The notes beneath the pieces were generated by a model. The model saw only the letters and a list, made by a program, of their open reading frames with translations. It was not told the origin of the DNA and did no database searches. A stretch of DNA of 64,000 nucleotides from the NCBI RefSeq assembly GCF_046119375.1, contig NW_027362764.1, positions 151,404,001 through 151,468,000 on the forward strand. The letters are read 5' to 3'. Positions 1 through 64,000 of this stretch are shown here, piece by piece (the first letter of the stretch is position 1; each line of letters starts with the position of its first letter). This stretch comes from Phyllobates terribilis. Its lineage: Eukaryota. Both the position numbers and the translations under genes were made by a program.

Positions 1-1242
1 CAATAAAGGATTGTGTCTTTATTTCAATTAAAGGACTTTATTCTGGGTGTTTGTGTTTTTTTTAACTTTGACTATGGGGTTAGTAATGGGGGTGTCTTAT
101 AGACGCCTCTCCATTACTAACCTGGGCTTGATGTCAGCTGGCATTATAAGCTGACATCAACCCCAACCCTATTACCCCCTGCCACCGCACCAGGGCAGCG
201 TGGAAGAGCGAGGCTAAGTGCCAGAATTGGCGCATCCTATGAATGCGCCATTTCTGGGGCGGCTGACGGCTGGTGTTTCTAGCCTGGGAGGGGGCCAATA
301 TTCATGGCTCCCTTCCTGGGCTATTAATATCAGCCCCCAGCTGTCTGCCTAGCCTTTGCTAGCTATTAAATTAGGGGGGACCCCACGTCATTTTTTTGGG
401 GGGGTCCCCCATTTTAATAGCTAGTAAAGGCTATGTATTCAGCTGGGGGCTGATATTAGTAGCCTGGGAAGCTCCGTGGGTATTACCCCCTTCCCAGGCT
501 TCAAACATCTGCCCCAGCCGTCTGCTTAACCTCCGCTAGAGCCTAAAATTAAGGGGAACCCCACGCCAATTTTTTTAATAATAAATCCTTTATTTTAATA
601 CTAAATGACAAGTACAGTAACCAACACTATCACTGTACTTCATATATATGTGACTGACATGTTTCTATCTATCTAATCTATGTATGATGCTCTATTCTGT
701 CTGTTATAAATTGTCGGGTACCGCTGCTGAATTGCCGGCCGGCTTTTTTAAAGAGACAGTGCATGAAAACACTATTATTTTTTGTGATAAATCCTTTACG
801 CTAAATGACAAGTACAGTAAGCAGCACTTTCACTGTACTTCGTATATATGTGGCTGACATGTTTATATCTATCTAATCTATGTGTGAAGCTCTATTCTTT
901 CGGTTCTAAATTGTCGGGTACAGGTGTATGCCGCTGCTGAATTGCCGGCTTTTCATGTTTCACTGTTGGCACTGTTCCCATCGATTTGGGCAATCACTGT
1001 AATGCCACAACCACCATGGCTGTGGCATTACAGTGAGTGGCAGACAATCCCTGCATGATTGGTGCTCTAAATAGCGCCAGACATGCAGGACACGCTTTTG
1101 GTGCACGAACAGTTATCGAACATAACCTCGAACAGCCGAATTTTTTGCAAATCGTTCGGGTTCGTCAACAACTCGAACACCGCCCAAAACAGCTCGAATT
1201 TGAGATTGGCGAACAGTTCTAGTCGAACACCGCTCATCTCTA
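1..1242 (-). mobile_element. Non-autonomous hAT-family element, one end only (other end lies before the window)
   Basis: Ends in CGCTCATCTCTA (1231-1242, reverse complement TAGAGATGAGCG). 1090-1242 closely matches the right end of the large hAT (29120-29271), including GTTCG/CGAAC subterminal motifs. Interior has an inverted repeat (~281-500) and a direct repeat (~600-770 vs ~800-950). Confidence 0.75.
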
Positions 1243-1471
1243 CTGCTCACCAACACCAGCCCTAGCGGTCTGTCCTGCAGCGGCGGTTATCCCTGACCGC
1301 AATCCATGGGTGGCGTAATCGGACTTTCACATTCACAAATCAATAAATAGACTGCCACAACATTGGTCTGACCACTCTGAGCCACGGAACCGGGTTGCCA
1401 CTACTACCCCCATCAGCACCGTACACCAGAAGACCCGGTTTCGAGTACCTCACGGCCCAGGGGGCGAGTCA
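1243..1471 (+). mobile_element. 3' part of an LTR (same family as 13699-14908), interrupted by the hAT element to its left
   Basis: Aligns by eye with 14685-14908 (CAACACCAGCC..GCGGTC..TGACCGCAATCCA..GGGTGGCGTA..GAGCCACGGAACCGGGT..CCCAGGGGGCG.GTCA) and ends in CA at 1471. Confidence 0.75.
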
Positions 1472-3204
1472 CTAGCTCTATACAAGCTCTAATGTAACCA
1501 TTAATACTGCCAAACAGTAATCATATAATGGTCAGATACCAGATCTACTACACAGGTGCTCTGCAAAGTCTTTCCATGGTGCAGAACATAGAAGAGAATA
1601 CAGCACCGAACTCTGTCACTTGCAGATCCTATCACCTCTCCTATATGTGTGTTTTAGTAATACTTGTATCTTAGAATTGTGAATTGTGGTATCCCTCTGT
1701 TATTTTTCCTGGACATGTATGAATGCTTTCCCACCTGTCTGCTTCTATCAGACTATTTAGGAACACATTCTATCGGCAAGAGGAAATTTACTCTTTATGC
1801 AAAGTCGTAAAGGGTAATCTCTGATAGCAATGTTATTAAGCATGCCTTGCCTTGTACTTGTGGGTAAGGTTTGATAGGGGACTATGTAGAAGTAAAATCC
1901 GCACTGACCACTGTACACTCACTTTTTGCAATAACTATGGAGCACTTATCTGATACAATTAAACAAACCAAAGATTACAGGTTATATCATAGGCAGATTA
2001 CATGATACTATTCAATATGGTCAGAATACACATGTTAACCTTCCCAGAGCATTAAACTTAATAAACAACTTTGGTCTATACTGTAATCAATTGGAAGAAA
2101 AACTTTGCATGTTGCCCATATATTTTAGTCTGTTTTTTCTTTATTTCTCGTATTTACAGCTCAGTACTTCTTTTTATTTCGTAAAATGGATGAACCCAAG
2201 GACTAAAGACTGTTTCCTTCTTGCCTTCCTCACTATCACCACCTAAATGTCAACCTGATGGTTTACAGTGCTCATACTATTGCTCAAACCTATAAACTCA
2301 CTTTTATAGAAATACTAAGTATATTGTAGATCAAAGCCAATTTTTTAGGGTATCACATTAGCATTTTACTTTTCAGGATAAATAAAAAGAAAAACTCTGT
2401 GCTTGAAAATTAGTATTTTCCTGTTCTGCGTAGAGATGGAATATAATTTATCCAAAGTACCTTAAATGTTTAAATTTTATGAGCAATAATTAACGTGCTT
2501 GATTATCATTAGCGGTGGAGAAGAATGAAATAACATTTACAATGATCCTATGCTAGCAATAACTACAAACACAAAATGCATTTCATTAATACACAAAAGA
2601 AAAAATATTGAAAATCAGTCACATGATAGGATTGCGGCATCAGCCAGAGGGGAGAACCATTACATGATTGATGGTTTATATACATGATAGCATGATACAA
2701 AAGGTCCAGGCAAAAAATAAAAAATGAGTACGAGGCAGCAATAAATTAATTAGGATAAAGTGCATGTGAAAAACGTAAAGAAACTGACCTAGTTTCGTCT
2801 AAATAAGGGTGTCAAGAATTATTTAAAAATATGATATCGAACAATTCAGTATGAAGGTTCATACCGAAATAGGCATCGAGACTGGCACCAACCTGAAGAG
2901 AAGAAGCATGTTTAGTAGTTAGTAATTCTTGACTAACTCGTTTAGGATTAGCTAGGTCAGTTTCTTTACATTTTGCATTAGCACTTCATTGTGATTAATT
3001 CATTGCTGCCTAGTACACTTTTTAATATATTTTTCCTGGAATTTTTCATATCATATTATTATGTATATATACCCATCAATCATGTTGTTACTCTCCCTTT
3101 AGGTTGATGCCACCATTCTATCATGTAACACATCTTTAACCTTTGGTACATATTTTTTTTACTTGTATCTGATTTGTATTTTTTTTCCCTTTAGTTTTTG
3201 TAAA

Positions 3205-3434
3205 TATTTATGTATATAGCGCCATCATATTCCACAGCACTTTCCAGACATTATCATCACTATTCCCATAGGGGCTCACAATATACATTCCCCATCAGTA
3301 TGTCTTTGGAGTGTGGGAGGAAACCAGATTACACGGAGGAAACCCACGCAAACACGAGGAGAACATACAGACTTCAACTTAGGACACCAGGGCTGCAAGG
3401 CAAGAATGCTAACCACTGAGCCACAGTGCTGCCC
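3205..3434 (-). mobile_element. V-SINE-like tRNA-derived SINE with L2-type 3' tail
   Basis: Minus strand reads GGGCAGCACTGTGGCTCAGTGGTTAGCA (tRNA-like head), then TGTTCTCCTCGTGTTTGCGTGGGTTTCCTCC..GGTTTCCTCCCACA (V-domain-like), then a GGCGCTATATA tail like the L2 tail at 32275. Confidence 0.75.
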
Positions 3435-3454
3435 TATAACATAATACTGACATA

Positions 3455-5085
3455 CAGTACAGACCTAAAGTTTGGACACACCTTCTTATTTAAAGATTTT
3501 TCTGTATTTTCATGACTATGAAAATTGTACATTCACACTGAAGGCATCAAAACTATGAATTAACACATGTGGAATTATATACTTAACAAAAAAGTGTGAA
3601 ACAACTGAAAATATGTCTTATATTCTAGGTTCTTCAAAGTAGCCACCTTTGGCTTTGATGACTGCTTTGCACACTATTGGCATTCTCTTGATGAGCTTCA
3701 AGAGGTAATCACCGGAAATTGTTTTCACTTCACAGGTGTGCCCTGTCAGGTTTAATAAGTGGGATTTCTTGCCTTATAAATGGGGTTGGACCATCAGTTG
3801 TGTTGTGCAGAAGTCTGGTGGATACACAGCTGATAGTCCTACTAAATAGACTGTTAGAATTTGTATTATGGCAAGAAAAAAGCAGCTAAGTAAAGAAAAA
3901 CGAGTGGCCATCATTACTTTAGGAAATGAAGGTCAGTCAGTCCAAAAAATTGGGCAAACTTTGAAAGTGTCCCCAAGTGCAGTTGCAAAAACCATCAAGC
4001 GCTACAAAGAAACTGGCTCACATGAGGACCGCCACAGGAAAGGAAGACCAAGAGTCACCTCTGCTTCTGAGGATAAGTTTATCTGAGTCACCAGCCTCAG
4101 AAATCGCAGGTTAACTGCAGCTCAGATTAGAGACCAGGTCAATGCCACACAGAGTTCTAGCAGCAGACACATCTCTTCAACAACTGTTAAGAGGAGACTT
4201 TGTGCAGCAGGCCTTCATGGTAAAATAGCTGCTAGGAAACCACCGCTAAGGACAGGCAACAAGCAGAAGAGACTTGTTTGGGCTAAAGAACACAAGGAAT
4301 GGACATTAGACAAGTGGAAATCTGTGCTTTGGTCTGATGAGTCCAAATATGAGATCTTTGGTTCCAACCACCGTGTCTTTGTGCGATGCAGAAAAGGTGA
4401 ACGGATGGACTCTACATGCCTGGCTCCCACCGTGAAGCATGGAGGAGGAGGTGTGATGGTGTGGGGGTGCTTTGCTGGTGACACTGTTGGGGATTTATTC
4501 AAAATTGAAGGCATACTGAACCAGCATGGCTACCACAGCATCTTGAAGCGGCATGCTATTCCATCCGCTTTGCGTTTAGTTGGACCATCATTTATTTTTC
4601 AACAGGACAATGACCCCAAACACACCTCCAGGCTGTGTAAGGGCTATTTGACCAAGAAGGATAGTGATGGGGTGCTACGCCAGATGACCTGGCCTCCACA
4701 GTCACCAGACCTGAACCCAATCGAGATGGTTTGGGGTGAGCTGGACCGCAGAGTGCAGGCAAAAGGGCCAACAAGTGCTAATCATCTCTGGGAACTCCAT
4801 CAAGATTGTTGGAAGACCATTTCCGGTGACTACCTCTTGAAGCTCATCAAGAGAATGCCAAGAGTGTGCAAAGCAGTCATCAAAGCAAAAGGTGGAAACT
4901 TTGAAGAACCTAAAATATAAGACAAATTTTCAGTTGTTTCACACTTTTTTTTGTTAAGTATATAATTCCACATGTGTTAATTCATAGTTTTGATGCCTTC
5001 ATTGTGAATGTACAATTTTCATAGTCATGAAAATACAGAAAAATCTTAAAATGAGAAGGTGCGTCCAAACTTTTGGTCTGTACTG
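3455..5085 (+). mobile_element. Full-length Tc1/mariner transposon, DD38E (Intruder-type)
   Basis: TA flanks at 3453-54 and 5086-87. Long TIRs of about 170 bp starting CAGTACAGACC.AAAGTTTGGAC. Internal transposase. Confidence 0.95.
3868..4920 (+). pseudogene. Tc1 transposase (350 codons) with one premature stop
   Basis: ORFs 3868-4086 and 4324-4920 are in the same frame and 4087-4323 is open. The only stop is TGA at 4084-86 (likely CGA>TGA). Motifs [31 protein letters not shown], with 38 residues between the second D and the E. Confidence 0.92.
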
Positions 5086-5299
5086 TACATTTATGTACTG
5101 TCATTCTAGCTATAGTGTTTGTTTTTTGTTGTCAATTTTGTTATTTTTGTACCCACTAACAATCATCTAAAGCTGGGTACATAAAAGAGGGGGGTCTTTA
5201 GCAAAGATCAAATTTAATCCCTCCTCTTATTATTTCAGTTCTTTGCATGACTTACCTTCACAATCATAAGCTAACATTGTAGTTCCTCAATGGAGGATG

Positions 5300-6396
5300 T
5301 GTGGCGCCTTGCTGCGCATTGGTGCCACAGATCCCAGAGGGGTGCATGGACGGATTCCTCCACAAGAGGCCCTCATAGCATTCACACACCTCCACCTTCC
5401 ACCTCAGACCAGCAGAGGGAGCCCGGACAGGGATATAAAAAGGGAAGGTGGAGCTAGGCAATTCAGTCTACAGTCTGGAGTCTACAGTCTGCTACAGCCA
5501 GAGAGGTTGTCAGGTCAGTTCAGACTCAGTGAGCTCAGATTAGTGAGCTTAGGGCGTGCCGACGCCAAAAGAGCGGCGAAGCACAGTGTGCCTGCTGCAG
5601 TGTGAAGCCTAGTGAGGGCCCCGAGCGTGGCTGAAGGCGAGTGGAAAGAGAGCAACATAGGGGGCAGAGGAGCTTAACCAGCTCACCCCAAAACCATTAC
5701 CGGACACCGGGTCCGCGTCTGCAGGGATTCCTTACATCCAGCCGAAATAACCGGAACCCCTGGCAAACTATATGTCCCAGGAACACCAAAAAGCTGACTG
5801 TTATACCAGGGTCAGGAGTCATGGAGGCCCAAGAGACCAGGGAGTGTGATCTCCAACAGAAGGCCCTACCACCAGGTCAGCAGGTGCAAGACAGAGACCA
5901 AGTTAGGCCTAGCTCCAGGCAGGTCAGAAACTTATCGAGGAAAGGCAAGAAACAGGAGGCCCCACACCCGCTCACTGGGGAGAGTCCTGATATGCACCCT
6001 TCACCCTGAAGTACCCTAGACCGTGCCAGAAACACCACCAGTAAATTTACTGAAGTGAATTGTTGTGGGTGTGCCTATTCTTCCTCTGACCCAGCTGGGT
6101 CTCCTCTGTCCTGCATCCCTACACTTACGCTGCCCTGAGGCCCCGCTCCACCTGTGGGGAGTCGTACCAACTAAGCTGCCTAAACACCGGTCTCAGAGGA
6201 CTGTTGCAGCGCTGGTGATCCTCACCAGACACCACGGGTGGCGTCACAAACATTCCCCTATCCCATATAACTTCCCCCCTTCTTTTAAAGAGTGACCCCA
6301 GGGTACGGGCCCGGGAGCCGACCACTGCGACATCCCCCAAGGTCAGGCAACAACAAGGCCCGGGCGCCGAGTCGTCCCCATCCCTTGGGCGTGTTA
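5300..6396 (+). mobile_element. Solo LTR of a Gypsy element (related to the LTRs at 49172 and 56082)
   Basis: Starts TGTGGCGCC and ends GGGCGTGTTA (relatives end GGGCGAGTCA). 4-bp TSD GATG at 5296-99 and 6397-6400. Shares GGTGCATGGACGGA.TCCTCCACAAGAGGCCCTC with the Gypsy LTRs. TATAAAA near 5434. Confidence 0.85.
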
Positions 6397-8021
6397 GATG
6401 TCCTACACAATATCACACCAACCAAAGGGGAATGTGAGCAACAATGGTTAGGCTTTCCTTTTCTAAAGGACCCATTACAGTTACATGGACTGCCTCAATG
6501 GTCAAAAAAATATTTCCACACCTTCTGCTAAGAGCCTGAACTTTACTTCAACAGCATATGGTTATATCTCAGCCATGTATATTATGCAGCCCATATATAG
6601 AAGGAGGATACAGTTGCTTGTAAAAGGTTAATCTGTTAGTGGAGGACATGGCTGCATCTGAAGACTTAAACCAGAATAATAAATAGCTGCTTGTAAAACA
6701 TTTCTTTATAAGAATTGGAATTAGTTGCATCATATAGGTTTACAGGAAAGAGGAGGACATAGCTGCTTCTAAAGGAGTTATCTTAGTATCTCAATACATA
6801 CACACAGAGTCCCCATTAGACACATTGAAGAGAAGCTGTGGCAGGTTACACCTTTGTTGCTATTTCTTCACGCCTGCTTATTTTTCCTCCTACTGCTTCT
6901 TAACTTGCAGACTCTATCTTACATTGCTTCTTATACTGTATCACTACATTCAGCATGAAGACAGTAGCACATGTCAACCATGTTTACATGCTGCACATAG
7001 TTTCCCCACATGTTGGTCTCTCTTTACCTTAAGAACTTTTGCAGGAGGTTATAGTTCCTTTTTAATGACCAGCCATTATTTTTTTCATTTTGCCCCTCTA
7101 TGGCTATAAGAGGCCTTGTTTGTTTGTTTTTTTAACTTGGATTATTTTTTAGCTGTGTTTTATTACTTAATTTATATTTTTCCATGAAAAAAAATTCTTA
7201 ATTTTTATACTGTTCATATTTCATCATTAATAATGAATAATACATACCCCCCTTTTTCACATGTAAAGCGACATGGAATAAATGGTGCTATAATAATAAT
7301 AAATAATAATAATAATAATAATAATAAACAACCTGTTGAATTTATTCTGCAGATTATTCATTTTCATTATTTTCTCATAAGGGTCACTGGATTTTTGTAA
7401 CAGTTGGGGACTGGCCCGTTCCAGTTAGATTGCAGGAGCACAAATGCATCAATAAAAGACATTGTTACAAACTAAGACCTGCTGCATCACCAACCATCAG
7501 AAGATAGTGGGTGGTTTTTAAAGGGTTAAAAGGGATGTTACATGATAATCACCTATAGGTGGCTCCATTGAGACAGTTTTCGTTTTCCTAAAAGGGGAAC
7601 TACTAACTCCTCACTGGCCTTTGTAAGGAGAATCAGTGTTTACAAAAAACGATTGGCTAAAACTAAAAAGCTTTATGGAGAATACAAAGTAGTCATCTTC
7701 GTTACAACATTATGGGAATGTAAGAAAAGACTATGTGTAACTGTAGACAGCAAATTATGTCTGAAGTAAAAGTTGTAATTTTATAGGGATTAGGAGAGTC
7801 AGTGTCAGCTTTTCACGTCAGCGCTAACACAGATCAGAATTTCTACTATTCTATCAGAGTTCTTTAGGTTTATAAAGAACATTTAGGGAGACACAAATGG
7901 TCTGTTTAGAATTACCAGACCCTCCACATTGAGATATTTCACCTGGTGAAAGCGCTGAGCAATGAAACTCTATCTGTTATTACATTGCTGAGATTTAGAT
8001 ACATATTTTAGAACATCTTAA

Positions 8022-8419
8022 AGAAGCACTCCCATCAAATTTTTTATCCTTTTGAAATTCTCATATTATATACCAATGTGTATTTACAATTGCTCATTTT
8101 GCCTTTCTACTCAGCTAATTCTTCTGTTTTCCATTAGGTCTATGACATCACATGATTAAAAACTGAGTAGGTGATTCCTTCTAAGCTCTATGTAGAAATA
8201 GGAGGTTAATTTTGCCTGTATGACTCATCTCTGCAAAAGTCTCTGGCAGGGGGAATCATTTTTGCAGGGACAATAGACTTCCTGTTTCTACATAGAGCAG
8301 AGAAAAGAGAAGAATTAGCTGGGTAGAAAGGCAAAATGAGCAATTGTAAGTACACAGTGCTGTATAATATGATGATTTCAATATATTAAGAGGATAAAAA
8401 CTTTGATGGAAGTGCTTCT
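8022..8419. mobile_element. TTAA-flanked T2/Kolobok-type MITE
   Basis: TTAA at 8018-21 and 8420-23. TIRs AGAAGCACTCCCATCAAA / TTTGATGGAAGTGCTTCT extend imperfectly for over 100 bp. Confidence 0.75.
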
Positions 8420-8777
8420 TTAAGAAAATATTTGTATATGTATATATTTTATTAGTAAATGAAACATAAATTATGGTTTTGGCTGATATTTGTTCTATAT
8501 TACTCTTGTACCGTTTTAATAATTATTTTCATTTTAAAGTCGTTTAGATTAAAATAGAAAAACACTAAAAATTAAAATGAGCTAGTTAAACTCTGCCTAA
8601 TAACATAATAGTGTATCTATCACCATTTACTGTATGCTTTTTTAAATATACTGAACAATTGCATTAAAAATTATATTACCGTATTTTTCGGACTATAAGA
8701 CACACTTTTTTCCTCCAAAATTTTGGAGGAAAATGGGGGGTGCGCCTTATAGTCCGAATGTTGGGGGGGTGTATATA

Positions 8778-10404
<1,627 letters not shown>

Positions 10405-10571
10405 TATATGTGGGGTGTGGGGGGAGCGGTAGCGGTGGAGGAGCGGGGCACAGGAGACAGCAGCCGCCCACTGCAGCCTACACTGTCCCCGCTGCAAAAG
10501 AAAATGAATATTCACTGCTCCCCACGCCCATGGAGCATGGGGAGCACTGAATATTCATGCTCCTTAATAGC

Positions 10572-10766
10572 AGCACACAGTGTAGCCGCAGCGCGGCTCC
10601 TGCTGCTGCCGGAATCGACTGTGCCCGCTGTTAAAGGGCATGAATATTCACCCCCTCTCCATGCCCATGGGCGTGGGGAGGGGGTGAATATTCATGCCCT
10701 TTAATAAGCGGGCACACGCCATAGCCGGCAGCAGCAGGAGCCGCGCTGTGGCTACGCTGTGTGCCG
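10572..10766. repeat. ~190-bp imperfect GC-rich inverted repeat inside the TcMar element
   Basis: Core AAGGGCATGAATATTCACCCCCT..AGGGGGTGAATATTCATGCCCTT. Arms extend to GCGCGGCTCCTGCTGCTGCCGG / CCGGCAGCAGCAGGAGCCGCGC. Confidence 0.85.
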
Positions 10767-10974
10767 GCTATGAAGGAGCATGAAGTCACTGCTCCCTGCG
10801 CACACAGTCCCGGCGTGGGGAGCAGTGACTTCCGGCAACTGATCTCTTCTTGTGAGCCGCGCATGGCAGTGACGCCATGCGCGGCTCACATGGAGAGATC
10901 AGTGCGGGCAGACCGGACGTAGCACTGGAGGAGAGAAGAAAGGTGAGTAGGAGTGTTTATTTTTTTATGTGCAG

Positions 10975-11670
10975 CATGATGGGGATTAGGAGGACCATGC
11001 ATACTAAGATTAGGATGAGGGGGCCATACATTCCAGGGTAAGGATGAGGGGGCCATACTTACCAGGGTAAGGATGAGGGGGCCATACATATCAGGGTAAG
11101 GATGAGGGGGGCCATATATACCAGGTTAACGCTGAGGGGGGTATACATACCAGGATAAAGATGAGGGGGCCATACATACCAGGATAATGCTGAGGGGGGC
11201 ATACATAACAGGATAAAGATGAGGGGGCCATACTTACCAGGATAACCCTGAGGGGTGCCATGCATACCAGGATTAGGATGAGGGGCCATACATACCAGGA
11301 TAAGGATGAGGGGTGTCATGCATACCAGTATTAAGGTGAGGGGCCATACATACCAGGATAGGGATTAGGGGTGTCATACATACCAGGACAGGGATTAGGG
11401 GTGCCATGCATACCAGGCCAGGGATGAGGGGTGCCATGCATGCCAGGATAGGGATGAGGGGTACCATGCATACCAGGACAGGGATGAGGGGTGCCATGCA
11501 TACCAGGATAGGGATGAGGGGTGCCATGCATAGCAGGATAGGGATGAGGGGTGCCATGCATACCAGGGTGGAGGGGTTCCATGCATACCAGGCTGGAGGG
11601 ATGCCAGGCATACCAGGATGGGGATGGAGACCACGTATAGAAGGAAGGGGGGGCATATATACCTGGATGG
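10975..11670. repeat. 29-30-bp minisatellite (CATGCATACCAGGATAGGGATGAGGGGTGC)n
   Basis: Periodicity is directly visible and explains the 10-aa periodic ORFs (MHTRIGMRGA, HPYPGMHGTP). Confidence 0.92.
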
Positions 11671-13162
11671 GGGATATTGTCAAAATTGGGGGACATTACC
11701 CCTATACCAGTGTCAGCAGAAGACCCCCCTCCCCCTTAAAAGTGCATCATGAACACATTTTTTGCTTACATTTTTTTTTTCCTCCTCTAAAACCTAGGTG
11801 CGTCTTATGGTCCGGTGCATCTTATAGTCCGAAAAATACGGTAACCCCCCCATTGCAAATTAGGTTTATTAGCAACATTTAACATTTTTCTGCTACTTCT
11901 AATAAACCAATAAAAAAGAAACAAAAAAAATTTAAATAGATCAGCAAAATTAATAACAAGTGTTTTTTTTATAAAACAAAAAAATGCCACTTTTGATGGG
12001 TACCACAGTCAGCCAGTGAAAAAAAAAGAGTACTCATCTCACTTGTTCCACCATTCCAGCCAGCCATCTAGTCCTCTGCACATCCAGTCCTTAATATATC
12101 CTATTTGGCCCTTCCGTCATCTTGGCTCAGTACCAAGGCCACATATTATGCACTCAACTTGTGAGGTGGATCCTCTAAGTCCATGTCCGGTGGGCACACA
12201 GATCCCGGTCGTTGATGCAGCAGGCAAATGAGGCACGTGGGAAGCAAGGACTAGAAGCACTGAAGGCTGCAGGCCAACAGGACACTGTAAAGCAGGTATG
12301 GAGCAGGTACTAGAAGCACTTGAAATTGCAGGCAGACAGAACACTGGAAAGCAGGCATGGAGCAGGTACTAGAAGCCTTGAAAACTGTAGGAAGACAAGG
12401 TGTCAGAAAGCAGATATGGAGCAGGTACTAGAAGCACTGGAGTTCGCAGTGAGACAGGAGATGGGAAAGCAGATATGGAGCAGGTACTAGAAGCATTGGA
12501 GTCTGCAGTGAGATAGGAGATGGGAAAGTAGGTATGGATCAGGTACTAGAAGCACTGTAGACTCCTGACAGAACACTGGAGAGCAGGTATGGAGAAGGTA
12601 CTAGAAGCACTGAAGGGCATAGTGAGACAGGACAAAGGAAAACTATAGGTCTTAATTAGTGTTGAGCCACCCCCGTAGTGTTCGAGTTCGGTTCGGTTCG
12701 TCGAACACCCGTGTGTTCGCCGAACTGTTCGTCGAACTGTTCGTTGAACACCTTCGAACACTGTTAAAACCAATGGCAGGCAAACAAAAACACATAGAAA
12801 CACATAGAAAACACCTTCAAAGGTGTCCAAAAGCTGACGAACTGCTCTGAAGACACAACTAACACATGGAAAAGTGACAAGTACATATAGTCATGCGAAA
12901 AGAAAAGAGGTGGAGGAGTAAAGGGAGGGGGAGACACAGATATAGGCATGTCATGCCCTTCTAAAATCCAAAAAGTGAGAAGCCGACACGTTCAGTCCGC
13001 TCCTGCCCGTGTCACCTCCGTGTCGCCGGGTTTGTGCCAGAGCCGCGGTGAACCCTGACGGCCAGCCCCCCTCTCCCAATACTGGTGCCTGTCCGCTGGT
13101 GGGTCGAGCGAGCCCCCCTGTGGTGGAGGCAACTCTAAGCTTTTTAATTTAAATTGTCTCTC

Positions 13163-13428
13163 TAATTTGAATGAATACACTTTAAATCCATTTACAAGGA
13201 TCTATTGGAGGGCAAGTCTCATGCCAGCAGCCGCGTAATTCCAGCTCCAGTAGCGTCCACTAAAGCTGCTGCAGTTAAAAAGCTTTTATAAGGATCGAGC
13301 TCGGTCGTCCACCGCAAGGCATCCTACTGCCAGTCCCAGCCCCTATGCTTTGGGGTGCCTCCTGATGCTCTTCACTGAGTATCCCGTGGTCCCGAAGCAT
13401 TTCCTTTGAAAAAATTAAGTGTCAAAAC
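13163..13428 (+). pseudogene. 18S rRNA fragment (helix 17-18 region into V4) carried in the hAT, copy A
   Basis: ACACTTTAAATCC..GGATCTATTGGAGGGCAAGTCT..TGCCAGCAGCCGCG-TAATTCCAGCTCCA..GCTGCAGTTAAAAAGCT, then GGATCGAGCT..GTCCCAGCCCCT..GATGCTCTT.ACTGAGT.TCCCG..CCCGAAGC.TTT.CTTTGAAAAAATTA. Matches recalled vertebrate 18S at roughly 80-90%. Confidence 0.9.
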
Positions 13429-13538
13429 TACAGGTGGTGTAGCTTGCTTAACAGCCGGGATAATCCGCTGACTAGCAGACACTGCTACTAGGCACAAAGT
13501 ATTTCCTGGGCTAGATGCAGTTAAAAATTTGTAATTAG

Positions 13539-15360
13539 ATACTCTCGTTGGATGCTGAGAAAGCATTCCATAGAGTCTCCTGGCACGCCATATATGATTC
13601 TCTTAAAAAGCTTGGGGTAGGGGTCTAGGGGACCCTTTTATAGCCAAAATCACGGCACTGTATCGCAATACGTCACCTAGGCTGAAGATAAATGGAACTG
13701 TATTACCCTGAGGGCTCGGTTGCTACAGAGGTATTGCACCTCACCCAGAGGTGTGATATCTCACTCTCAGGTAAGGATGGAGTGTGGATCAGGACCCGAC
13801 ACCTGCATGCATTACACCACATTGCCGTGGGGCAGGGCGACCAATATGCCCCTGAGATGGGCACGACAGTCCCTGTCCCTGGCTGGAGTGGGGGGAGGGA
13901 ACACTGAGGAAGGGGAACCCTGTAGTGCAGGAGCAGGGAGGAAGCAGTTACTGGGTGCATTGAGAAGGGAGTATAAAAGTTGGGCACCATCTTAGTTCAG
14001 TGCAGAGAAGTCTGAGCAGAAGTGGCAGGGAGCAGGGGCTCTGCATGAGCTCTGCTCCGGAGGCGGGCCTAGTAACAGAGGCCCAGGCCTGGAAGAGGGA
14101 GAAGGAAGGAAGAGGAGCGGAGAAGGCTCCAGGAACGAGGAACGAAGGGATCCTAGCGGTGCGGACGGGCGAGTCGCCACCGCACGCCCGAATCCACCTG
14201 CGTGGAGGGGTCAGGCCAAAGGGGGAGACCGGTTCCCGAAACTAGTGGAGGCAGGAAACGACCCTCAGCTAGAAACAGGAGGCTGTGACATTTTATGTGG
14301 CGCAGCCCCTCGCTACACCCGCTAGGAAGGCACCAGGGTCAGGGAAACTGGCGCCAAGTTTACCAAGAGGAGGCATGAGGCAGCCGGACAGAAGGGTTGG
14401 TAAGAAAGACCAGACAAAGGACACACAAAGGGGGTCCTGTGAAGCGCTCCAAAGTTATCTGGGAGTTGTCTGAGCCCCTCACCTGGTGAGCACAGTACGA
14501 AGTGGGCAGCCGTTACCTGCAGACTTGGTCTGGATAATAAGAACTGTGAGTAAAGGCCCTGGACTGCATCACTGACTCCGTGTCATTACAGCTGCTGCCC
14601 TGCACCATCACCCCCATCCTCCGCATACACTGCCCTGAGGCTATACTCCTCCCGTGGGGAGTTATGCTACGCTCTGCTGCACCCACAACACCAGCCTCAG
14701 CGGTCTGCCCTGGAGCGGCGGTTCACTCTGACCGCAATCCACGGGTGGCGTAGTCGGACATTTAAACATCAAAACCACATAAATAGTTCCGCCACTGGTT
14801 TGACCGCCCTGAGCCACGGAACCGGGTGGCCGCCACGGAGACTACAACCACCAGCATCCACCAAAAAGGGTCCGGCTCCGGGTGTCCCAAGGCCCAGGGG
14901 GCGCGTCAGAACATTTTCATCACCTTTCACAATCACCAATGGGACAAGGCAGGGATGTTCTCTGTCCCCTCTCTTATACATCCTAGTGACGGAGCACCTG
15001 CTCTCATCAATTCGCCATAACCCCAATATTAGGTGGATTGAGGTGGGAGGCACCGAGTACAAGTGCTCTCTATTTGCTGATGATGTCCTAGTATATATCA
15101 CTCAATCACATATATCCATCCATGCTGTTATGGCTGAAATAGATCACTTTGTTACATGGTTAAATTTTAAAATCAATGCAGCGAAGTCTGAGGCCCTCGA
15201 TGTCTCCCTCCCCAAATCCTTATAGGATTCCATCCAGTCCAACTTTCCCTTTGCCTGGCCCTCACAGGGTATCAAATACTTAGGAATTCCTATTCATAGA
15301 GACCTCTCCCATCTATGTTATCTTAATTTTGGGCCCTTTATTGAACAACTCCATACAGAC
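13539..15360 (+). pseudogene. L1 ORF2 reverse-transcriptase fragment interrupted by a solo LTR, copy A
   Basis: ILSLDAEKAFHRVSW..GLGDPFIAKITALY..KING, then the LTR, then TFSSPFTITNGTRQGCSLSPLLY..SLFADDVLVY..KINAAKSE..IKYLGI. Confidence 0.9.
13699..14908 (+). mobile_element. Solo LTR (1210 bp) inside the L1 fragment, copy A
   Basis: TGTA..GTCA termini, 4-bp TSD GAAC at 13695-98 and 14909-12, TATAAAA near 13972. Confidence 0.9.
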
Positions 15361-15430
15361 CACGGTTGGCAAGTTAGAACTGTAAGATTCACTACGTGAA
15401 CCACTGATGTTTTGTGGAAAAGCACATGTA

Positions 15431-16800
15431 CACTGTGTTCCAAATTATTATGCAAAAAGTGTTTAGGAGTGATAAGGGAAGAATTTGTTTGTTTGTCAGT
15501 TAAACTCATTGATGGTGATGTGTGTCAGGGCTCTTTATATCACTGTAAGCAATTGCAGACACCTGTGCTAATTAGTTTGGCAGGTGTGTCCAATGAAAGG
15601 CAAGACTACTTAAGAAGGCTGTCTCACATTATTAAGCAGCCTACATTTTCTGCCAAAATGGGAAAGAAAAAGGATGTGTCGGCTGCTGAGAAGCAACAAA
15701 TTGTGGAGTGTTTAGGTCAAGGCATGACTACAATCAACATTGTGCGATGATCAGGATGAAGTGTCTTGGCAATCAAGAAGTATGTAGCTGATTCACAGTA
15801 CACACGTGTGCGTGCTGATAAGGGCAAATTGAGGACTCTTTCCTACAGGCAATTATGTCAGGTTAAAAGAGCAGCGGCAAAAAAGCCTTGTCATAGCAGC
15901 AGACAAGTTTTTGAAGCTGCTGGTGCCTCCAACGTCCCCCGAACAACAAGATGCAGGGTCCTTCAGAGGTTTGCAGCTGTGCATACGCCATCCTGTCGAC
16001 CTCCTCTATCCACTTCACACAAGCAGAAACGGCTCCAGTGGGCCAAACATTACATGAAGACTGATTTCAAAACTGTTTTGTTCATGGATGAGTGCCGTGC
16101 AGCGCTCGATGGTCCAGATGGATGGAGTGGAGGATGGCTGGTTGATGGACACCCCACGCAAACACGGCTACAGCGCCAACAAGGAGGAGGTGGAGTAATG
16201 TTTTGGGCTGGAATCATGGGGAGAGAGATTGTCGGCCCCTTTAGGATCCCTGAAGGCGCTAAAGATGAACTCCATAATGTATGTGGATTTTCTCAAACAG
16301 CACTTCCTGCCATGGTTCAAGAAGAAGAACCGTGTATTTCACAGCAAGATCATTTTTCTGCATGATAATGCACCATGTCATGCTGCACATAAAACATCTG
16401 CATCTTTGGCTGATATGGGCATAAAAGGGGACAAACTTATGGTGTGACCCCCATGCTCCCCTGACCTCTACCCCATTCAGAACCTCTGGAGCATCATCAA
16501 AAGGAGTGTCTATGATGGTGGGAGGCAGTTCACATCTAAGCAACAGCTCTGGGAGGGTATTCTGTCCTCATGCAAAACAATTGAAGCAGAAACCATCCAA
16601 AACCTGACAAATTCAATGGACGAGAGAGTTCAGAAGCTCCTTTCGAACAAGGGGTCCTATGTGAAAATGTAACATCACCTAGAATAAAGTTTTGAGTTGA
16701 AAACTGTTTGATTTCAGTTTCTAATAACCTGCTAATGCTTATAATTTCAAAAATGGCCATTTTTTTGGTCTTTATTAAAATGAAAAGGTTGATCGAAAAG
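15431..16800 (+). mobile_element. 3'-truncated DD37E (TRT-type) Tc1/mariner with decayed transposase (15658-16672), copy A
   Basis: TA then TIR CACTGTGTTCCAAATTATTATGCA. MGKKKDV start, LFMDECRAALDGPDGW, and 37 residues from HD(NAP) to the former E (now Q). Frameshifts and stops. Inserted at a TA within a hAT transposase fragment. Confidence 0.88.
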
Positions 16801-17239
16801 TTTGGGGGATCTAAGAGTGTGGCAACCCAGTAGTCATGATTACTTCGAATTCTGACAATATGAGGATCATGTTGCAGGTAGTGCAGCAAGAAGGCACTTA
16901 TGTGTCTTGCGCATCTCGGAGCCCCAAAATTATTTTCCGGGCTAGATGCAGCTAAAAATTATTATTAATTTTAAATCTGGTGGAGCTTAGTATAGATGGC
17001 CTAATAGGATCAGTGCTGCACACTTCTACAAAGCCCAAATTATTTTCCAGCCAAGATACAGATAAACATGATTAGTAATTTTAAATCTGGTGGAGCTTAT
17101 TATAGATGGACTAATAGAATCAGTGCTGCACACTGCTACAAAGCCCAAATTATTTTCCAGCCAAAATACAGATAAACATGATTAGTAATTTGAAAGCTTA
17201 AAACGGTTGGTAGGGAGATTTTAACCAATCATCCATCTT

Positions 17240-18904
17240 TTACTCTCCCCAGGATGACACACGGGTAGAAAAGTCGTTTCGGATCCATGATTTGTTCATA
17301 TTTATGAACGTGAGTCTGTCTACATTATCAGTGGAGAGCCGCGTGCGCTTATCTGTCAGCACACCACCAGCAGCGCTGAACACACGTTCAGACAGAACGC
17401 TGGCTGCGGGGCATGACAAGATCTCCAAGGTGTAAGTGGCTAGCTCCGGCCATTTATCCAGATTGGAAGCCCAAAAAGAGCAAGGGTCCAGTGACACAGT
17501 CATGGCTTCAATGTTTACTTGGAGATACTCCTGTACCATCGTCTCTAGGCGTTGACTATGTGTCAGACTTCTTATCTCCTGTGGCCTTGCAAAGGATGGG
17601 CTAAAAAAGTGGTGAAATGATTGCGCAAAATTGATGTTACCAGCAGATACTGTGGTTCTGTTATGGTTTGAGTGCTGAACACTTGACGGTCCCACGGTTG
17701 GCAAGTTGGAACTGTGAGATTCACTACGTGCACCACTGGTGTTTTGTGGAAAAGCACATGTAAGATTCTGCAACAGTCTCTGCTGATACTCCTGCATGCG
17801 TGCATCCCTTTCTATGGCAGGAATAATTTCTGTAAATTTACTTTTGTACCGGGGATCTAACAGTGTGGCAACCCAGTAGTCAGGATTATTTCTAATTCTC
17901 ACAATTCGAGGGTCATGTTGCAGGTAGTGCAGCAAGAAGGCACTCATGTGTGTTGCGCATCCAGGAGCACTAAGTCCCTGTTGTGTTGGTGGCGAGGTAA
18001 CAATCATGCTTCCTTCCTCTGTCCTCTCCCCCCAACCTCGCACAACAGAAATGTGATCAAGGTCTCCCTCATCTGATGAGTCTTCCATCAGTTCGTCCTC
18101 CACTTCTTCCTGGGCTCCTGCACCTTCCTCACTAGTTTGGCTGCTACCATGCGCCCTGGTAAAACCATCTCCCCCACCCTCACATGCCTGCCGCCTTGGT
18201 GCTGCCGACCGTCTGGACCTTGCAGATGTTAGCCCTTCCGCATACAACTCCTCCTCCTCTACTTCCTCCACCTCCTCTTGTGCCACCACCTGACTCCGAA
18301 TTCTGTTTAACATGTGCTCCAGCATGTAAATCACCAGAATAGTCATGCTGATAATGGCATCGTCAGCACTAAACATCTTTGTCGCCATTTCAAAACTGTG
18401 CAGAAGGGTGCATAGGTCCCTGATCTGAGACCACTCCTCCAGCGTGATTTGTCCCACGTCTGGACCTCGTTGGCCCAGGCTATACGTCAGAACGTATTGC
18501 ACCAGGGCTTGTCGGTGATGCCACAGTCGCTGCAACATGTGCAGAGTTGAATTCCACCGGGTAGGCACATCGCATTTTAGCCGGTGAAGTGGCAGGCCCA
18601 ACGACTTCTGTAGAGATCTGAGTCGCTGAGCTGCGGGATGCGAACGGCGGAAGTGAGCACACAGCGACCGTGCCCTCTGCAGAAGGCCATCTAGTCTGGG
18701 ATAGTGGGCTAAAAATTGCTGGACAACCAGGTTCAACACGTGAGCCATACAAGGCACGTGTGTGACATTGCCCCGGCGAAGGGCCGCACCCAGGTTTGCA
18801 GCATTGTCGCACACGGCCTTCCCTGGTTTCAGGTCCAGTGGAGACAACCATTCATGAAATTGGTTCTCCAGAGCTGACCACAACTCCTCAGCTGTGTGAC
18901 TCAC
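17240..18904 (-). CDS. C-terminal half of the hAT transposase (554 aa open frame) with catalytic E and dimerisation domain
   Basis: AVCDNAANL, CMAHVLNL (CxxH), PTRWNS, YWVATLLDPRYK, WPELATYTLEILSCPAASVLSERVFS..RTRLS. Upstream TAG near 18921 and truncation at 18972 by a second hAT end. Confidence 0.92.
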   Translation of the reverse strand: MSHTAEELWSALENQFHEWLSPLDLKPGKAVCDNAANLGAALRRGNVTHVPCMAHVLNLVVQQFLAHYPRLDGLLQRARSLCAHFRRSHPAAQRLRSLQKSLGLPLHRLKCDVPTRWNSTLHMLQRLWHHRQALVQYVLTYSLGQRGPDVGQITLEEWSQIRDLCTLLHSFEMATKMFSADDAIISMTILVIYMLEHMLNRIRSQVVAQEEVEEVEEEELYAEGLTSARSRRSAAPRRQACEGGGDGFTRAHGSSQTSEEGAGAQEEVEDELMEDSSDEGDLDHISVVRGWGERTEEGSMIVTSPPTQQGLSAPGCATHMSAFLLHYLQHDPRIVRIRNNPDYWVATLLDPRYKSKFTEIIPAIERDARMQEYQQRLLQNLTCAFPQNTSGARSESHSSNLPTVGPSSVQHSNHNRTTVSAGNINFAQSFHHFFSPSFARPQEIRSLTHSQRLETMVQEYLQVNIEAMTVSLDPCSFWASNLDKWPELATYTLEILSCPAASVLSERVFSAAGGVLTDKRTRLSTDNVDRLTFINMNKSWIRNDFSTRVSSWGE

Positions 18905-19466
18905 ATTTCCCAGACATTTCTAAGTAAAAACCGCCTGATGACGTTGAGCCCTACTGCCAGCATAGTAAGGAGTAGTGTTGAGCCACCCCCGTAGTGTTCG
19001 AGTTCGGTTCGGTTCGTCGAATACCCGTGTGTTCGCCGAACTGTTCGTCGAACACCTTCGAACACCGTTAAAACCAATGGCAGGCAAACAAAAACACATA
19101 GAAACACATAGAAAACACCTTCAAAGGTGTCCAAAAGCTGACAAACTGCTTAGAAGACACAACTAACACATGGAAAAGTGACAAGTACATATAGTCATGC
19201 GAAAAGAAAAGAGTTGGAGGAGTAAAAGGAGGGGGAGACACAGATATAGGCATGTCATGACCTTCTAAAATCCAAAAAGTGAGAAGCCGACACGTTCAGT
19301 CCGCTCCTGCCCGTGCCACCTCCGCGTCGCCGGGTTTGTGCCAGAGCCGCGGTGAACCCTGACGGCCAGCCCCCCTCTCCCAATACTGGTGCCTGTCCGC
19401 TGGTGGGTCGAGCGAGCCCCCCTGTGGTGGAGGCAGCTCTAAGCTTTTTAATTTAAATTGTCTCTC

Positions 19467-19731
19467 TAATTTGAATGAATACACTTTAAATCCATTTACA
19501 AGGATCTATTGGAGGGCAAGTCTCATGCCAGCAGCCGCGTAATTCCAGCTCCAGTAGCGTCCACTAAAGCTGCTGCAGTTAAAAAGTTTTAAAAGGATCG
19601 AGCTCGGCTGTCCACCGCAAGGCATCCTACTGCCAGTCCCAGCCCCTATGCCTTGGGGTGCCTCCTGATGCTCTTCACTGAGTATCCCGTGGTCCCGAAG
19701 CATTTCCTTTGAAAAAATTAAGTGTACAAAC
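19467..19731 (+). pseudogene. 18S rRNA fragment, copy B
   Basis: Near-identical to 13163-13428. Confidence 0.9.
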
Positions 19732-19841
19732 TACAGGTGGTGTAGCTTGCTTAACAGCCGGGATAATCCGCTGACTAGCAGACACTGCTACTAGGCACAA
19801 AGTATTTCCTGGGCTAGATGCAGTTAAAAATTTGTAATTAG

Positions 19842-21668
19842 ATACTCTCGTTGGATGCTGAGAAAGCATTCCATAGAGTCTCCTGGCACGCCATATATTG
19901 ATTCTCTTAAAAAGCTTGGGGTAGGGGTCTAGGGGACCCTTTTATAGCCAAAATCACGGCCCTGTATCGCAATACGTCACCTAGGCTGAAGATAAATGGA
20001 ACTGTAGCACCCTGAGGGCTCGGTTGCTACAGAGGTATTGCAACTCACCCAGAGGTGTGATATCTCACTCTCAGGTAAGGATGTAGTGTGGATCAGGACC
20101 CGACACCTGCATGCATTACACCACATTGCCGTGGGGCAGGGCGACCAATATGCCCCTGAGATGGGCACGACAGTCCCTGTCCCTGGCTGGAGTGGGGGGA
20201 GGGAACACTGAGGAAGGGGAACCCTGTAGTGCAGGAGCAGGGAGGAAGCAGTTCCTGGGTGCATTGAGAAGGGAGTATAAAAGGTGGGCACCATGTTAGT
20301 TCAGTGCAGAGAAGTCTGAGCAGAAGTGGCAGGGAGCAGGGGCTCTGCATGAGCTCTGCTCCGGAGGTGGGCCTAGTAACAGAGGCCCAGGCCTGGAAGA
20401 GGGAGAAGGAAGGAAGAGGAGCGGAGAAGACTCCAGGAACGAGGAACGAAGGGATCTCAGGGGTGCGGACGGGCGAGTCGCCACCGCACGCCCGAATCCA
20501 CCTGCGTGGAGGGGTCAGGCCAAAGGGGGAGACCGGTCCCCGAAACTAGTGGAGGCAGGAAACGACCCTCAGCTAGAAACAGGAGGCTGTGACATTTTAT
20601 GTGGCGCAGCCCCTCGCTACACCCGCTAGGAAGGCACCACATAGGGTCAGGGAAACTGGCGCCAAGTTTACCAAGAGGAGGCCCGAGGCAGCCGGACAGA
20701 AGGGTTGGTAAGAAAAGCCAGACAAAGGACACACAAAGGGGGTCCTGTGAAGCACTCCAAAGTTATCTGGGAGTTGTCTGAGCCCCTCACCTGGTGAGCA
20801 CAGTACGACGTGGGCAGCCGTTACCTGCAGACGTGGTCTGGATAATAAGAACTGTGAGTAAAGGCCCTGGACTGCATCACTGACTCCGTGTCATTACTGC
20901 TGCTGCCCTGCACCATCACCCCCATCCTCCGCATACACTGCCCTGAGGCTATACTCCTCCCGTGGGGAGTTATGCTACGCTCTGCTGCACCCACAACACC
21001 AGCCTCAGCGGTTTGCCCTGGAGCGGCGGTTCACTCTGACCGCAATCCACGGGTGGCGTAGTCGGACATTTAAACATCAAAACCACATAAATAGTTCCGC
21101 CACTGGTTTGACTGCCCTGAGCCACGGAACCGGGTTGCCGCCACGGAGACTACAACCACCAGCATCCACCAAAAAGGGTCCGGCTCCGGGTGTCCCAAGG
21201 CCCAGGGGGCGCGTCAGAACATTTTCATCACCTTTCACAATCATCAATGGGACAAGGCAGGGATGTTCTCTGTCCCCTCTCTTATACATCCTAGTGACGG
21301 AGCACCTGCTCTCATCAATTCGCCATAACCCCAATATTAGGTGGATTGAGGTGGGAGGCACCGAGTACAAGTGTTCTCTATTTGCTGATGATGTCCTAGT
21401 ATATATCACTCAATCACATATATCCATCCATGCTGTTATGGCTGAAATAGATCACTTTGTTACATGGTCAAATTTTAAAATCAATGCAGCGAAGTCTGAG
21501 GCCCTCGATGTCTCCCTCCCAAAATTCATATAGGATTCCATCCAGTCCAACTTTCCCTTTGCCTGGCCCTCACAGGGTATCAAATACTTAGGAATTCCTA
21601 TTCATAGAGACCTCTCCCATCTATGTTATCTTAATTTTGGGCCCTTTATTGAACAACTCCATACAGAC
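19842..21668 (+). pseudogene. L1 RT fragment interrupted by a solo LTR, copy B
   Basis: Same peptide motifs and breakpoints as 13539-15360 (ORF 21108-21533 includes NGTRQGC and FADD). Confidence 0.9.
20003..21216 (+). mobile_element. Solo LTR, copy B
   Basis: TGTAGCACC..GCGCGTCA with TSD GAAC at 19999-20002 and 21217-20. Confidence 0.9.
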
Positions 21669-21738
21669 CACGGTTGGCAAGTTAGAACTGTAAGATTCAC
21701 TACGTGAACCACTGGTGTTTTGTGGAAAAGCACATGTA

Positions 21739-23108
21739 CACTGTGTTCCAAATTATTATGCAAAAAGTGTTTAGGAGTGATAAGGGAAGAATTTGTTTGT
21801 TTGTCAGTTAAACTCATTGATGGTGATGTGTGTCAGGGCTCTTTATATCACTGTAAGCAATTGCAGACACCTGTGCTAATTAGTTTGGCAGGTGTGTCCA
21901 ATGAAAGGCAAGACTACTTAAGAAGGCTGTCTCACATTATTAAGCAGCCTACATTTTCTGCCAAAATGGGAAAGAAAAAGGATGTGTCGGCTGCTGAGAA
22001 GCAACAAATTGTGGAGTGTTTAGGTCAAGGCATGACTACAATCAACATTGTGCGATGATCAGGATGAAGTGTCTTGGCAATCAAGAAGTATGTAGCTGAT
22101 TCACAGTACACACGTGTGCGTGCTGATAAGGGCAAATTGAGGACTCTTTCCTACAGGCAATTACGTCAGGTTGAAAGAGCAGCGGCAAAAAAGCCTTGTC
22201 ATAGCAGCAGACAAGTTTTTGAAGCTGCTTGTGCCTCCAACGTCCCCCGAACAACAAGATGCAGGGTCCTTCAGAGGTTTGCAGCTGTGCATACGCCATC
22301 CTGTCGACCTCCTCTATCCACTTCACACAAGCAGAAACGGCTCCAGTGGGCCAAACATTACATGAAGACTGATTTCAAAACTGTTTTGTTCACGGATGAG
22401 TGCCATGCAGCGCTCGATGGTCCAGATGGATGGAGTGGAGGATGACTGGTTGATGGACACCCCACGCAAACACGGCTACAGCGCAAACAAGGAGGAGGTG
22501 GAGTAATGTTTTGGGCTGGAATCATGGGGAGAGAGATTGTCGGCCCCTTTAGGATCCCTGAAGGCGCTAAAGATGAACTCCATAATGTATGTGGATTTTC
22601 TCAAACAGCACTTCCTGCCATGGTTCAAGAAGAAGAACCGTGTATTTCACAGCAAGATCATTTTTCTGCATGATAATGCACCATCTCATGCTGCACATAA
22701 AACATCTGCATCTCTGGCTGATATGGGCATAAAAGGGGACAAACTTATGGTGTGACCCCCATGCTCCCCTGACCTCTACCCCATTCAGAACCTTTGGAGC
22801 ATCATTTAAAGGAGTGTCTATGATGGCGGGAGGCAGTTCACATCTAAGCAACAGCTCTGGGAGGGTATTCTGTCCTCATGCAAAACAATTGAAGCAGAAA
22901 CCATCCAAAACCTGACAAATTCAATGGACGAGAGAGTTCAGAAGCTCCTTTCGAACAAGGGGTCCTATGTGAAAATGTAACATCACCTAGAATAAAGTTT
23001 TGAGTTGAAAACTGTTTGATTTCAGTTTCTAACAACCTGCTAATGCTTATAATTTCAAAAATGACCATTTTTTTGGTCTTTATTAAAATTAAAAGGTTGA
23101 TCGAAAAG
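21739..23108 (+). mobile_element. 3'-truncated DD37E (TRT-type) Tc1, copy B (decayed transposase 21966-22980)
   Basis: Same TIR, TA site and truncation point as 15431-16800. Confidence 0.88.
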
Positions 23109-26100
23109 TTTGGGGGATCTAAGAGTGTGGCAACCCAGTAGTCATGATTACTTCGAATTCTGACAATATGAGGGTCATGCTGCAGGTAGTGCAGCAAGAA
23201 GGCACTTATGTGTGTTGCGCATCCAGGAGCACCAAGTCCCTGTTGTGTTCGTGGCGAGGTAACAATCATGCTTCCTTCCTCTGTCCTCTCCCCCCAACCT
23301 CGCACAACAGAAATGTGATCAAGGTCTCCCTCATCTGATGAGTCTTCCATCAGTTCGTCCTCCACTTCTTCCTGGGCTCCTGCAACTTCCTCACTAGTTT
23401 GGCTGATACCATGCGCCCTGGTAAAACCATCTCCCCCACCCTCACATGCCTGCCGCCTTGGTGCTGCCGACCGTCTGGACCTTGCAGATGTTAGCCCTTC
23501 CGCATACAACTCCTCCTCCTCTACTTCCTCCACCTCCTCTTGTGCCACCACCTGACTCCGAATTCTGTTTAACATGTGCTCCAGCATGTAAATCACCGGA
23601 ATAGTCATGCTGATAATGGCATCGTCAGCAATAAACATCTTCGTCGCCATTTCAAAACTGTGCAGAAGGGTGCATAGGTCCCTGATCTGAGACCACTCCT
23701 CCAGCGTGATTTGCCCCACCTCTGGATCTCGTTGGCCCAAGCTATACGTCAGAACGTATTGCACCAGGGCTTGTCGGTGCTGCCACAGTCGCTGCAACAT
23801 GTGCAGAGTTGAATTCCACCGGGTAGGCACATCGCATTTTAGCCGGTGAAGTGGCAGGCCCAACGACTTCTGTAGAGATGTAAGTCGCTGAGCTGCGGGA
23901 TGCGAACGGCGAAAGTGAGCACACAGCGACCGTGCCCTCTGCAGAAGGCCATCTAGTCTGGGATAGTGGGCTAAAAATTGCTGGACAACCAGGTTCAACA
24001 CGTGAGCCATACAAGGCACGTGTGTGACATTGCCCCGGCGAAGGGCCGCACCCAGGTTTGCAGCATTGTCGCACACGGCCTTCCCTGGTTTCAGGTCCAG
24101 TGGAGACAACCATTCATGAAATTGGTTCTCCAGAGCTGACCACAACTCCTCAGCTGTGTGACTCACATTTCCCAGACATTTCAATGTAAAAACCGCCTGA
24201 TGACGTTGAGCCCTACTGCCAGCATAGTAAGGAGGTGTGCAGGATCCCTTCTGCGCAGTTAGAAAGCTTGTGGCATGACCAGACAGGCTTTGGGTGCAGG
24301 TGGAGGACCGAGAGGAGGTTGAGGAGGCAGAAGCAGTGGAGGAACTTTGACATAAAGAGGATTGACGCACAACTCGTGGGGACGGCAAGACTTGGACAGC
24401 AGCCCCTTGTCCTGCTGTCACCATAGTTACCCAGTGCCCAGTCAGCGACATGTAACGCCCCTGTCCATGCCTACTCGTCCAAGTGTCTGTGGTGAAATGC
24501 ACCCTGTCACACACAGAGTTTCTCAAAGAAGCGGTGATGTTGTGTGCGACATGCTGGTGGAGCGCAGGCACACCTTTCTTTGAGAAGTAGTGCCGACTGG
24601 GCATCTGGTACTGGGGCACTGAGACGGACATAAGGTCTCGAAAATCCTCTGTGTCCACCAGGCGGAAAGGCAGCATTTCTGTAGCCAAGAGCTTGCAGAT
24701 GGTGAAATTCAACCTCTTAGCTTTCTCATGGCTAGGAGGAAATGGTCTTTTACTTGTCCACATCTGAGGGACCGAGGGCTGGCTATTGTGCTTAGACGGG
24801 GTTGATAAGGGTGTCCCCGGCAAACTGCCGGTCTGTGAGGAAGATGCAGGCGGACATGTTAGGTTGCCTTGATCCAAAGGTGGTGCTATCGATGTCGGAC
24901 AGCGCTCAACACCAGCTGGTGTTACCACCTCCAAAGAAAATGATGACCTGCCAATCACGCTGGCTGTTGCAGGTAAAGAGGTGGCAGGTCTGCGCCCCAA
25001 AACAGGTGTGACTGCTGTCCCCCCAGTCACAGAGGATGAAGAGGCCGCGGATGCACAAGATATGGCAGACGGTGGTTGGCCCGGCCGGCTAGGCCGCATT
25101 GTAGCACACTGAGCTTCCCACTGCAACTTATGCTTCATGTCCATGTGCCGGTTCATGCATGAAGTACTCAAACTATGTATTTTTTGGCCTCTACTTAGCT
25201 TTTGCTGACAAATGTTACAGATAACACGAGTTGGGTCATCTTTATCGATCTGAAAAAATGCCCAGGCTATGCAAGGCTTAGCACCCAAGCGACCTGAAGA
25301 GCCACCACGACTTGTGGTGAGAGGCAGAGTTGTGTTTGAGGATGCAGTTGTTGACGTGCTTCCAGTACTACGTCTCTGTCCAGGAAGGCGCAACCTGACC
25401 TCGTCGTCACTAGCATCTTCCTCCACCTCCTCTGCTGACCTCATCTCTTGGCTGACTGTGGGTTGACAGTAAGTGGGATCTCCAACCTCATCATCATCAC
25501 CCTGTGCATTATCACACCCGTCGTCCTCAGAGCCAACCTGTTCCTGCCCTGACAAAAAACTAAAGTTGTCGCTCCAATCAGGAATTTGAGTCTTATCATC
25601 GTCTTCCTCATTGTCTCCACCAACAGGAGCTACAGTTTGGGAATGAGGGTCTACATTATGGTCAGAACCTTCTGCGTCTGGTCCTGGATCCGACTCATAA
25701 AGATTCTGGGCATCAGTGCAGATCATTTCCTCGTCTGGATTCACAGAAGAGCTGGAGTCGACCTCTGATTCCCAGGCTATAGTATGAGTAAACAGCTCTG
25801 CAGACTCAACCATCTGTTCTACCTCATACTCAGACGGGCAGCTGGAGATTTGGGAGCTGTGAGGAAGCAAGTGCGATTGGGGTGACACCTTTGAGGACTG
25901 GAGTATTTGTGATGATGAAGTTGATGTGGAGGAGAGCCCACTTAAAGGAGCACTTGATATCCGTTGAAGCACCTGCTGTTTTTGTGCCTCATCTGGAATT
26001 TGTAGCGATTGGCGTGGCCGTAAGAAAGGGATCTTATCACATTGTCCGCTAAAAGAAGTAGACATTTTAGTTTGGCTGGAAGATGGTCTTTCTTCTGCAG

Positions 26101-26203
26101 ATGTTACTGTTGCTTTAACACCTACCCCACGGACACAACCTTTTTTCCCCTTCCCAACACGCCTATTCCCCTTTCCACCAGCAGCAGGCCTTTTTCCACT
26201 CAT
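22844..26203 (-). CDS. BED-finger hAT transposase, aa 1-1030, fused in frame to 89 aa read from the antisense TRT sequence; lacks catalytic E and dimerisation domain
   Basis: Basic N-terminus, acidic/Ser-rich region, BED finger (AWAFF..CNIC..RHMDMKH), VPQYQMPSRHYF, FTTDTWTS, AVCDNAANL, CMAHVLNL, PTRWNS. Homology ends at YWVATLLDP (23114). Confidence 0.93.
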   Translation of the reverse strand: MSGKRPAAGGKGNRRVGKGKKGCVRGVGVKATVTSAEERPSSSQTKMSTSFSGQCDKIPFLRPRQSLQIPDEAQKQQVLQRISSAPLSGLSSTSTSSSQILQSSKVSPQSHLLPHSSQISSCPSEYEVEQMVESAELFTHTIAWESEVDSSSSVNPDEEMICTDAQNLYESDPGPDAEGSDHNVDPHSQTVAPVGGDNEEDDDKTQIPDWSDNFSFLSGQEQVGSEDDGCDNAQGDDDEVGDPTYCQPTVSQEMRSAEEVEEDASDDEVRLRLPGQRRSTGSTSTTASSNTTLPLTTSRGGSSGRLGAKPCIAWAFFQIDKDDPTRVICNICQQKLSRGQKIHSLSTSCMNRHMDMKHKLQWEAQCATMRPSRPGQPPSAISCASAASSSSVTGGTAVTPVLGRRPATSLPATASVIGRSSFSLEVVTPAGVERCPTSIAPPLDQGNLTCPPASSSQTGSLPGTPLSTPSKHNSQPSVPQMWTSKRPFPPSHEKAKRLNFTICKLLATEMLPFRLVDTEDFRDLMSVSVPQYQMPSRHYFSKKGVPALHQHVAHNITASLRNSVCDRVHFTTDTWTSRHGQGRYMSLTGHWVTMVTAGQGAAVQVLPSPRVVRQSSLCQSSSTASASSTSSRSSTCTQSLSGHATSFLTAQKGSCTPPYYAGSRAQRHQAVFTLKCLGNVSHTAEELWSALENQFHEWLSPLDLKPGKAVCDNAANLGAALRRGNVTHVPCMAHVLNLVVQQFLAHYPRLDGLLQRARSLCAHFRRSHPAAQRLTSLQKSLGLPLHRLKCDVPTRWNSTLHMLQRLWQHRQALVQYVLTYSLGQRDPEVGQITLEEWSQIRDLCTLLHSFEMATKMFIADDAIISMTIPVIYMLEHMLNRIRSQVVAQEEVEEVEEEELYAEGLTSARSRRSAAPRRQACEGGGDGFTRAHGISQTSEEVAGAQEEVEDELMEDSSDEGDLDHISVVRGWGERTEEGSMIVTSPRTQQGLGAPGCATHISAFLLHYLQHDPHIVRIRSNHDYWVATLLDPPNFSINLLILIKTKKMVIFEIISISRLLETEIKQFSTQNFILGDVTFSHRTPCSKGASELSRPLNLSGFGWFLLQLFCMRTEYPPRAVA

Positions 26204-26299
26204 TTTGGTGGTTAACTAATTCACAACTCTGGAGTTGTTTGCACAAAAAAACAATGGATGGGAACCGAGCAGAGCTGAGTGGCCAAACTGTGGTATTAG

Positions 26300-28355
26300 G
26301 CCAAAACTATTGGCTGGGTTAGATGCAGAAAAAAATTATATTCAATTTGCAACCTGATGGAGGTCAGTATAGATGGACTAATAGAACAAGTCCCACACAC
26401 AGCTAGAAGCCCAAATATTTTTTCAGAGGTAGATGCAGAAAAAAATATATTCAGTTTGCAACCTGATGGAGGTCAGTATAGATGGACTAATAGAGAAAGT
26501 CCCACACACTGCTAGAAGGCCAAATATTTTTTCAGAGCTAGATGCAGACAAGAAATTATTTTGAATTTGCAACCTGATGGAGGTCAGTATAGGTGGACTA
26601 ATAGAACAAGTCCCACACACTGCTAGAAGGCCAAATATTTTTTCAGAGCTAGATGCAGAAAAAAATTATATTCAGTTTGCAACCTGATGGAGGTCAGTAT
26701 AGATGGACTAATAGAGAAAGTCCCACACACTGCTAGAAGGCCAAATATTTTTTCAGAGCTAGATGCAGAAAAAAATTATATTCAGTTTGCAACCTGATGG
26801 AGGTCAGTATAGATGGACTAATAGAGAAAGTCCCACACACTGCTAGAAGGCCAAATATTTTTTCAGAGCTAGATGCAGAAAAAAATTATATTCAGTTTGC
26901 AACCTGATGGAGGTCTGTATAGATGGATTAATAGAACAAGTCCCACACACAGCTAGAAGCCCAATATTTTTTCAGAGGTAGATGCAGAAAAAAATATATT
27001 CAGTTTGCAACCTGATGGAGGTCAGTATAGATGGACTAATACAACAAGTCCCACACACAGCTAGAAGCCCAATATTTTTTCAGAGCTAGATGCAGAAAAA
27101 AATTATATTCAATTTGCAACCTGATGGAGGTCAGTATAGATGGAGTAATAGAACAAGTCCCACACACATCTAGAAGCCCAAATATTTTTTCAGAGCTAGA
27201 TGGAGATAAAAATTATTTTTAATTTGCAACCTGATGGAGGTCAGTATAGATGGACTAATAGAGAAAGTCCCACACACTGCTAGAAGGCCAAATATTTTTT
27301 CAGAGCTAGATGCAGAAAAAAATTATATTCAGTTTGCAACCTGATGGAGGTGTGTATAGATGGATTAATAGAACAAGTCCCACACACAGCTAGAAGCCCA
27401 ATATTTTTTCAGAGGTAGATGCAGAAAAAAATATATTCAGTTTGCAACCTGATGGAGGTCAGTATAGATGGACTAATACAACAAGTCCCACACACAGCTA
27501 GAAGCCCAATATTTTTTCAGAGCTAGATGCAGAAAAAAATTATATTCAATTTGCAACCAGATGGAGGTCAGTATAGATGGAGTAATAGAACAAGTCCCAC
27601 ACACAGCTAGAAGCCCAAATATTTTTTCAGAGCTAGATGCAGATAAAAATTATTTTTAATTTGCAACCTGATGGAGGTCAGTATAGATGGACTAATAGAG
27701 AAAGTCCCACACACTGCTAGAAGACCAAATATTTTTTCAGAGCTAGATGCAGAAAAAAATTATATTCAGTTTGCAACCTGATGGAGGTCTGTATAGATGG
27801 ATTAATAGAACAAGTCCCACACACAGCTAGAAGCCCAATATTTTTTCAGAGGTAGATGCAGAAAAAAATATATTCAGTTTGCAACCTGATGGAGGTCAGT
27901 ATAGATGGACTAATGCAACAAGTCCCACACACAGCTAGAAGCCCAATATTTTTTCAGAGCTAGATGCAGAAAAAAATTATATTCAATTTGCAACCTGATG
28001 GAGGTCAGTATAGATGGAGTAATAGAACAAGTCCCACACACAGCTAGAAGCCCAAATATTTTTTCAGAGGTAGATGCAGAAACAAATTATATTCAGTTTG
28101 CAACCTGATGGAGGTCTGTATAGATGGATTAATAGAACAAGTCCCACACACAGCTGCAAGCCCAATATTTTTTCAGAGGTAGATGCAGAAAAAAATATAT
28201 TCAGTTTGCAACCTGATGGAGGTCAGTATAGATGGACTAATAGAGAAAGTCCCACACACTGCTAGAAGGCCAAATATTTTTTCAGAGCTAGATGCAGAAA
28301 AAAATTATATTCAATTTGCAACCTGATGGAGGTCAGTATAGATGGACTAATAGAA
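26300..28355. repeat. Tandem array of 19 x 108-111-bp units in the hAT 5' region, with a 4-unit (437-bp) higher-order repeat
   Basis: AACCTGATGG recurs at 26351, 26460, 26571, 26681, 26791, 26901, 27009, 27118, 27228, 27338, 27446, 27555 (AACCAGATGG), 27665, 27775, 27883, 27992, 28102, 28210 and 28320. Confidence 0.95.
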
Positions 28356-29637
28356 TGATGCTATGCCCAAAAGATTTTACTTCACTAGGTGCAGTAAAAA
28401 AATTGGTATTCTATACACAGGTGGTATATCTTGCAACACAGATAGGCTACTCCACTGACTAACACACTCTGCAATAGGCCAAAAAGGATTAGCTTTGCTA
28501 GATTCAGCCAAATGCTGTGAAAAAAACTTGCACAGCACTGGCACAGACCTGCCTGGCAAAAACTGATAGGAACTGATGTAACCTAGTCCTGAAAAGGACT
28601 CCAATTACAATTAGTCTTTACTCCCACAACCTATCTATTTAAGAGCACAGACCTGCCTGATAAAAGTCGTAGGAAATGCTGTAACCTAGTCCTTAAAAGG
28701 ACTGCAATCACAACTATTCCCTACTCCCAAGCTATCTGTAGATTTGTGCGAAAATTGGCTTGAAATTAACAAGGTATAGCGGACACAGCAACAGCGGTGC
28801 CGTCTAACACGCAGCTGCAGCAGTGAGAAAATGGTGGCGACGGGGAAAATGGCTTGGTCTTATAGGGCAAGGACATGTGACATACACTGCCAATGACACA
28901 TGCCCTTGCTTGTGTGAAAAAAAGCACTTCGCTCCGTGTGAGCGCTGCTGATAGGCTGACAGATTGCACCTCCCCACTGTAAATGCGGGAAAGAGAAAAA
29001 AAAATGTAGATCTTCATTATTCCTGCAGAGATCCATCCCCTGCCCCTCCCCCCACCCCGCTGTACACTCAAACTGCGTATTAACATTAATTTACATCATT
29101 ACTGAGAAAAAATCCAGTTATGATTTTGGTGCACGAACAGTTATCGAACATAACCTCGAACAGCCGAATTTTTCTCAAATCGTTCGTGTTCGCCGAACGG
29201 CTTGAACACCGCCCAAAACAGCTCGAATTTGAGATTGGCGAACAGTTCGAGTAGAACAACGCTCATCTCTAGTCTTAATACCAAGACACAGGTGTGTATT
29301 ATGGTGAGCGTTATATAAGCCTAGGCAAAAAATCAAATGGGAGCACACTGGGCCACTTGCAAAACCTGGTGTGGAGCACAGCAGAGAGCAGCGACCATAG
29401 GAGAAAGTGATGAAGCCCTGCCAAGCCGGAACAGAGGCATAACACCTCAGGAGTCAATACTCAGATAGTAATGTCTAAAACCTATAGTGTTAAGTGAAGG
29501 TAATGGTAGAGCAAAATAGGATTCTCAGACAACTGAATGCACAGTATATCAGATGGGAGGCTGCCATGACAGAACAGTTGAGCGTCAAGGTATTTTCTTT
29601 TCACCCATATTTACTATGCTCTGCTTTGTTGACTAGC

Positions 29638-30243
29638 TGTCATGCAAGGTGAGGGAAGGAACAAGTGTACTACAATGGGAAGAGGAGGAAGGGAGCCCAA
29701 CAACTAGGGAAAGGGGGAGTGGAGACCCCTAGGCAGATCTAATATCACCCTGACTACCCTATCGTCCCTATATAGGCTGGACACCTATCGCCGAGCAGGA
29801 AACCTAATCCCTGAATGTCCCTAGAGCTAGGCCCTGGGTAGAAAGGGGATGGGGTGAACACTAGTCAGGCCCCACTGTAACCAAAGACAACAAGGTAAAC
29901 AAACAAAGGGGATACTCTTAGCTTGAGAAGACATCAGAGAGATAACTGTCCTCCAAGGGAAGTCCAGAAGAAACTAGCCGCCTACTAGGACACCAGGCAT
30001 GGACAGAAGAAAATAGAACTATCACCAGCGACTCTCTGGAAACACTGAAAGTTTTTACTTACCAAGCAATGTTGTGTCAATTAGCAGTAGGAGGTGGAGG
30101 TCACTGCTGGTTCCTAAAGGAAGAAGGATATCAATACACTACAGAGATGAGAGGATCCAGAAGGCGTCTGCAATGCCAAGTGCAGAGACCTTCTACAGCC
30201 TGATTCAGAACGACTGTCTGTCACACTTGATACCCCCGTGACA
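29638..30243. mobile_element. Solo LTR (606 bp) with 5-bp TSD
   Basis: TGTCA..TGACA termini, TSD CTAGC at 29633-37 and 30244-48. Confidence 0.8.
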
Positions 30244-30632
30244 CTAGCATCCTCAAGTCCCATAAGGTATTGCTTTCATTTGTGAAATTTGCTTGTCCTT
30301 ATCTAGAAAACCTGCTGTCTACATTCTTACTACAAACTGGTAGGGAACCAGAATCCAGATACCCTCTTGTACTAGACTGTACTAAACTGTACAGTGCTTA
30401 TTTCCAGAGCAAACATATGTGGGAATAGTTCCCATTTGGCCAATGTTTCAAAAATATCCATTGGAGTCCTGTTTTTTTTTATTTTACTGATAAGAAAGGT
30501 GCCAGTTAAAATCAGGATATTGATTGATCAAGTTCTTCTTTAGTTTGAAAGTCAGTGAACAAAGAATATGTAAAGGGAAGAAGCAATGGAGTGAACCTGA
30601 AAGAGAGACGATACAGATTATGTAGATATTAG

Positions 30633-30968
30633 TAGGGGTAAATTTGCTCCTTATGGAGAGTGACATGCCAGGTCTGGCACACCATTATGAGGAGGCTTAA
30701 ACGCATGTCACTCTCCATAAGAAGAAAACTTACCCCTTTGATCCCAGTTTTAGCCTCTCACCCAGCCAAATCAGATCTCATACTTTGCATTGACAAGGGG
30801 CAATACCCCGAAACACAGTGTCTGCAAATTGAGATTCTGATTTGGCTTTTATCCTATGTCACATTGCAAGGCTCGTTAAAGGGTAGATATTGACTTGTAG
30901 GATTGCTATTTCAAATAGATGGCACTGGAGTTCAAGTCCTCTTCCTCTCTGAAAAGACAATTTAAATA
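30633..30968 (+). mobile_element. 336-bp ribozyme-bearing retroposon (retrozyme- or Penelope-derived)
   Basis: Flanked by an 11-bp direct repeat GTAGATATTAG (30622-32, 30969-79) that restores the CR1 frame when the insert is removed. Contains a perfect 19-bp stem (30650-68 / 30703-21) and a hammerhead. Confidence 0.8.
30764..30847 (+). ncRNA. Type I hammerhead ribozyme, U3-A8 core variant, predicted GUC cleavage after 30822
   Basis: Stem I TTTGCA / TGCAAA, extended by TCTCA / TGAGA and AGCCAAATCAGA / TCTGATTTGGCT. Core TTGACAA; stem II GGGG-CAATA-CCCC; GAAA; stem III ACA-CAG-TGT; C17. Confidence 0.8.
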
Positions 30969-31660
30969 GTAGATATTAGAAAAAACTTTTTGACAGTGAG
31001 GGTGATCAATGAGTGGAGCAGGCTGCCATAAGAGGTGGTGACGAGTTCTCCTTCAATGGAAGTCTTCAAACATAGGCTGGACAGACATCTGTCTGAGATG
31101 GTTTAGTGAATCCTGCATTGAGCAGGGGGCTGGACGCGATGACCCCGGAGGTTTCTCCCGACTCTAACATTTTATGATTCTATGAATACAGACATATCTG
31201 TATATTGCTGAGTTGGATCAATCTGCAGACAATAACAGAAAAAAATGCATCCTATTTAAAAATAAATAAATGAATATGTCAATCCAATAATAACAACAAT
31301 TTGGAATTGTATGATTTTTGTGGCAGATCTATGAAAGAATACAAAGTTATACCAATGCCATGGGCCAAGAGAACTGGCTAAAGTAGAATGCACAAGCAGC
31401 CAACCTGCAATTGCAACCTGTTATTATTTTCTGTAGATTATCAGTTTCTATTAGATATCATTCACACTCTCAAAGTTGTATGGAGCCAAACTATGGCACA
31501 CATTTATAAGGCTATAGTGTACCTCTGCATACCTCCAATTTCATGTAGAACAAAAATGTGCCATTTGAATCCATATTACAGACAGCATAACTTTGTAGCC
31601 ACATGAAGGCACAGTATGGTAGTCATTTAGCCTACAGTTACATAGTAGAGTCATAGTTAA

Positions 31661-32182
31661 AGGAGGTGTCCAACTTTGGGGACAATTTTTTCTACTTAAA
31701 TGCATGCAAATAGACAAGCATTTTTTCAACTGAATTTTATTAAAAATTTTGCACTGTTTCTCTCCTATGGCCACTGTATTACACTGTCTATTGCTGGATG
31801 CAGAATGAGGTAATGGGGTTGGCCACATTATGTTTGTGTTGGAGACATGATTTTGTGACACTTACTATTATGAATGCATAACAGGTTCTCCTCCGGCTCT
31901 TGTTAGTGCAGCTTTCCTCACAAACTGCACAGCTCTGCAGTCCATATAATGGCTACTGGTGGAGGAGCATGTGACCAAACCTGTCCGTCAGTCTCCTCCA
32001 ATAGAAAAGCAGTTTTCTCATGTATGGTTTTCAATTGGAGAAGACTGATGGACAGGTCTGGTCACATGCTCCTCTACAAGCAGCCATTGTATGAACTGGA
32101 GAGCTGTGCAGTCTGTGAAGAAAGATGCACTAACAAGAAAAGTAAATAAGAAATAAATTGTCCACAAAGGTGGGCAACCCCT
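31661..32182. mobile_element. TTAA-flanked T2/Kolobok-type MITE
   Basis: TTAA then AGGAGGTGTCCAACTTTG; CAAAGGTGGGCAACCCCT then TTAA. Internal imperfect inverted repeats. Confidence 0.55.
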
Positions 32183-32236
32183 TTAAAATTATTCAAACTA
32201 TAAAAAAATTAAGATCCAAACATAAAAACACACATC

Positions 32237-32273
<37 letters not shown>

Positions 32274-32487
32274 TTATATAGCGCCATTGATTCCATGGCG
32301 CTGTACATAACGGGGTTACATACAAAATAAGAATATCACTACAGTAAACAAACTAACAAAGATAGACTGGTACGGGGGGAAGACGACCCTGCCCTTGCGG
32401 GCTTACATTCTACGGGAATAGGGAGGAGACAGTAGGTTGGGGGGTTGCAGTAGTAGTAGCTTTGGCGTTGTTGAGGGGGCAGCGGGG

Positions 32488-35400
32488 TCATTGCAGGCTG
32501 TAAGCTTTCTTGAAGAGATGGGTTTTCAGGTTCCGTCTGAAGGATCCGGATGTGGTGGATAATCGGACGTGTTGAGGCACAGAATTCCATAGGATGGGGG
32601 ATATTCGGGAGAAATCTTGGAGGCGATTGCGTGAGGAACGGATAAGTGTGGAGGAGAGAAGGAGGTCGTGGGAGGACCGGAGGTTACGTGAGGGAATATA
32701 TCGGGAGATTAGTTCAGAGATGTACGGAGGAGAGAGGTTATGGATGGCTTTGTAGGTCAGTGTTAGTAGTTTGAACTGGATGCGCTGGGCAATTGGGAGC
32801 CAGTGAAGCAATTGGCAAAGGGGGGTAGCAGAGGAGTAGCGAGGTGAGAGATGAACGAGTCATGCAGCAGAGTTGAGGATGGACTGGAGGGGTGCGAGAG
32901 TGTTAGCTGGGAGGCCACAGAGGAGGATGTTGCAATAGTCGAGGCGGGAGATGATGAGGGCATGCACAAGCAGTTTAGTAGAGTTAGGGTTGAGGGAAGG
33001 GCGGATTCTGGAAATGTTTTTGAGCTGGAGGCGACAGGAGGTGGCGAGAGCTTGGATGTGGGGTTTGAAGGACAGGGCAGAGTCAAGGGTTACTCCGAGG
33101 CAGCGGATTGTCGGTACAGCGGAAAGAGTGATGTCGTTTATTGTGATAGATAGATCAGGTGGGGAAGATATGCGAGATGGGGGAAAGATAATGAGTTCAG
33201 TTTTGTCCACATTGAGCTTGAGGTAGCGGGAGGAGAAGAAGGAGGATATGGCTGCTAGACATGCTGGGATTCTGGACAGCAGAGAGGTGATGTCTGGGCC
33301 AGAGAGGTAGATCTGGGTGTCATCAGCGTACAGATGGTACTGGAAGCCATAGATTTTTATGAGCTGTCCCAGGCCAAGGGTATAGATTGAGAAGAGTAGG
33401 GGTCCTAGGACAGAGCCTTGAGGGACTCCAACAGAGAGGGGGATGGGTGAGGAGGTGTAGTGGGAGTGGGAGACGCTAAATGTGCGGTTTGAAAGGTATG
33501 AGGAGATCCAGGATAGAGCAAGGTCTTTGACGCCAAAGGAAGAGAGGATCTGCTGTAGGAGGGAGTGGTCAACTGTATCGAAAGCAGAAGACAGGTCAAG
33601 TAGAAGGAGTACAGAGAATTGTCTGTTAGCTTTGGCTGTAAGTAGGTCATTGGTGATTTTGGTAAGGGCAGTTTCGGTGGAATGGTGGGGGCGGAAGCCG
33701 GATTGTCGGTTGTCGAAGAGAGAGTTAGATGAAAAGTGGGAGGAAAGTTCAGCGTGAACGTGTTGCTCAAGGAGTTTGGAGGCAAATGGGAGCAGCGATA
33801 TGGGGCGATAGCTGGACAGGGGAGTTGGGTCGAAGGATGGCTTTTTGTGGATGGGTGTGATTGTGGCATGTTTGAAGGCAGCAGAGAAAGTACCAGAGGA
33901 TAGTGATAGGTTGAAGAGATGGGTTAGGGATGGGACGAGTGTGGGAGTGATGTTAGGGAGGAGGTGGGATGGGATGGGGTCGAGTGCACATGTGGTGAGG
34001 TGTGATTTGGAGAGGAGACGAGTAAGTTCTCTTTCCGTGATGTTGGGAAGGGAGGTTATAGGGGTGGGAAAGTGGTGTGGAAGACAGAGGGGTTGTGGTG
34101 GTCGGACGGTAAAGACTTGCCTTGTTTGGTCAATCTTGTTTTTGAAGTGTGTTGGAAACTCCTCAGCAGAGATGATGGAGCTTGGAGGGGGCAGTGGAGG
34201 GCGGAGGAGAGAGTTGAAAGTGTTGAATAGTTGTTTGGGGTTGTAGGATAGGGAAGATATGAGGGTTGTGAAGTAGGCCTGTTTAGCAGAGGTGAGTGCT
34301 GATTTGAATGCGAGCGTTGCTTGTTTGAATGCAGTGAAGTCATCTTGAGTATGTGTTTTCTTCCAACGCCGCTCCGCAAACTTGGACGTTTGTCGAAGCT
34401 GTTTAGTAAGGTTGTTGTGCCAGGGTTGCCTGTTGACTCGTCGCGCTCTGCCATGCAGAAGAGGGGCGACCGAGTCAATAGCTGATGCGAGAGTGGCACT
34501 GTAGAAAGCAGTGGCGCAGTCTGTGTCATGTGAGGATATGGATGTCAGAGGTAAAATAGAGTCAGAGAGTGTTTGTGTGTCTAGATGAGCAAGGTATCTG
34601 CGGGGGTGTGCTAGTTGCTGGACATGGGTGACAGGTGAGGAGGACAGGGATGAGAATGTGAGTAGGTGGTGGTCAGATAGGGGTAGGGGGGAGGTTGTGA
34701 GGTGGGATAGGGAGCAGAGTCGGGTGAAGATGAGGTCTAGTGTGTGTCCGTCTGTGTGAGTGGCTGAGGAGGACCACTGAGTAAGTCCAAAGGATGAAGT
34801 AAGCGACAAGAGTTTTGATGCTGCTGACTGGCGAGTGTCAGTGGGGATGTTGAAATCGCCCATGATGATTGTTGGAATGTCAGCCGAGAGAAAGTGAAGA
34901 AGCCAGGTGGAGAATTGGTCGATAAAGGCAGTGATCGGGCCCGGGGGTCGGTATATGACAGCCACTTGGAGGTTGGAGGGAGAGTAAATGCGGACAGAGT
35001 GGACTTCAAAAGAAGGGAGAATAAGGGAGGGAAGAGGAGGAGTAGGGCTAAAGGTGCAATTGTTAGAGAGGAGAAGACCCACTCCTCCACCATGTCTGTT
35101 TCCAGGGCGAGGAGTGTGGGTGAAGTGGAGGCCACCGTAACACAGCGCAGCAGGGGAGGCAGTGTCAGAGGGTGTTAGCCATGTCTCTGTGATGCCCAGG
35201 AAGGAGAGATGACGAGAGGTAAAGAGGTCGTGGACAAAATGGAGCTTGTTGCAGACAGTGCGTGCATTCCAGAGTGCTCCAGAGAGAGGGAGCAGCGGGG
35301 TGGGCGTCAGGGGGACAGGTTTTGCGCAAGAGAGGTTGTGGTAGTTTGCAGTTGGTTTGATGCGACAGGTGGGAGAATTGGTGGAAGGTGCAAGCTGTGG

Positions 35401-35661
35401 GGGTCCAGGATTGGGAGATATGTCGCCAGCAGTGAGGAGAAGCAGAGAGAGGGACAGCAGGTGGGAGAAAGAGAGTGACCGGCTTGTTTTATGCTTTGGG
35501 AGGATTGTTCTGAGGTTGAGCAGCAGGTCTGTAGATGAGGTTAGGTGGGGAGGAAGGAGGGAAGGAGAGATGATGATTTGGTTAGAGGGTGCTGGGGTGT
35601 GGGGATAGCGAAGGAGAGTGAGGATTAGAGGGGCAAAAACAGTAAGGGCATATGTGAGCAT
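32488..35661 (-). pseudogene. L2 ORF2 (APE endonuclease + RT, ~1057 aa) with one premature stop at 32860-62
   Basis: WNARTV, GITETWL, GDFN, SDH; [46 protein letters not shown] 32488-32811 continues in the same frame after TGA (likely CGA>TGA). Confidence 0.93.
35401..35427 (-). other. 2A-like (StopGo) motif GDISPNPGP near the N-terminus of L2 ORF2
   Basis: [19 protein letters not shown] directly upstream of the APE domain. The canonical motif is D(V/I)ExNPGP; here S replaces E. Confidence 0.75.
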
Positions 35662-36735
35662 GATGAAAGTGTAAGGGAGAATGAGAAAGAGAATCTAAGT
35701 ACAAGTAGTAAATAGTTCTTTGTACCTTCTGGTCACTTCTGGCCCATTTCTGGCATATTTCATTCTAGCCCCTTAAAAGCGACCCTTTAGAGCCAGACCT
35801 GTTTCCCTTAATTTATGGAGTTCAAGCCAGCACATTAGGATGGTCAGGTGTACAGGAGGGGAGGAGTCGCAGGGAGGCTGCTCACAACATGGGTGAAGGG
35901 GGGACTAATTAGAACACAGAGGTTAAATGAATTCAGGAAACAGCTAGGGACCAGTGTGTATTAGGATCAATGGTTTGAGGTAATGAATATGCAGATTGAG
36001 ACAAACAGACCAAGGACAGATAGAATGAAATTAGCAGGGATCAGTGTATACACAGCAGGAAACATACCAGGAGACAAATACAGTTATGAAATTCAGATAT
36101 GCGGCATGGAGTGTGGTAAAAGTGTGGAGTGTGGAGTATGGTAAAAACATTGGCTTTCAAAATTGTAGAACTGTAAACCCATTAAGTCAGATTCATAATT
36201 TCTTTGGAGCCTTTTTTTGGTATAAAAGTTTGGATTTAAGCAATTTTATTCTTCTGCCAAATTCATTATGGCTGTTGTTTGCAATTTTTGTGCTATATTT
36301 TTCAGTTCCCTTCATTTTTTGGCTTTGCTCGTCAATGTAAGGTTGGTTTTCATTTCCATATGTTTTTGGCTAATTCATCAATTGAAACTTTTCGAAATGT
36401 TACAAAAAAATTTTGCGCAGTGGTACTCCAGCAGGGGCTGGATGGCAAATTTTAGCCTGGAGGGCGAGCACAGAGAGCTGGCCCATGAGTGGTTTCCCAT
36501 TCTTAGAGCTTGTTTGCACGCTGAGTTTGACGCATTTTTCAAGAATAAAAAAAAACAAAACAGTGCACTCACTTTACAGCAGTGTAAATGAGATTCCTGA
36601 AATCTCCTTGTGGATTTGAACCATCAAAGCGTTTTTTCAAATCTGCAGGAAGAACCTGTTGTAACTGTATTCAGTTCAGGCAGTGAAAGAGGAGGAGGCA
36701 AGATCAGTACGTGTCCTGCCAGTGATGTGGAGTAC

Positions 36736-36822
36736 CTGGGAGGGATTTTGTCCGTGGCCTGACCAGAACTCATCTGTGTAATTTATGAGACTGTGCCCAG
36801 TCCACGAAAGTCCGTACTCGGC
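36736..36822 (-). CDS. Candidate host-gene exon (87 nt, phase 0-0): AEYGLSWTGHSLINYTDEFWSGHGQNPSQ; gene not recognised
   Basis: Non-repetitive context, acceptor ..TTTACAG, donor CAG|GTACTC, and only one reading frame open across it. Confidence 0.35.
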
Positions 36823-37473
36823 CTGTAAATGTCAAATCTGGGAAAAAGACATTATTGATATGATGTTACAATACCAACAACATATCAACAAGACAACCTT
36901 ATTATCATAGCAAATTTACATACAGAAGTGACAAAAAGGCTGGTCTACATGCAGATCTGCCCACACATCAACAAATATCCAAGTTTCAGTCTCAGATTTT
37001 AGCTGATTGGCAAATTCTGGACATGTTACCATAGTCCAACTGGACCAAAGTTACTGTATAAATACCAACTTCAGTGACCATTGTAGTAAATCTAGCCAGC
37101 CGTGGTTCCAAAGACGGCTGGAGGTGTGGGAGGGGGACCTTTTACAGCCGAAATAGGCTATTGTAATGCAAGCTTACTAAAAGTGTAGGTCTTGGCCAAA
37201 ACAATCCATAGACATACAGTATATGTTTAATATAAAGAATTCAGCTGAGAATTCATTTTTACAACTTGTTATTGTGAGTTTTTGATTGATAGTCGTGGCT
37301 GTACGAGCAGCACGTACAACGAAGCACTCATACACGCGTCAGCACGTACAGCGAGGCGCTCATTCGCGCATCAGCACGCAAAGGGACACCACGCAATCAG
37401 GTAATACACACGTCACCACATACACGGACACACTGATACTTACCACATTGTCATACATATAGCACACTTACTA

Positions 37474-37531
37474 TGGCTCTGATTCATCAAAGTGACAATT
37501 CTGGCGTAATCACTTTGATGAATCGGGGCCA
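37474..37531. mobile_element. Minimal 58-bp hairpin MITE
   Basis: TGGCTCTGATTCATCAAAGTGA / TCACTTTGATGAATCGGGGCCA with a 14-nt spacer and TA flanks. Confidence 0.5.
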
Positions 37532-39164
37532 TAGTCTCCTACCTCATTGCTATTGAGGCATGTGCAGGAGCCCACTGCAGTCTATTTTCCAGGCGCCACA
37601 CTTGTGATGTGCAGGAGAATCATGGACAAGCTCCGTTATGTAACGTTCACATAGCGTTTTAGCGTACGTTTAGTGGCTTTGGTGGGACTTACGTCCAAAG
37701 CCCCACAAAACGGGATTTGGGCTTATGCCCTGACAATAGCTGAGTACATCTCAGTGCCCATCTCCAATAGGCGTACACGGCTGAAAATGATGTCTGATCG
37801 AGCGTCTACAGCATTATAGTCAATGGCCCCATCAACACATTCGCCCAAATCCCATTTTGCAGGGCTCCGGACATAAGCCCCGACGGAGCCACTGAATGTA
37901 TTCTAAAAACTGTGTGAACATAGCCTTATCTTACAGAGTGATATAATAACAGCCCCGCGTGCTCTGCCATCCCCCTTTATATTTGTCCCGACTGCAGAGC
38001 TGCCAGCAATCAGGAGCTTCAGAGAAGGCTGGAGTTGACCCTTGCATGTCAATGCAATAATACACACAAGGGTGAAGGAGGAAGATGAGGTGGGGACCGG
38101 GGACCGCAGGAGAGGGTAACTATACACTGCAGTGCAGACCTGAGGCTGCATTTAATCACACAGAACAAGACATACTGAAAATGACTCTCCTATTTCTGCC
38201 TGTCTAAGGATATGTGCCCCACCTGCTCCCCTCTAGCTGAGTTTCACCCCTGCCTCCCACCAAACAATCTAAAAAGCAGAGACATACGTTGCTTTCATCC
38301 TCCTTGACTACCTGCAGCGCCTCACTCTTCTGTGTAGGTCCTTCCATATGGTTCTGCATTGTCTTCTTCCTGTTCTCTGATTGGCGAGGCAGCACACTAT
38401 AGCCTCTAGTGACTGCTGCTCCACCAATCAGAAAGCAGGAAGCAGACAGTGCAGCACCTAGTGACTGCTGCTTGATCTGATACTGGTGAGGCCTGTAACA
38501 GTGCACACCTTGTGCATATACTGGTGTCTATGTCACAGCCCCATATCCGGCCTTGTCACATACCTCCTGCTCAACCCCCCTGCTGACCTTCTCTAGCAGG
38601 CTCCATCCTCTCCAAGCTTCCATGAGGAATCAGCCTGGCCAGTGCGTTGGTGAGGGGAGATCAGCAGACACGTCCACACAGTGTGTAGTTTGGGCGTGTC
38701 TACAACACAGGGATGCTGCCGGCAATTGTACAAGTAATGTACAGTGCCAGCAGCTGTCTTCAAGGCAGCAGAGTAGGGCGGCCCTCAACTACTACTGGGG
38801 GGATCGGCATGGGGGACACTTACCCCTCTGCCCCCCGGCCCAGCCCGCCCATGTACTCCAGTACCCTAATTCAATACAAAACCTGTCTAATTTAATCTTC
38901 TTGCAGTTAAAGACTAATGTGTAACATTTACCTACTCAATGATTGTTCAATGAAGCCAAAGAGTGAAAAAATAAATCTTATAATTTGCACTTAATACATT
39001 AATCATCATATGCGGTTTAAATAAAAGAGACGCAAAGTTCAACCAAGAAAACAGATAGACAAGATTTTAAAAAAATACTTAAAAAAAATGCAATTGAAGA
39101 ATTGTGGAATCTGTCAGCAGGATTTCACATCCCAAACTATTTATATGCTCATGTATCTCTTTAA

Positions 39165-39589
39165 AAGGTATCTGTCACCCCATGGCACTTATCTGACCTC
39201 TAATATGGGCATAAAGGTGATAGAAATGTAAATCTATACCTACCTGTATGCCTCATATTAGAGGTCTGGTTGGTGTGAAATGTCTTTTTATTCATTCTGG
39301 TTTCTGATGTCTTGGAGGCCCAGGGCCCGCAAGAAATCCCCGCCTCCTATATTAATTATAATAGGGCACTGTAACGTGCAGGGGAGGGGGGAAACATTAT
39401 AATTAATACAGATGGCGGGGATTTCTTGCGGGCCCTGAGCCTCCAAGACATCAGAAATCAGAATGAATAAAAAGACATTTCACACCAACCAGACCTCTAA
39501 TATGAGGCATACAGGTAGGTATAGATTTACATTTCTATCACCTTTATGCCCATATTACAGGTCAGATAAGTGCCAGTGACAGATTATCT
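39165..39589. mobile_element. Near-perfect 425-bp palindromic TTAA MITE
   Basis: TTAA at 39161-64 and 39590-93. Arms of about 190 bp pair almost perfectly (e.g. GGCACTTATCTGACCT / AGGTCAGATAAGTGCC). Confidence 0.85.
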
Positions 39590-40418
39590 TTAACCCCTTA
39601 AGCCCCGAGGGTGGTTTGCACGTTAATGAACAGGCCAATTTTTACAATTCTGACCACTGTCACTTTATGAGGTAATTACTCTGGAATGCTTCAACGGATC
39701 CCCCTGATTCTGAGAATATTTTTTCGTGACATATTGTACTTCATGATTGTGGTAAAATTTCTTCGATATCACTTGCGTTTATTTGTGAAAAAAACAGAAA
39801 TTTGGCGAAAATTTTGAAAATTTTGCAATTTTCAAAATTTGAATTTTTATGCCCTTAAATCAGAGAGATATGTCACACAAAAGAGTTAATAAATAACATT
39901 TCCCACATGTCTACTTTACATCAGCACAATTTTGGAACCAAAATTTTTTTTTGTTAGGGAGCTATAAGGGTTAAAAGTTGTCAAGCGATTTCTCATTTTT
40001 CCAACAAAATTTACAAAACCATTTTTTTAGGGACCACATCACATTTGAAGTCACTTTGAGAGGTCTTTATGACAGAAAATACCCAAAAGTGACACCATTC
40101 TAAAAACTGCACCCCTCAAGGTGCTCAAAACCACATTCACGAACTTTATTAACCCTTCAGGTGCTTCACAGGAATTTTTTGAATGTGGAAGAAAAAAATG
40201 AACATTTAACTTTTTTCACAAAAATGTTACTTTAGACCCAATTTTTTTTATTTTCACAGGGGTAACAAGAAAAAATGGACCCCAAAATTTGTTGTGCAAT
40301 TTCCCCTGGGCACACAGGAATGCAATATTTGGGGAAAAAACACTGTTTGGGCGCACGGCAGGGCTCGGAAGGGAAGGAGCGCCATTTGACTTTTTGATTG
40401 TAAAATTTGCTTGAATAA

Positions 40419-40772
40419 TTAGCGGACGCCATGTTGTGTTTGGAGAGCCCCTGTGTGCCCAAACATTGGAGCTCCCCAACAAGTGACCCCATTTTGGAAA
40501 CTAGACCCCCCAAGGCACCTATCTAGATGCATAGTGAGCACTTGGAACCCCCAGGTGCTTCACAAATTGATTCATAAAAATGAAAAAGAGTTTTTTTTTT
40601 CACTTTTTCATTTTTATGAATCAATTTGTGAAGCACCTGGGGGTTCCAAGTGCTCACTATGCATCTAGATAGGTGCCTTGGGGGGTCTAGTTTCCAAAAT
40701 GGGGTCACTTGTGGGGGAGCTCCAATGTTTGGGCACGCAGGGGCTCTCCAAACGCAACATGGCGTCCGCTAA
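40419..40772. repeat. ~354-bp near-perfect palindrome inside the piggyBac-like element
   Basis: TTAGCGGACGCCATG..TCATAAAAATGAAAAAG, a T-rich loop, then CTTTTTCATTTTTATGA..CATGGCGTCCGCTAA. Confidence 0.9.
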
Positions 40773-40990
40773 CAATTTGAGACGATTTTCCATTCAATTT
40801 GTTAGCGGACACCATGTCGCGTTTGGAGAGCCCGTGATGTGCCTAAACAGTGGAGCTCCCCCACAAGTAACCCCATTTTGGAAACTATACCCCCCAAGGA
40901 TTTTATTAAGGTGTATAGTGAACATTTTGAACCCAGAGGTACGACACAGAATTTGTTTACATTAGGTCATCATATTGAATAAGTTGTCAT

Positions 40991-41291
40991 TAGTCTTGAG
41001 CGCAAGTGCTCACTACTTGAGTTTGCATCGGGTACTCAGGTATGCACCATGTACAGCGTGTGCTCGATTGACATGCTCGAGTCCCTGCTCCGCATGTTTC
41101 ACGATTATTAGACACCCAAAAAAAAACATGCGGGGATCGCTAGTGCATGGCAGGCAATCCCCGTAAAGTTTTTTTGGCCGCGAAGCATATGGGGCAGAGA
41201 CTCGAGCATGTCACTCAAATACCCATGATACTCAATGCATACCAGAGCACCCGATGCAAACTCAAGTAGCGAGCACTTGCGCTCAACACTA
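40991..41291. mobile_element. 301-bp hAT MITE with TIRs like those of the large hAT
   Basis: TAGTCTTGAGCG / CGCTCAACACTA; degenerate 8-bp TSD GTTGTCAT / GTCGCCAT. Confidence 0.8.
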
Positions 41292-41335
41292 GTCGCCATA
41301 TCGTCATCTTTTTTTCTTACTTTTAAAAAAAATCC

Positions 41336-41494
41336 CAACCCCATCACAACCCTAACCCCAACCCTAACCCCAACCCCAGCCCTAACCCTAGCACAACCCT
41401 AACCATAGCACAACCCTAACCCTAGCACAACCCTAGCCCTAGCACAACCCTAGCCCCAAACCCAGCCCTAACCCTAGCCCAATCCTAACCCAAG
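41336..41494. repeat. Degenerate telomere-like (CCCTAA/CCCTAG/CCCCAA)n tract
   Basis: Directly visible hexamer variants interleaved with CACAA. Confidence 0.85.
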
Positions 41495-44400
41495 AGTTTA
41501 TTTTTGACGCCGTTCCTTGTGCGGTATAAGTGATTAGACGACTTTATTCTTCGGGTCGGTGTGATTACAGCAATACCAGAATCATATGGGGTTGTTATAA
41601 CTGACAGCTGTCACACACTAAAAGACTCATTTTTTGTAAAATCTAGTTTTTGCATCGCCATATTTTGAGAGCTATAATTTTTCCAGATATTGGCAGACAG
41701 TCATGTGACGGCTCGTTTTTTGCGGGATGAGTTGACGTTGTTATTGGTGCCATTTTCAGGCACGTGACATTTTTTGATCGCTTTCTATTCCGATTTTTGG
41801 GAGGCAGAATAAACAAAAAACAACAATTCAGGAATTGTTTTTTTTTGTTTTTTTTTATTCTGTTCCGCGTGTGGTAAAATTGATAAGGTAGCTTTATTCT
41901 TCGGGTCAGTACGTTTACAGCGGTACCACATTTATATCGTTTTTCTATGTTTTGCACTTTTATATAATAAAAGCAATTTTATAGAAAAAATTATTTTTAG
42001 CTTTTTTAGCATCGCTTTATTCTGAGAGCTATAACTTTTTTATTTTTTGGATTATGGAGCTGTGTGCCAGCTTGTTTTTTGCGGGACGAGATGAAGTTTT
42101 CAGCGGTACCATTTTTATTTATATTTGTCTTTTTGATCGCGTGTTATTCCATTTTTTATTTGGCTGTATGGTGATAAAGCATTGTTTTTTGCTTCGTTTT
42201 TTTTTTTTTTTTTTACCGTGTTCACTGAAGGGGTTAACTAGTGGGACAGTTTTATAGGTCAGGTTGTTCCGGACGCGGCGATACCAAATATGTGTACTTT
42301 TATTGTTTTTTTTGTTTTGTTTTTATAATAATATTTATTGATGGGTACATTATATTTTTATTTTTGGTGGATTATTTTTTTTATTTTTTTTTTATATTTT
42401 TTCAATTTTTTTTTTTTTTTCACTTTCTGGAAGCTTATATAGTTTATTACTTTGTCCCACTCTGGGACTTTCACTTTTTTTTCTCTGATCGCCTGCATGG
42501 CACAGGAATGCAGCACCATCCCTGTGCCATGCAGGCTGTCAGCGCCGGACAGGGAGAAGATTGTTTGGAGATGCACTGCGCATGTCCAAACAATCTTCCT
42601 GCTGTCTGGTGACCCGGATGTTGTCATGACGACATCAGGTCGTCATGGCAACACCCGGGAAGCCTTTGCAGACAGCGCTGGAAGCCGGAAGAGGAGGTGA
42701 GTATCTGCGATCACCTCCCCTAGCCCCCGCAATGCTGCGATCGACTTCGATCGCAGCATCACGGGGGTTAATGTGCTGGGAGCGGTGCAGGACCACTCCC
42801 TGCACATAATATCGGGTGTCAGCTGTGACAATCAGCTGACACCCGGCGGCGATCGCGCCCGCACAGCCCGGCGCGATCGCCATGACGTACTAATACGGGT
42901 CTGGCTCTTAAGTCCCAGAGCACAGACGCGTATTAGTACGTCAGATGTTGTTAAGGGGTTAAAAGACAAGTTCAGCAATTCCTCTACATGGTCGGTCCGT
43001 ATACTCCTTGAGAAAGCAACCTGGCGAAACGTACTTTGGAGTCCAGGGGTGTTTTTGATTTGGTGCTATTCTCTATTATATGGTATGTCTATTCTGTGAT
43101 ATTTGCTGGGATGTTTGTATAATCTTATTATCAATCCACTTGGATTTCTTTATAATATATATATTTATCCACATTGCTCCTAAATATTTTTATTTCAAGC
43201 CATATATTTTGGGATATGAACAATTTCTATTGATTACACCCAATTCCTATTACATTTCCCTGTGATATCTCCTGTGCATGATCTCCTCTCTGCATATTAT
43301 ATTGCCCTGTTTTTAATAGTTTTTGTCTTATGCATTAATAAGGATATACTTTTATTGAACATCATTTCAGATGTTGTGTTTATTCACATTCATAAGCAGT
43401 ATTGTTATCTTACCAGTGAATATTCACCTACTTTGAGATATACAGTATGTAGTAATATGTAAAGGTTTTGTGTAGTTACTGATGGCCAGCCCATGTATCT
43501 GATGCTGAGATATCAGGGTTTGAATTGATATGCAAATGAGGCTGAAGGACTATGGTAGATCTGAAGCCTGTGTCTCTTCTGCTCTATTCTCCACCCAGTG
43601 TCACATTCTCCTTCTCCTTCTGCTTGACTAACAGCCTCTATGTTCTGTGTCTTCAGGCAAAGGAGCTGTCAGTCATTCAAGAAAATGCGGCACTAGGTAG
43701 GGAATAGAGCGGGAGTATCAAAGGCTTTGGATCTACAATCAGCTCTTCAGCCTCATTTGCATATCATTTTAAAAGCTGATTTCTCAACATCAGAGGTACA
43801 GACTGGCCATGTAAAGGTATTACCGGACTTGTGTTTGAAAGTACTTCATGTACATATAAATAGTTTAGGGGTGAAATCCTGCTGACAGATTCCCTTTTAA
43901 ATAATAATATATCTGTGTCCATGAACAGCTATAGCAAAATCATGTATTATTCTACACATTGTATTGTGTGGTATTTTTGGATCGTAACCAAGATGCATGA
44001 TAGTAAATATAAAAATCTAGGTCTTATACAACTTATCCTTATTCCTAATCCATCAAAATAATCTTGAGTCTGCATACAATGCTACTAGTCAAAAACCAAG
44101 AAAAAAAAGCCATTCAGTTTCCGTCTTTTTGGAAAAAATCCAGAATGACATTTTCTTCTTTGTTAGTTTTGGCAAGAAGGGACGAAAGGGAAAACATCAC
44201 TACTCTGTTAGTGATGGGTTTTCTACTTTGTTTTTATTAAAAATGTTGAAACATGGGCACTGTGTCAAGATGATTCTATAATAGAAAGTTGGGTGGGGCG
44301 AGGAAGCTTGTACAATGCAGAAACTTCTTAACATAAAGAAGGCACATCCTATTCTGACATGGTGGAGAAAAGTATTTTAAGACAGTACATCTTAATATAT

Positions 44401-46128
44401 TCATCCCAGTGCACAGAGCTCTTAAATTCACACAAAATCAAAAGTTAACCTACTGGGAGGTATTTGGCTGAGCTGTTACCATCTAAAATTGTATTTGTTA
44501 ACATTAAAATTATTCCCTCAAGGCTTGGAATAAAATAGTTTTCATTGGCTGGAGAACATAAAATCTCCAAGAACTTCAAATCAATTCATAAGCAAAGTTG
44601 TAAACCAGTGTAAATGAGGTGTTGGTATCATAATTAGAATGAATGCGACCACCCTCAACACATTAAGAAAATATTATCCTTCATGTATGACTTTCCTTAT
44701 CTGACTCGGTAACTCCAGATGTATGGCCAAGTAGTTGTACTGGTCAAGGGGTGTTATTCCTTCATCAGCCCACGTGAAATATAAACAAAACCAACCACAA
44801 AACCTAATGATATCATGCTCTGAACCATTTTAAATCATATCTTGAGATTTAAGGAAAACAATATCTGGCATCGCTAATGGATACACTTTCCATATTTCAG
44901 ATTAGGTTGTCATCTGTTCTTAAAGGGGTATTCCAGTTTTAGCAAATTAATGTTATTTTTTAGGTAATGACATATAGTTTTTGTAATGGTTTCTAATGGT
45001 TTTCTATGCTAAATGTCTCTCACTCAAAACATCTAGGATATGTTCACACGTTGCAGATTTTCATGCAGAAAATCCATATGGTAATACAGAACTAGCTAAA
45101 TAGATGAAATTAATAGCCCTCCCTTCTAGATGTTACGTGAAATTTTTAAGCTAAAATTCATAGGCGGTGTCAATTTTATAATCCACAGTGTGTCAATTCT
45201 TTGTGCAACATTCATTGCAAATTTCATCATCTTGCATTGCAAACTTCAACAAAATCTGAATGCAATACTTATGGATTTTGCTTCAGATAAGATGCATCAC
45301 CTGTCGGAAAATACCCTTAGGTTCCAATTCATCGACCTGTTTACACCAGAAAACTTGCGTATGACACTTTGAAAAGTTACCAAATTTTTCAGCAATGCCA
45401 AGTTGCGCAAAAAAGTTTTTGAGACTTTCAGTGTTTACACACATTTTGGGTAGCTCCACCACAATGGGCTACACCTGGCCATTGAATTCATCAAAAGATG
45501 GGCAGTGTTTCTTATACAAGAAATTTTGAAACTTTCTGTGTTTACACGCGTTTCGGGCAGGTCCACCACAATGGGCTATACCTGGCCAGTGAATTCATCA
45601 AAAGTTGGGCAGTGTTTCTTACACAAAAAATGTTATTCCACTCTTCAACTGAAGTAATATTTCCAGCTAGGCACACGGAGTTGCATGGCACTGATAAGAG
45701 GCACCAAATTCATTAAGTAGTGTGCGCCTCTTAATGCATTTGGTACATCTTATTGCTGCACATCAATAATTAAGACAGGCATAAAAAATGTCAGTTTTAA
45801 TTGAATTGCAGCCATAATGTCTACTTTCACTGAATATAAATCGGTGGAGATGTGCCGATTGCTTAGCGCAAACCCTAGTCTACAGAGGAACAGAATATGA
45901 AGTATCAGCCTTTGGGGGAGGTACACAGAGTAAACCAAAGTGGGAAATTCAGATTCATTAAAAACATATTAAAATGATGGCAATAAAGGCATCCTAAACA
46001 CTGTGCAACAAACCTAAACTGAGAATAATGAATGTGAGTTCTGTACATTCTTTTAAGCAGATTATCCAGCTATGGCTGGGGCAGCACAGCAAAACATCAA
46101 CATTTCTTATCAATTCCTTGCAAATATA

Positions 46129-47726
46129 CAGTTGAAACCAGAAGTTTACATACACTATATAAAAAGACACATATGCATGTTTTTCTCAGTATCTGACATG
46201 AAAACAGAATAAACCTTTCCTTTTAGATCAATTAGGATTACCATAATTTTTAATATTTGCCGAATGCCCAATAATGAGAGAAAATGTTTTAAGGCATTTT
46301 TATTACTTACTGCAAAGTCAATAGTTTACATACATTTCATTAGTATTTGGTACCATTGTCCTTAAACTGAATGACTTGGGTGAAACGTTTGGGATATCCT
46401 TCTACAAGCTTCTCACAATAGTTGGTCAGAATTTGGGCCCATTCGTCCTGACAAAACTGGTGTAACTGATCCAGGTTTGTAGGTCGCCTTGCTCAAACCT
46501 GCCTTTTCAGCTTTGCCCATAAATTTTCAATAGGATTGAGATCAGGGCTTTGTGATGGCCACTCCAAAACATTGACTTTGTTATCCTTAAGCCACTTTGT
46601 TACCATTTTGGCAGTATGCTACCTGTCATTGTCCATTTGGAAGACCCATTTCCGCCCAAGCTTTAACTTCCTGGCTGATGTCATGAGATGTTGCCACATA
46701 ATCTTCTTTTCGCATGATGCCATCTATTTTGTGAAGTGCACCAGTCCCTTCTGCAGCAAAACAACCCCACAACATGATTCTGCCACCCCCATGTTTCACA
46801 GTTGGGATGATATTCTTAGGCTTCCAAGCTTCTCCCTTTTTCCTCCAAACGTAACAATGGTTATTATGCCAAAAAAGTTAAATTTTTGTTTCATCAGACC
46901 ACAGGACATGTCTCCAAAAATTAAGGTCTTTGTTCCTGTGTGCATTTGCAAACATTAATCTGGCTTTTTTCTTTTTCTTTTGGAGTAATGGCTTCTTCCT
47001 GGCAGAGTGGCCTTTCAGCACATGTTGATACAATACTCGTTTCACTGTGGTTATTGACACAATCTTACCAGCTTCCACCATTATCTTTACAAGGTCTTTT
47101 GCTTTTGTTCTTGGGTTGATATGCACATGTCGGACCAAAGCATGTTCATCTTGGGGACAAAGAACCCGTCTCCTTCCTGAGCGGTATGGTGGCTGGACAT
47201 TCCCATCTTGTTTGTACTTGTGTATAATTGTTTGTACAGATGAAGGAGGCACCCTCAGGTATCTTGAAATTGTACCAGACAACCAGACATGTGCAACTCC
47301 ACAATTCTCTTCCTGATATCTTCGCTGATTTCTTTAAACTTTCCCATGATGCTACACAAAGAAGCAATATGTTTCAGGTGTGCATTAAAATACATCCACG
47401 GGTGTGTCTCTAATTAACTCAGATGTTGCCTTAAAACCTATCAGAAGCTTCCAGACACATGACATCATCATATGGGCAGTCCAGAATTATTTAAAGGCAT
47501 AGTAATCTTAGTGTATGTAAACTTTGGATTTTGCAGTAAGTAATAAAAAAATGCCTTGAAACATTCCCTCTCTCTCATTGTTCTGGCATTTGGCAAATAG
47601 TAAGAATTATGGTAATCCTAATTGACCTAAAAAGGGAAAGGTTTATTCTGTTTTCAAGTCAGATATTGAGAAAAACATGCATATGTGTCTTTTTATGTAG
47701 TGTATGTAAACTTCTGGTTTCAACTG
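46129..47726 (-). mobile_element. Full-length Sleeping Beauty-like Tc1 with decayed transposase (47347 to 46340)
   Basis: TA flanks; TIR CAGTTGAAACCAGAAGTTTACATACACT; inner DRs near 46322 and 47510. MGKFKEISEDIRKRIV start, [16 protein letters not shown]. Several frameshifts. Confidence 0.92.
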
Positions 47727-47953
47727 TATTTTAGTTGGATGTCAGCTAATATGTATAACTGTTATATTGCTATTTCTTTTCCCTGAAAATAATAACAAAG
47801 GCAAGATGTCAATGACAATACAGAAAGGTGAGAGAAAACAGAACTGGAGAATGGACAAAGGATGTGCAGCTAGAACAAGGAGCAGTATCGTGGGGAGACC
47901 AGAGTGGAAACTTAGAGATGCCAAGTGCAGTGTGTGGGAACAGGCAGGGTATG

Positions 47954-48695
47954 TGTAAGGGGGAAGACCGGGGTGTAAGTACTTTCAGAGCAAGGGATCC
48001 GGAACTGCCGGGGCCGTGCCTCTGGTTGCAGGGGGAAGACAGACTGCAAGCACAGGAGTCAGGTGACTGGGAAGCTGGGGGCGTGTCCAGAGGGAAATCT
48101 GGGAGGTCACGTGACCGAGAGACTGGTGGCGTGGGTAAAGAGAGGAAGAGACAAGGACATTTGCGTGGGAAAGCGGACCTGGGTCCTGCTCAGCAGAGCA
48201 GTGTGAGAGGGTCCAGGCTCCTGGCTCCAGGACTGGGAGCAAGAGCCGAGTGCAGTGGACCGGAGGAGTCAAGCCGACTAGAGAAGAGATGCAGGGTCGG
48301 TGGAGGCAGGCACGTGAGGTGCCATGTTATGGACTAGGGGCTCAGCGGGTAAAACCGGAGACCGCCCGCTGCCGCCAGAAGACGGAGCTTTGTTTGGGCG
48401 GGGAAGCCTGAAGAAATCAACACCGGCCCCAGCTGGCAACTGCCTTGTGGAGGAAAAGAGTCAGCTAAGTGTAAAAACTGTCGTTTACAACCGGTTTTAC
48501 TCTGCTATATCTAGTTAAACTGTGAACTGTCAGTTAAAGACTTTTACCTGCTACTTTCCTTGTTTTTCCCCATATTTCCCCCTGTTACTCCCTGCGTGGA
48601 GATTTATCCTGTTATTATAAACTTCCCCTTTTTATTAACCCTGTATTGGCTGCTCTGTGTTTCTGTGTTGCTGCATCTAAAGTACCCGTGTTACA
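47954..48695 (+). mobile_element. Solo LTR (742 bp)
   Basis: TGTAA..TTACA termini, 4-bp TSD TATG at 47950-53 and 48696-99, and ATAAA / poly(A)-signal-like sequence near the 3' end. Confidence 0.8.
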
Positions 48696-49171
48696 TATGA
48701 ACCAATTACAGCATCCCAGAAACAAGGAGATACAGGAACAGACCCCAAATAGAATGAATAGAAACCAATTGCAGCATCTAGGAGCAGGTCAGGATGGGAA
48801 CAAGTAGACCCAGGTACAGACCTCAAATGAGAAACCATAAGCAGGTCATAGTGAAAGCCATGAGATTTCAGGAGCAAATCTCAAATTTTAGCACAAGTAG
48901 TGTCAAGAAGCAAGTCAGGATCAGAACCGGGAGTAGATCTGAAATGAAACCAGGAGATACCAGAGGCACTGCTAAGGAATAGGTCAGGACGACAACTAGG
49001 ACATAACAGAAGCAAGTCTCAAACGTAAATAATAGATACTAATAATAGGTCAGAACCAGGATTCAAAGGGCCCAGAAGATACCAGGGGCTGAGTCCAGTG
49101 ATACATCAGGGTGGGAGCCAGGACATACAAGGAGCAGGTCTCTAATGCAACTGGGAGATATTAGGAGCATT

Positions 49172-50193
49172 TGACTCGCCCTGGGGGGATATGGGGGAGA
49201 CTCGGTACCTGGGCCTTTACCTTCTGTGGGATGTCACGGCAGTCAGCTCCCGGGCCCGTACTCTGGGGTCACTCTTTAAAACGGGTTTGTTAACAGTTTT
49301 GTCTCGTGACGCCACCTGTGGTTCCCGGTAATGAGTAGCGGCGCTGCTGCTGACCTCCGGGGGTGACGGGATGGCAGCTAGGATGTTTCTGATTCCCCAC
49401 AGGTGGAGCAGACCCCCGGGGCAGGGTTGATGGAAGGGATGCAGGTGAGAGGTGGCCCGGTCGGGTCAGGGGGAATGACGGACACGCACACAGGGGGTTC
49501 GCTTCAGTACCTTTACTGGTGTAATGGCAGGTAGGCTCCAGGGTACTTAATAGGAAGGGTGCACTTCAGGACTCTCACCAGTGAGCGGGTTGTAGGCCTC
49601 CTGGTCTGTGTCTTCCTCTCTCTAAGCTTCTGGCCAGCCTGGAACTTGGCCTAGCTTCTGTGTCGTTTTACTCTCTCATCTGACTGCTTGGTAGTAGGAC
49701 TTTTCTCTGGCAACCACTATCCCTGGACGCCGGGGCCTTCGTGGTTCCTAGTCCTGTAATTGATGGTAGCTTCAGGATGACCAAGGGTCTGGAAGACTCC
49801 TGGTATGCCGGTTGTCCCTACTGGGTGTAGAGAACCCTGTAGGCGCGGATCCGGTGTCCGGCTTGCGACCTGGGGCGAGCATCAGATGCTCCTCTGCCCC
49901 CTTAACTCCTCTCTCCTCTCTCCTTGCCTCGGCCGCACTTGGGGCCCTCAGTACACAGCAGCTCACGTGATGCTTCTTCACTGATCTAAGCGCCAGCACA
50001 CTGTCTGACTGAACTATCTCTCTGACTGAACTGCATGACTCCACCCTCCATATATATATCCCTAACAGGGCTCCCTCTAGTGGTATGAGGTGGAAGGGTG
50101 GAGGTGTTTGTAATGTAATGAGGGCCTCTTGTGGAGGAGTCCGTCCATGCACCCTTTTGGGTCCTGTGGTACCTGTAGTAGCAGGGTGCCACA
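49172..50193 (-). repeat. 3' LTR of the Gypsy element
   Basis: Direct repeat of 56082-57095; TGTGGCACC..GGGCGAGTCA on the minus strand. Confidence 0.93.
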
Positions 50194-50651
50194 TTCCCCC
50201 CTAGTACAATTCAATACTCCTGGACTGAAGCATTTCAAACAGGTAACAACAAATAACAATAATAATAACAACAGTGTTACAGTAAGTCCCGTCACCAGGT
50301 GTCCATTTCACTGATGAAGGTGTAACAAGAGTAACATGAGGGACCTGCCTGAAAACCCTCAACGTAGGCCCTGGGCGTGGCTACAGAGTATAGGTGATCC
50401 AGGTGTTGGACCACGTCTTCGGCCACGCCAAACGGGTTTTTGTTCTGTGGTCTTTTTATGAAACAAATAAGGGGGCACTTTGGTAAGTGCAACTATTTAC
50501 AAGTGAAAGTTTTTGGCTGCTCACAGTCCTCAGCCTACAAGTCTTTATACCCTCACGGGTAACTAAATGAACACATTATTTCAGTTTACACAATAAATAA
50601 CAGTAGGCAATACCCAACTGAGTAACTATTTACAAGGTAGGCGTTTTGTAT

Positions 50652-53600
50652 TTAATCCCTATACCTGGCAGGGATTTGGCCTTGTGTGCTGTATGTGGAC
50701 CTTCGTAGCACTGGGGTGATACTGGTGTCTGTGCATGCACTCTCTGTTAACCTATCAGGTGTACGTGCTGGTAGATTATAAAACTGCCTTAATCTCTCTA
50801 TGGGACTGGCAAGTGCTCTGATTACTGGGCCTTCAGGCTCTGCCTCAACGGGTGATCCTCCTCTTACTGGGGACTCTTCCTGTTCCTGAGCAGGTTCTTC
50901 TAGGGCGCTCACAAGTTCTTCTTGTGGTTGACAGAAGTGTATTACTGGTATAATAAATGCTCCATCAAGTTGAGGCCAGTCCGCAGGGAAGTCTCCTAGA
51001 ACTGTATGAAGTACATCTTCCTTGGGTTTCTCCGGCATTACAAGAGGTGCTTCTTCCTCCGGTGTCTTCAGTAGACCTGGGCACAATTTCAAGTGGTCTC
51101 TTGAGATTGTTGCGGTTGTTTTACCTCCTTCCTTGCTGATCAGGCAGGTTTTGGTGTTGTCAAATTTGGAATTTAACACTGTGTAGGGCTCTCTTTCCCA
51201 CTGGTCATTGAGCTTGTGACCTCTCCTTTTCACCTTGAGCACTATCTCTCTGGCTGCCAAGGGTCCTGCTGGTGCATGTTTGTTATGCTGCCCTTCTTGT
51301 CTTTCCCTCACCTTGTTTAGACTGTCTTCGACACAGGCCTGTACTTTCCTGTACTGCTCTTGCCGACTTGTCTCCCAATCTTCAGTAGACGTATCTGCAG
51401 CAGGTTCTACCACTCCGAGCTCCAGGTCCATGGGCAATTTTCCAGGTCTTGCTCTCATGAGGTACGCTGGGGTACAATTAGTAGAACTCACAGGTATGTG
51501 GTTATACAGGTCCACTAGGTCATGTAGTTTGTCTGGCCACTGGTTCCTCTCCTCCAAAGGTAGGGTTTTTAACAGGTCTATAACGATGTTATTCATTTTC
51601 TCGCACATACCGTTGGTTTGCGAATAATATGGCATAGTTCGGATCTTCTTGCATCCATACAGGTGACAGAATTCTTTGAATAGCTCAGCTTCAAAAGCAG
51701 GGCCTTGATCTGTGAGCACCTTGTCCGGCTATCCATGGGGTCTGCAGAAGTAGGCTTGAAACGTTCTTGCTGCAGTTTCTGCTGTCAGATCCTTGACGGG
51801 GGCTAGCACCAGGAACCGGGAATAGTGATCCACTATGGTCAGGGCATAGGAATAGCCTGATCTGCTGGGCGACAGTTTGATGTGATCCAGAGTGACAATC
51901 TCCAGGGGTTGGGTTGTCTTGATGGACTGCAAGGGTGCTTTCTGGCTGCCGTAGTCTTTCCTTCTGAGGCTATAGGGCCCACAATTCCGGCACCACCTTT
52001 CTATGGAACTCCGCATTCCAGCCCAATAGAACCGGTCCTTCAGCAGGGTTTCCAGCTTCTTCCAGCCAAAGTGACCTGCTTGGTCGTGGTAGGCCTCTAA
52101 CACCATCTGGATATCCGTCCTGGGTACAACAATCTGCCACACCATTTCATGGGTTCTGGGGTTGACATACCTTCTGCACAGCTTTTCTCTGTAGATGAAC
52201 AGCCGGCTTCTCTCATTCCACAGGTGTTTGGCTTGTGGAGGAGCATCCTTCTCCAGGTGAGAACCTTATTGGGTTATCAGTCCTTTGTTGAGGCTGACAA
52301 CCGGGTCACTATCCTGGGTCTCCTTCCAACTGTGATGAGGTAAAGGATTCAGCACCTACCATGACAAATCTTCTGGAGGCGTGTTGCTTGTGGACCACTC
52401 CGCTTCTGTGGAAAGCAGGTAATTCAACTTCTTCTAGGTCATCCACTTCATCCTCGGTGTCTAACTGGTGGGGCATTCTTGACAGAGCATCAGCGTTGGT
52501 GTTCTTGTGACCTGCCCGGTACTTGTGAACTGATAATTCAACAGTCTGGCCACCCAAAGCTGTTCCATGGCTCCCAACCTGGCTGTCTCCAGGTGTGTCA
52601 AGGGATTATTGTCGGTAAAGGCTGTGAATTTGGTTGAGGCTAGGTAATGCTTGAATCTTTCAGTGATAGCCCAGACCAAGGCCAGGAACTCCAGCTTGAA
52701 GGAACTGTAATTCTCCAGGTTCCTCTCAGTAGGGCGAAGCTTCCTACTGGCTTAGGCAATTACCTTTTCTCTGCCGTTTTGCTTCTGGGACAACACAGCT
52801 CCCAGTCCCTCGTTGCTGGCGTCGTTGTACAACAGGAAAGGTTGGCTGTAGTCGGGGTAAGCCAGGATTTCCTCAAAGGTTAGGACTTTCTTCATCGATG
52901 CAAAGGACTCAGTCTGCTCTTTGCCCCACTGGAAAGGGGGACTTTTTCCTCTTTTGGACTGTCCTACCAGGAGATCTTGTAGAGGTGCTGCCTTTTTGGT
53001 ATAGTTCTTAATGAACCTCCTGTAGTACCCGACCAGTCCTAGAAATTGACTTACTTCTTTGATGTTCCTTGGTTCAGGCCACTTCTGGATGGCAGTGACC
53101 TTCTCCGGGTCTGGTGCTACTCCCTCTGAGCTGACCACGTGTCCCAGGTACTGAATCTTCTGCTTGAGCAGGTGGCACTTAGAAGGTTTTAGTTTCATCC
53201 CATACCGGGACAATGCCTCAAATACCTCCGCCAGGTGCTTCAGATGGTCTTCATACGTCCTCGAGTACACGATAACGTCATCTAGGTATAGCAGCACTGT
53301 CTCAAGTTCTGGTGTCCCAAGCAACACTCCATCAACCTCTGGAACGTTCTGGGTGCGTTGCAGAGTCCAAATGGCATGCTGTTGAACTCGCATAATCCCA
53401 TCGGGGTGGTGAAGGCTGTCTTCTCCCGGTCTTCCTCAGCAACAGAGACTTGCCAGTACCCGCTAGTGAGATCCAATGTAGAGAAATAATTGGCAGATTT
53501 TAGTGCAGCCAGGGATTCCTCTATACGGGGAAAAGGGTATGCATCTTTATGTGTTATTCGATTAATTTGTCTATAATCTGCGCAGATCCTCATGCTACCA

Positions 53601-54676
53601 TCCTTCTTTCTGACCAGGACCAGGGGAGCTGCCCAGGGGCTACAGCTATCCCTTACTACCCCTGCCTTTTTCATGTCATGCAACATTTCTTTGGCTTTTT
53701 GGTAATGTGCTGGTGGTATGGGTCTGTAACGCTCCTTAATGGGTGGATGGTTACCGGTGGGTATGTGGTGTTGTACCCCTTTAACCCTTCCAAAATCAAG
53801 TGGGTATTTACTAAACACCTGTTCATATTCCTGAACCACTCTGTAAACACCATGTTTCTGATGGACAGGAGTGGCGTCAGTCCCAACATGGAGCTGTTGA
53901 CACCATTCCTCCAGCTGAGCTTCGGAGTCATTGTCCTCCACTGTATCCGGTGGGGTCAAGGATTCCACTGTGTGTATGGCATCATTATTCACAGTATACA
54001 GTCTGGCAACAGTGGCGTATCGTGGCAATTTAACTTCCTCCTCCCCGCAATTTAGGAGATGTACGGGTACCCTCCCATTGCGCACATCAACTACCCCTCT
54101 AGCAGTTAGGAGTGTAGGTCTGTGCTCCGAGTTGATGGGCTCTACTACCGCCTGGTAGTTCTGTCCCTTGAGACCTATTGCTGCCCTACACCAAATCAGC
54201 ATTTCACTCATTGGGGGAATCACAATGGGCATCGGGTCTGTCACCCGTACATTTCTAATCTCACCACCTGTTAGCTTTACCTGTTGCTGGTTCAGGAGGG
54301 CACGAATTTCCTTCTGGAGCACCTTCCTCTGCCCTGGTTTGGCAGTGTCAGCAATCTGTTGTAGTAAAAACAACACTTCTCCCAAACAGTTACCAACAAC
54401 ATTTGTTCCAAGTATCATATATGAATTTGCATCACCAGGGTTAGATTCTATGACAATCAGTCCTTGGTCCTTTAGTTCCACTCTCCCCACCTTCACTGTC
54501 ACGTCTTTAACCCCTACCAGGTTAAGAGGAAGGCCATTGGAGGCATACACAGAGAGATTTGGGGCTGGCGGCTGGAGTTCATCTATGGACCAGTACCTTT
54601 TGTAGAGGACATCAGGTATGATGGTTAACTGTGAGCCGGTGTCCAGTAGTGCAGGTGTTGCTATGCCGTCCAGCAC
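50652..54676 (-). pseudogene. Gypsy pol (protease, RT, RNase H, integrase) broken by frameshifts and stops
   Basis: LLDTGS; WAAPLVLV, LDLTSGYWQV, MPFGL, YLDDVIVY; DASNEGLGAVL, TDNNPL; HDQAGH..CRNC, LDHI, TDQGPAFE, NGMCEKMN. Confidence 0.93.
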
Positions 54677-54738
54677 GATGGACAGGAAAGGCCTTCCTCC
54701 TATGAACCGGTCGTACCAGCTTGATGGGCCTGGTTGAT

Positions 54739-55771
54739 CTACTCCTGGGTGTCGGCCCTTGGCCCCAGGGTTTGCCCGTTTAAAGGACAGATCCGCGCTG
54801 TGTGGCCTGTCTCATGGCAATGGCAGCAGATGAGTTCTCCTGGAGGGCGACATTGGTCGTTGGTCCTACCATGGGGTGGCGTTGTCCTCCTTCTTCTCTT
54901 CATCCAGGAGATATCCTCAGGACTATCGGCGAGTAGGATCCTTCCATTCGGCTCGGGCTCCACCTGTAGCTGCAGGGCGCTCAGGACAGTGGTCAGGGTT
55001 TTACTTAGCTGACGCACTTCAGAGCGCAGGCTGTCCAGTTCTCTGGGGGGCGCTGTTTGCACTTTTGTCTCAGCCGCTAATGAAGGGGCAGTGAGTGTTG
55101 TGGCCATTGGGGTGGCCCCACCCTGGTAACGCTGGGTAGAAGTATCTGATGTTTCCAGGGGCTGAAGGCCCTTAATAGCCATGTCCTTCAGGGTGTCCAA
55201 GGGGGCATTTGGATGATCTAAGGCCCTCCACCGTACAGTTCTGCTCTCCTCCTGGGACCTCAACCGCCGGATGAATTGTTCTGTCAGCATTTTGTTCTCA
55301 TCATGTATGCTGGCTGGACTAACCTGTTTCAGGGCCCGCAGTGCCTCTTGTAGACATCAGGCATAGTCCCAGATACTGTCCTCAGGTTTCTGGGTACAGT
55401 GGTAGAACCTCATTCGAAGATCTGTCTCAGTGCGGTTTTCAAAGGCAGTTTGCAGTCTCTTAAATAGTTTCAACTTCCCGCTCTGCGGCACCAGTCAATT
55501 GTCCCAGCACAACAGCGGCTCTCTGTTTACCAGTCATTGAGTACATGTCTAATACACCGCATATTTTCCTTTTGAATCCAGACAGGGTGTCTGGTTTGCC
55601 GTCATACTGGGGAAGCCATTTCGCTCCGGGGATATACGGTAGGGCCATGGGTATCAATGGAGTCACGACCCCTGCTGGTGGGGCAGTCGCTCCGCACTGA
55701 GCAGCGCCGGGCGCAAGTTGAACATCGGGAGCGTTAACTGGTGCTCTGGCGTCTTGCTGGTCATCGGCCAT
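54739..55771 (-). pseudogene. Gypsy gag (frameshifted) with CCHC zinc knuckle
   Basis: MADDQQ start, WLPQYDGKP, and CCHCHETGHTARIC knuckle. Confidence 0.85.
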
Positions 55772-56058
55772 GGTTGCGTCCCCCTAGTAAACCGTAGCTT
55801 ACCTTCTCTTTCTTTTTCGGGTAGGCCACAGCTCCGTAGACGACTGTCTCCTTCCAGGACCTGATGCTTCCTGGTGCTGCATCAGAGCGCGAGGTGGGGC
55901 TTGAGCTTCGTGCGCTACCAACAGTCACGCCTCTCTGGTTCCCGCGGTTACGCCCCTCTTCTTCCCGTGCGGCGACGCGATAATGGCGGCGATGTTCACC
56001 ACAGTTAAAACACAGTTCAATACGGCACACAGTACCTGATGGCAATGGGCACGAAATA

Positions 56059-56073
56059 CTGTTCGTGACGCCA
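56059..56073 (-). promoter_or_regulatory. Primer-binding site complementary to the tRNA-Ser(CGA) 3' end
   Basis: TGGCGTCACGAACAG on the minus strand, 8 nt after the 5' LTR. Complementary to the recalled ..CTGTTCGTGACGCCA end of tRNA-Ser(CGA). Confidence 0.8.
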
Positions 56074-56081
56074 GGAAGAGC

Positions 56082-57095
56082 TGACTCGCCCAGGTGGGAT
56101 ATGGGGGAGACTCGGTACCCGGGCCTTTACCTTCTGTGGGATGTCACGGCAGTCGGCTCCCGGGCCCGTACTCTGGGGTCACTCTTTAAAAGGGGTTTGT
56201 TAACAGTTTTGTCTCGTGACGCCACCTGTGGTTCCCGGTAATGAGTACCAGCGCAGCTGCAGACCTCCGGGGGTGATGGGATGGCAGCTAGGATGTTTCT
56301 GCTTCCCACAGGCGGAGCGGGCCCCCGGGGCAGGGTTGATGGAAGGGATGCAGGTGAGAGGTGGCCCGGTCGAGTCAGGGGGAATGACGGACACGCACAC
56401 AGGGGGTTCGCTTCAGTACCTTTACTGGTGTAACGGCAGGTAGGGTCCAGGGTACTTAATAGGAAGGGTGCACTTCAGGACTCTCACCAGTGAGCGGGTT
56501 GTAGGCCTCCTTGTCCGTGTCTTCCTCTCTCTAAGCTTCTGGCCAGCCTGGAACTTGGCCTAGCTTCTATGTCGTTTTGCTCTCTCACCTGACTGCTTGG
56601 TAGTAGGACTTTTCTCTGGCAACCACTAAACCTGGACGCCGGGGCCTTCGTGGTTCCTAGTCCTGTAATTGATGGTAGCTACAGGATGACCAGGCGTCTG
56701 GAAACCTCCTGGTATGCCGGTTGTCCCTCCTGGGTGTAGAGAACCCTGTAGGCGTGGACCCGGTGTCCGGCTTGCGACCTGGGGCGAGCTTCAGATGCTC
56801 CTCTGCCCCCTTAACTCCTCTCTCCTTGCCACGGCCACACTCGGGGCCCTCAGTACACAGCAGCTCACGTGCTGCTTCTTCTCTGGTCTAAGCGCCAGCA
56901 CACTGTCTGGCTGAACTAACTATCTGACTGAACTGCCTGACTCCACCCTCCATATATATATCACTAACAGGGCTCCCTCTAGTGGTATGAGGTGGAAGGG
57001 TGGAGGTGTTTGTAATGTAATGAGGGCCTCTTGTGGAGGAGTCCGTCCATGCACCCTTTTGGGTCCTGTGGTACCTGTAGTAGCAGGGTGCCACA
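56082..57095 (-). repeat. 5' LTR of the Gypsy element
   Basis: Direct repeat of 49172-50193; TATA-like GATATATATATG near 56955. Confidence 0.93.
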
Positions 57096-58551
57096 CATTG
57101 ACTATCAGGCCTCTTACAGAACCAGGAGATGCTGGGAGCATCAATCAAGAACATGCCTGAGAGGGAGTCAGGAACAGGGATACCAGGAACATGTCAAGAA
57201 GATTAAAAAGGTCACAGCACATAAATGTGGCAGATAGTACAAGTACTAGAAACAGAGTACTATAAGGAAAGGTCCACAGAACTAAACCTAATGTTCTATG
57301 AACTGTATATAAAGAGAGATTGGGATGATGGAACTAGCTGGGTTATATTGGAGACCTTGATAAGCTCTTGAGAAATAGCTGCAAAGCAACAAAGCTCTGA
57401 ACATTGAAGAATTAACCTTTGCTTTGCTGAAGGAGCCAGAAATGGTCATGTGCAATGGAAAGAGACTAACACAGAAACATAAGAGAGCTGAATTGTACCC
57501 AGAGCAGAAGAGTTGGATTGATAGTACACACTTGGATCAGACTTAAATAGACCACAAGAATCAAACTGTATCTTGCCAGCAAGGGAGAGATGTTCTTGAT
57601 AAGATATTTTCAAACTATTGTTCTGAGAGTTGTATAGTGGAAGCGTATTATACAAGTCCAAAAAATACCAATGAAATTTGTTTGCATGTCTCTTGTACAG
57701 TCATTAACATTTCAACTATGATTTCAGAAGCAGAAACATTTACATTCAATGTGCTAGAGGGTGGTATATCCATTTTCAGCTGCTTACATCAAATACCACC
57801 CTCTCTTTAATTTCTCCACTCTGATCACATTGAAAAATAATCAATTACGATACACAAACTGGAAAACCCATTAGAGAGGAATTGCCTGGGTGAACAAAAG
57901 GAATTTGTTAAACGTTAAAGCTTCCCTATGAGGATACATTAGTAAATATATTAAGTGTGAGATTTTTCTGGAACCCCAACGGAAGTAATTACAATGAAAT
58001 ATACAGCATGTCAGGGGACTTCAGAAGTACACAGGACTTCATGGGGGGTCCTTCCATTTGCATAGATAGATTAAATGTACACCGAACTAGTCTGTGGATT
58101 TGTGAGACTATCATACAGATGAAGAAGGATAATTTTAGACCTGGATTATCCAAGTTATCTTAGTGGTCATCTAAGTTTGGGTCAGTAGAACAACAGTTGG
58201 CTTGCATAATAAATAAAATGGTGAAGCTGTACCTCAATCACCTAAGCACACCAAACCAACAGACTGTCAATCACAGATTCAAGCATATAAAAGAAAAAAG
58301 AAGAAGGTCTCATTAAATATATCTCCACAAAAAAAAGAGAGAAAGGTAGACAGAGAGTGCACCAATCTAAGTGTAGTATATAGTGGTAATATGAATATTT
58401 ATAATGGTCTTTTGCACTCACCTTTATTTGGTCTTTAAATTCAGCTAACCGATCTCTAAGGATCTCAAAGAAAGGGATTTTCTCCTTTCAGTAGGGTTGC
58501 TGCATACACCTGGTGGCTATTCGATAGCCCTGCTCGGGTTATCATAGGAAA

Positions 58552-58691
58552 GAGATTTTGACAATAATGTTCATCCAGGCCAAATGCGCTCCCAAGAAGC
58601 CAGTGAATACTGTGGGTATATATTCTCACAGTATTCACTGGCTACTTGGGAGCGCATTTGCCCTGGATGAACATTATTGTCAAAAGGTCTC
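58552..58691. repeat. 140-bp foldback hairpin with ~63-bp arms
   Basis: GAGATTTTGACAATAATGTTCATCCAGG..CAGTGAATACTGTG / CACAGTATTCACTG..CCTGGATGAACATTATTGTCAAAAGGTCTC. Confidence 0.9.
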
Positions 58692-59565
58692 ATTAAAGCA
58701 ACCCTTTCATCCACCATTATAATCCTTAGAACTTCCGAAGATAATCTATAAAAATGACTGACTATGAAATACACATGTAATGAAGGGATTTGGCTGATAT
58801 CACTTTCCGCCTCCCAAAACACCCTGCTACGGTGCCCCTGAGTGTACGTGTGCTGTGTACTTGTTGCTTACACCTTTGCAGACCACTAGTGTTAGTAGGG
58901 AATGGGGACCTTACATTCAAGCGATGAATCAGGGAGGCCAATCAATGACATGCATTTCTTTAACCTTTTCTTCCACTTAAGGCAGAGGCTCATAACTTAG
59001 ATTCTTGATAAATGGCATAATTATGGTGTTCAGTACAGACTGCAGAGTAAGGGCTCATTCTCATATGCGAAAAAAACGAACAAGTGCAATCCGATAAAAA
59101 AATCGGATTGCACTCGGACCAGTGTTAATCTATGAGGTACATTTCATCTGCGATTTTTTTCTCGGCTGAAATCAGACTGAGAAAAAAATCACAGCATGCT
59201 GTGTTTTACTGCATATATTGGATGAGACTCGCCAATTCAAGTCAATGGGTGCTTGAAAAAAAAAACGCACAGCACTCGGACCATGCGAGTGCTGTCCATT
59301 TTTGTTCCGTAAAAAACGCACACATGTATCCAAATACCTCAAATTGATCAGGACAAGCCAGGAAGCTCATTAATTCACACAAGTGATGTCATAAATTAGT
59401 GTAAACCCAGTCATGCCTCCACGGATGCAGCCCCACATCATGAATGTGCACTGCCTTATTTCGTTGGTGCAGCAGCGGCCCAAGTTATGGGACAGTAGAC
59501 ATGTGGGATATCAGGATCTCACCAATGTATCATGGTGCGAGAATCAGAATCTAAAGTATAATAAA

Positions 59566-62323
59566 TAGTGATGAGCGAGCACTAAAATGCTCGCGTACTC
59601 GTTGCTTAGGTCAAAAAAATACTCGGGTGCTCGACCCGAGCAACGAGCCCAATGTAAGTCTATGGGAAACTCGAGCATTTTTCAGGCGGCTCCCCCCGGC
59701 CATCTGCAGAGGGCCTAAAAAGTGCCCAAATCGATGGGAACAGTGCTCAAATTACATAGGAACAGCATGTGGAAGACCCCTGGAAGCATCTCTGACTCCC
59801 AGATCACTGCTGTCAACAACGTGGTCAGAGTATTACGCCACTTTTACGGACTCACAATAAAACATACAAAAGCGAAACCAAAATGGATTTTCCTGGGAAA
59901 TATGTTAAGGAACATCCTTTCCAGTGTAATGAATTGTATAAAAGGCAAAATAAATAACTAAAAACAAAAATACTCCTCCACAACTTGGGCTATGTTCACA
60001 CGTAGCGTTTTTGAAACGTTTTTTCACTTTTGCATTGCTTTCAACCGTGACAAATGCATTCACCAGGAAATGTCATTTTAACATTTTACAACCTTATCTG
60101 GCCATGTGGTGTGTGACACATCATCAGACACATGCATACAGTGCTGAAAAGACATGGGAACAGCATGGGGAAGACCTCTGGAAGCATCTTTGACTCCCAG
60201 GTCACTGCCTAAAAGTGTGCCCATCATAAGTGATCCTTGGTGCATGCAAAGATGCCTCCCACCATGCATCTGTCATTGCAGACTTGCAACAATCACCGTC
60301 CACGTCCTTGTCCCACTGCAGCGTTCAGTTGTCCCTACCCCATACCTTGGAATGCAAGTGCAAGTATGCAGGCAGCTACTCACCCACCCACCCACAGGCT
60401 GCAATACTATACTGCCCTGTGGGTGGGTGGGTGAGACGGGCCCTGGCTTCTCCTTCAGGAGAGTTCATAGTGCCAAGGTGAGGCCATGATGATGATAGAG
60501 GCCACCATCTGCTTAGTTTTCTGTCACTTGGAATGCAAGTGCAAGTATGCAGCCAGCCACCCACCCACCCACAGGCCGCAACACTAAACTGCCAGATTTC
60601 TGGGCAGCTCTTTGCCCTTGAAATATGGCCTTTTAAGCTCTTGGAGGCGGAAGCTTTTCACAACCTCATGCCGGCGGCGGCCTGGTGTCCATACTCGGTC
60701 CCCAGCCGCCACTGTTTCTCTCGGTGTCGCCTCCGCCTTCCACAAGCATGGGTCTCACAACATTACCCGTGCCCTCCCCAGTGCACTTACTGGGAAGGAC
60801 CGCCTAATCACAAACAAGTGGACAGGTGAATGTGGCCAGGGACGGTACGGAGCCAGTCAACAACTTTTTTGGCTGAGAGTTGTATTTAGCTCGGTGAAAG
60901 GACTGTCATAGAGGGAAACCGTATCTACCCTGTGTGTCATTCTCCCAGGAAGTCCTCTAAAGCTGCTTGCACTTGAAACGCGGCCTGAACAATACTGCTG
61001 GTACTTTTCTGTGGGAGTTTGCTTGCCTCCTACCAGCCTGGAATATTTCCTGCAAACTATGGTACGACGCCATGGTATTAGCACTGCCCCCAGTACCAGT
61101 AGTGAAGCCATCCCCAATTTCCTTCTCAGGAATTTTATTTGGTAGACTGAGTGGCTGCCCAAATACATTTTCTCACAAAGGAGCTGAAGATAGAGTGGCA
61201 GTAGGTGCAAGTTTCTCCAGCCTGTTAGATATTAGAGGGTGAACGGCAGCACATTGGATCAGTGGTTAGTACTGAAGCCTTGCAGCGCTGGGATTCTGGG
61301 TTCAAATTCCAGCAAGGACAACATCTGCAAGGACTTTGTATGTTCTCCCCGTGTTTGCGTATGTTTCCTCCTCAGTAAAAGTAGAGTGTCCGGGAACCTT
61401 CCCACACACTTTTCTTAGCAAGGACTGCTTCTCGGCAGGGTTGAACGGTCCCAACAGAGAATCCTCAGGTGTGCCTTGGCTTCTACCTCAGGAGAGTTCA
61501 TGATAGCGCTAACTTTGCAGCTGCTATGGGGCTCTTGAGTGGGTGAGAAAGGTTATCCCTCAGAATCAAATCCTCTGGTGGGCACAATGTTTTTCAATCT
61601 GAAACAGCTTCTCAGTGGGAGTTGTATTTCACCACAGCCATATTCTTTAGCTCGGTGAAAGGACTGGCATAGAGGGAAACCGTATCTACCCCGGCTGCCA
61701 TTTCTCTGTCACCAGGTTCCGCCCATTGTCACACACGACCATGCCTGGCTGTATGTTCAGCGGTGAGAGCCACAGATCAGGCTGCTGTGTTACAGCTTTC
61801 AACAACTCTGCAGCGCTGGGCGGTTTGTCAATTAAGCATTAAGCATGTTATCTTCAGCACAGTCTTTTGCCGCTTGTACAAGTCAGTGCTGTAGTGCTGT
61901 CAGCTTGTGACTGATGTAGTCATTTCAGAGATGGAGGAGGAGGTGAATGAGCTGAACAATGTGATTACATTGAGGTTAAATTGGTGACGCTGTTTTTTTA
62001 TATTAAAGAAAGATCCTACTGTTTTGTTTTTTTTACGTCATTTTTTAAGACAAATGCATTCACCGGGAAATGTCATTTTAACATTTTACAACCATATCTG
62101 GCAATGTGGTGTGTGACACATCATCAGACACATCCTGTTTTATTTATGACGGAGGGACTCTGAAAGTCATAAAGCCTATTTTTATAAGGCCATCAGACGG
62201 CCCTTACTATTCTTAAAAGACCAGCAGTCGGCCCTCGCTATTGTTAGAGAGCCATCAGCCGGCTAAGCCTTGTTGTTCTTATTATTAACAAGTGGGTCTC
62301 CTATACTGTTATTGCGTATCCAG
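59566..62323. mobile_element. Older degenerate hAT-family element with rearranged transposase fragments (right boundary uncertain)
   Basis: TIR TAGTGATGAGCG at 59566. The + strand at 60590-60850 gives LEIWPFKLLEAEAFHNLM..YSVPSRHCFS..HNITRAL..WTGECGQGRY (homologous to the 22844-26203 protein). The minus strand near 61730 gives PGMVVCDNGRNL. Confidence 0.7.
61245..61371 (+). mobile_element. 5' fragment of a V-SINE-like element
   Basis: GGCAGCAC..CAGTGGTTAG..GGGTTCAAAT (A and B boxes) followed by TATGTTCTCCCCGTGTTTGCGT. Confidence 0.7.
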
Positions 62324-62791
62324 TAGTGTTGAGCCACCACCGTAGTGTTCGAGTTCGGTTCGGTTCGGTTCATCGAACACCCGTGTGTTCGCCGAACTGT
62401 TCGTCGAACACCTTCGAACACCGTTAAAACCAATGGCAGGCAAACAAAAACACATAGAAACACATAGAAAACACCTTCAAAGGTGTCCAAAAGCTGACAA
62501 ACTGCTCAGAAGACATAACTAACACGTGGAAAAGAGACAAGTACATATAGTCATGCGAAAAGAAAAGAGGTGGAGGAGTAAAAGGAGGGGGAGACACAGA
62601 TATAGGCATGTCATGCCCTTCTAAAATCCAAAAAGTGAGAAGCCGACACGGCCAGTCCGTTCCTGCCCGTGCCACCTCCGTGTCGCCGGGTTTGTGCCAG
62701 AGCCGCAATACTGGTGCCTGTCCGCTGGTGGGTCGAGCGAGCCCCCCTGTGGTGGAGGCAGCTCTAAGCTTTTTAATTTAAATTGTCTCTC

Positions 62792-63036
62792 TAATGAATA
62801 CACTTTAAATCCTTTTACAAGGATCTATTGGAGGGCAAGTCTCATGCCAGCAGCCGCGTAATTCCAGCTCCAGTAGTGTCCACTAAAGCTGCTGCAGTTA
62901 AAAAGCTTTTATAAGGATCGAGCTTGGCTGTCTACCACAAGTCAAAGCCCCTATGCCTTGGGGTGCCTCCTGATGCTCTTCACTGAGTATCCCGTGGTCC
63001 CGAAGCATTTCCTTTGAAAAAATTAAGTGTCCAAAC
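62792..63036 (+). pseudogene. 18S rRNA fragment, copy C (small internal deletion)
   Basis: Same sequence as copies A and B with a deletion near 62940. Confidence 0.88.
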
Positions 63037-63325
63037 TACAGGTGGTGTAGCTTGCTTAACAGCCGGGATAATCCGCTGACTAGCAGATTACTAGCTGACT
63101 AGCAGACACTGCTACTAGGCACAAAGTATTTCCTGGGCTAGATGCAGTTAAAAATTTGTAATTAGATACTCTCGTTGGATGCTGAGAAAGCATTCCATAG
63201 AGTCTCCTGGCACGCCATATATTATTCTCTTAAAAAGCTTGGGGTAGGGGTCTAGGGGACCCTTTTATAGCCAAAATCACGGTCCTGTATCGCAATACGT
63301 CACCTAGGCTGAAGATAAATGGAAC

Positions 63326-64000
63326 TGTAGCACCCTGAGGGCTCGGTTGCTACAGAGGTATTGCACCTCACCCAGAGGTCTGATATCTCACTCTCAGGTA
63401 AGGATGGAGTGTGGATCAGGACCCGACACCTGCATGCATTACACCACATTGCCGTGGGGCAGGGTGACCAATATGCCCCTGAGATGGGCACGACAGTCCA
63501 TGTCCCTGGCTTGAGTGGGGGGAGGGAACACTGAGGAAGGGGAACCCTGTACTGCAGGAGCAGGGAGGAAGCAGTTCCTGGGTGCATAGAGAAAGGAGTA
63601 TAAAAGGTGGGCACCTTCTTAGTTCAGTGCAGAGAAGTCTGAGCAGAAGTGACAGGGAGCAGGGGCTCTGCATGAGCTCTGCTCCGGAGGCGGGCCTAGT
63701 AACAGAGGCCCAGGCCTGGAAGAGGGAGAAGGAAGAGGAGCGGAGAAGGCTCCAGGAACAAGGAACGAAGGGATCCCAGGGGTGCGGACGGGCGAGTCGC
63801 CACCGCACGCCCGAATCCACCTGCGTGGAGGGGTCAGGCCAAAGGGGGAGACCGGTCCCCGAAACTAGTGGAGGCGGGAAACGACCCTCAGCTACACCCG
63901 CTAGGAAGGCACCACATAGGGTCAGGGAAACTGGCGCCAAGTTTACCAAGAGGAGGCCTGAGGCAGCCGGACAGAAGGGTTGGTAAGAAAGGCCAGACAA
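63326..64000 (+). mobile_element. LTR inside the L1 fragment, copy C (truncated by the window end)
   Basis: GAAC then TGTAGCACCCTGAGGG, the same insertion site as copies A and B. Confidence 0.88.

Follow-up and report, generated by a model that had tools for sequence, protein, structure and literature searches.

One and a half copies of a long hAT transposon in a 16.6-kb block, probably a later rearrangement of two cargo-bearing family members

In maize, the sesqui-Ds are one-and-a-half elements with three ends, which derive from inverted nested Ds and break chromosomes. The 16.6-kb block described here, found in a 64-kb window (the whole stretch of DNA that was analysed), is alike in having three ends, whereas its end orientation is standard. 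Another comparison is provided by the Ac/fAc composites and macrotransposons, in which a whole element and a one-ended fractured partner lie within suitably oriented outer ends, as they do here (10.1101/2020.08.10.245175; PMC3744419). The size is also similar to that of a 17.2-kb Ac composite, whose excision as a macrotransposon is a precedent (10.1101/2020.08.10.245175). The Ac/fAc composites, however, originate from reversed ends and include host DNA; in the present block the ends follow each other head-to-tail, and what has been added is DNA of the element itself. Tandem dimers of hobo and P, which formed by double insertion, are likewise head-to-tail neighbours of one family produced by transposition, with junctions that often lack terminal sequence (10.1101/158386); unlike these, the present junction joins a terminus to an internal position of the transposase gene, and ~5 kb, right end included, are missing from the first unit.

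The element resembles the hAT superfamily (Hermes/Ac-like) in its short imperfect terminal inverted repeats (TIRs), subterminal repeats, 8-bp duplication of the target site (TSD) with the form nTnnnnAn, which is the Hermes target preference (PMC10368747), BED finger, catalytic core and dimerisation domain. It is unlike a typical hAT, whose usual length is 2.5-5 kb (PMC2874221), in that its family master would be ~11.35 kb, and its consensus includes scraps of foreign origin (~4 kb) as well as an internal array of 2 kb; the sequence-only reading of a cargo-carrying hAT far larger than typical is borne out. The same reading had proposed a Pack-type element. Pack-TIRs and Pack-MULEs carry foreign sequence between TIRs, as here, and are multicopy with distinct flanks, as appears to be the case here; Pack-TIRs are defined by non-transposon sequence with a unique parental copy of at least 90% identity, hAT is their commonest carrier, and three of four multicopy reference cases are from frogs (PMC8277862). 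This label mostly lacks support, because the element encodes its own transposase and its cargo is mostly transposon debris; it could apply at most to a ~0.3-kb piece of degenerate 18S, the host piece. The apparent copy number is also far above the three to five copies reported for Pack-TIRs (PMC8277862). ToxhAT was dropped as a large-hAT precedent, since it has been reclassified as Tc1/mariner (PMC12506042). None of the papers listed by literature searches describes such an element, and Repbase, Dfam or supplementary TE libraries may contain one.

Ends, transposase gene and cargo

The composite covers 12657-29271 (16,615 bp), and its outer boundaries are as follows:

12649..12656, + strand: left TSD GTCTTAAT, which fits nTnnnnAn
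12657..12975, + strand: left end of unit 1 (3' end relative to the transposase), with the TIR at 12657-12667 and TTCG/CGAA motifs; inner boundary approximate
28356..29271, + strand: right end (element 5' end), with a 103-bp doublet at 28541-28729 and the TIR at 29261-29271
29272..29279, + strand: right TSD GTCTTAAT, the second flank of the composite

It had been claimed that a single exact TSD bounds the whole structure and that there are two left ends and one right end, and both claims were confirmed. On the + strand GTCTTAAT occurs twice in the window, both times as the TSD, where an exact 8-mer match by chance has a probability of 2e-5, or 3e-4 allowing for the T2/A7 target preference. The left ends at 12657 and 18973, TAGTGTTGAGC, are the same over the 44 bases compared, and the right end, read on the minus strand from 29271, is TAGAGATGAGC, with a TIR match to the left end of 9/11; a TIR of 11 bp falls in the hAT range of 5-27 bp. 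Subterminal TTCG/CGAA motifs reach densities of 8.3 and 5.8 per 100 bp in the end regions, as opposed to 0.33 inside (~18-25 fold). Seven distinct 8-mers at element ends in the window were examined, that of the internal junction among them, and all fit nTnnnnAn, against a background of 7%. The outer flanks were also sought as two halves of one repeat, which was not demonstrated.

A hAT transposase gene lies on the minus strand, split across units 1 and 2:

17240..18972, - strand: 3' part of the transposase gene in unit 1, with a 559-aa frame at 17240-18919, the hAT dimerisation domain, and a private stop just upstream of the frame
23113..26203, - strand: 5' part of the transposase gene, 1030 codons open from the ATG at 26203, with BED finger and catalytic core
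23113..23235, - strand: chimeric B1/B2 repeat (B3), at the site of a 1046-bp deletion through which unit 2 lost the C-terminus of the transposase
26320..28355, + strand: 110-bp tandem array of 18.6 copies (~2 kb), upstream of the transposase gene

Profile searches gave zf-BED at 3.6e-10 and Dimer_Tnp_hAT at 1.2e-14, and the best PDB matches are Hermes chains (1e-19). The second D, CxxH, RW and E motifs line up with Hermes, and TTDTW, which we take to have a catalytic role, is kept in relatives. The closest protein found, from Ranitomeya variabilis, shows 80% identity over 449 aa, and the element's closest known kin include anuran 'ZBED4/6-like' transposases. By length arithmetic the full transposase has ~1233 aa, as opposed to 612 for Hermes, and the in-frame overlap of the two open parts suggests that the gene was intact in the master. 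Neither unit has an intact ORF (the stop and a missing 5' part in unit 1, a missing C-terminus in unit 2), so the block would be mobile only with enzyme from other copies. Sequence comparison shows B3 to be a mosaic of B1 and B2, and in a separate event unit 2 lost the 1046 bp between two ~120-bp direct repeats. Over 332 codons the units differ by 6 synonymous and 10 nonsynonymous changes, a comparison that is uninformative. The gene, the 2-kb array of 110-bp repeats and a third copy at 62324-64000 had been overlooked in the sequence-only reading.

The cargo consists of the following pieces:

13104..13467, + strand: degenerate 18S rRNA scrap, unit 1 (Rfam RF01960, 69.1 bits; best core ~13160-13420)
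13476..13540, + strand: scrap similar to 28427-28507 and to the 110-bp repeat unit of the element itself (blastn 72-88%)
13545..15359, + strand: reverse-transcriptase scrap, presumably L1-type from its motifs, split by the solo LTR (RVT_1 3e-14; left part by translation)
13699..14908, + strand: solo LTR, TG...CA, 1210 bp, with a 4-bp duplication GAAC at 13695-13698 and 14909-14912
15360..15430, - strand: fragment from a related hAT transposase gene, 94% to 17692-17762
15433..16804, + strand: Tc1-like element after TA, with a broken transposase (profile match and sequence inspection)
16805..16927, - strand: repeat B1, a second related-transposase scrap, 90% to 17851-17968
16927..17195, + strand: 110-bp tandem repeat, 2.4 copies
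18973..23112, + strand: left end of unit 2 and second copy of the entire cargo (18S 19408-19770, LTR 20003-21216, L1 21221-21667, Tc1 21741-23112)
19408-19770, + strand: 18S scrap, unit 2 (Rfam RF01960, 67.6 bits)

Pieces of an rRNA gene, a LINE, an LTR and a Tc1 had been reported in the interior, and each of them was confirmed, in two copies. The Rfam gathering threshold for RF01960 is 50 bits, and the 18S scrap, which has many mismatches to the model, is the sole non-transposon cargo; no further RNA family was significant inside the composite. The Tc1 pieces match HTH_Tnp_Tc3_2 at 4e-5 and 7e-5, both under the Pfam cut-off, and no right TIR was found for the Tc1-like element at 15433..16804. 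At the solo LTR, contigs from three sequencing runs (X1, X5, X6) contain a joint 13694->14909, which skips 1214 letters with 4 letters in common.

Abundance and normal form of the family

Contigs of four of the 24 listed sequencing runs (X1, X5, X6 and X10) were mapped over 11900-18972. In X1, X5 and X6 the median depth over 27 bins is 1.7, 2.2 and 1.9 million, as opposed to 5.3, 11.2 and 16.5 in the flank bin; the profile stays level from the ends through cargo and transposase, at ~10^5 times the flank, where summed contig depth does not equal copy number and the worst-case copy floor is ~2,000. The X10 contigs are consensus-like and include hardly any flank, as would be expected of a relative or of trace DNA; they tile unit 1 in order, with a depth of 45-67 across all 17 cargo bins. 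Twelve runs under seven other organism labels, of which X10 is the one mapped, contain 0.53-0.58 of the words. A metagenome scan gave 43 pattern matches, with none upheld by tblastn, and no exact left-end match.

The cargo is part of the family master and does not belong to the 16.6-kb composite alone. Reconstructed by coordinates, with 12657-18972 joined to 24235-29271, the repeated unit would be a hAT of 11,353 bp; this and the 16,615-bp composite both exceed the usual hAT length, a range that is descriptive and not diagnostic. The family does not normally take the form of the 16.6-kb block. A depth-64 contig of X10 extends 718 letters beyond 18972, with no second piece of this contig listed at the left end. 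The two-unit form could also be a small amplified subfamily, with this locus as one of several with different TSDs, and the exact TSD adjoining both outer termini and the family's evident tolerance of large size are in keeping with this. However, the consensus-like X10 contig continues beyond 18972 instead of switching to the left end, and left-end depth is undoubled, so that the two-unit form is a minority at most, and the window holds no second copy of it; we regard such a subfamily as improbable.

Origin of the two-unit form

Two further features bear on how the doubled form arose:

18965..18972, + strand: internal target 8-mer GTAAGGAG, equal to 24227-24234 in the uninterrupted gene; fits nTnnnnAn and adjoins the second left end
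62324..64000, + strand: third family copy, with left end, 18S scrap, L1 scrap and LTR start, running off the window

After the same 8-mer, GTAAGGAG, the transposase gene resumes in frame at 24235. The second left end lies precisely at an nTnnnnAn target in the gene, which argues that the 18972/18973 junction was made by transposase. A tandem duplication independent of transposase (template switching or ectopic repair), ending by chance at the TIR, might be proposed from other template-switch-like patches in the element (110-bp unit scraps, transposase scraps), but this is scarcely credible, as the junction falls at TIR base 1 behind a motif found at 6.5% of gene positions, and only AG is common to the junction and the flank of the third copy. 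The left flanking 8-mer of that copy, whose right side lies beyond the window, is GTATCCAG, unlike GTCTTAAT.

We consider the block to be one and a half copies of a long hAT whose doubled form is a later rearrangement of two copies, where the first member of the family received an insertion of a second, after which either one right end was lost by recombination in place or the block between the outer left and the inner right end moved as a unit (probability about 0.62). This reading draws on the flat high depth, the third copy with another 8-mer, the motif at the junction, the gene in frame at 24235 and the lack of rare alleles in common between the units. The allele comparison used 33 of the 40 rows listed, out of 445. 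None of 24 rare unit-1 alleles is present in unit 2 (upper 95% bound ~12%); at every one of the 24 alignable positions with a rare unit-1 letter, unit 2 has the letter of the family majority. The units also differ from each other at three non-CpG sites at which the family is split. They carry the same allele at four of eight family-polymorphic sites, all in the LTR, with one more site alignment-ambiguous, so a common source copy fits these as well. Private differences of unit 1, unit 2 and the third copy number 20/15/27 over 1648 columns, a star-like pattern. The contig joints listed, beyond which lie at least 304 more joints and 3321 loose ends, include neither the 18972->12657 joint, nor the B1/B2 deletion joint, nor the empty allele, which is uninformative either way.

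A simple haplotype misassembly is unlikely as the source of the doubled form, and a misjoin of two haplotypes or two non-allelic copies in general is highly improbable. The family is of very high copy and ~98% identical, and haplotype divergence is not small (flank contigs from other samples differ from the window at 3/185 and 3/~250 letters), both of which would favour a misjoin. A misjoin in homologous sequence, however, cannot yield a TIR start right after an nTnnnnAn 8-mer in the gene; moreover, the units differ at 71/4258 and 26/1122 columns and by the 1-kb deletion, with no rare alleles in common, and the window contains no N.

Hybrid-element insertion, which along with alternative transposition has been described for P and Ac (PMC3744419), would require a single step, where the left end from the copy on one chromatid and the right end from that on the sister are excised together and inserted in the allelic copy at GTAAGGAG, such that 12657-18972 is duplicated in place and the original TSD kept. 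A junction that conforms to the motif, the presence of two left ends and one right end, and the single TSD would all follow from it, and no additional deletion is needed; it is also in accord with the four shared alleles. It nevertheless appears rather unlikely, since the 0/24 rare alleles speak against it, the three differing non-CpG sites would require gene conversion or recurrence, and it fits only if the event directly followed the original insertion.

Under nested insertion, an autonomous-type hAT would first have collected debris in its 3' subterminal region, in the form of the 18S piece, the L1 piece holding the solo LTR, and the related-transposase scraps holding Tc1; these parts are present, and their order is our reconstruction. 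The loaded ~11.35-kb master would then have multiplied to very many copies by cut-and-paste transposition. A second copy, oriented like the first, would have landed in the first one's transposase gene at GTAAGGAG, giving the intermediate L1-X1-L2-X2-E2-R2-E1-R1. The tandem E-R repeats may possibly have recombined in place, deleting the inner right end and inner TSD. The other route, which we consider slightly less likely, is that transposase paired L1 with R2 and the block moved here as a macrotransposon with a fresh TSD. The sequence-only reading had offered both movement as a unit and rearrangement in place, and either would stem from this single nested intermediate. The inner TSD expected from the nested intermediate does not survive in the sequence.

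Meaning for the family and for frog genomes

Taken by itself, the doubled locus is a modest example of the alternative-transposition behaviour already known. As the efficiency of engineered Tol2 drops above 10 kb (PMC2874221), the element offers a natural test of hAT size tolerance. In anurans, genome size and the abundance of hAT elements are associated, and a figure of 1.1 Gb of hAT is given for one dendrobatid (PMC12822217); the consulted passages of frog genome papers tally superfamilies without describing elements. We tentatively suggest, as a less than probable proposal, that an autonomous 11-kb hAT master with fossil L1, LTR, Tc1 and 18S may have spread to tens of thousands of copies and make up an appreciable fraction of a large frog genome, that some apparently 'recent' LINE, LTR, Tc1 and rRNA-pseudogene activity may be passenger DNA, and that nested copies may move again as natural macrotransposons of 16-17 kb. 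If one oversized hAT with retroelement, Tc1 and 18S scraps is indeed present at high copy, homology-based annotation would split the element among five classes and misattribute genome growth.

Ends and duplicated structure of the block

The 16.6-kb hAT block at 12657-29271 is flanked by a single exact 8-bp target-site duplication (TSD; 12649-12656 and 29272-29279), as the sequence-only reading had claimed, and these flanking sites are the only plus-strand occurrences of the 8-mer in the window (chance of a match 2e-5, or 3e-4 with target preference allowed for). The two left ends (12657 and 18973) and one right end lie where that reading had placed them, and the rRNA, LINE, LTR and Tc1 pieces that it had reported are all present, each twice. 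The terminal inverted repeat (TIR) is 11 bp with 2 mismatches, TTCG/CGAA motifs are abundant at both element ends, and the doubled hAT feature is real. In a self-alignment of the window, 12657-16927 matches 18973-23235, differing at 71 of 4258 columns, and 17851-18972 matches 23113-24234, differing at 26 of 1122, the two copies being referred to here as unit 1 (12657-18972) and unit 2 (from 18973).

Minisatellites of 30 bp and 59 bp (10983-11567 and 12243-12611) lie immediately left of the insertion, and the raised depth of the 59-bp array (88-1415) indicates that this array is itself multicopy. At 1096-1242 lies a 148-bp right end belonging to this family or one close to it (92.6%); CTGCTCAC follows, and a neighbouring piece (1238-1471) resembles the cargo LTR's 3' end at 75%. 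The window also contains termini of further hAT-like families at 59566 and 41179-41291, with related TIRs and an nTnnnnAn 8-mer beside each, as well as palindromic MITE-like repeats (39183-41291 and 31898-32138).

Other transposable elements in the window
3453-5087: Tc1/mariner-like element, long TIRs
8773-10409: Tc1/mariner-like element, long TIRs, 360-aa open transposase frame
32860-35694, minus strand: LINE ORF2, 944-aa open frame with endonuclease and RT domains, in strongly G-skewed sequence
46123-47732: Tc1/mariner-like element, long TIRs
about 49172-57095: LTR retrotransposon, LTRs ~1.0 kb and 94.9% identical, broken protease/RT/RNase H frames on the minus strand

The reconstructed master and its cargo

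Unit 1 is without the final 5 kb of the element, and unit 2 is without 1046 bp lying between two ~120-bp repeats, the repeat remaining there being a mosaic of both. The transposase gene is found in two parts.

Parts of the hAT transposase gene
26203 (ATG) to 23113, minus strand: 5' part, open frame, BED finger
17240-18919, minus strand: 3' part, open frame, dimerisation domain

By length the parts are in frame, giving 1234 codons including the stop, and joining 12657-18972 to 24235-29271 by coordinates yields an 11,353-bp master element. The catalytic motifs are alignable to Hermes, and the relatives are anuran 'ZBED4/6-like' proteins; the 26 others among 27 protein matches include frog and gecko records. 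The nearest protein found is from Ranitomeya variabilis (80% identity over 449 aa), and these relatives point to a frog host, probably one close to the poison frogs. In three frog gene models (P0017, P0014, P0025) such a transposase bears the name of a host gene or is joined to host domains (MINDY-3, fibronectin III, C2); these models are probably annotation artefacts.

The cargo consists of several layers. Starting at the left end, an 18S scrap is followed by a piece resembling the 110-bp unit of the element itself and by an L1-type RT scrap, in which a solo LTR of 1210 bp sits between GAAC duplicates; next come related-transposase scraps (94% and 90%) that enclose a one-ended Tc1 after a TA, whose Pfam scores fall under the curated cut-off. 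An LTR-less joint (13694 to 14909, 4 shared letters) in contigs of X1, X5 and X6, sequencing runs of organism A, confirms the LTR limits; these contigs may stem from free L1 copies or from hAT copies that lack the LTR. Before position 16923, numerous contigs of these runs and of X10, a run of organism C, carry other letters, which is consistent with the 110-bp unit in other contexts or with family variants.

The element is a hAT and works like one; its length alone lies outside the description, at 11,353 bp by coordinates against a quoted 2.5-5 kb (PMC2874221), in agreement with the sequence-only description of it as far larger than typical. That reading had also called it Pack-type; the element resembles multicopy Pack-TIRs (PMC8277862), but its cargo is mostly TE and it is not classed there.

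Abundance and usual form of the family

A third copy (unit 3), starting at 62324 beside a different flanking 8-mer, has the same order of cargo; the cargo is a property of the family and not of this locus. Of the 24 runs listed, 8 (three samples, two studies, organism A) contain 0.79-0.86 of the words. Median summed depth, a quantity that is not copy number, is 1.7, 2.2 and 1.9 million over 27 element bins within 11900-18972 in X1, X5 and X6; the corresponding values for the first flank bin are 5.3, 11.2 and 16.5. Cargo and transposase medians are similar. Under our own worst-case correction, in which depth is divided by 31 to allow for overlapping k-mers and by 2 in case the flank is haploid, the ratio is about 1,900-5,300. 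Logan has an abundance cap, and the plateau of the element bins may be capped too.

The picture is cleaner in X10, where unit 1 is covered in order by eight long contigs, at a depth of 45-67 over 17 cargo bins and with normal depth in the segment deleted from unit 2; the last contig extends 718 letters beyond 18972, and none of its listed pieces falls on the left end. These observations indicate that the usual family form is unit 1 with the gene continuing, by inference into 24235-29271, the reads compared covering 11900-18972. That the two-unit form is itself an amplified subfamily is improbable.

The main texts of three frog genome papers, in the portions available, give hAT totals and describe no such element (PMC6278860, PMC11152451, PMC12822217), and literature searches listed none; supplements or curated or automatic repeat libraries may already contain the family, perhaps split into fragments.

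Origin of the doubled locus

The second left end starts directly after GTAAGGAG, the same 8-mer that stands just before 24235, where the gene is uninterrupted. This 8-mer fits nTnnnnAn, as do six other distinct end-flanking 8-mers examined (background 6.5-7.3%), a pattern given as the Hermes target preference (PMC10368747). The best inference is that the 18972/18973 junction was made by transposase, and a duplication without transposase is very improbable. Among the part of the read-contig rows displayed, neither this junction nor an empty allele occurs.

In 1648 columns, unit 1 has 20 private differences, unit 2 has 15 and unit 3 has 27. The allele test started from 40 of 445 variant rows and used 33, once 3 flank rows and 4 rows from the segment absent from unit 2 had been removed. 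Unit 1 is rare at 25 of the 33. One of these sites lies in a gap, and at all 24 others unit 2 carries the majority letter. The 8 family-polymorphic sites comprise 4 at which the units agree (all LTR), 3 non-CpG sites at which they differ and 1 that is alignment-ambiguous. Two independent copies are thereby favoured over local duplicates, while a duplication shortly after insertion would be compatible with the same data; an allelic hybrid-element insertion is unlikely. Between the window and the flank contigs from other samples the difference is about 1-2%, so that divergence alone leaves room for two haplotypes, but the position of the junction and the lack of rare alleles common to both units speak against them, and a misassembly is highly doubtful.

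The preferred reading (probability about 0.6) is that a second copy inserted in the same orientation into the first, and that one right end would then have been lost, either by in-place recombination or when an outer-left/inner-right block moved; the single TSD is equally compatible with transfer of the whole block and with rearrangement at this site. Three-ended forms are preceded by Ac composite insertions, by macrotransposons (PMC3744419; 10.1101/2020.08.10.245175) and by hobo tandems (10.1101/158386), and the doubled 16.6-kb locus itself represents a known kind of derivative. The greater interest lies in the oversized, debris-laden and highly abundant 11-kb master, rather than in the doubled locus.

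Follow-up and report, generated by a model that had tools for sequence, protein, structure and literature searches.

We analyzed a 64-kb window of the Phyllobates terribilis genome, in which a single hammerhead motif is present. It lies within a 336-bp insertion that is bracketed by an 11-bp target-site duplication (TSD), GTAGATATTAG, and that splits the decayed 3' end of a LINE, which we take to be CR1-like (Table 1). The flanks of the insertion translate as a LINE ORF2-like C-terminus, and a CR1-like copy without the insertion (locus L039) carries the target sequence a single time. These data confirmed a discrete insertion with an 11-bp TSD in a CR1 tail, as proposed in the first-pass annotation. 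The hammerhead parts listed there (core letters, stem II, GAAA, a 3-bp stem III, the GUC site and a stem I of about 23 bp) were also all found in place. The longest stop-free frame in the insertion has 83 aa, and the insertion does not contain the RT and GIY-YIG ORF of an autonomous Penelope-like element (PLE).

Table 1. Features of the insertion and its surroundings (window positions)
Feature	Position	Strand	Basis
Host, decayed 3' end of a LINE (taken to be CR1-like), split by the insertion	30579..31186	+	uninterrupted copy in L039; translated flanks
Left TSD copy, 11 bp	30622..30632	+	sequence; L039, an insertion-free CR1-like copy, has the target once
Whole insertion, 336 bp, 42% GC; head-to-head join of two family-unit pieces	30633..30968	.	
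Inverted 72-bp piece, unit 292 to 35; ends 3' at end-site B (left boundary)	30634..30705	-	
"19-bp hairpin", unit positions 1-35 twice in opposite orientations; absent from the tandem unit	30650..30721	.	
GCA, a 3-nt microhomology shared by the two joined pieces, adjoining the natural 11-bp hairpin of the unit	30703..30705	.	
Forward 266-bp piece, unit 1 to 266; ends 3' at end-site A (right boundary)	30703..30968	+	
Type I hammerhead: stem I, core, stem II, palindromic stem III	30764..30847	+	
Stem I, about 23 bp: 6 bp, UAC/U internal loop, 17 bp	30764-30789 with 30823-30847	+	
Core U3-U4-G5-A6-C7-A8-A9 (TTGACAA); U3 and A8 are private changes from family C3 and G8	30790..30796	+	
Stem II, 4 bp, G-C closed, loop CAAUA	30797-30809	+	
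GAAA	30810-30813	+	
Palindromic stem III, 3 bp around CAG; predicted cleavage after C17 of GUC, 30822	30813..30822	+	
Right TSD copy, 11 bp	30969..30979	+	sequence

The 336 bp had been taken for a unit, whereas tandem copies elsewhere give a unit of 328–332 bp, and mapping on this unit resolved the window copy into two pieces, positions 292-35 in minus orientation joined head-to-head to positions 1-266 in plus orientation. The perfect 19-bp hairpin reported upstream of the ribozyme is indeed present in the sequence, within the inverted arms 30634-30668 and 30703-30737; however, it exists because the inversion doubles unit positions 1-35, and is thus an artefact of the inversion junction that lies outside the RNA unit of the family. 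Folding of the 336-mer gave z=-6.95, and without the inverted piece z=-3.1.

A search of the 10.57-Gb assembly with an exact 23-nt core pattern yielded at least 3,739 matches and the reversed control pattern yielded none; therefore, the family is not a product of chance. A first-look search of the same assembly returned 5,214 candidates, 40 of which were scored. The 23-nt pattern is matched exactly by just 12 of the 39 units in BLAST-picked loci; the true family size may therefore, as a rough estimate, be near 12,000. A 34-nt pattern (63 genome matches) added no information. Two subfamilies were distinguished, an older one with a tandem unit of 328 bp and a younger one with a unit of 332 bp; 34 columns distinguish the two majorities, and the identity of copies to the majority of their own subfamily is 91.5% in the older and 95.2% in the younger. 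The window copy is a member of the older subfamily, from whose majority it departs at 16 of the first 261 positions (~6%).

The family is a non-LTR retrozyme, of a kind already reported in amphibians. Its unit falls within the 150–450-bp range, carries one type I hammerhead and occurs in arrays of up to ~4 units. It shares with the retrozymes described by Cervera and de la Pena (2020, PMC7229834) and by Li, Clavereau and Pollet (2026, bioRxiv 10.64898/2026.07.22.740005), among them satellite 2 of newts and the 330/350-bp repeats of the axolotl, a non-coding tandem unit of ~330 bp, a weak palindromic stem III, GC below 50%, TSDs longer than 4 bp and occurrence mainly as monomers and short arrays. 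Thus, the unit, the copies and the tandem arrays agree with the satellite-2-like retrozyme with Penelope links that was suggested initially. In bioRxiv 10.64898/2026.07.22.740005, such retrozymes are reported from 7 of 7 amphibians tested, and 316 bp is given as the mean unit. By the definition of Li et al., the window copy, a single, inverted, decayed unit with one hammerhead, does not count as active; other family loci (for example, L113 and L123) do. The family consensus tables of that study may contain the window family or a relative.

Family-related sequence also occurs in contigs of sequencing runs labelled with seven organism codes; the runs, available as contigs only, are guessed to be RNA, with none on record listed as such. 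In one run (X1), a deep contig joins end-site B (window position 30634) to just before the cleavage site (30821). This junction had no exact match in the P. terribilis genome; in another organism, it could stem from a subfamily with a deletion or from RNA processing.

The family shows a type I hammerhead, with its core conserved and stem I open. In an alignment of 77 distinct rows, 94.3% of the cells in the 31 pairs of the type I core and three stems are paired. One stem II pair is swapped between the subfamilies (of 182 units, 99 have C-G and 62 have G-C), and the covariation score over these 77 rows, which were partly chosen by the exact pattern, was 0.086 vs 0.060 after shuffling; this stem II covariation may reflect one ancestral event. 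The expected covariation among copies was therefore seen in stem II but not, above chance, in the 3-8 pair, for which the five U-A cells of the alignment stem from deliberately enriched rows. The covariance-model search that had been proposed fails to detect the motif, as an Rfam scan of the region gave no hammerhead family at E<=10.

Folding estimates suggest how such a ribozyme would act. Stem III has a pairing probability of 0.003 in the monomer and an estimated self-duplex energy of -7.0 kcal/mol. In natural arrays, the dimeric fold was better than two monomeric folds by 11–12 kcal/mol in four of six adjacent unit pairs and by 6.0–6.5 kcal/mol in the other two. The family hammerhead is thus predicted to cut only as a dimer, in agreement with the earlier suggestion that the short stem III implies dimeric cleavage, and this preference matches PMC7229834, in which amphibian retrozymes are reported to require a dimer. 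Among Xenopus retrozyme dimers, one of nine cleaved in vitro (bioRxiv 10.64898/2026.07.22.740005). A weak hint comes from three family loci (L041, L158 and L159; two independent, none with a TSD) whose 3' ends lie at the predicted cleavage site, stopping one base past it. The core is intact in 91 of 176 sampled units, roughly half being broken, and young arrays retain identical intact cores.

The ends of the family copies carry an insertion signature. We took 90 loci in order from the chromosome-1 pattern list and kept 85, after removal of L043 and L049 (overlapping L042 and L048) and of L037, L130 and L159 (duplicated flanks). Outer 3' ends were concentrated at two places: site A (unit 262-278) accounted for 61 of the 114 and site B (unit 33-52) for 33, so that 94 ends fell within windows covering 11% of the unit. 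Sites A (~266) and B (~40) are ~100 nt apart, B being downstream, and a poly(A) or simple-repeat 3' end was found at neither site in the 85 loci. The 5' ends were scattered and richer near the natural hairpin (63 of 207 segments at unit 290-9), with no cluster at the cleavage site.

Head-to-head inversions, as in the window copy, were detected in 30 of the 85 loci. Twenty of them had one end at A and the other at B and none was A/A or B/B (p about 1e-6), whereas ten had at least one off-site end; a set of 30 BLAST-picked loci contained one A/A (L018) and one B/B (L015) insertion. Many of the inversion junctions are far from the natural hairpin. A TSD of 8–15 bp flanked 34 of the 85 loci and 16 of the 20 A/B loci, compared with 1.7% of mismatched-flank controls, and an exact TSD was absent in 51 of the 85. 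The TSDs are 69% AT. Microhomology between target and template averaged 2.5 nt at both A and B vs 0.6 nt when shuffled (13 and 14 of 16 scorable). Private variants were common to units in 26% of cases within one insertion vs 8% between insertions, most variants being unique to one unit; both a circle and an uncut linear multimer would fit this sharing as templates. In the literature searched, mostly non-subscription papers, neither fixed end sites nor one-of-each inversions were reported for any retrozyme, and the accessible text of PMC7229834 and bioRxiv 10.64898/2026.07.22.740005 describes neither fixed end sites nor inverted insertions, unlike what we observed in the window family.

This pattern carries the insertion signature of Penelope, that is, an inverted, 5'-truncated copy and an extension at one end only; PMC8557442 and PMC3846280 list the inverted 5' copy and the one-sided tail among Penelope traits. 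As an in-genome comparison, we examined PLEs of P. terribilis itself, where a Neptune-type family is very abundant (34,188 first-look candidates). An autonomous element of this Neptune type (L200-L239; for example, L221, L231 and L236) carries a minimal hammerhead, and its 3' ends lie at two places ~40 nt apart. Four of five candidate inverted insertions were used, L237 being excluded as its two ends do not belong to one insertion, and three of these four TSD-flanked insertions use one of each end; the TSDs are 12–14 bp. The corresponding "tail" is ~100 nt in the window family vs ~40 nt in this element, and the published papers give a PLE tail of 30–40 nt.

The likeness extends to EN+ PLEs in general (Penelope/Poseidon, Neptune and PAc of Anolis; PMC11167929), with which the window family shares a hammerhead-bearing repeat, 5' truncation, partial tandems, the inverted 5' copy, the one-end extension, AT-rich targets and two internal RT start sites. 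It differs from them in having no ORF, a canonical rather than minimal hammerhead and the ~100-nt extension. In PMC11167929, the anole Penelope protein is reported to nick and extend both target strands and to start at two internal RNA sites; it is predicted to form a dimer, and hammerhead cleavage is dispensable for insertion.

We also searched for a PLE that would carry the family. Partner loci were chosen by a GIY-YIG family search together with a Neptune-type protein search, and among 110 PLE-centred loci (of >34,000 candidates) no autonomous PLE with a repeat homologous to the window unit was found. None of the PLEs sampled in the P. terribilis genome is homologous in sequence to the window family. 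By comparison, 24 of 57 Xenopus retrozyme families are homologous to PLE terminal repeats (bioRxiv 10.64898/2026.07.22.740005). Family copies in or near PLEs (L098, L229 and L239) were considered as terminal repeats and rejected, since they are independent insertions. Sequence common to the flanks beside element ends, considered as a clue to the carrier, consisted only of duplications or unrelated repeats. One family copy (L098:2504-2934), with a B/A inverted layout and a 12-bp TSD, lies within the RT region of a Neptune-type element.

Taken together, the window copy is a decayed copy of a non-coding tandem repeat of 328–332 bp, with a type I hammerhead predicted to act only in dimers, and it was probably inserted by the RT and GIY-YIG nuclease of a PLE. 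Against this reading stand the search of 110 PLE-centred loci that yielded no partner, the longer "tail", the single A/A and B/B loci, the off-site ends and the loci lacking an exact TSD. The sequence of events that we propose is as follows. Tandem arrays would be transcribed, and adjacent hammerheads would pair through the palindromic stem III, cutting out monomers, which may then circularise. A Penelope-like protein would nick both target strands 8–15 nt apart, and the target 3' ends would anneal to the RNA by a few bases, one at A (~266) and the other at B (~40). The two cDNAs would join head-to-head through microhomology, giving the window copy and its hairpin. It is possible that this double priming is programmed, with a dimer of the PLE RT priming both strands on one retrozyme RNA, perhaps a circle, and always using one each of A and B; we put this forward tentatively, with its chances somewhat short of even.

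An unlikely alternative within PLE-mediated insertion is that fold-back self-priming at the natural hairpin of the unit, instead of priming from the other target strand, produces the inverted piece. Self-priming was proposed for palindromic head-to-head PLE junctions (PMC3846280), and both the 5' ends enriched at unit 290-9 and the window junction lie in this region. However, fold-back leaves the fixed site B and the microhomology observed there unexplained, and it does not account for the many junctions distant from the hairpin.

A different carrier, a LINE (CR1, L2 or L1) generating the inversions by ordinary twin priming, is improbable. L1 twin priming produces a like head-to-head geometry with similar TSD lengths, and in these respects the family agrees with it. 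In addition, LINEs are abundant, the 110 loci contained no PLE partner, and PMC7229834 leaves LINEs open as carriers. However, neither A nor B ends in poly(A) or a simple repeat, the second priming site is fixed rather than scattered, and the one-of-each rule holds also in the Neptune-type PLE of the same genome. Just as improbable is the view that the repeats are only satellite-like remnants left by old Penelope terminal repeats and multiplied at the DNA level, with the hammerhead no longer in use. The broken cores, the 5' ends with no cluster at the cleavage site and the insertion of the anole PLE without its hammerhead (PMC11167929) would suit this view, but the copies are dispersed, TSD-flanked and variable at the 5' end, the stems are kept in two subfamilies by compensatory or one-sided changes, and the young arrays have identical intact cores.

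The feature that had first drawn attention to this copy, a U3-A8 pair in place of C3-G8, was interpreted as a compensatory variant. To place it, we counted the 3,739 genomic cores, in a census that covers only copies with exact flanks in the 23-nt pattern, and obtained 3,406 C3G8, 238 C3A8, 86 U3G8 and 9 U3A8. The nine U3A8 cores (0.24%) compare with 6.3 expected under independence (Fisher p=0.29; odds ratio 1.5). In a tree of 165 rows, for which positions 3 and 8 were masked, the eight U3A8 rows trace back to a common ancestor only at the root; they fall in both subfamilies, are never mutual nearest neighbours, and several have further core lesions. At 30790 and 30795, the bases are C and G, respectively, in four runs from three other organisms. 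The family state is C3-G8, and the U3-A8 of the window is not a selected variant but a coincidence, because its frequency is near expectation and its carriers are polyphyletic. U3 and A8 would have arisen after insertion by two independent transitions, A8 at a CpG. In a local array (L068 and G000:C7:126181143-126186156), U3 recurs in five listed cores, a decayed variant that spread in tandem.

In other systems, U3-A8 occurs naturally as an active covariation (PMC3088659), and ~1,300 PLE motifs in Schistosoma contain it (PMC4209133); core letters 3 and 8 of these natural hammerheads, including the Cercyon PLE motifs, are identical to those of the window copy. The pair is frequent in those systems, whereas in the window family it is polyphyletic and at chance level. 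That it is nevertheless a selected compensatory variant marking an active subfamily, which its activity elsewhere and the odds ratio above 1 might favor, is highly improbable in view of the census, the tree and the runs of the other organisms, and also because a predicted misfold, in which the core pairs with the cleavage strand, is strengthened by A8 (pair probability 0.64–0.88, vs 0.38–0.68 for the matching misfold in two C3-G8 copies). The window copy has no neighboring partner hammerhead and, by these predictions, is likely a poor ribozyme on its own. The flagged feature is ordinary decay within a known class of amphibian repeats, and in high-copy repeats a lone "compensatory" pair calls for a census of copies before it is interpreted.

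The carrier of animal retrozymes has so far been argued from homology and co-occurrence. If double priming is true, it would provide mechanism-level evidence that PLEs carry animal retrozymes without sequence homology, and it would explain the one-sided tail and inverted repeat of Penelope generally. A 330-nt RNA whose two priming sites are mapped, and whose genomic products number in the thousands, makes both the carrier and the origin of the Penelope inverted repeat and tail directly testable in an existing in vitro system.

The rest of the window is also rich in mobile sequences. Of 12 long frames scanned for domains, two had no match and ten were of transposon type. A zf-BED frame (22844-26215) and a frame with a hAT dimerisation domain (17240-18919) are present, and 110-bp tandem arrays (26320-28355 and 16927-17195; also found in L169 and L175) lie beside the hAT-type frames. 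On the minus strand, an open frame of 944 aa that encodes endonuclease and RT domains and shows strong GC skew (32860-35694) is possibly a young LINE, and broken frames resembling an LTR retrotransposon, with protease, RT and RNase H domains, occupy 50652-55356. A degenerate interstitial telomere-like tract, (AACCCT)n, is located at 41348-41491.
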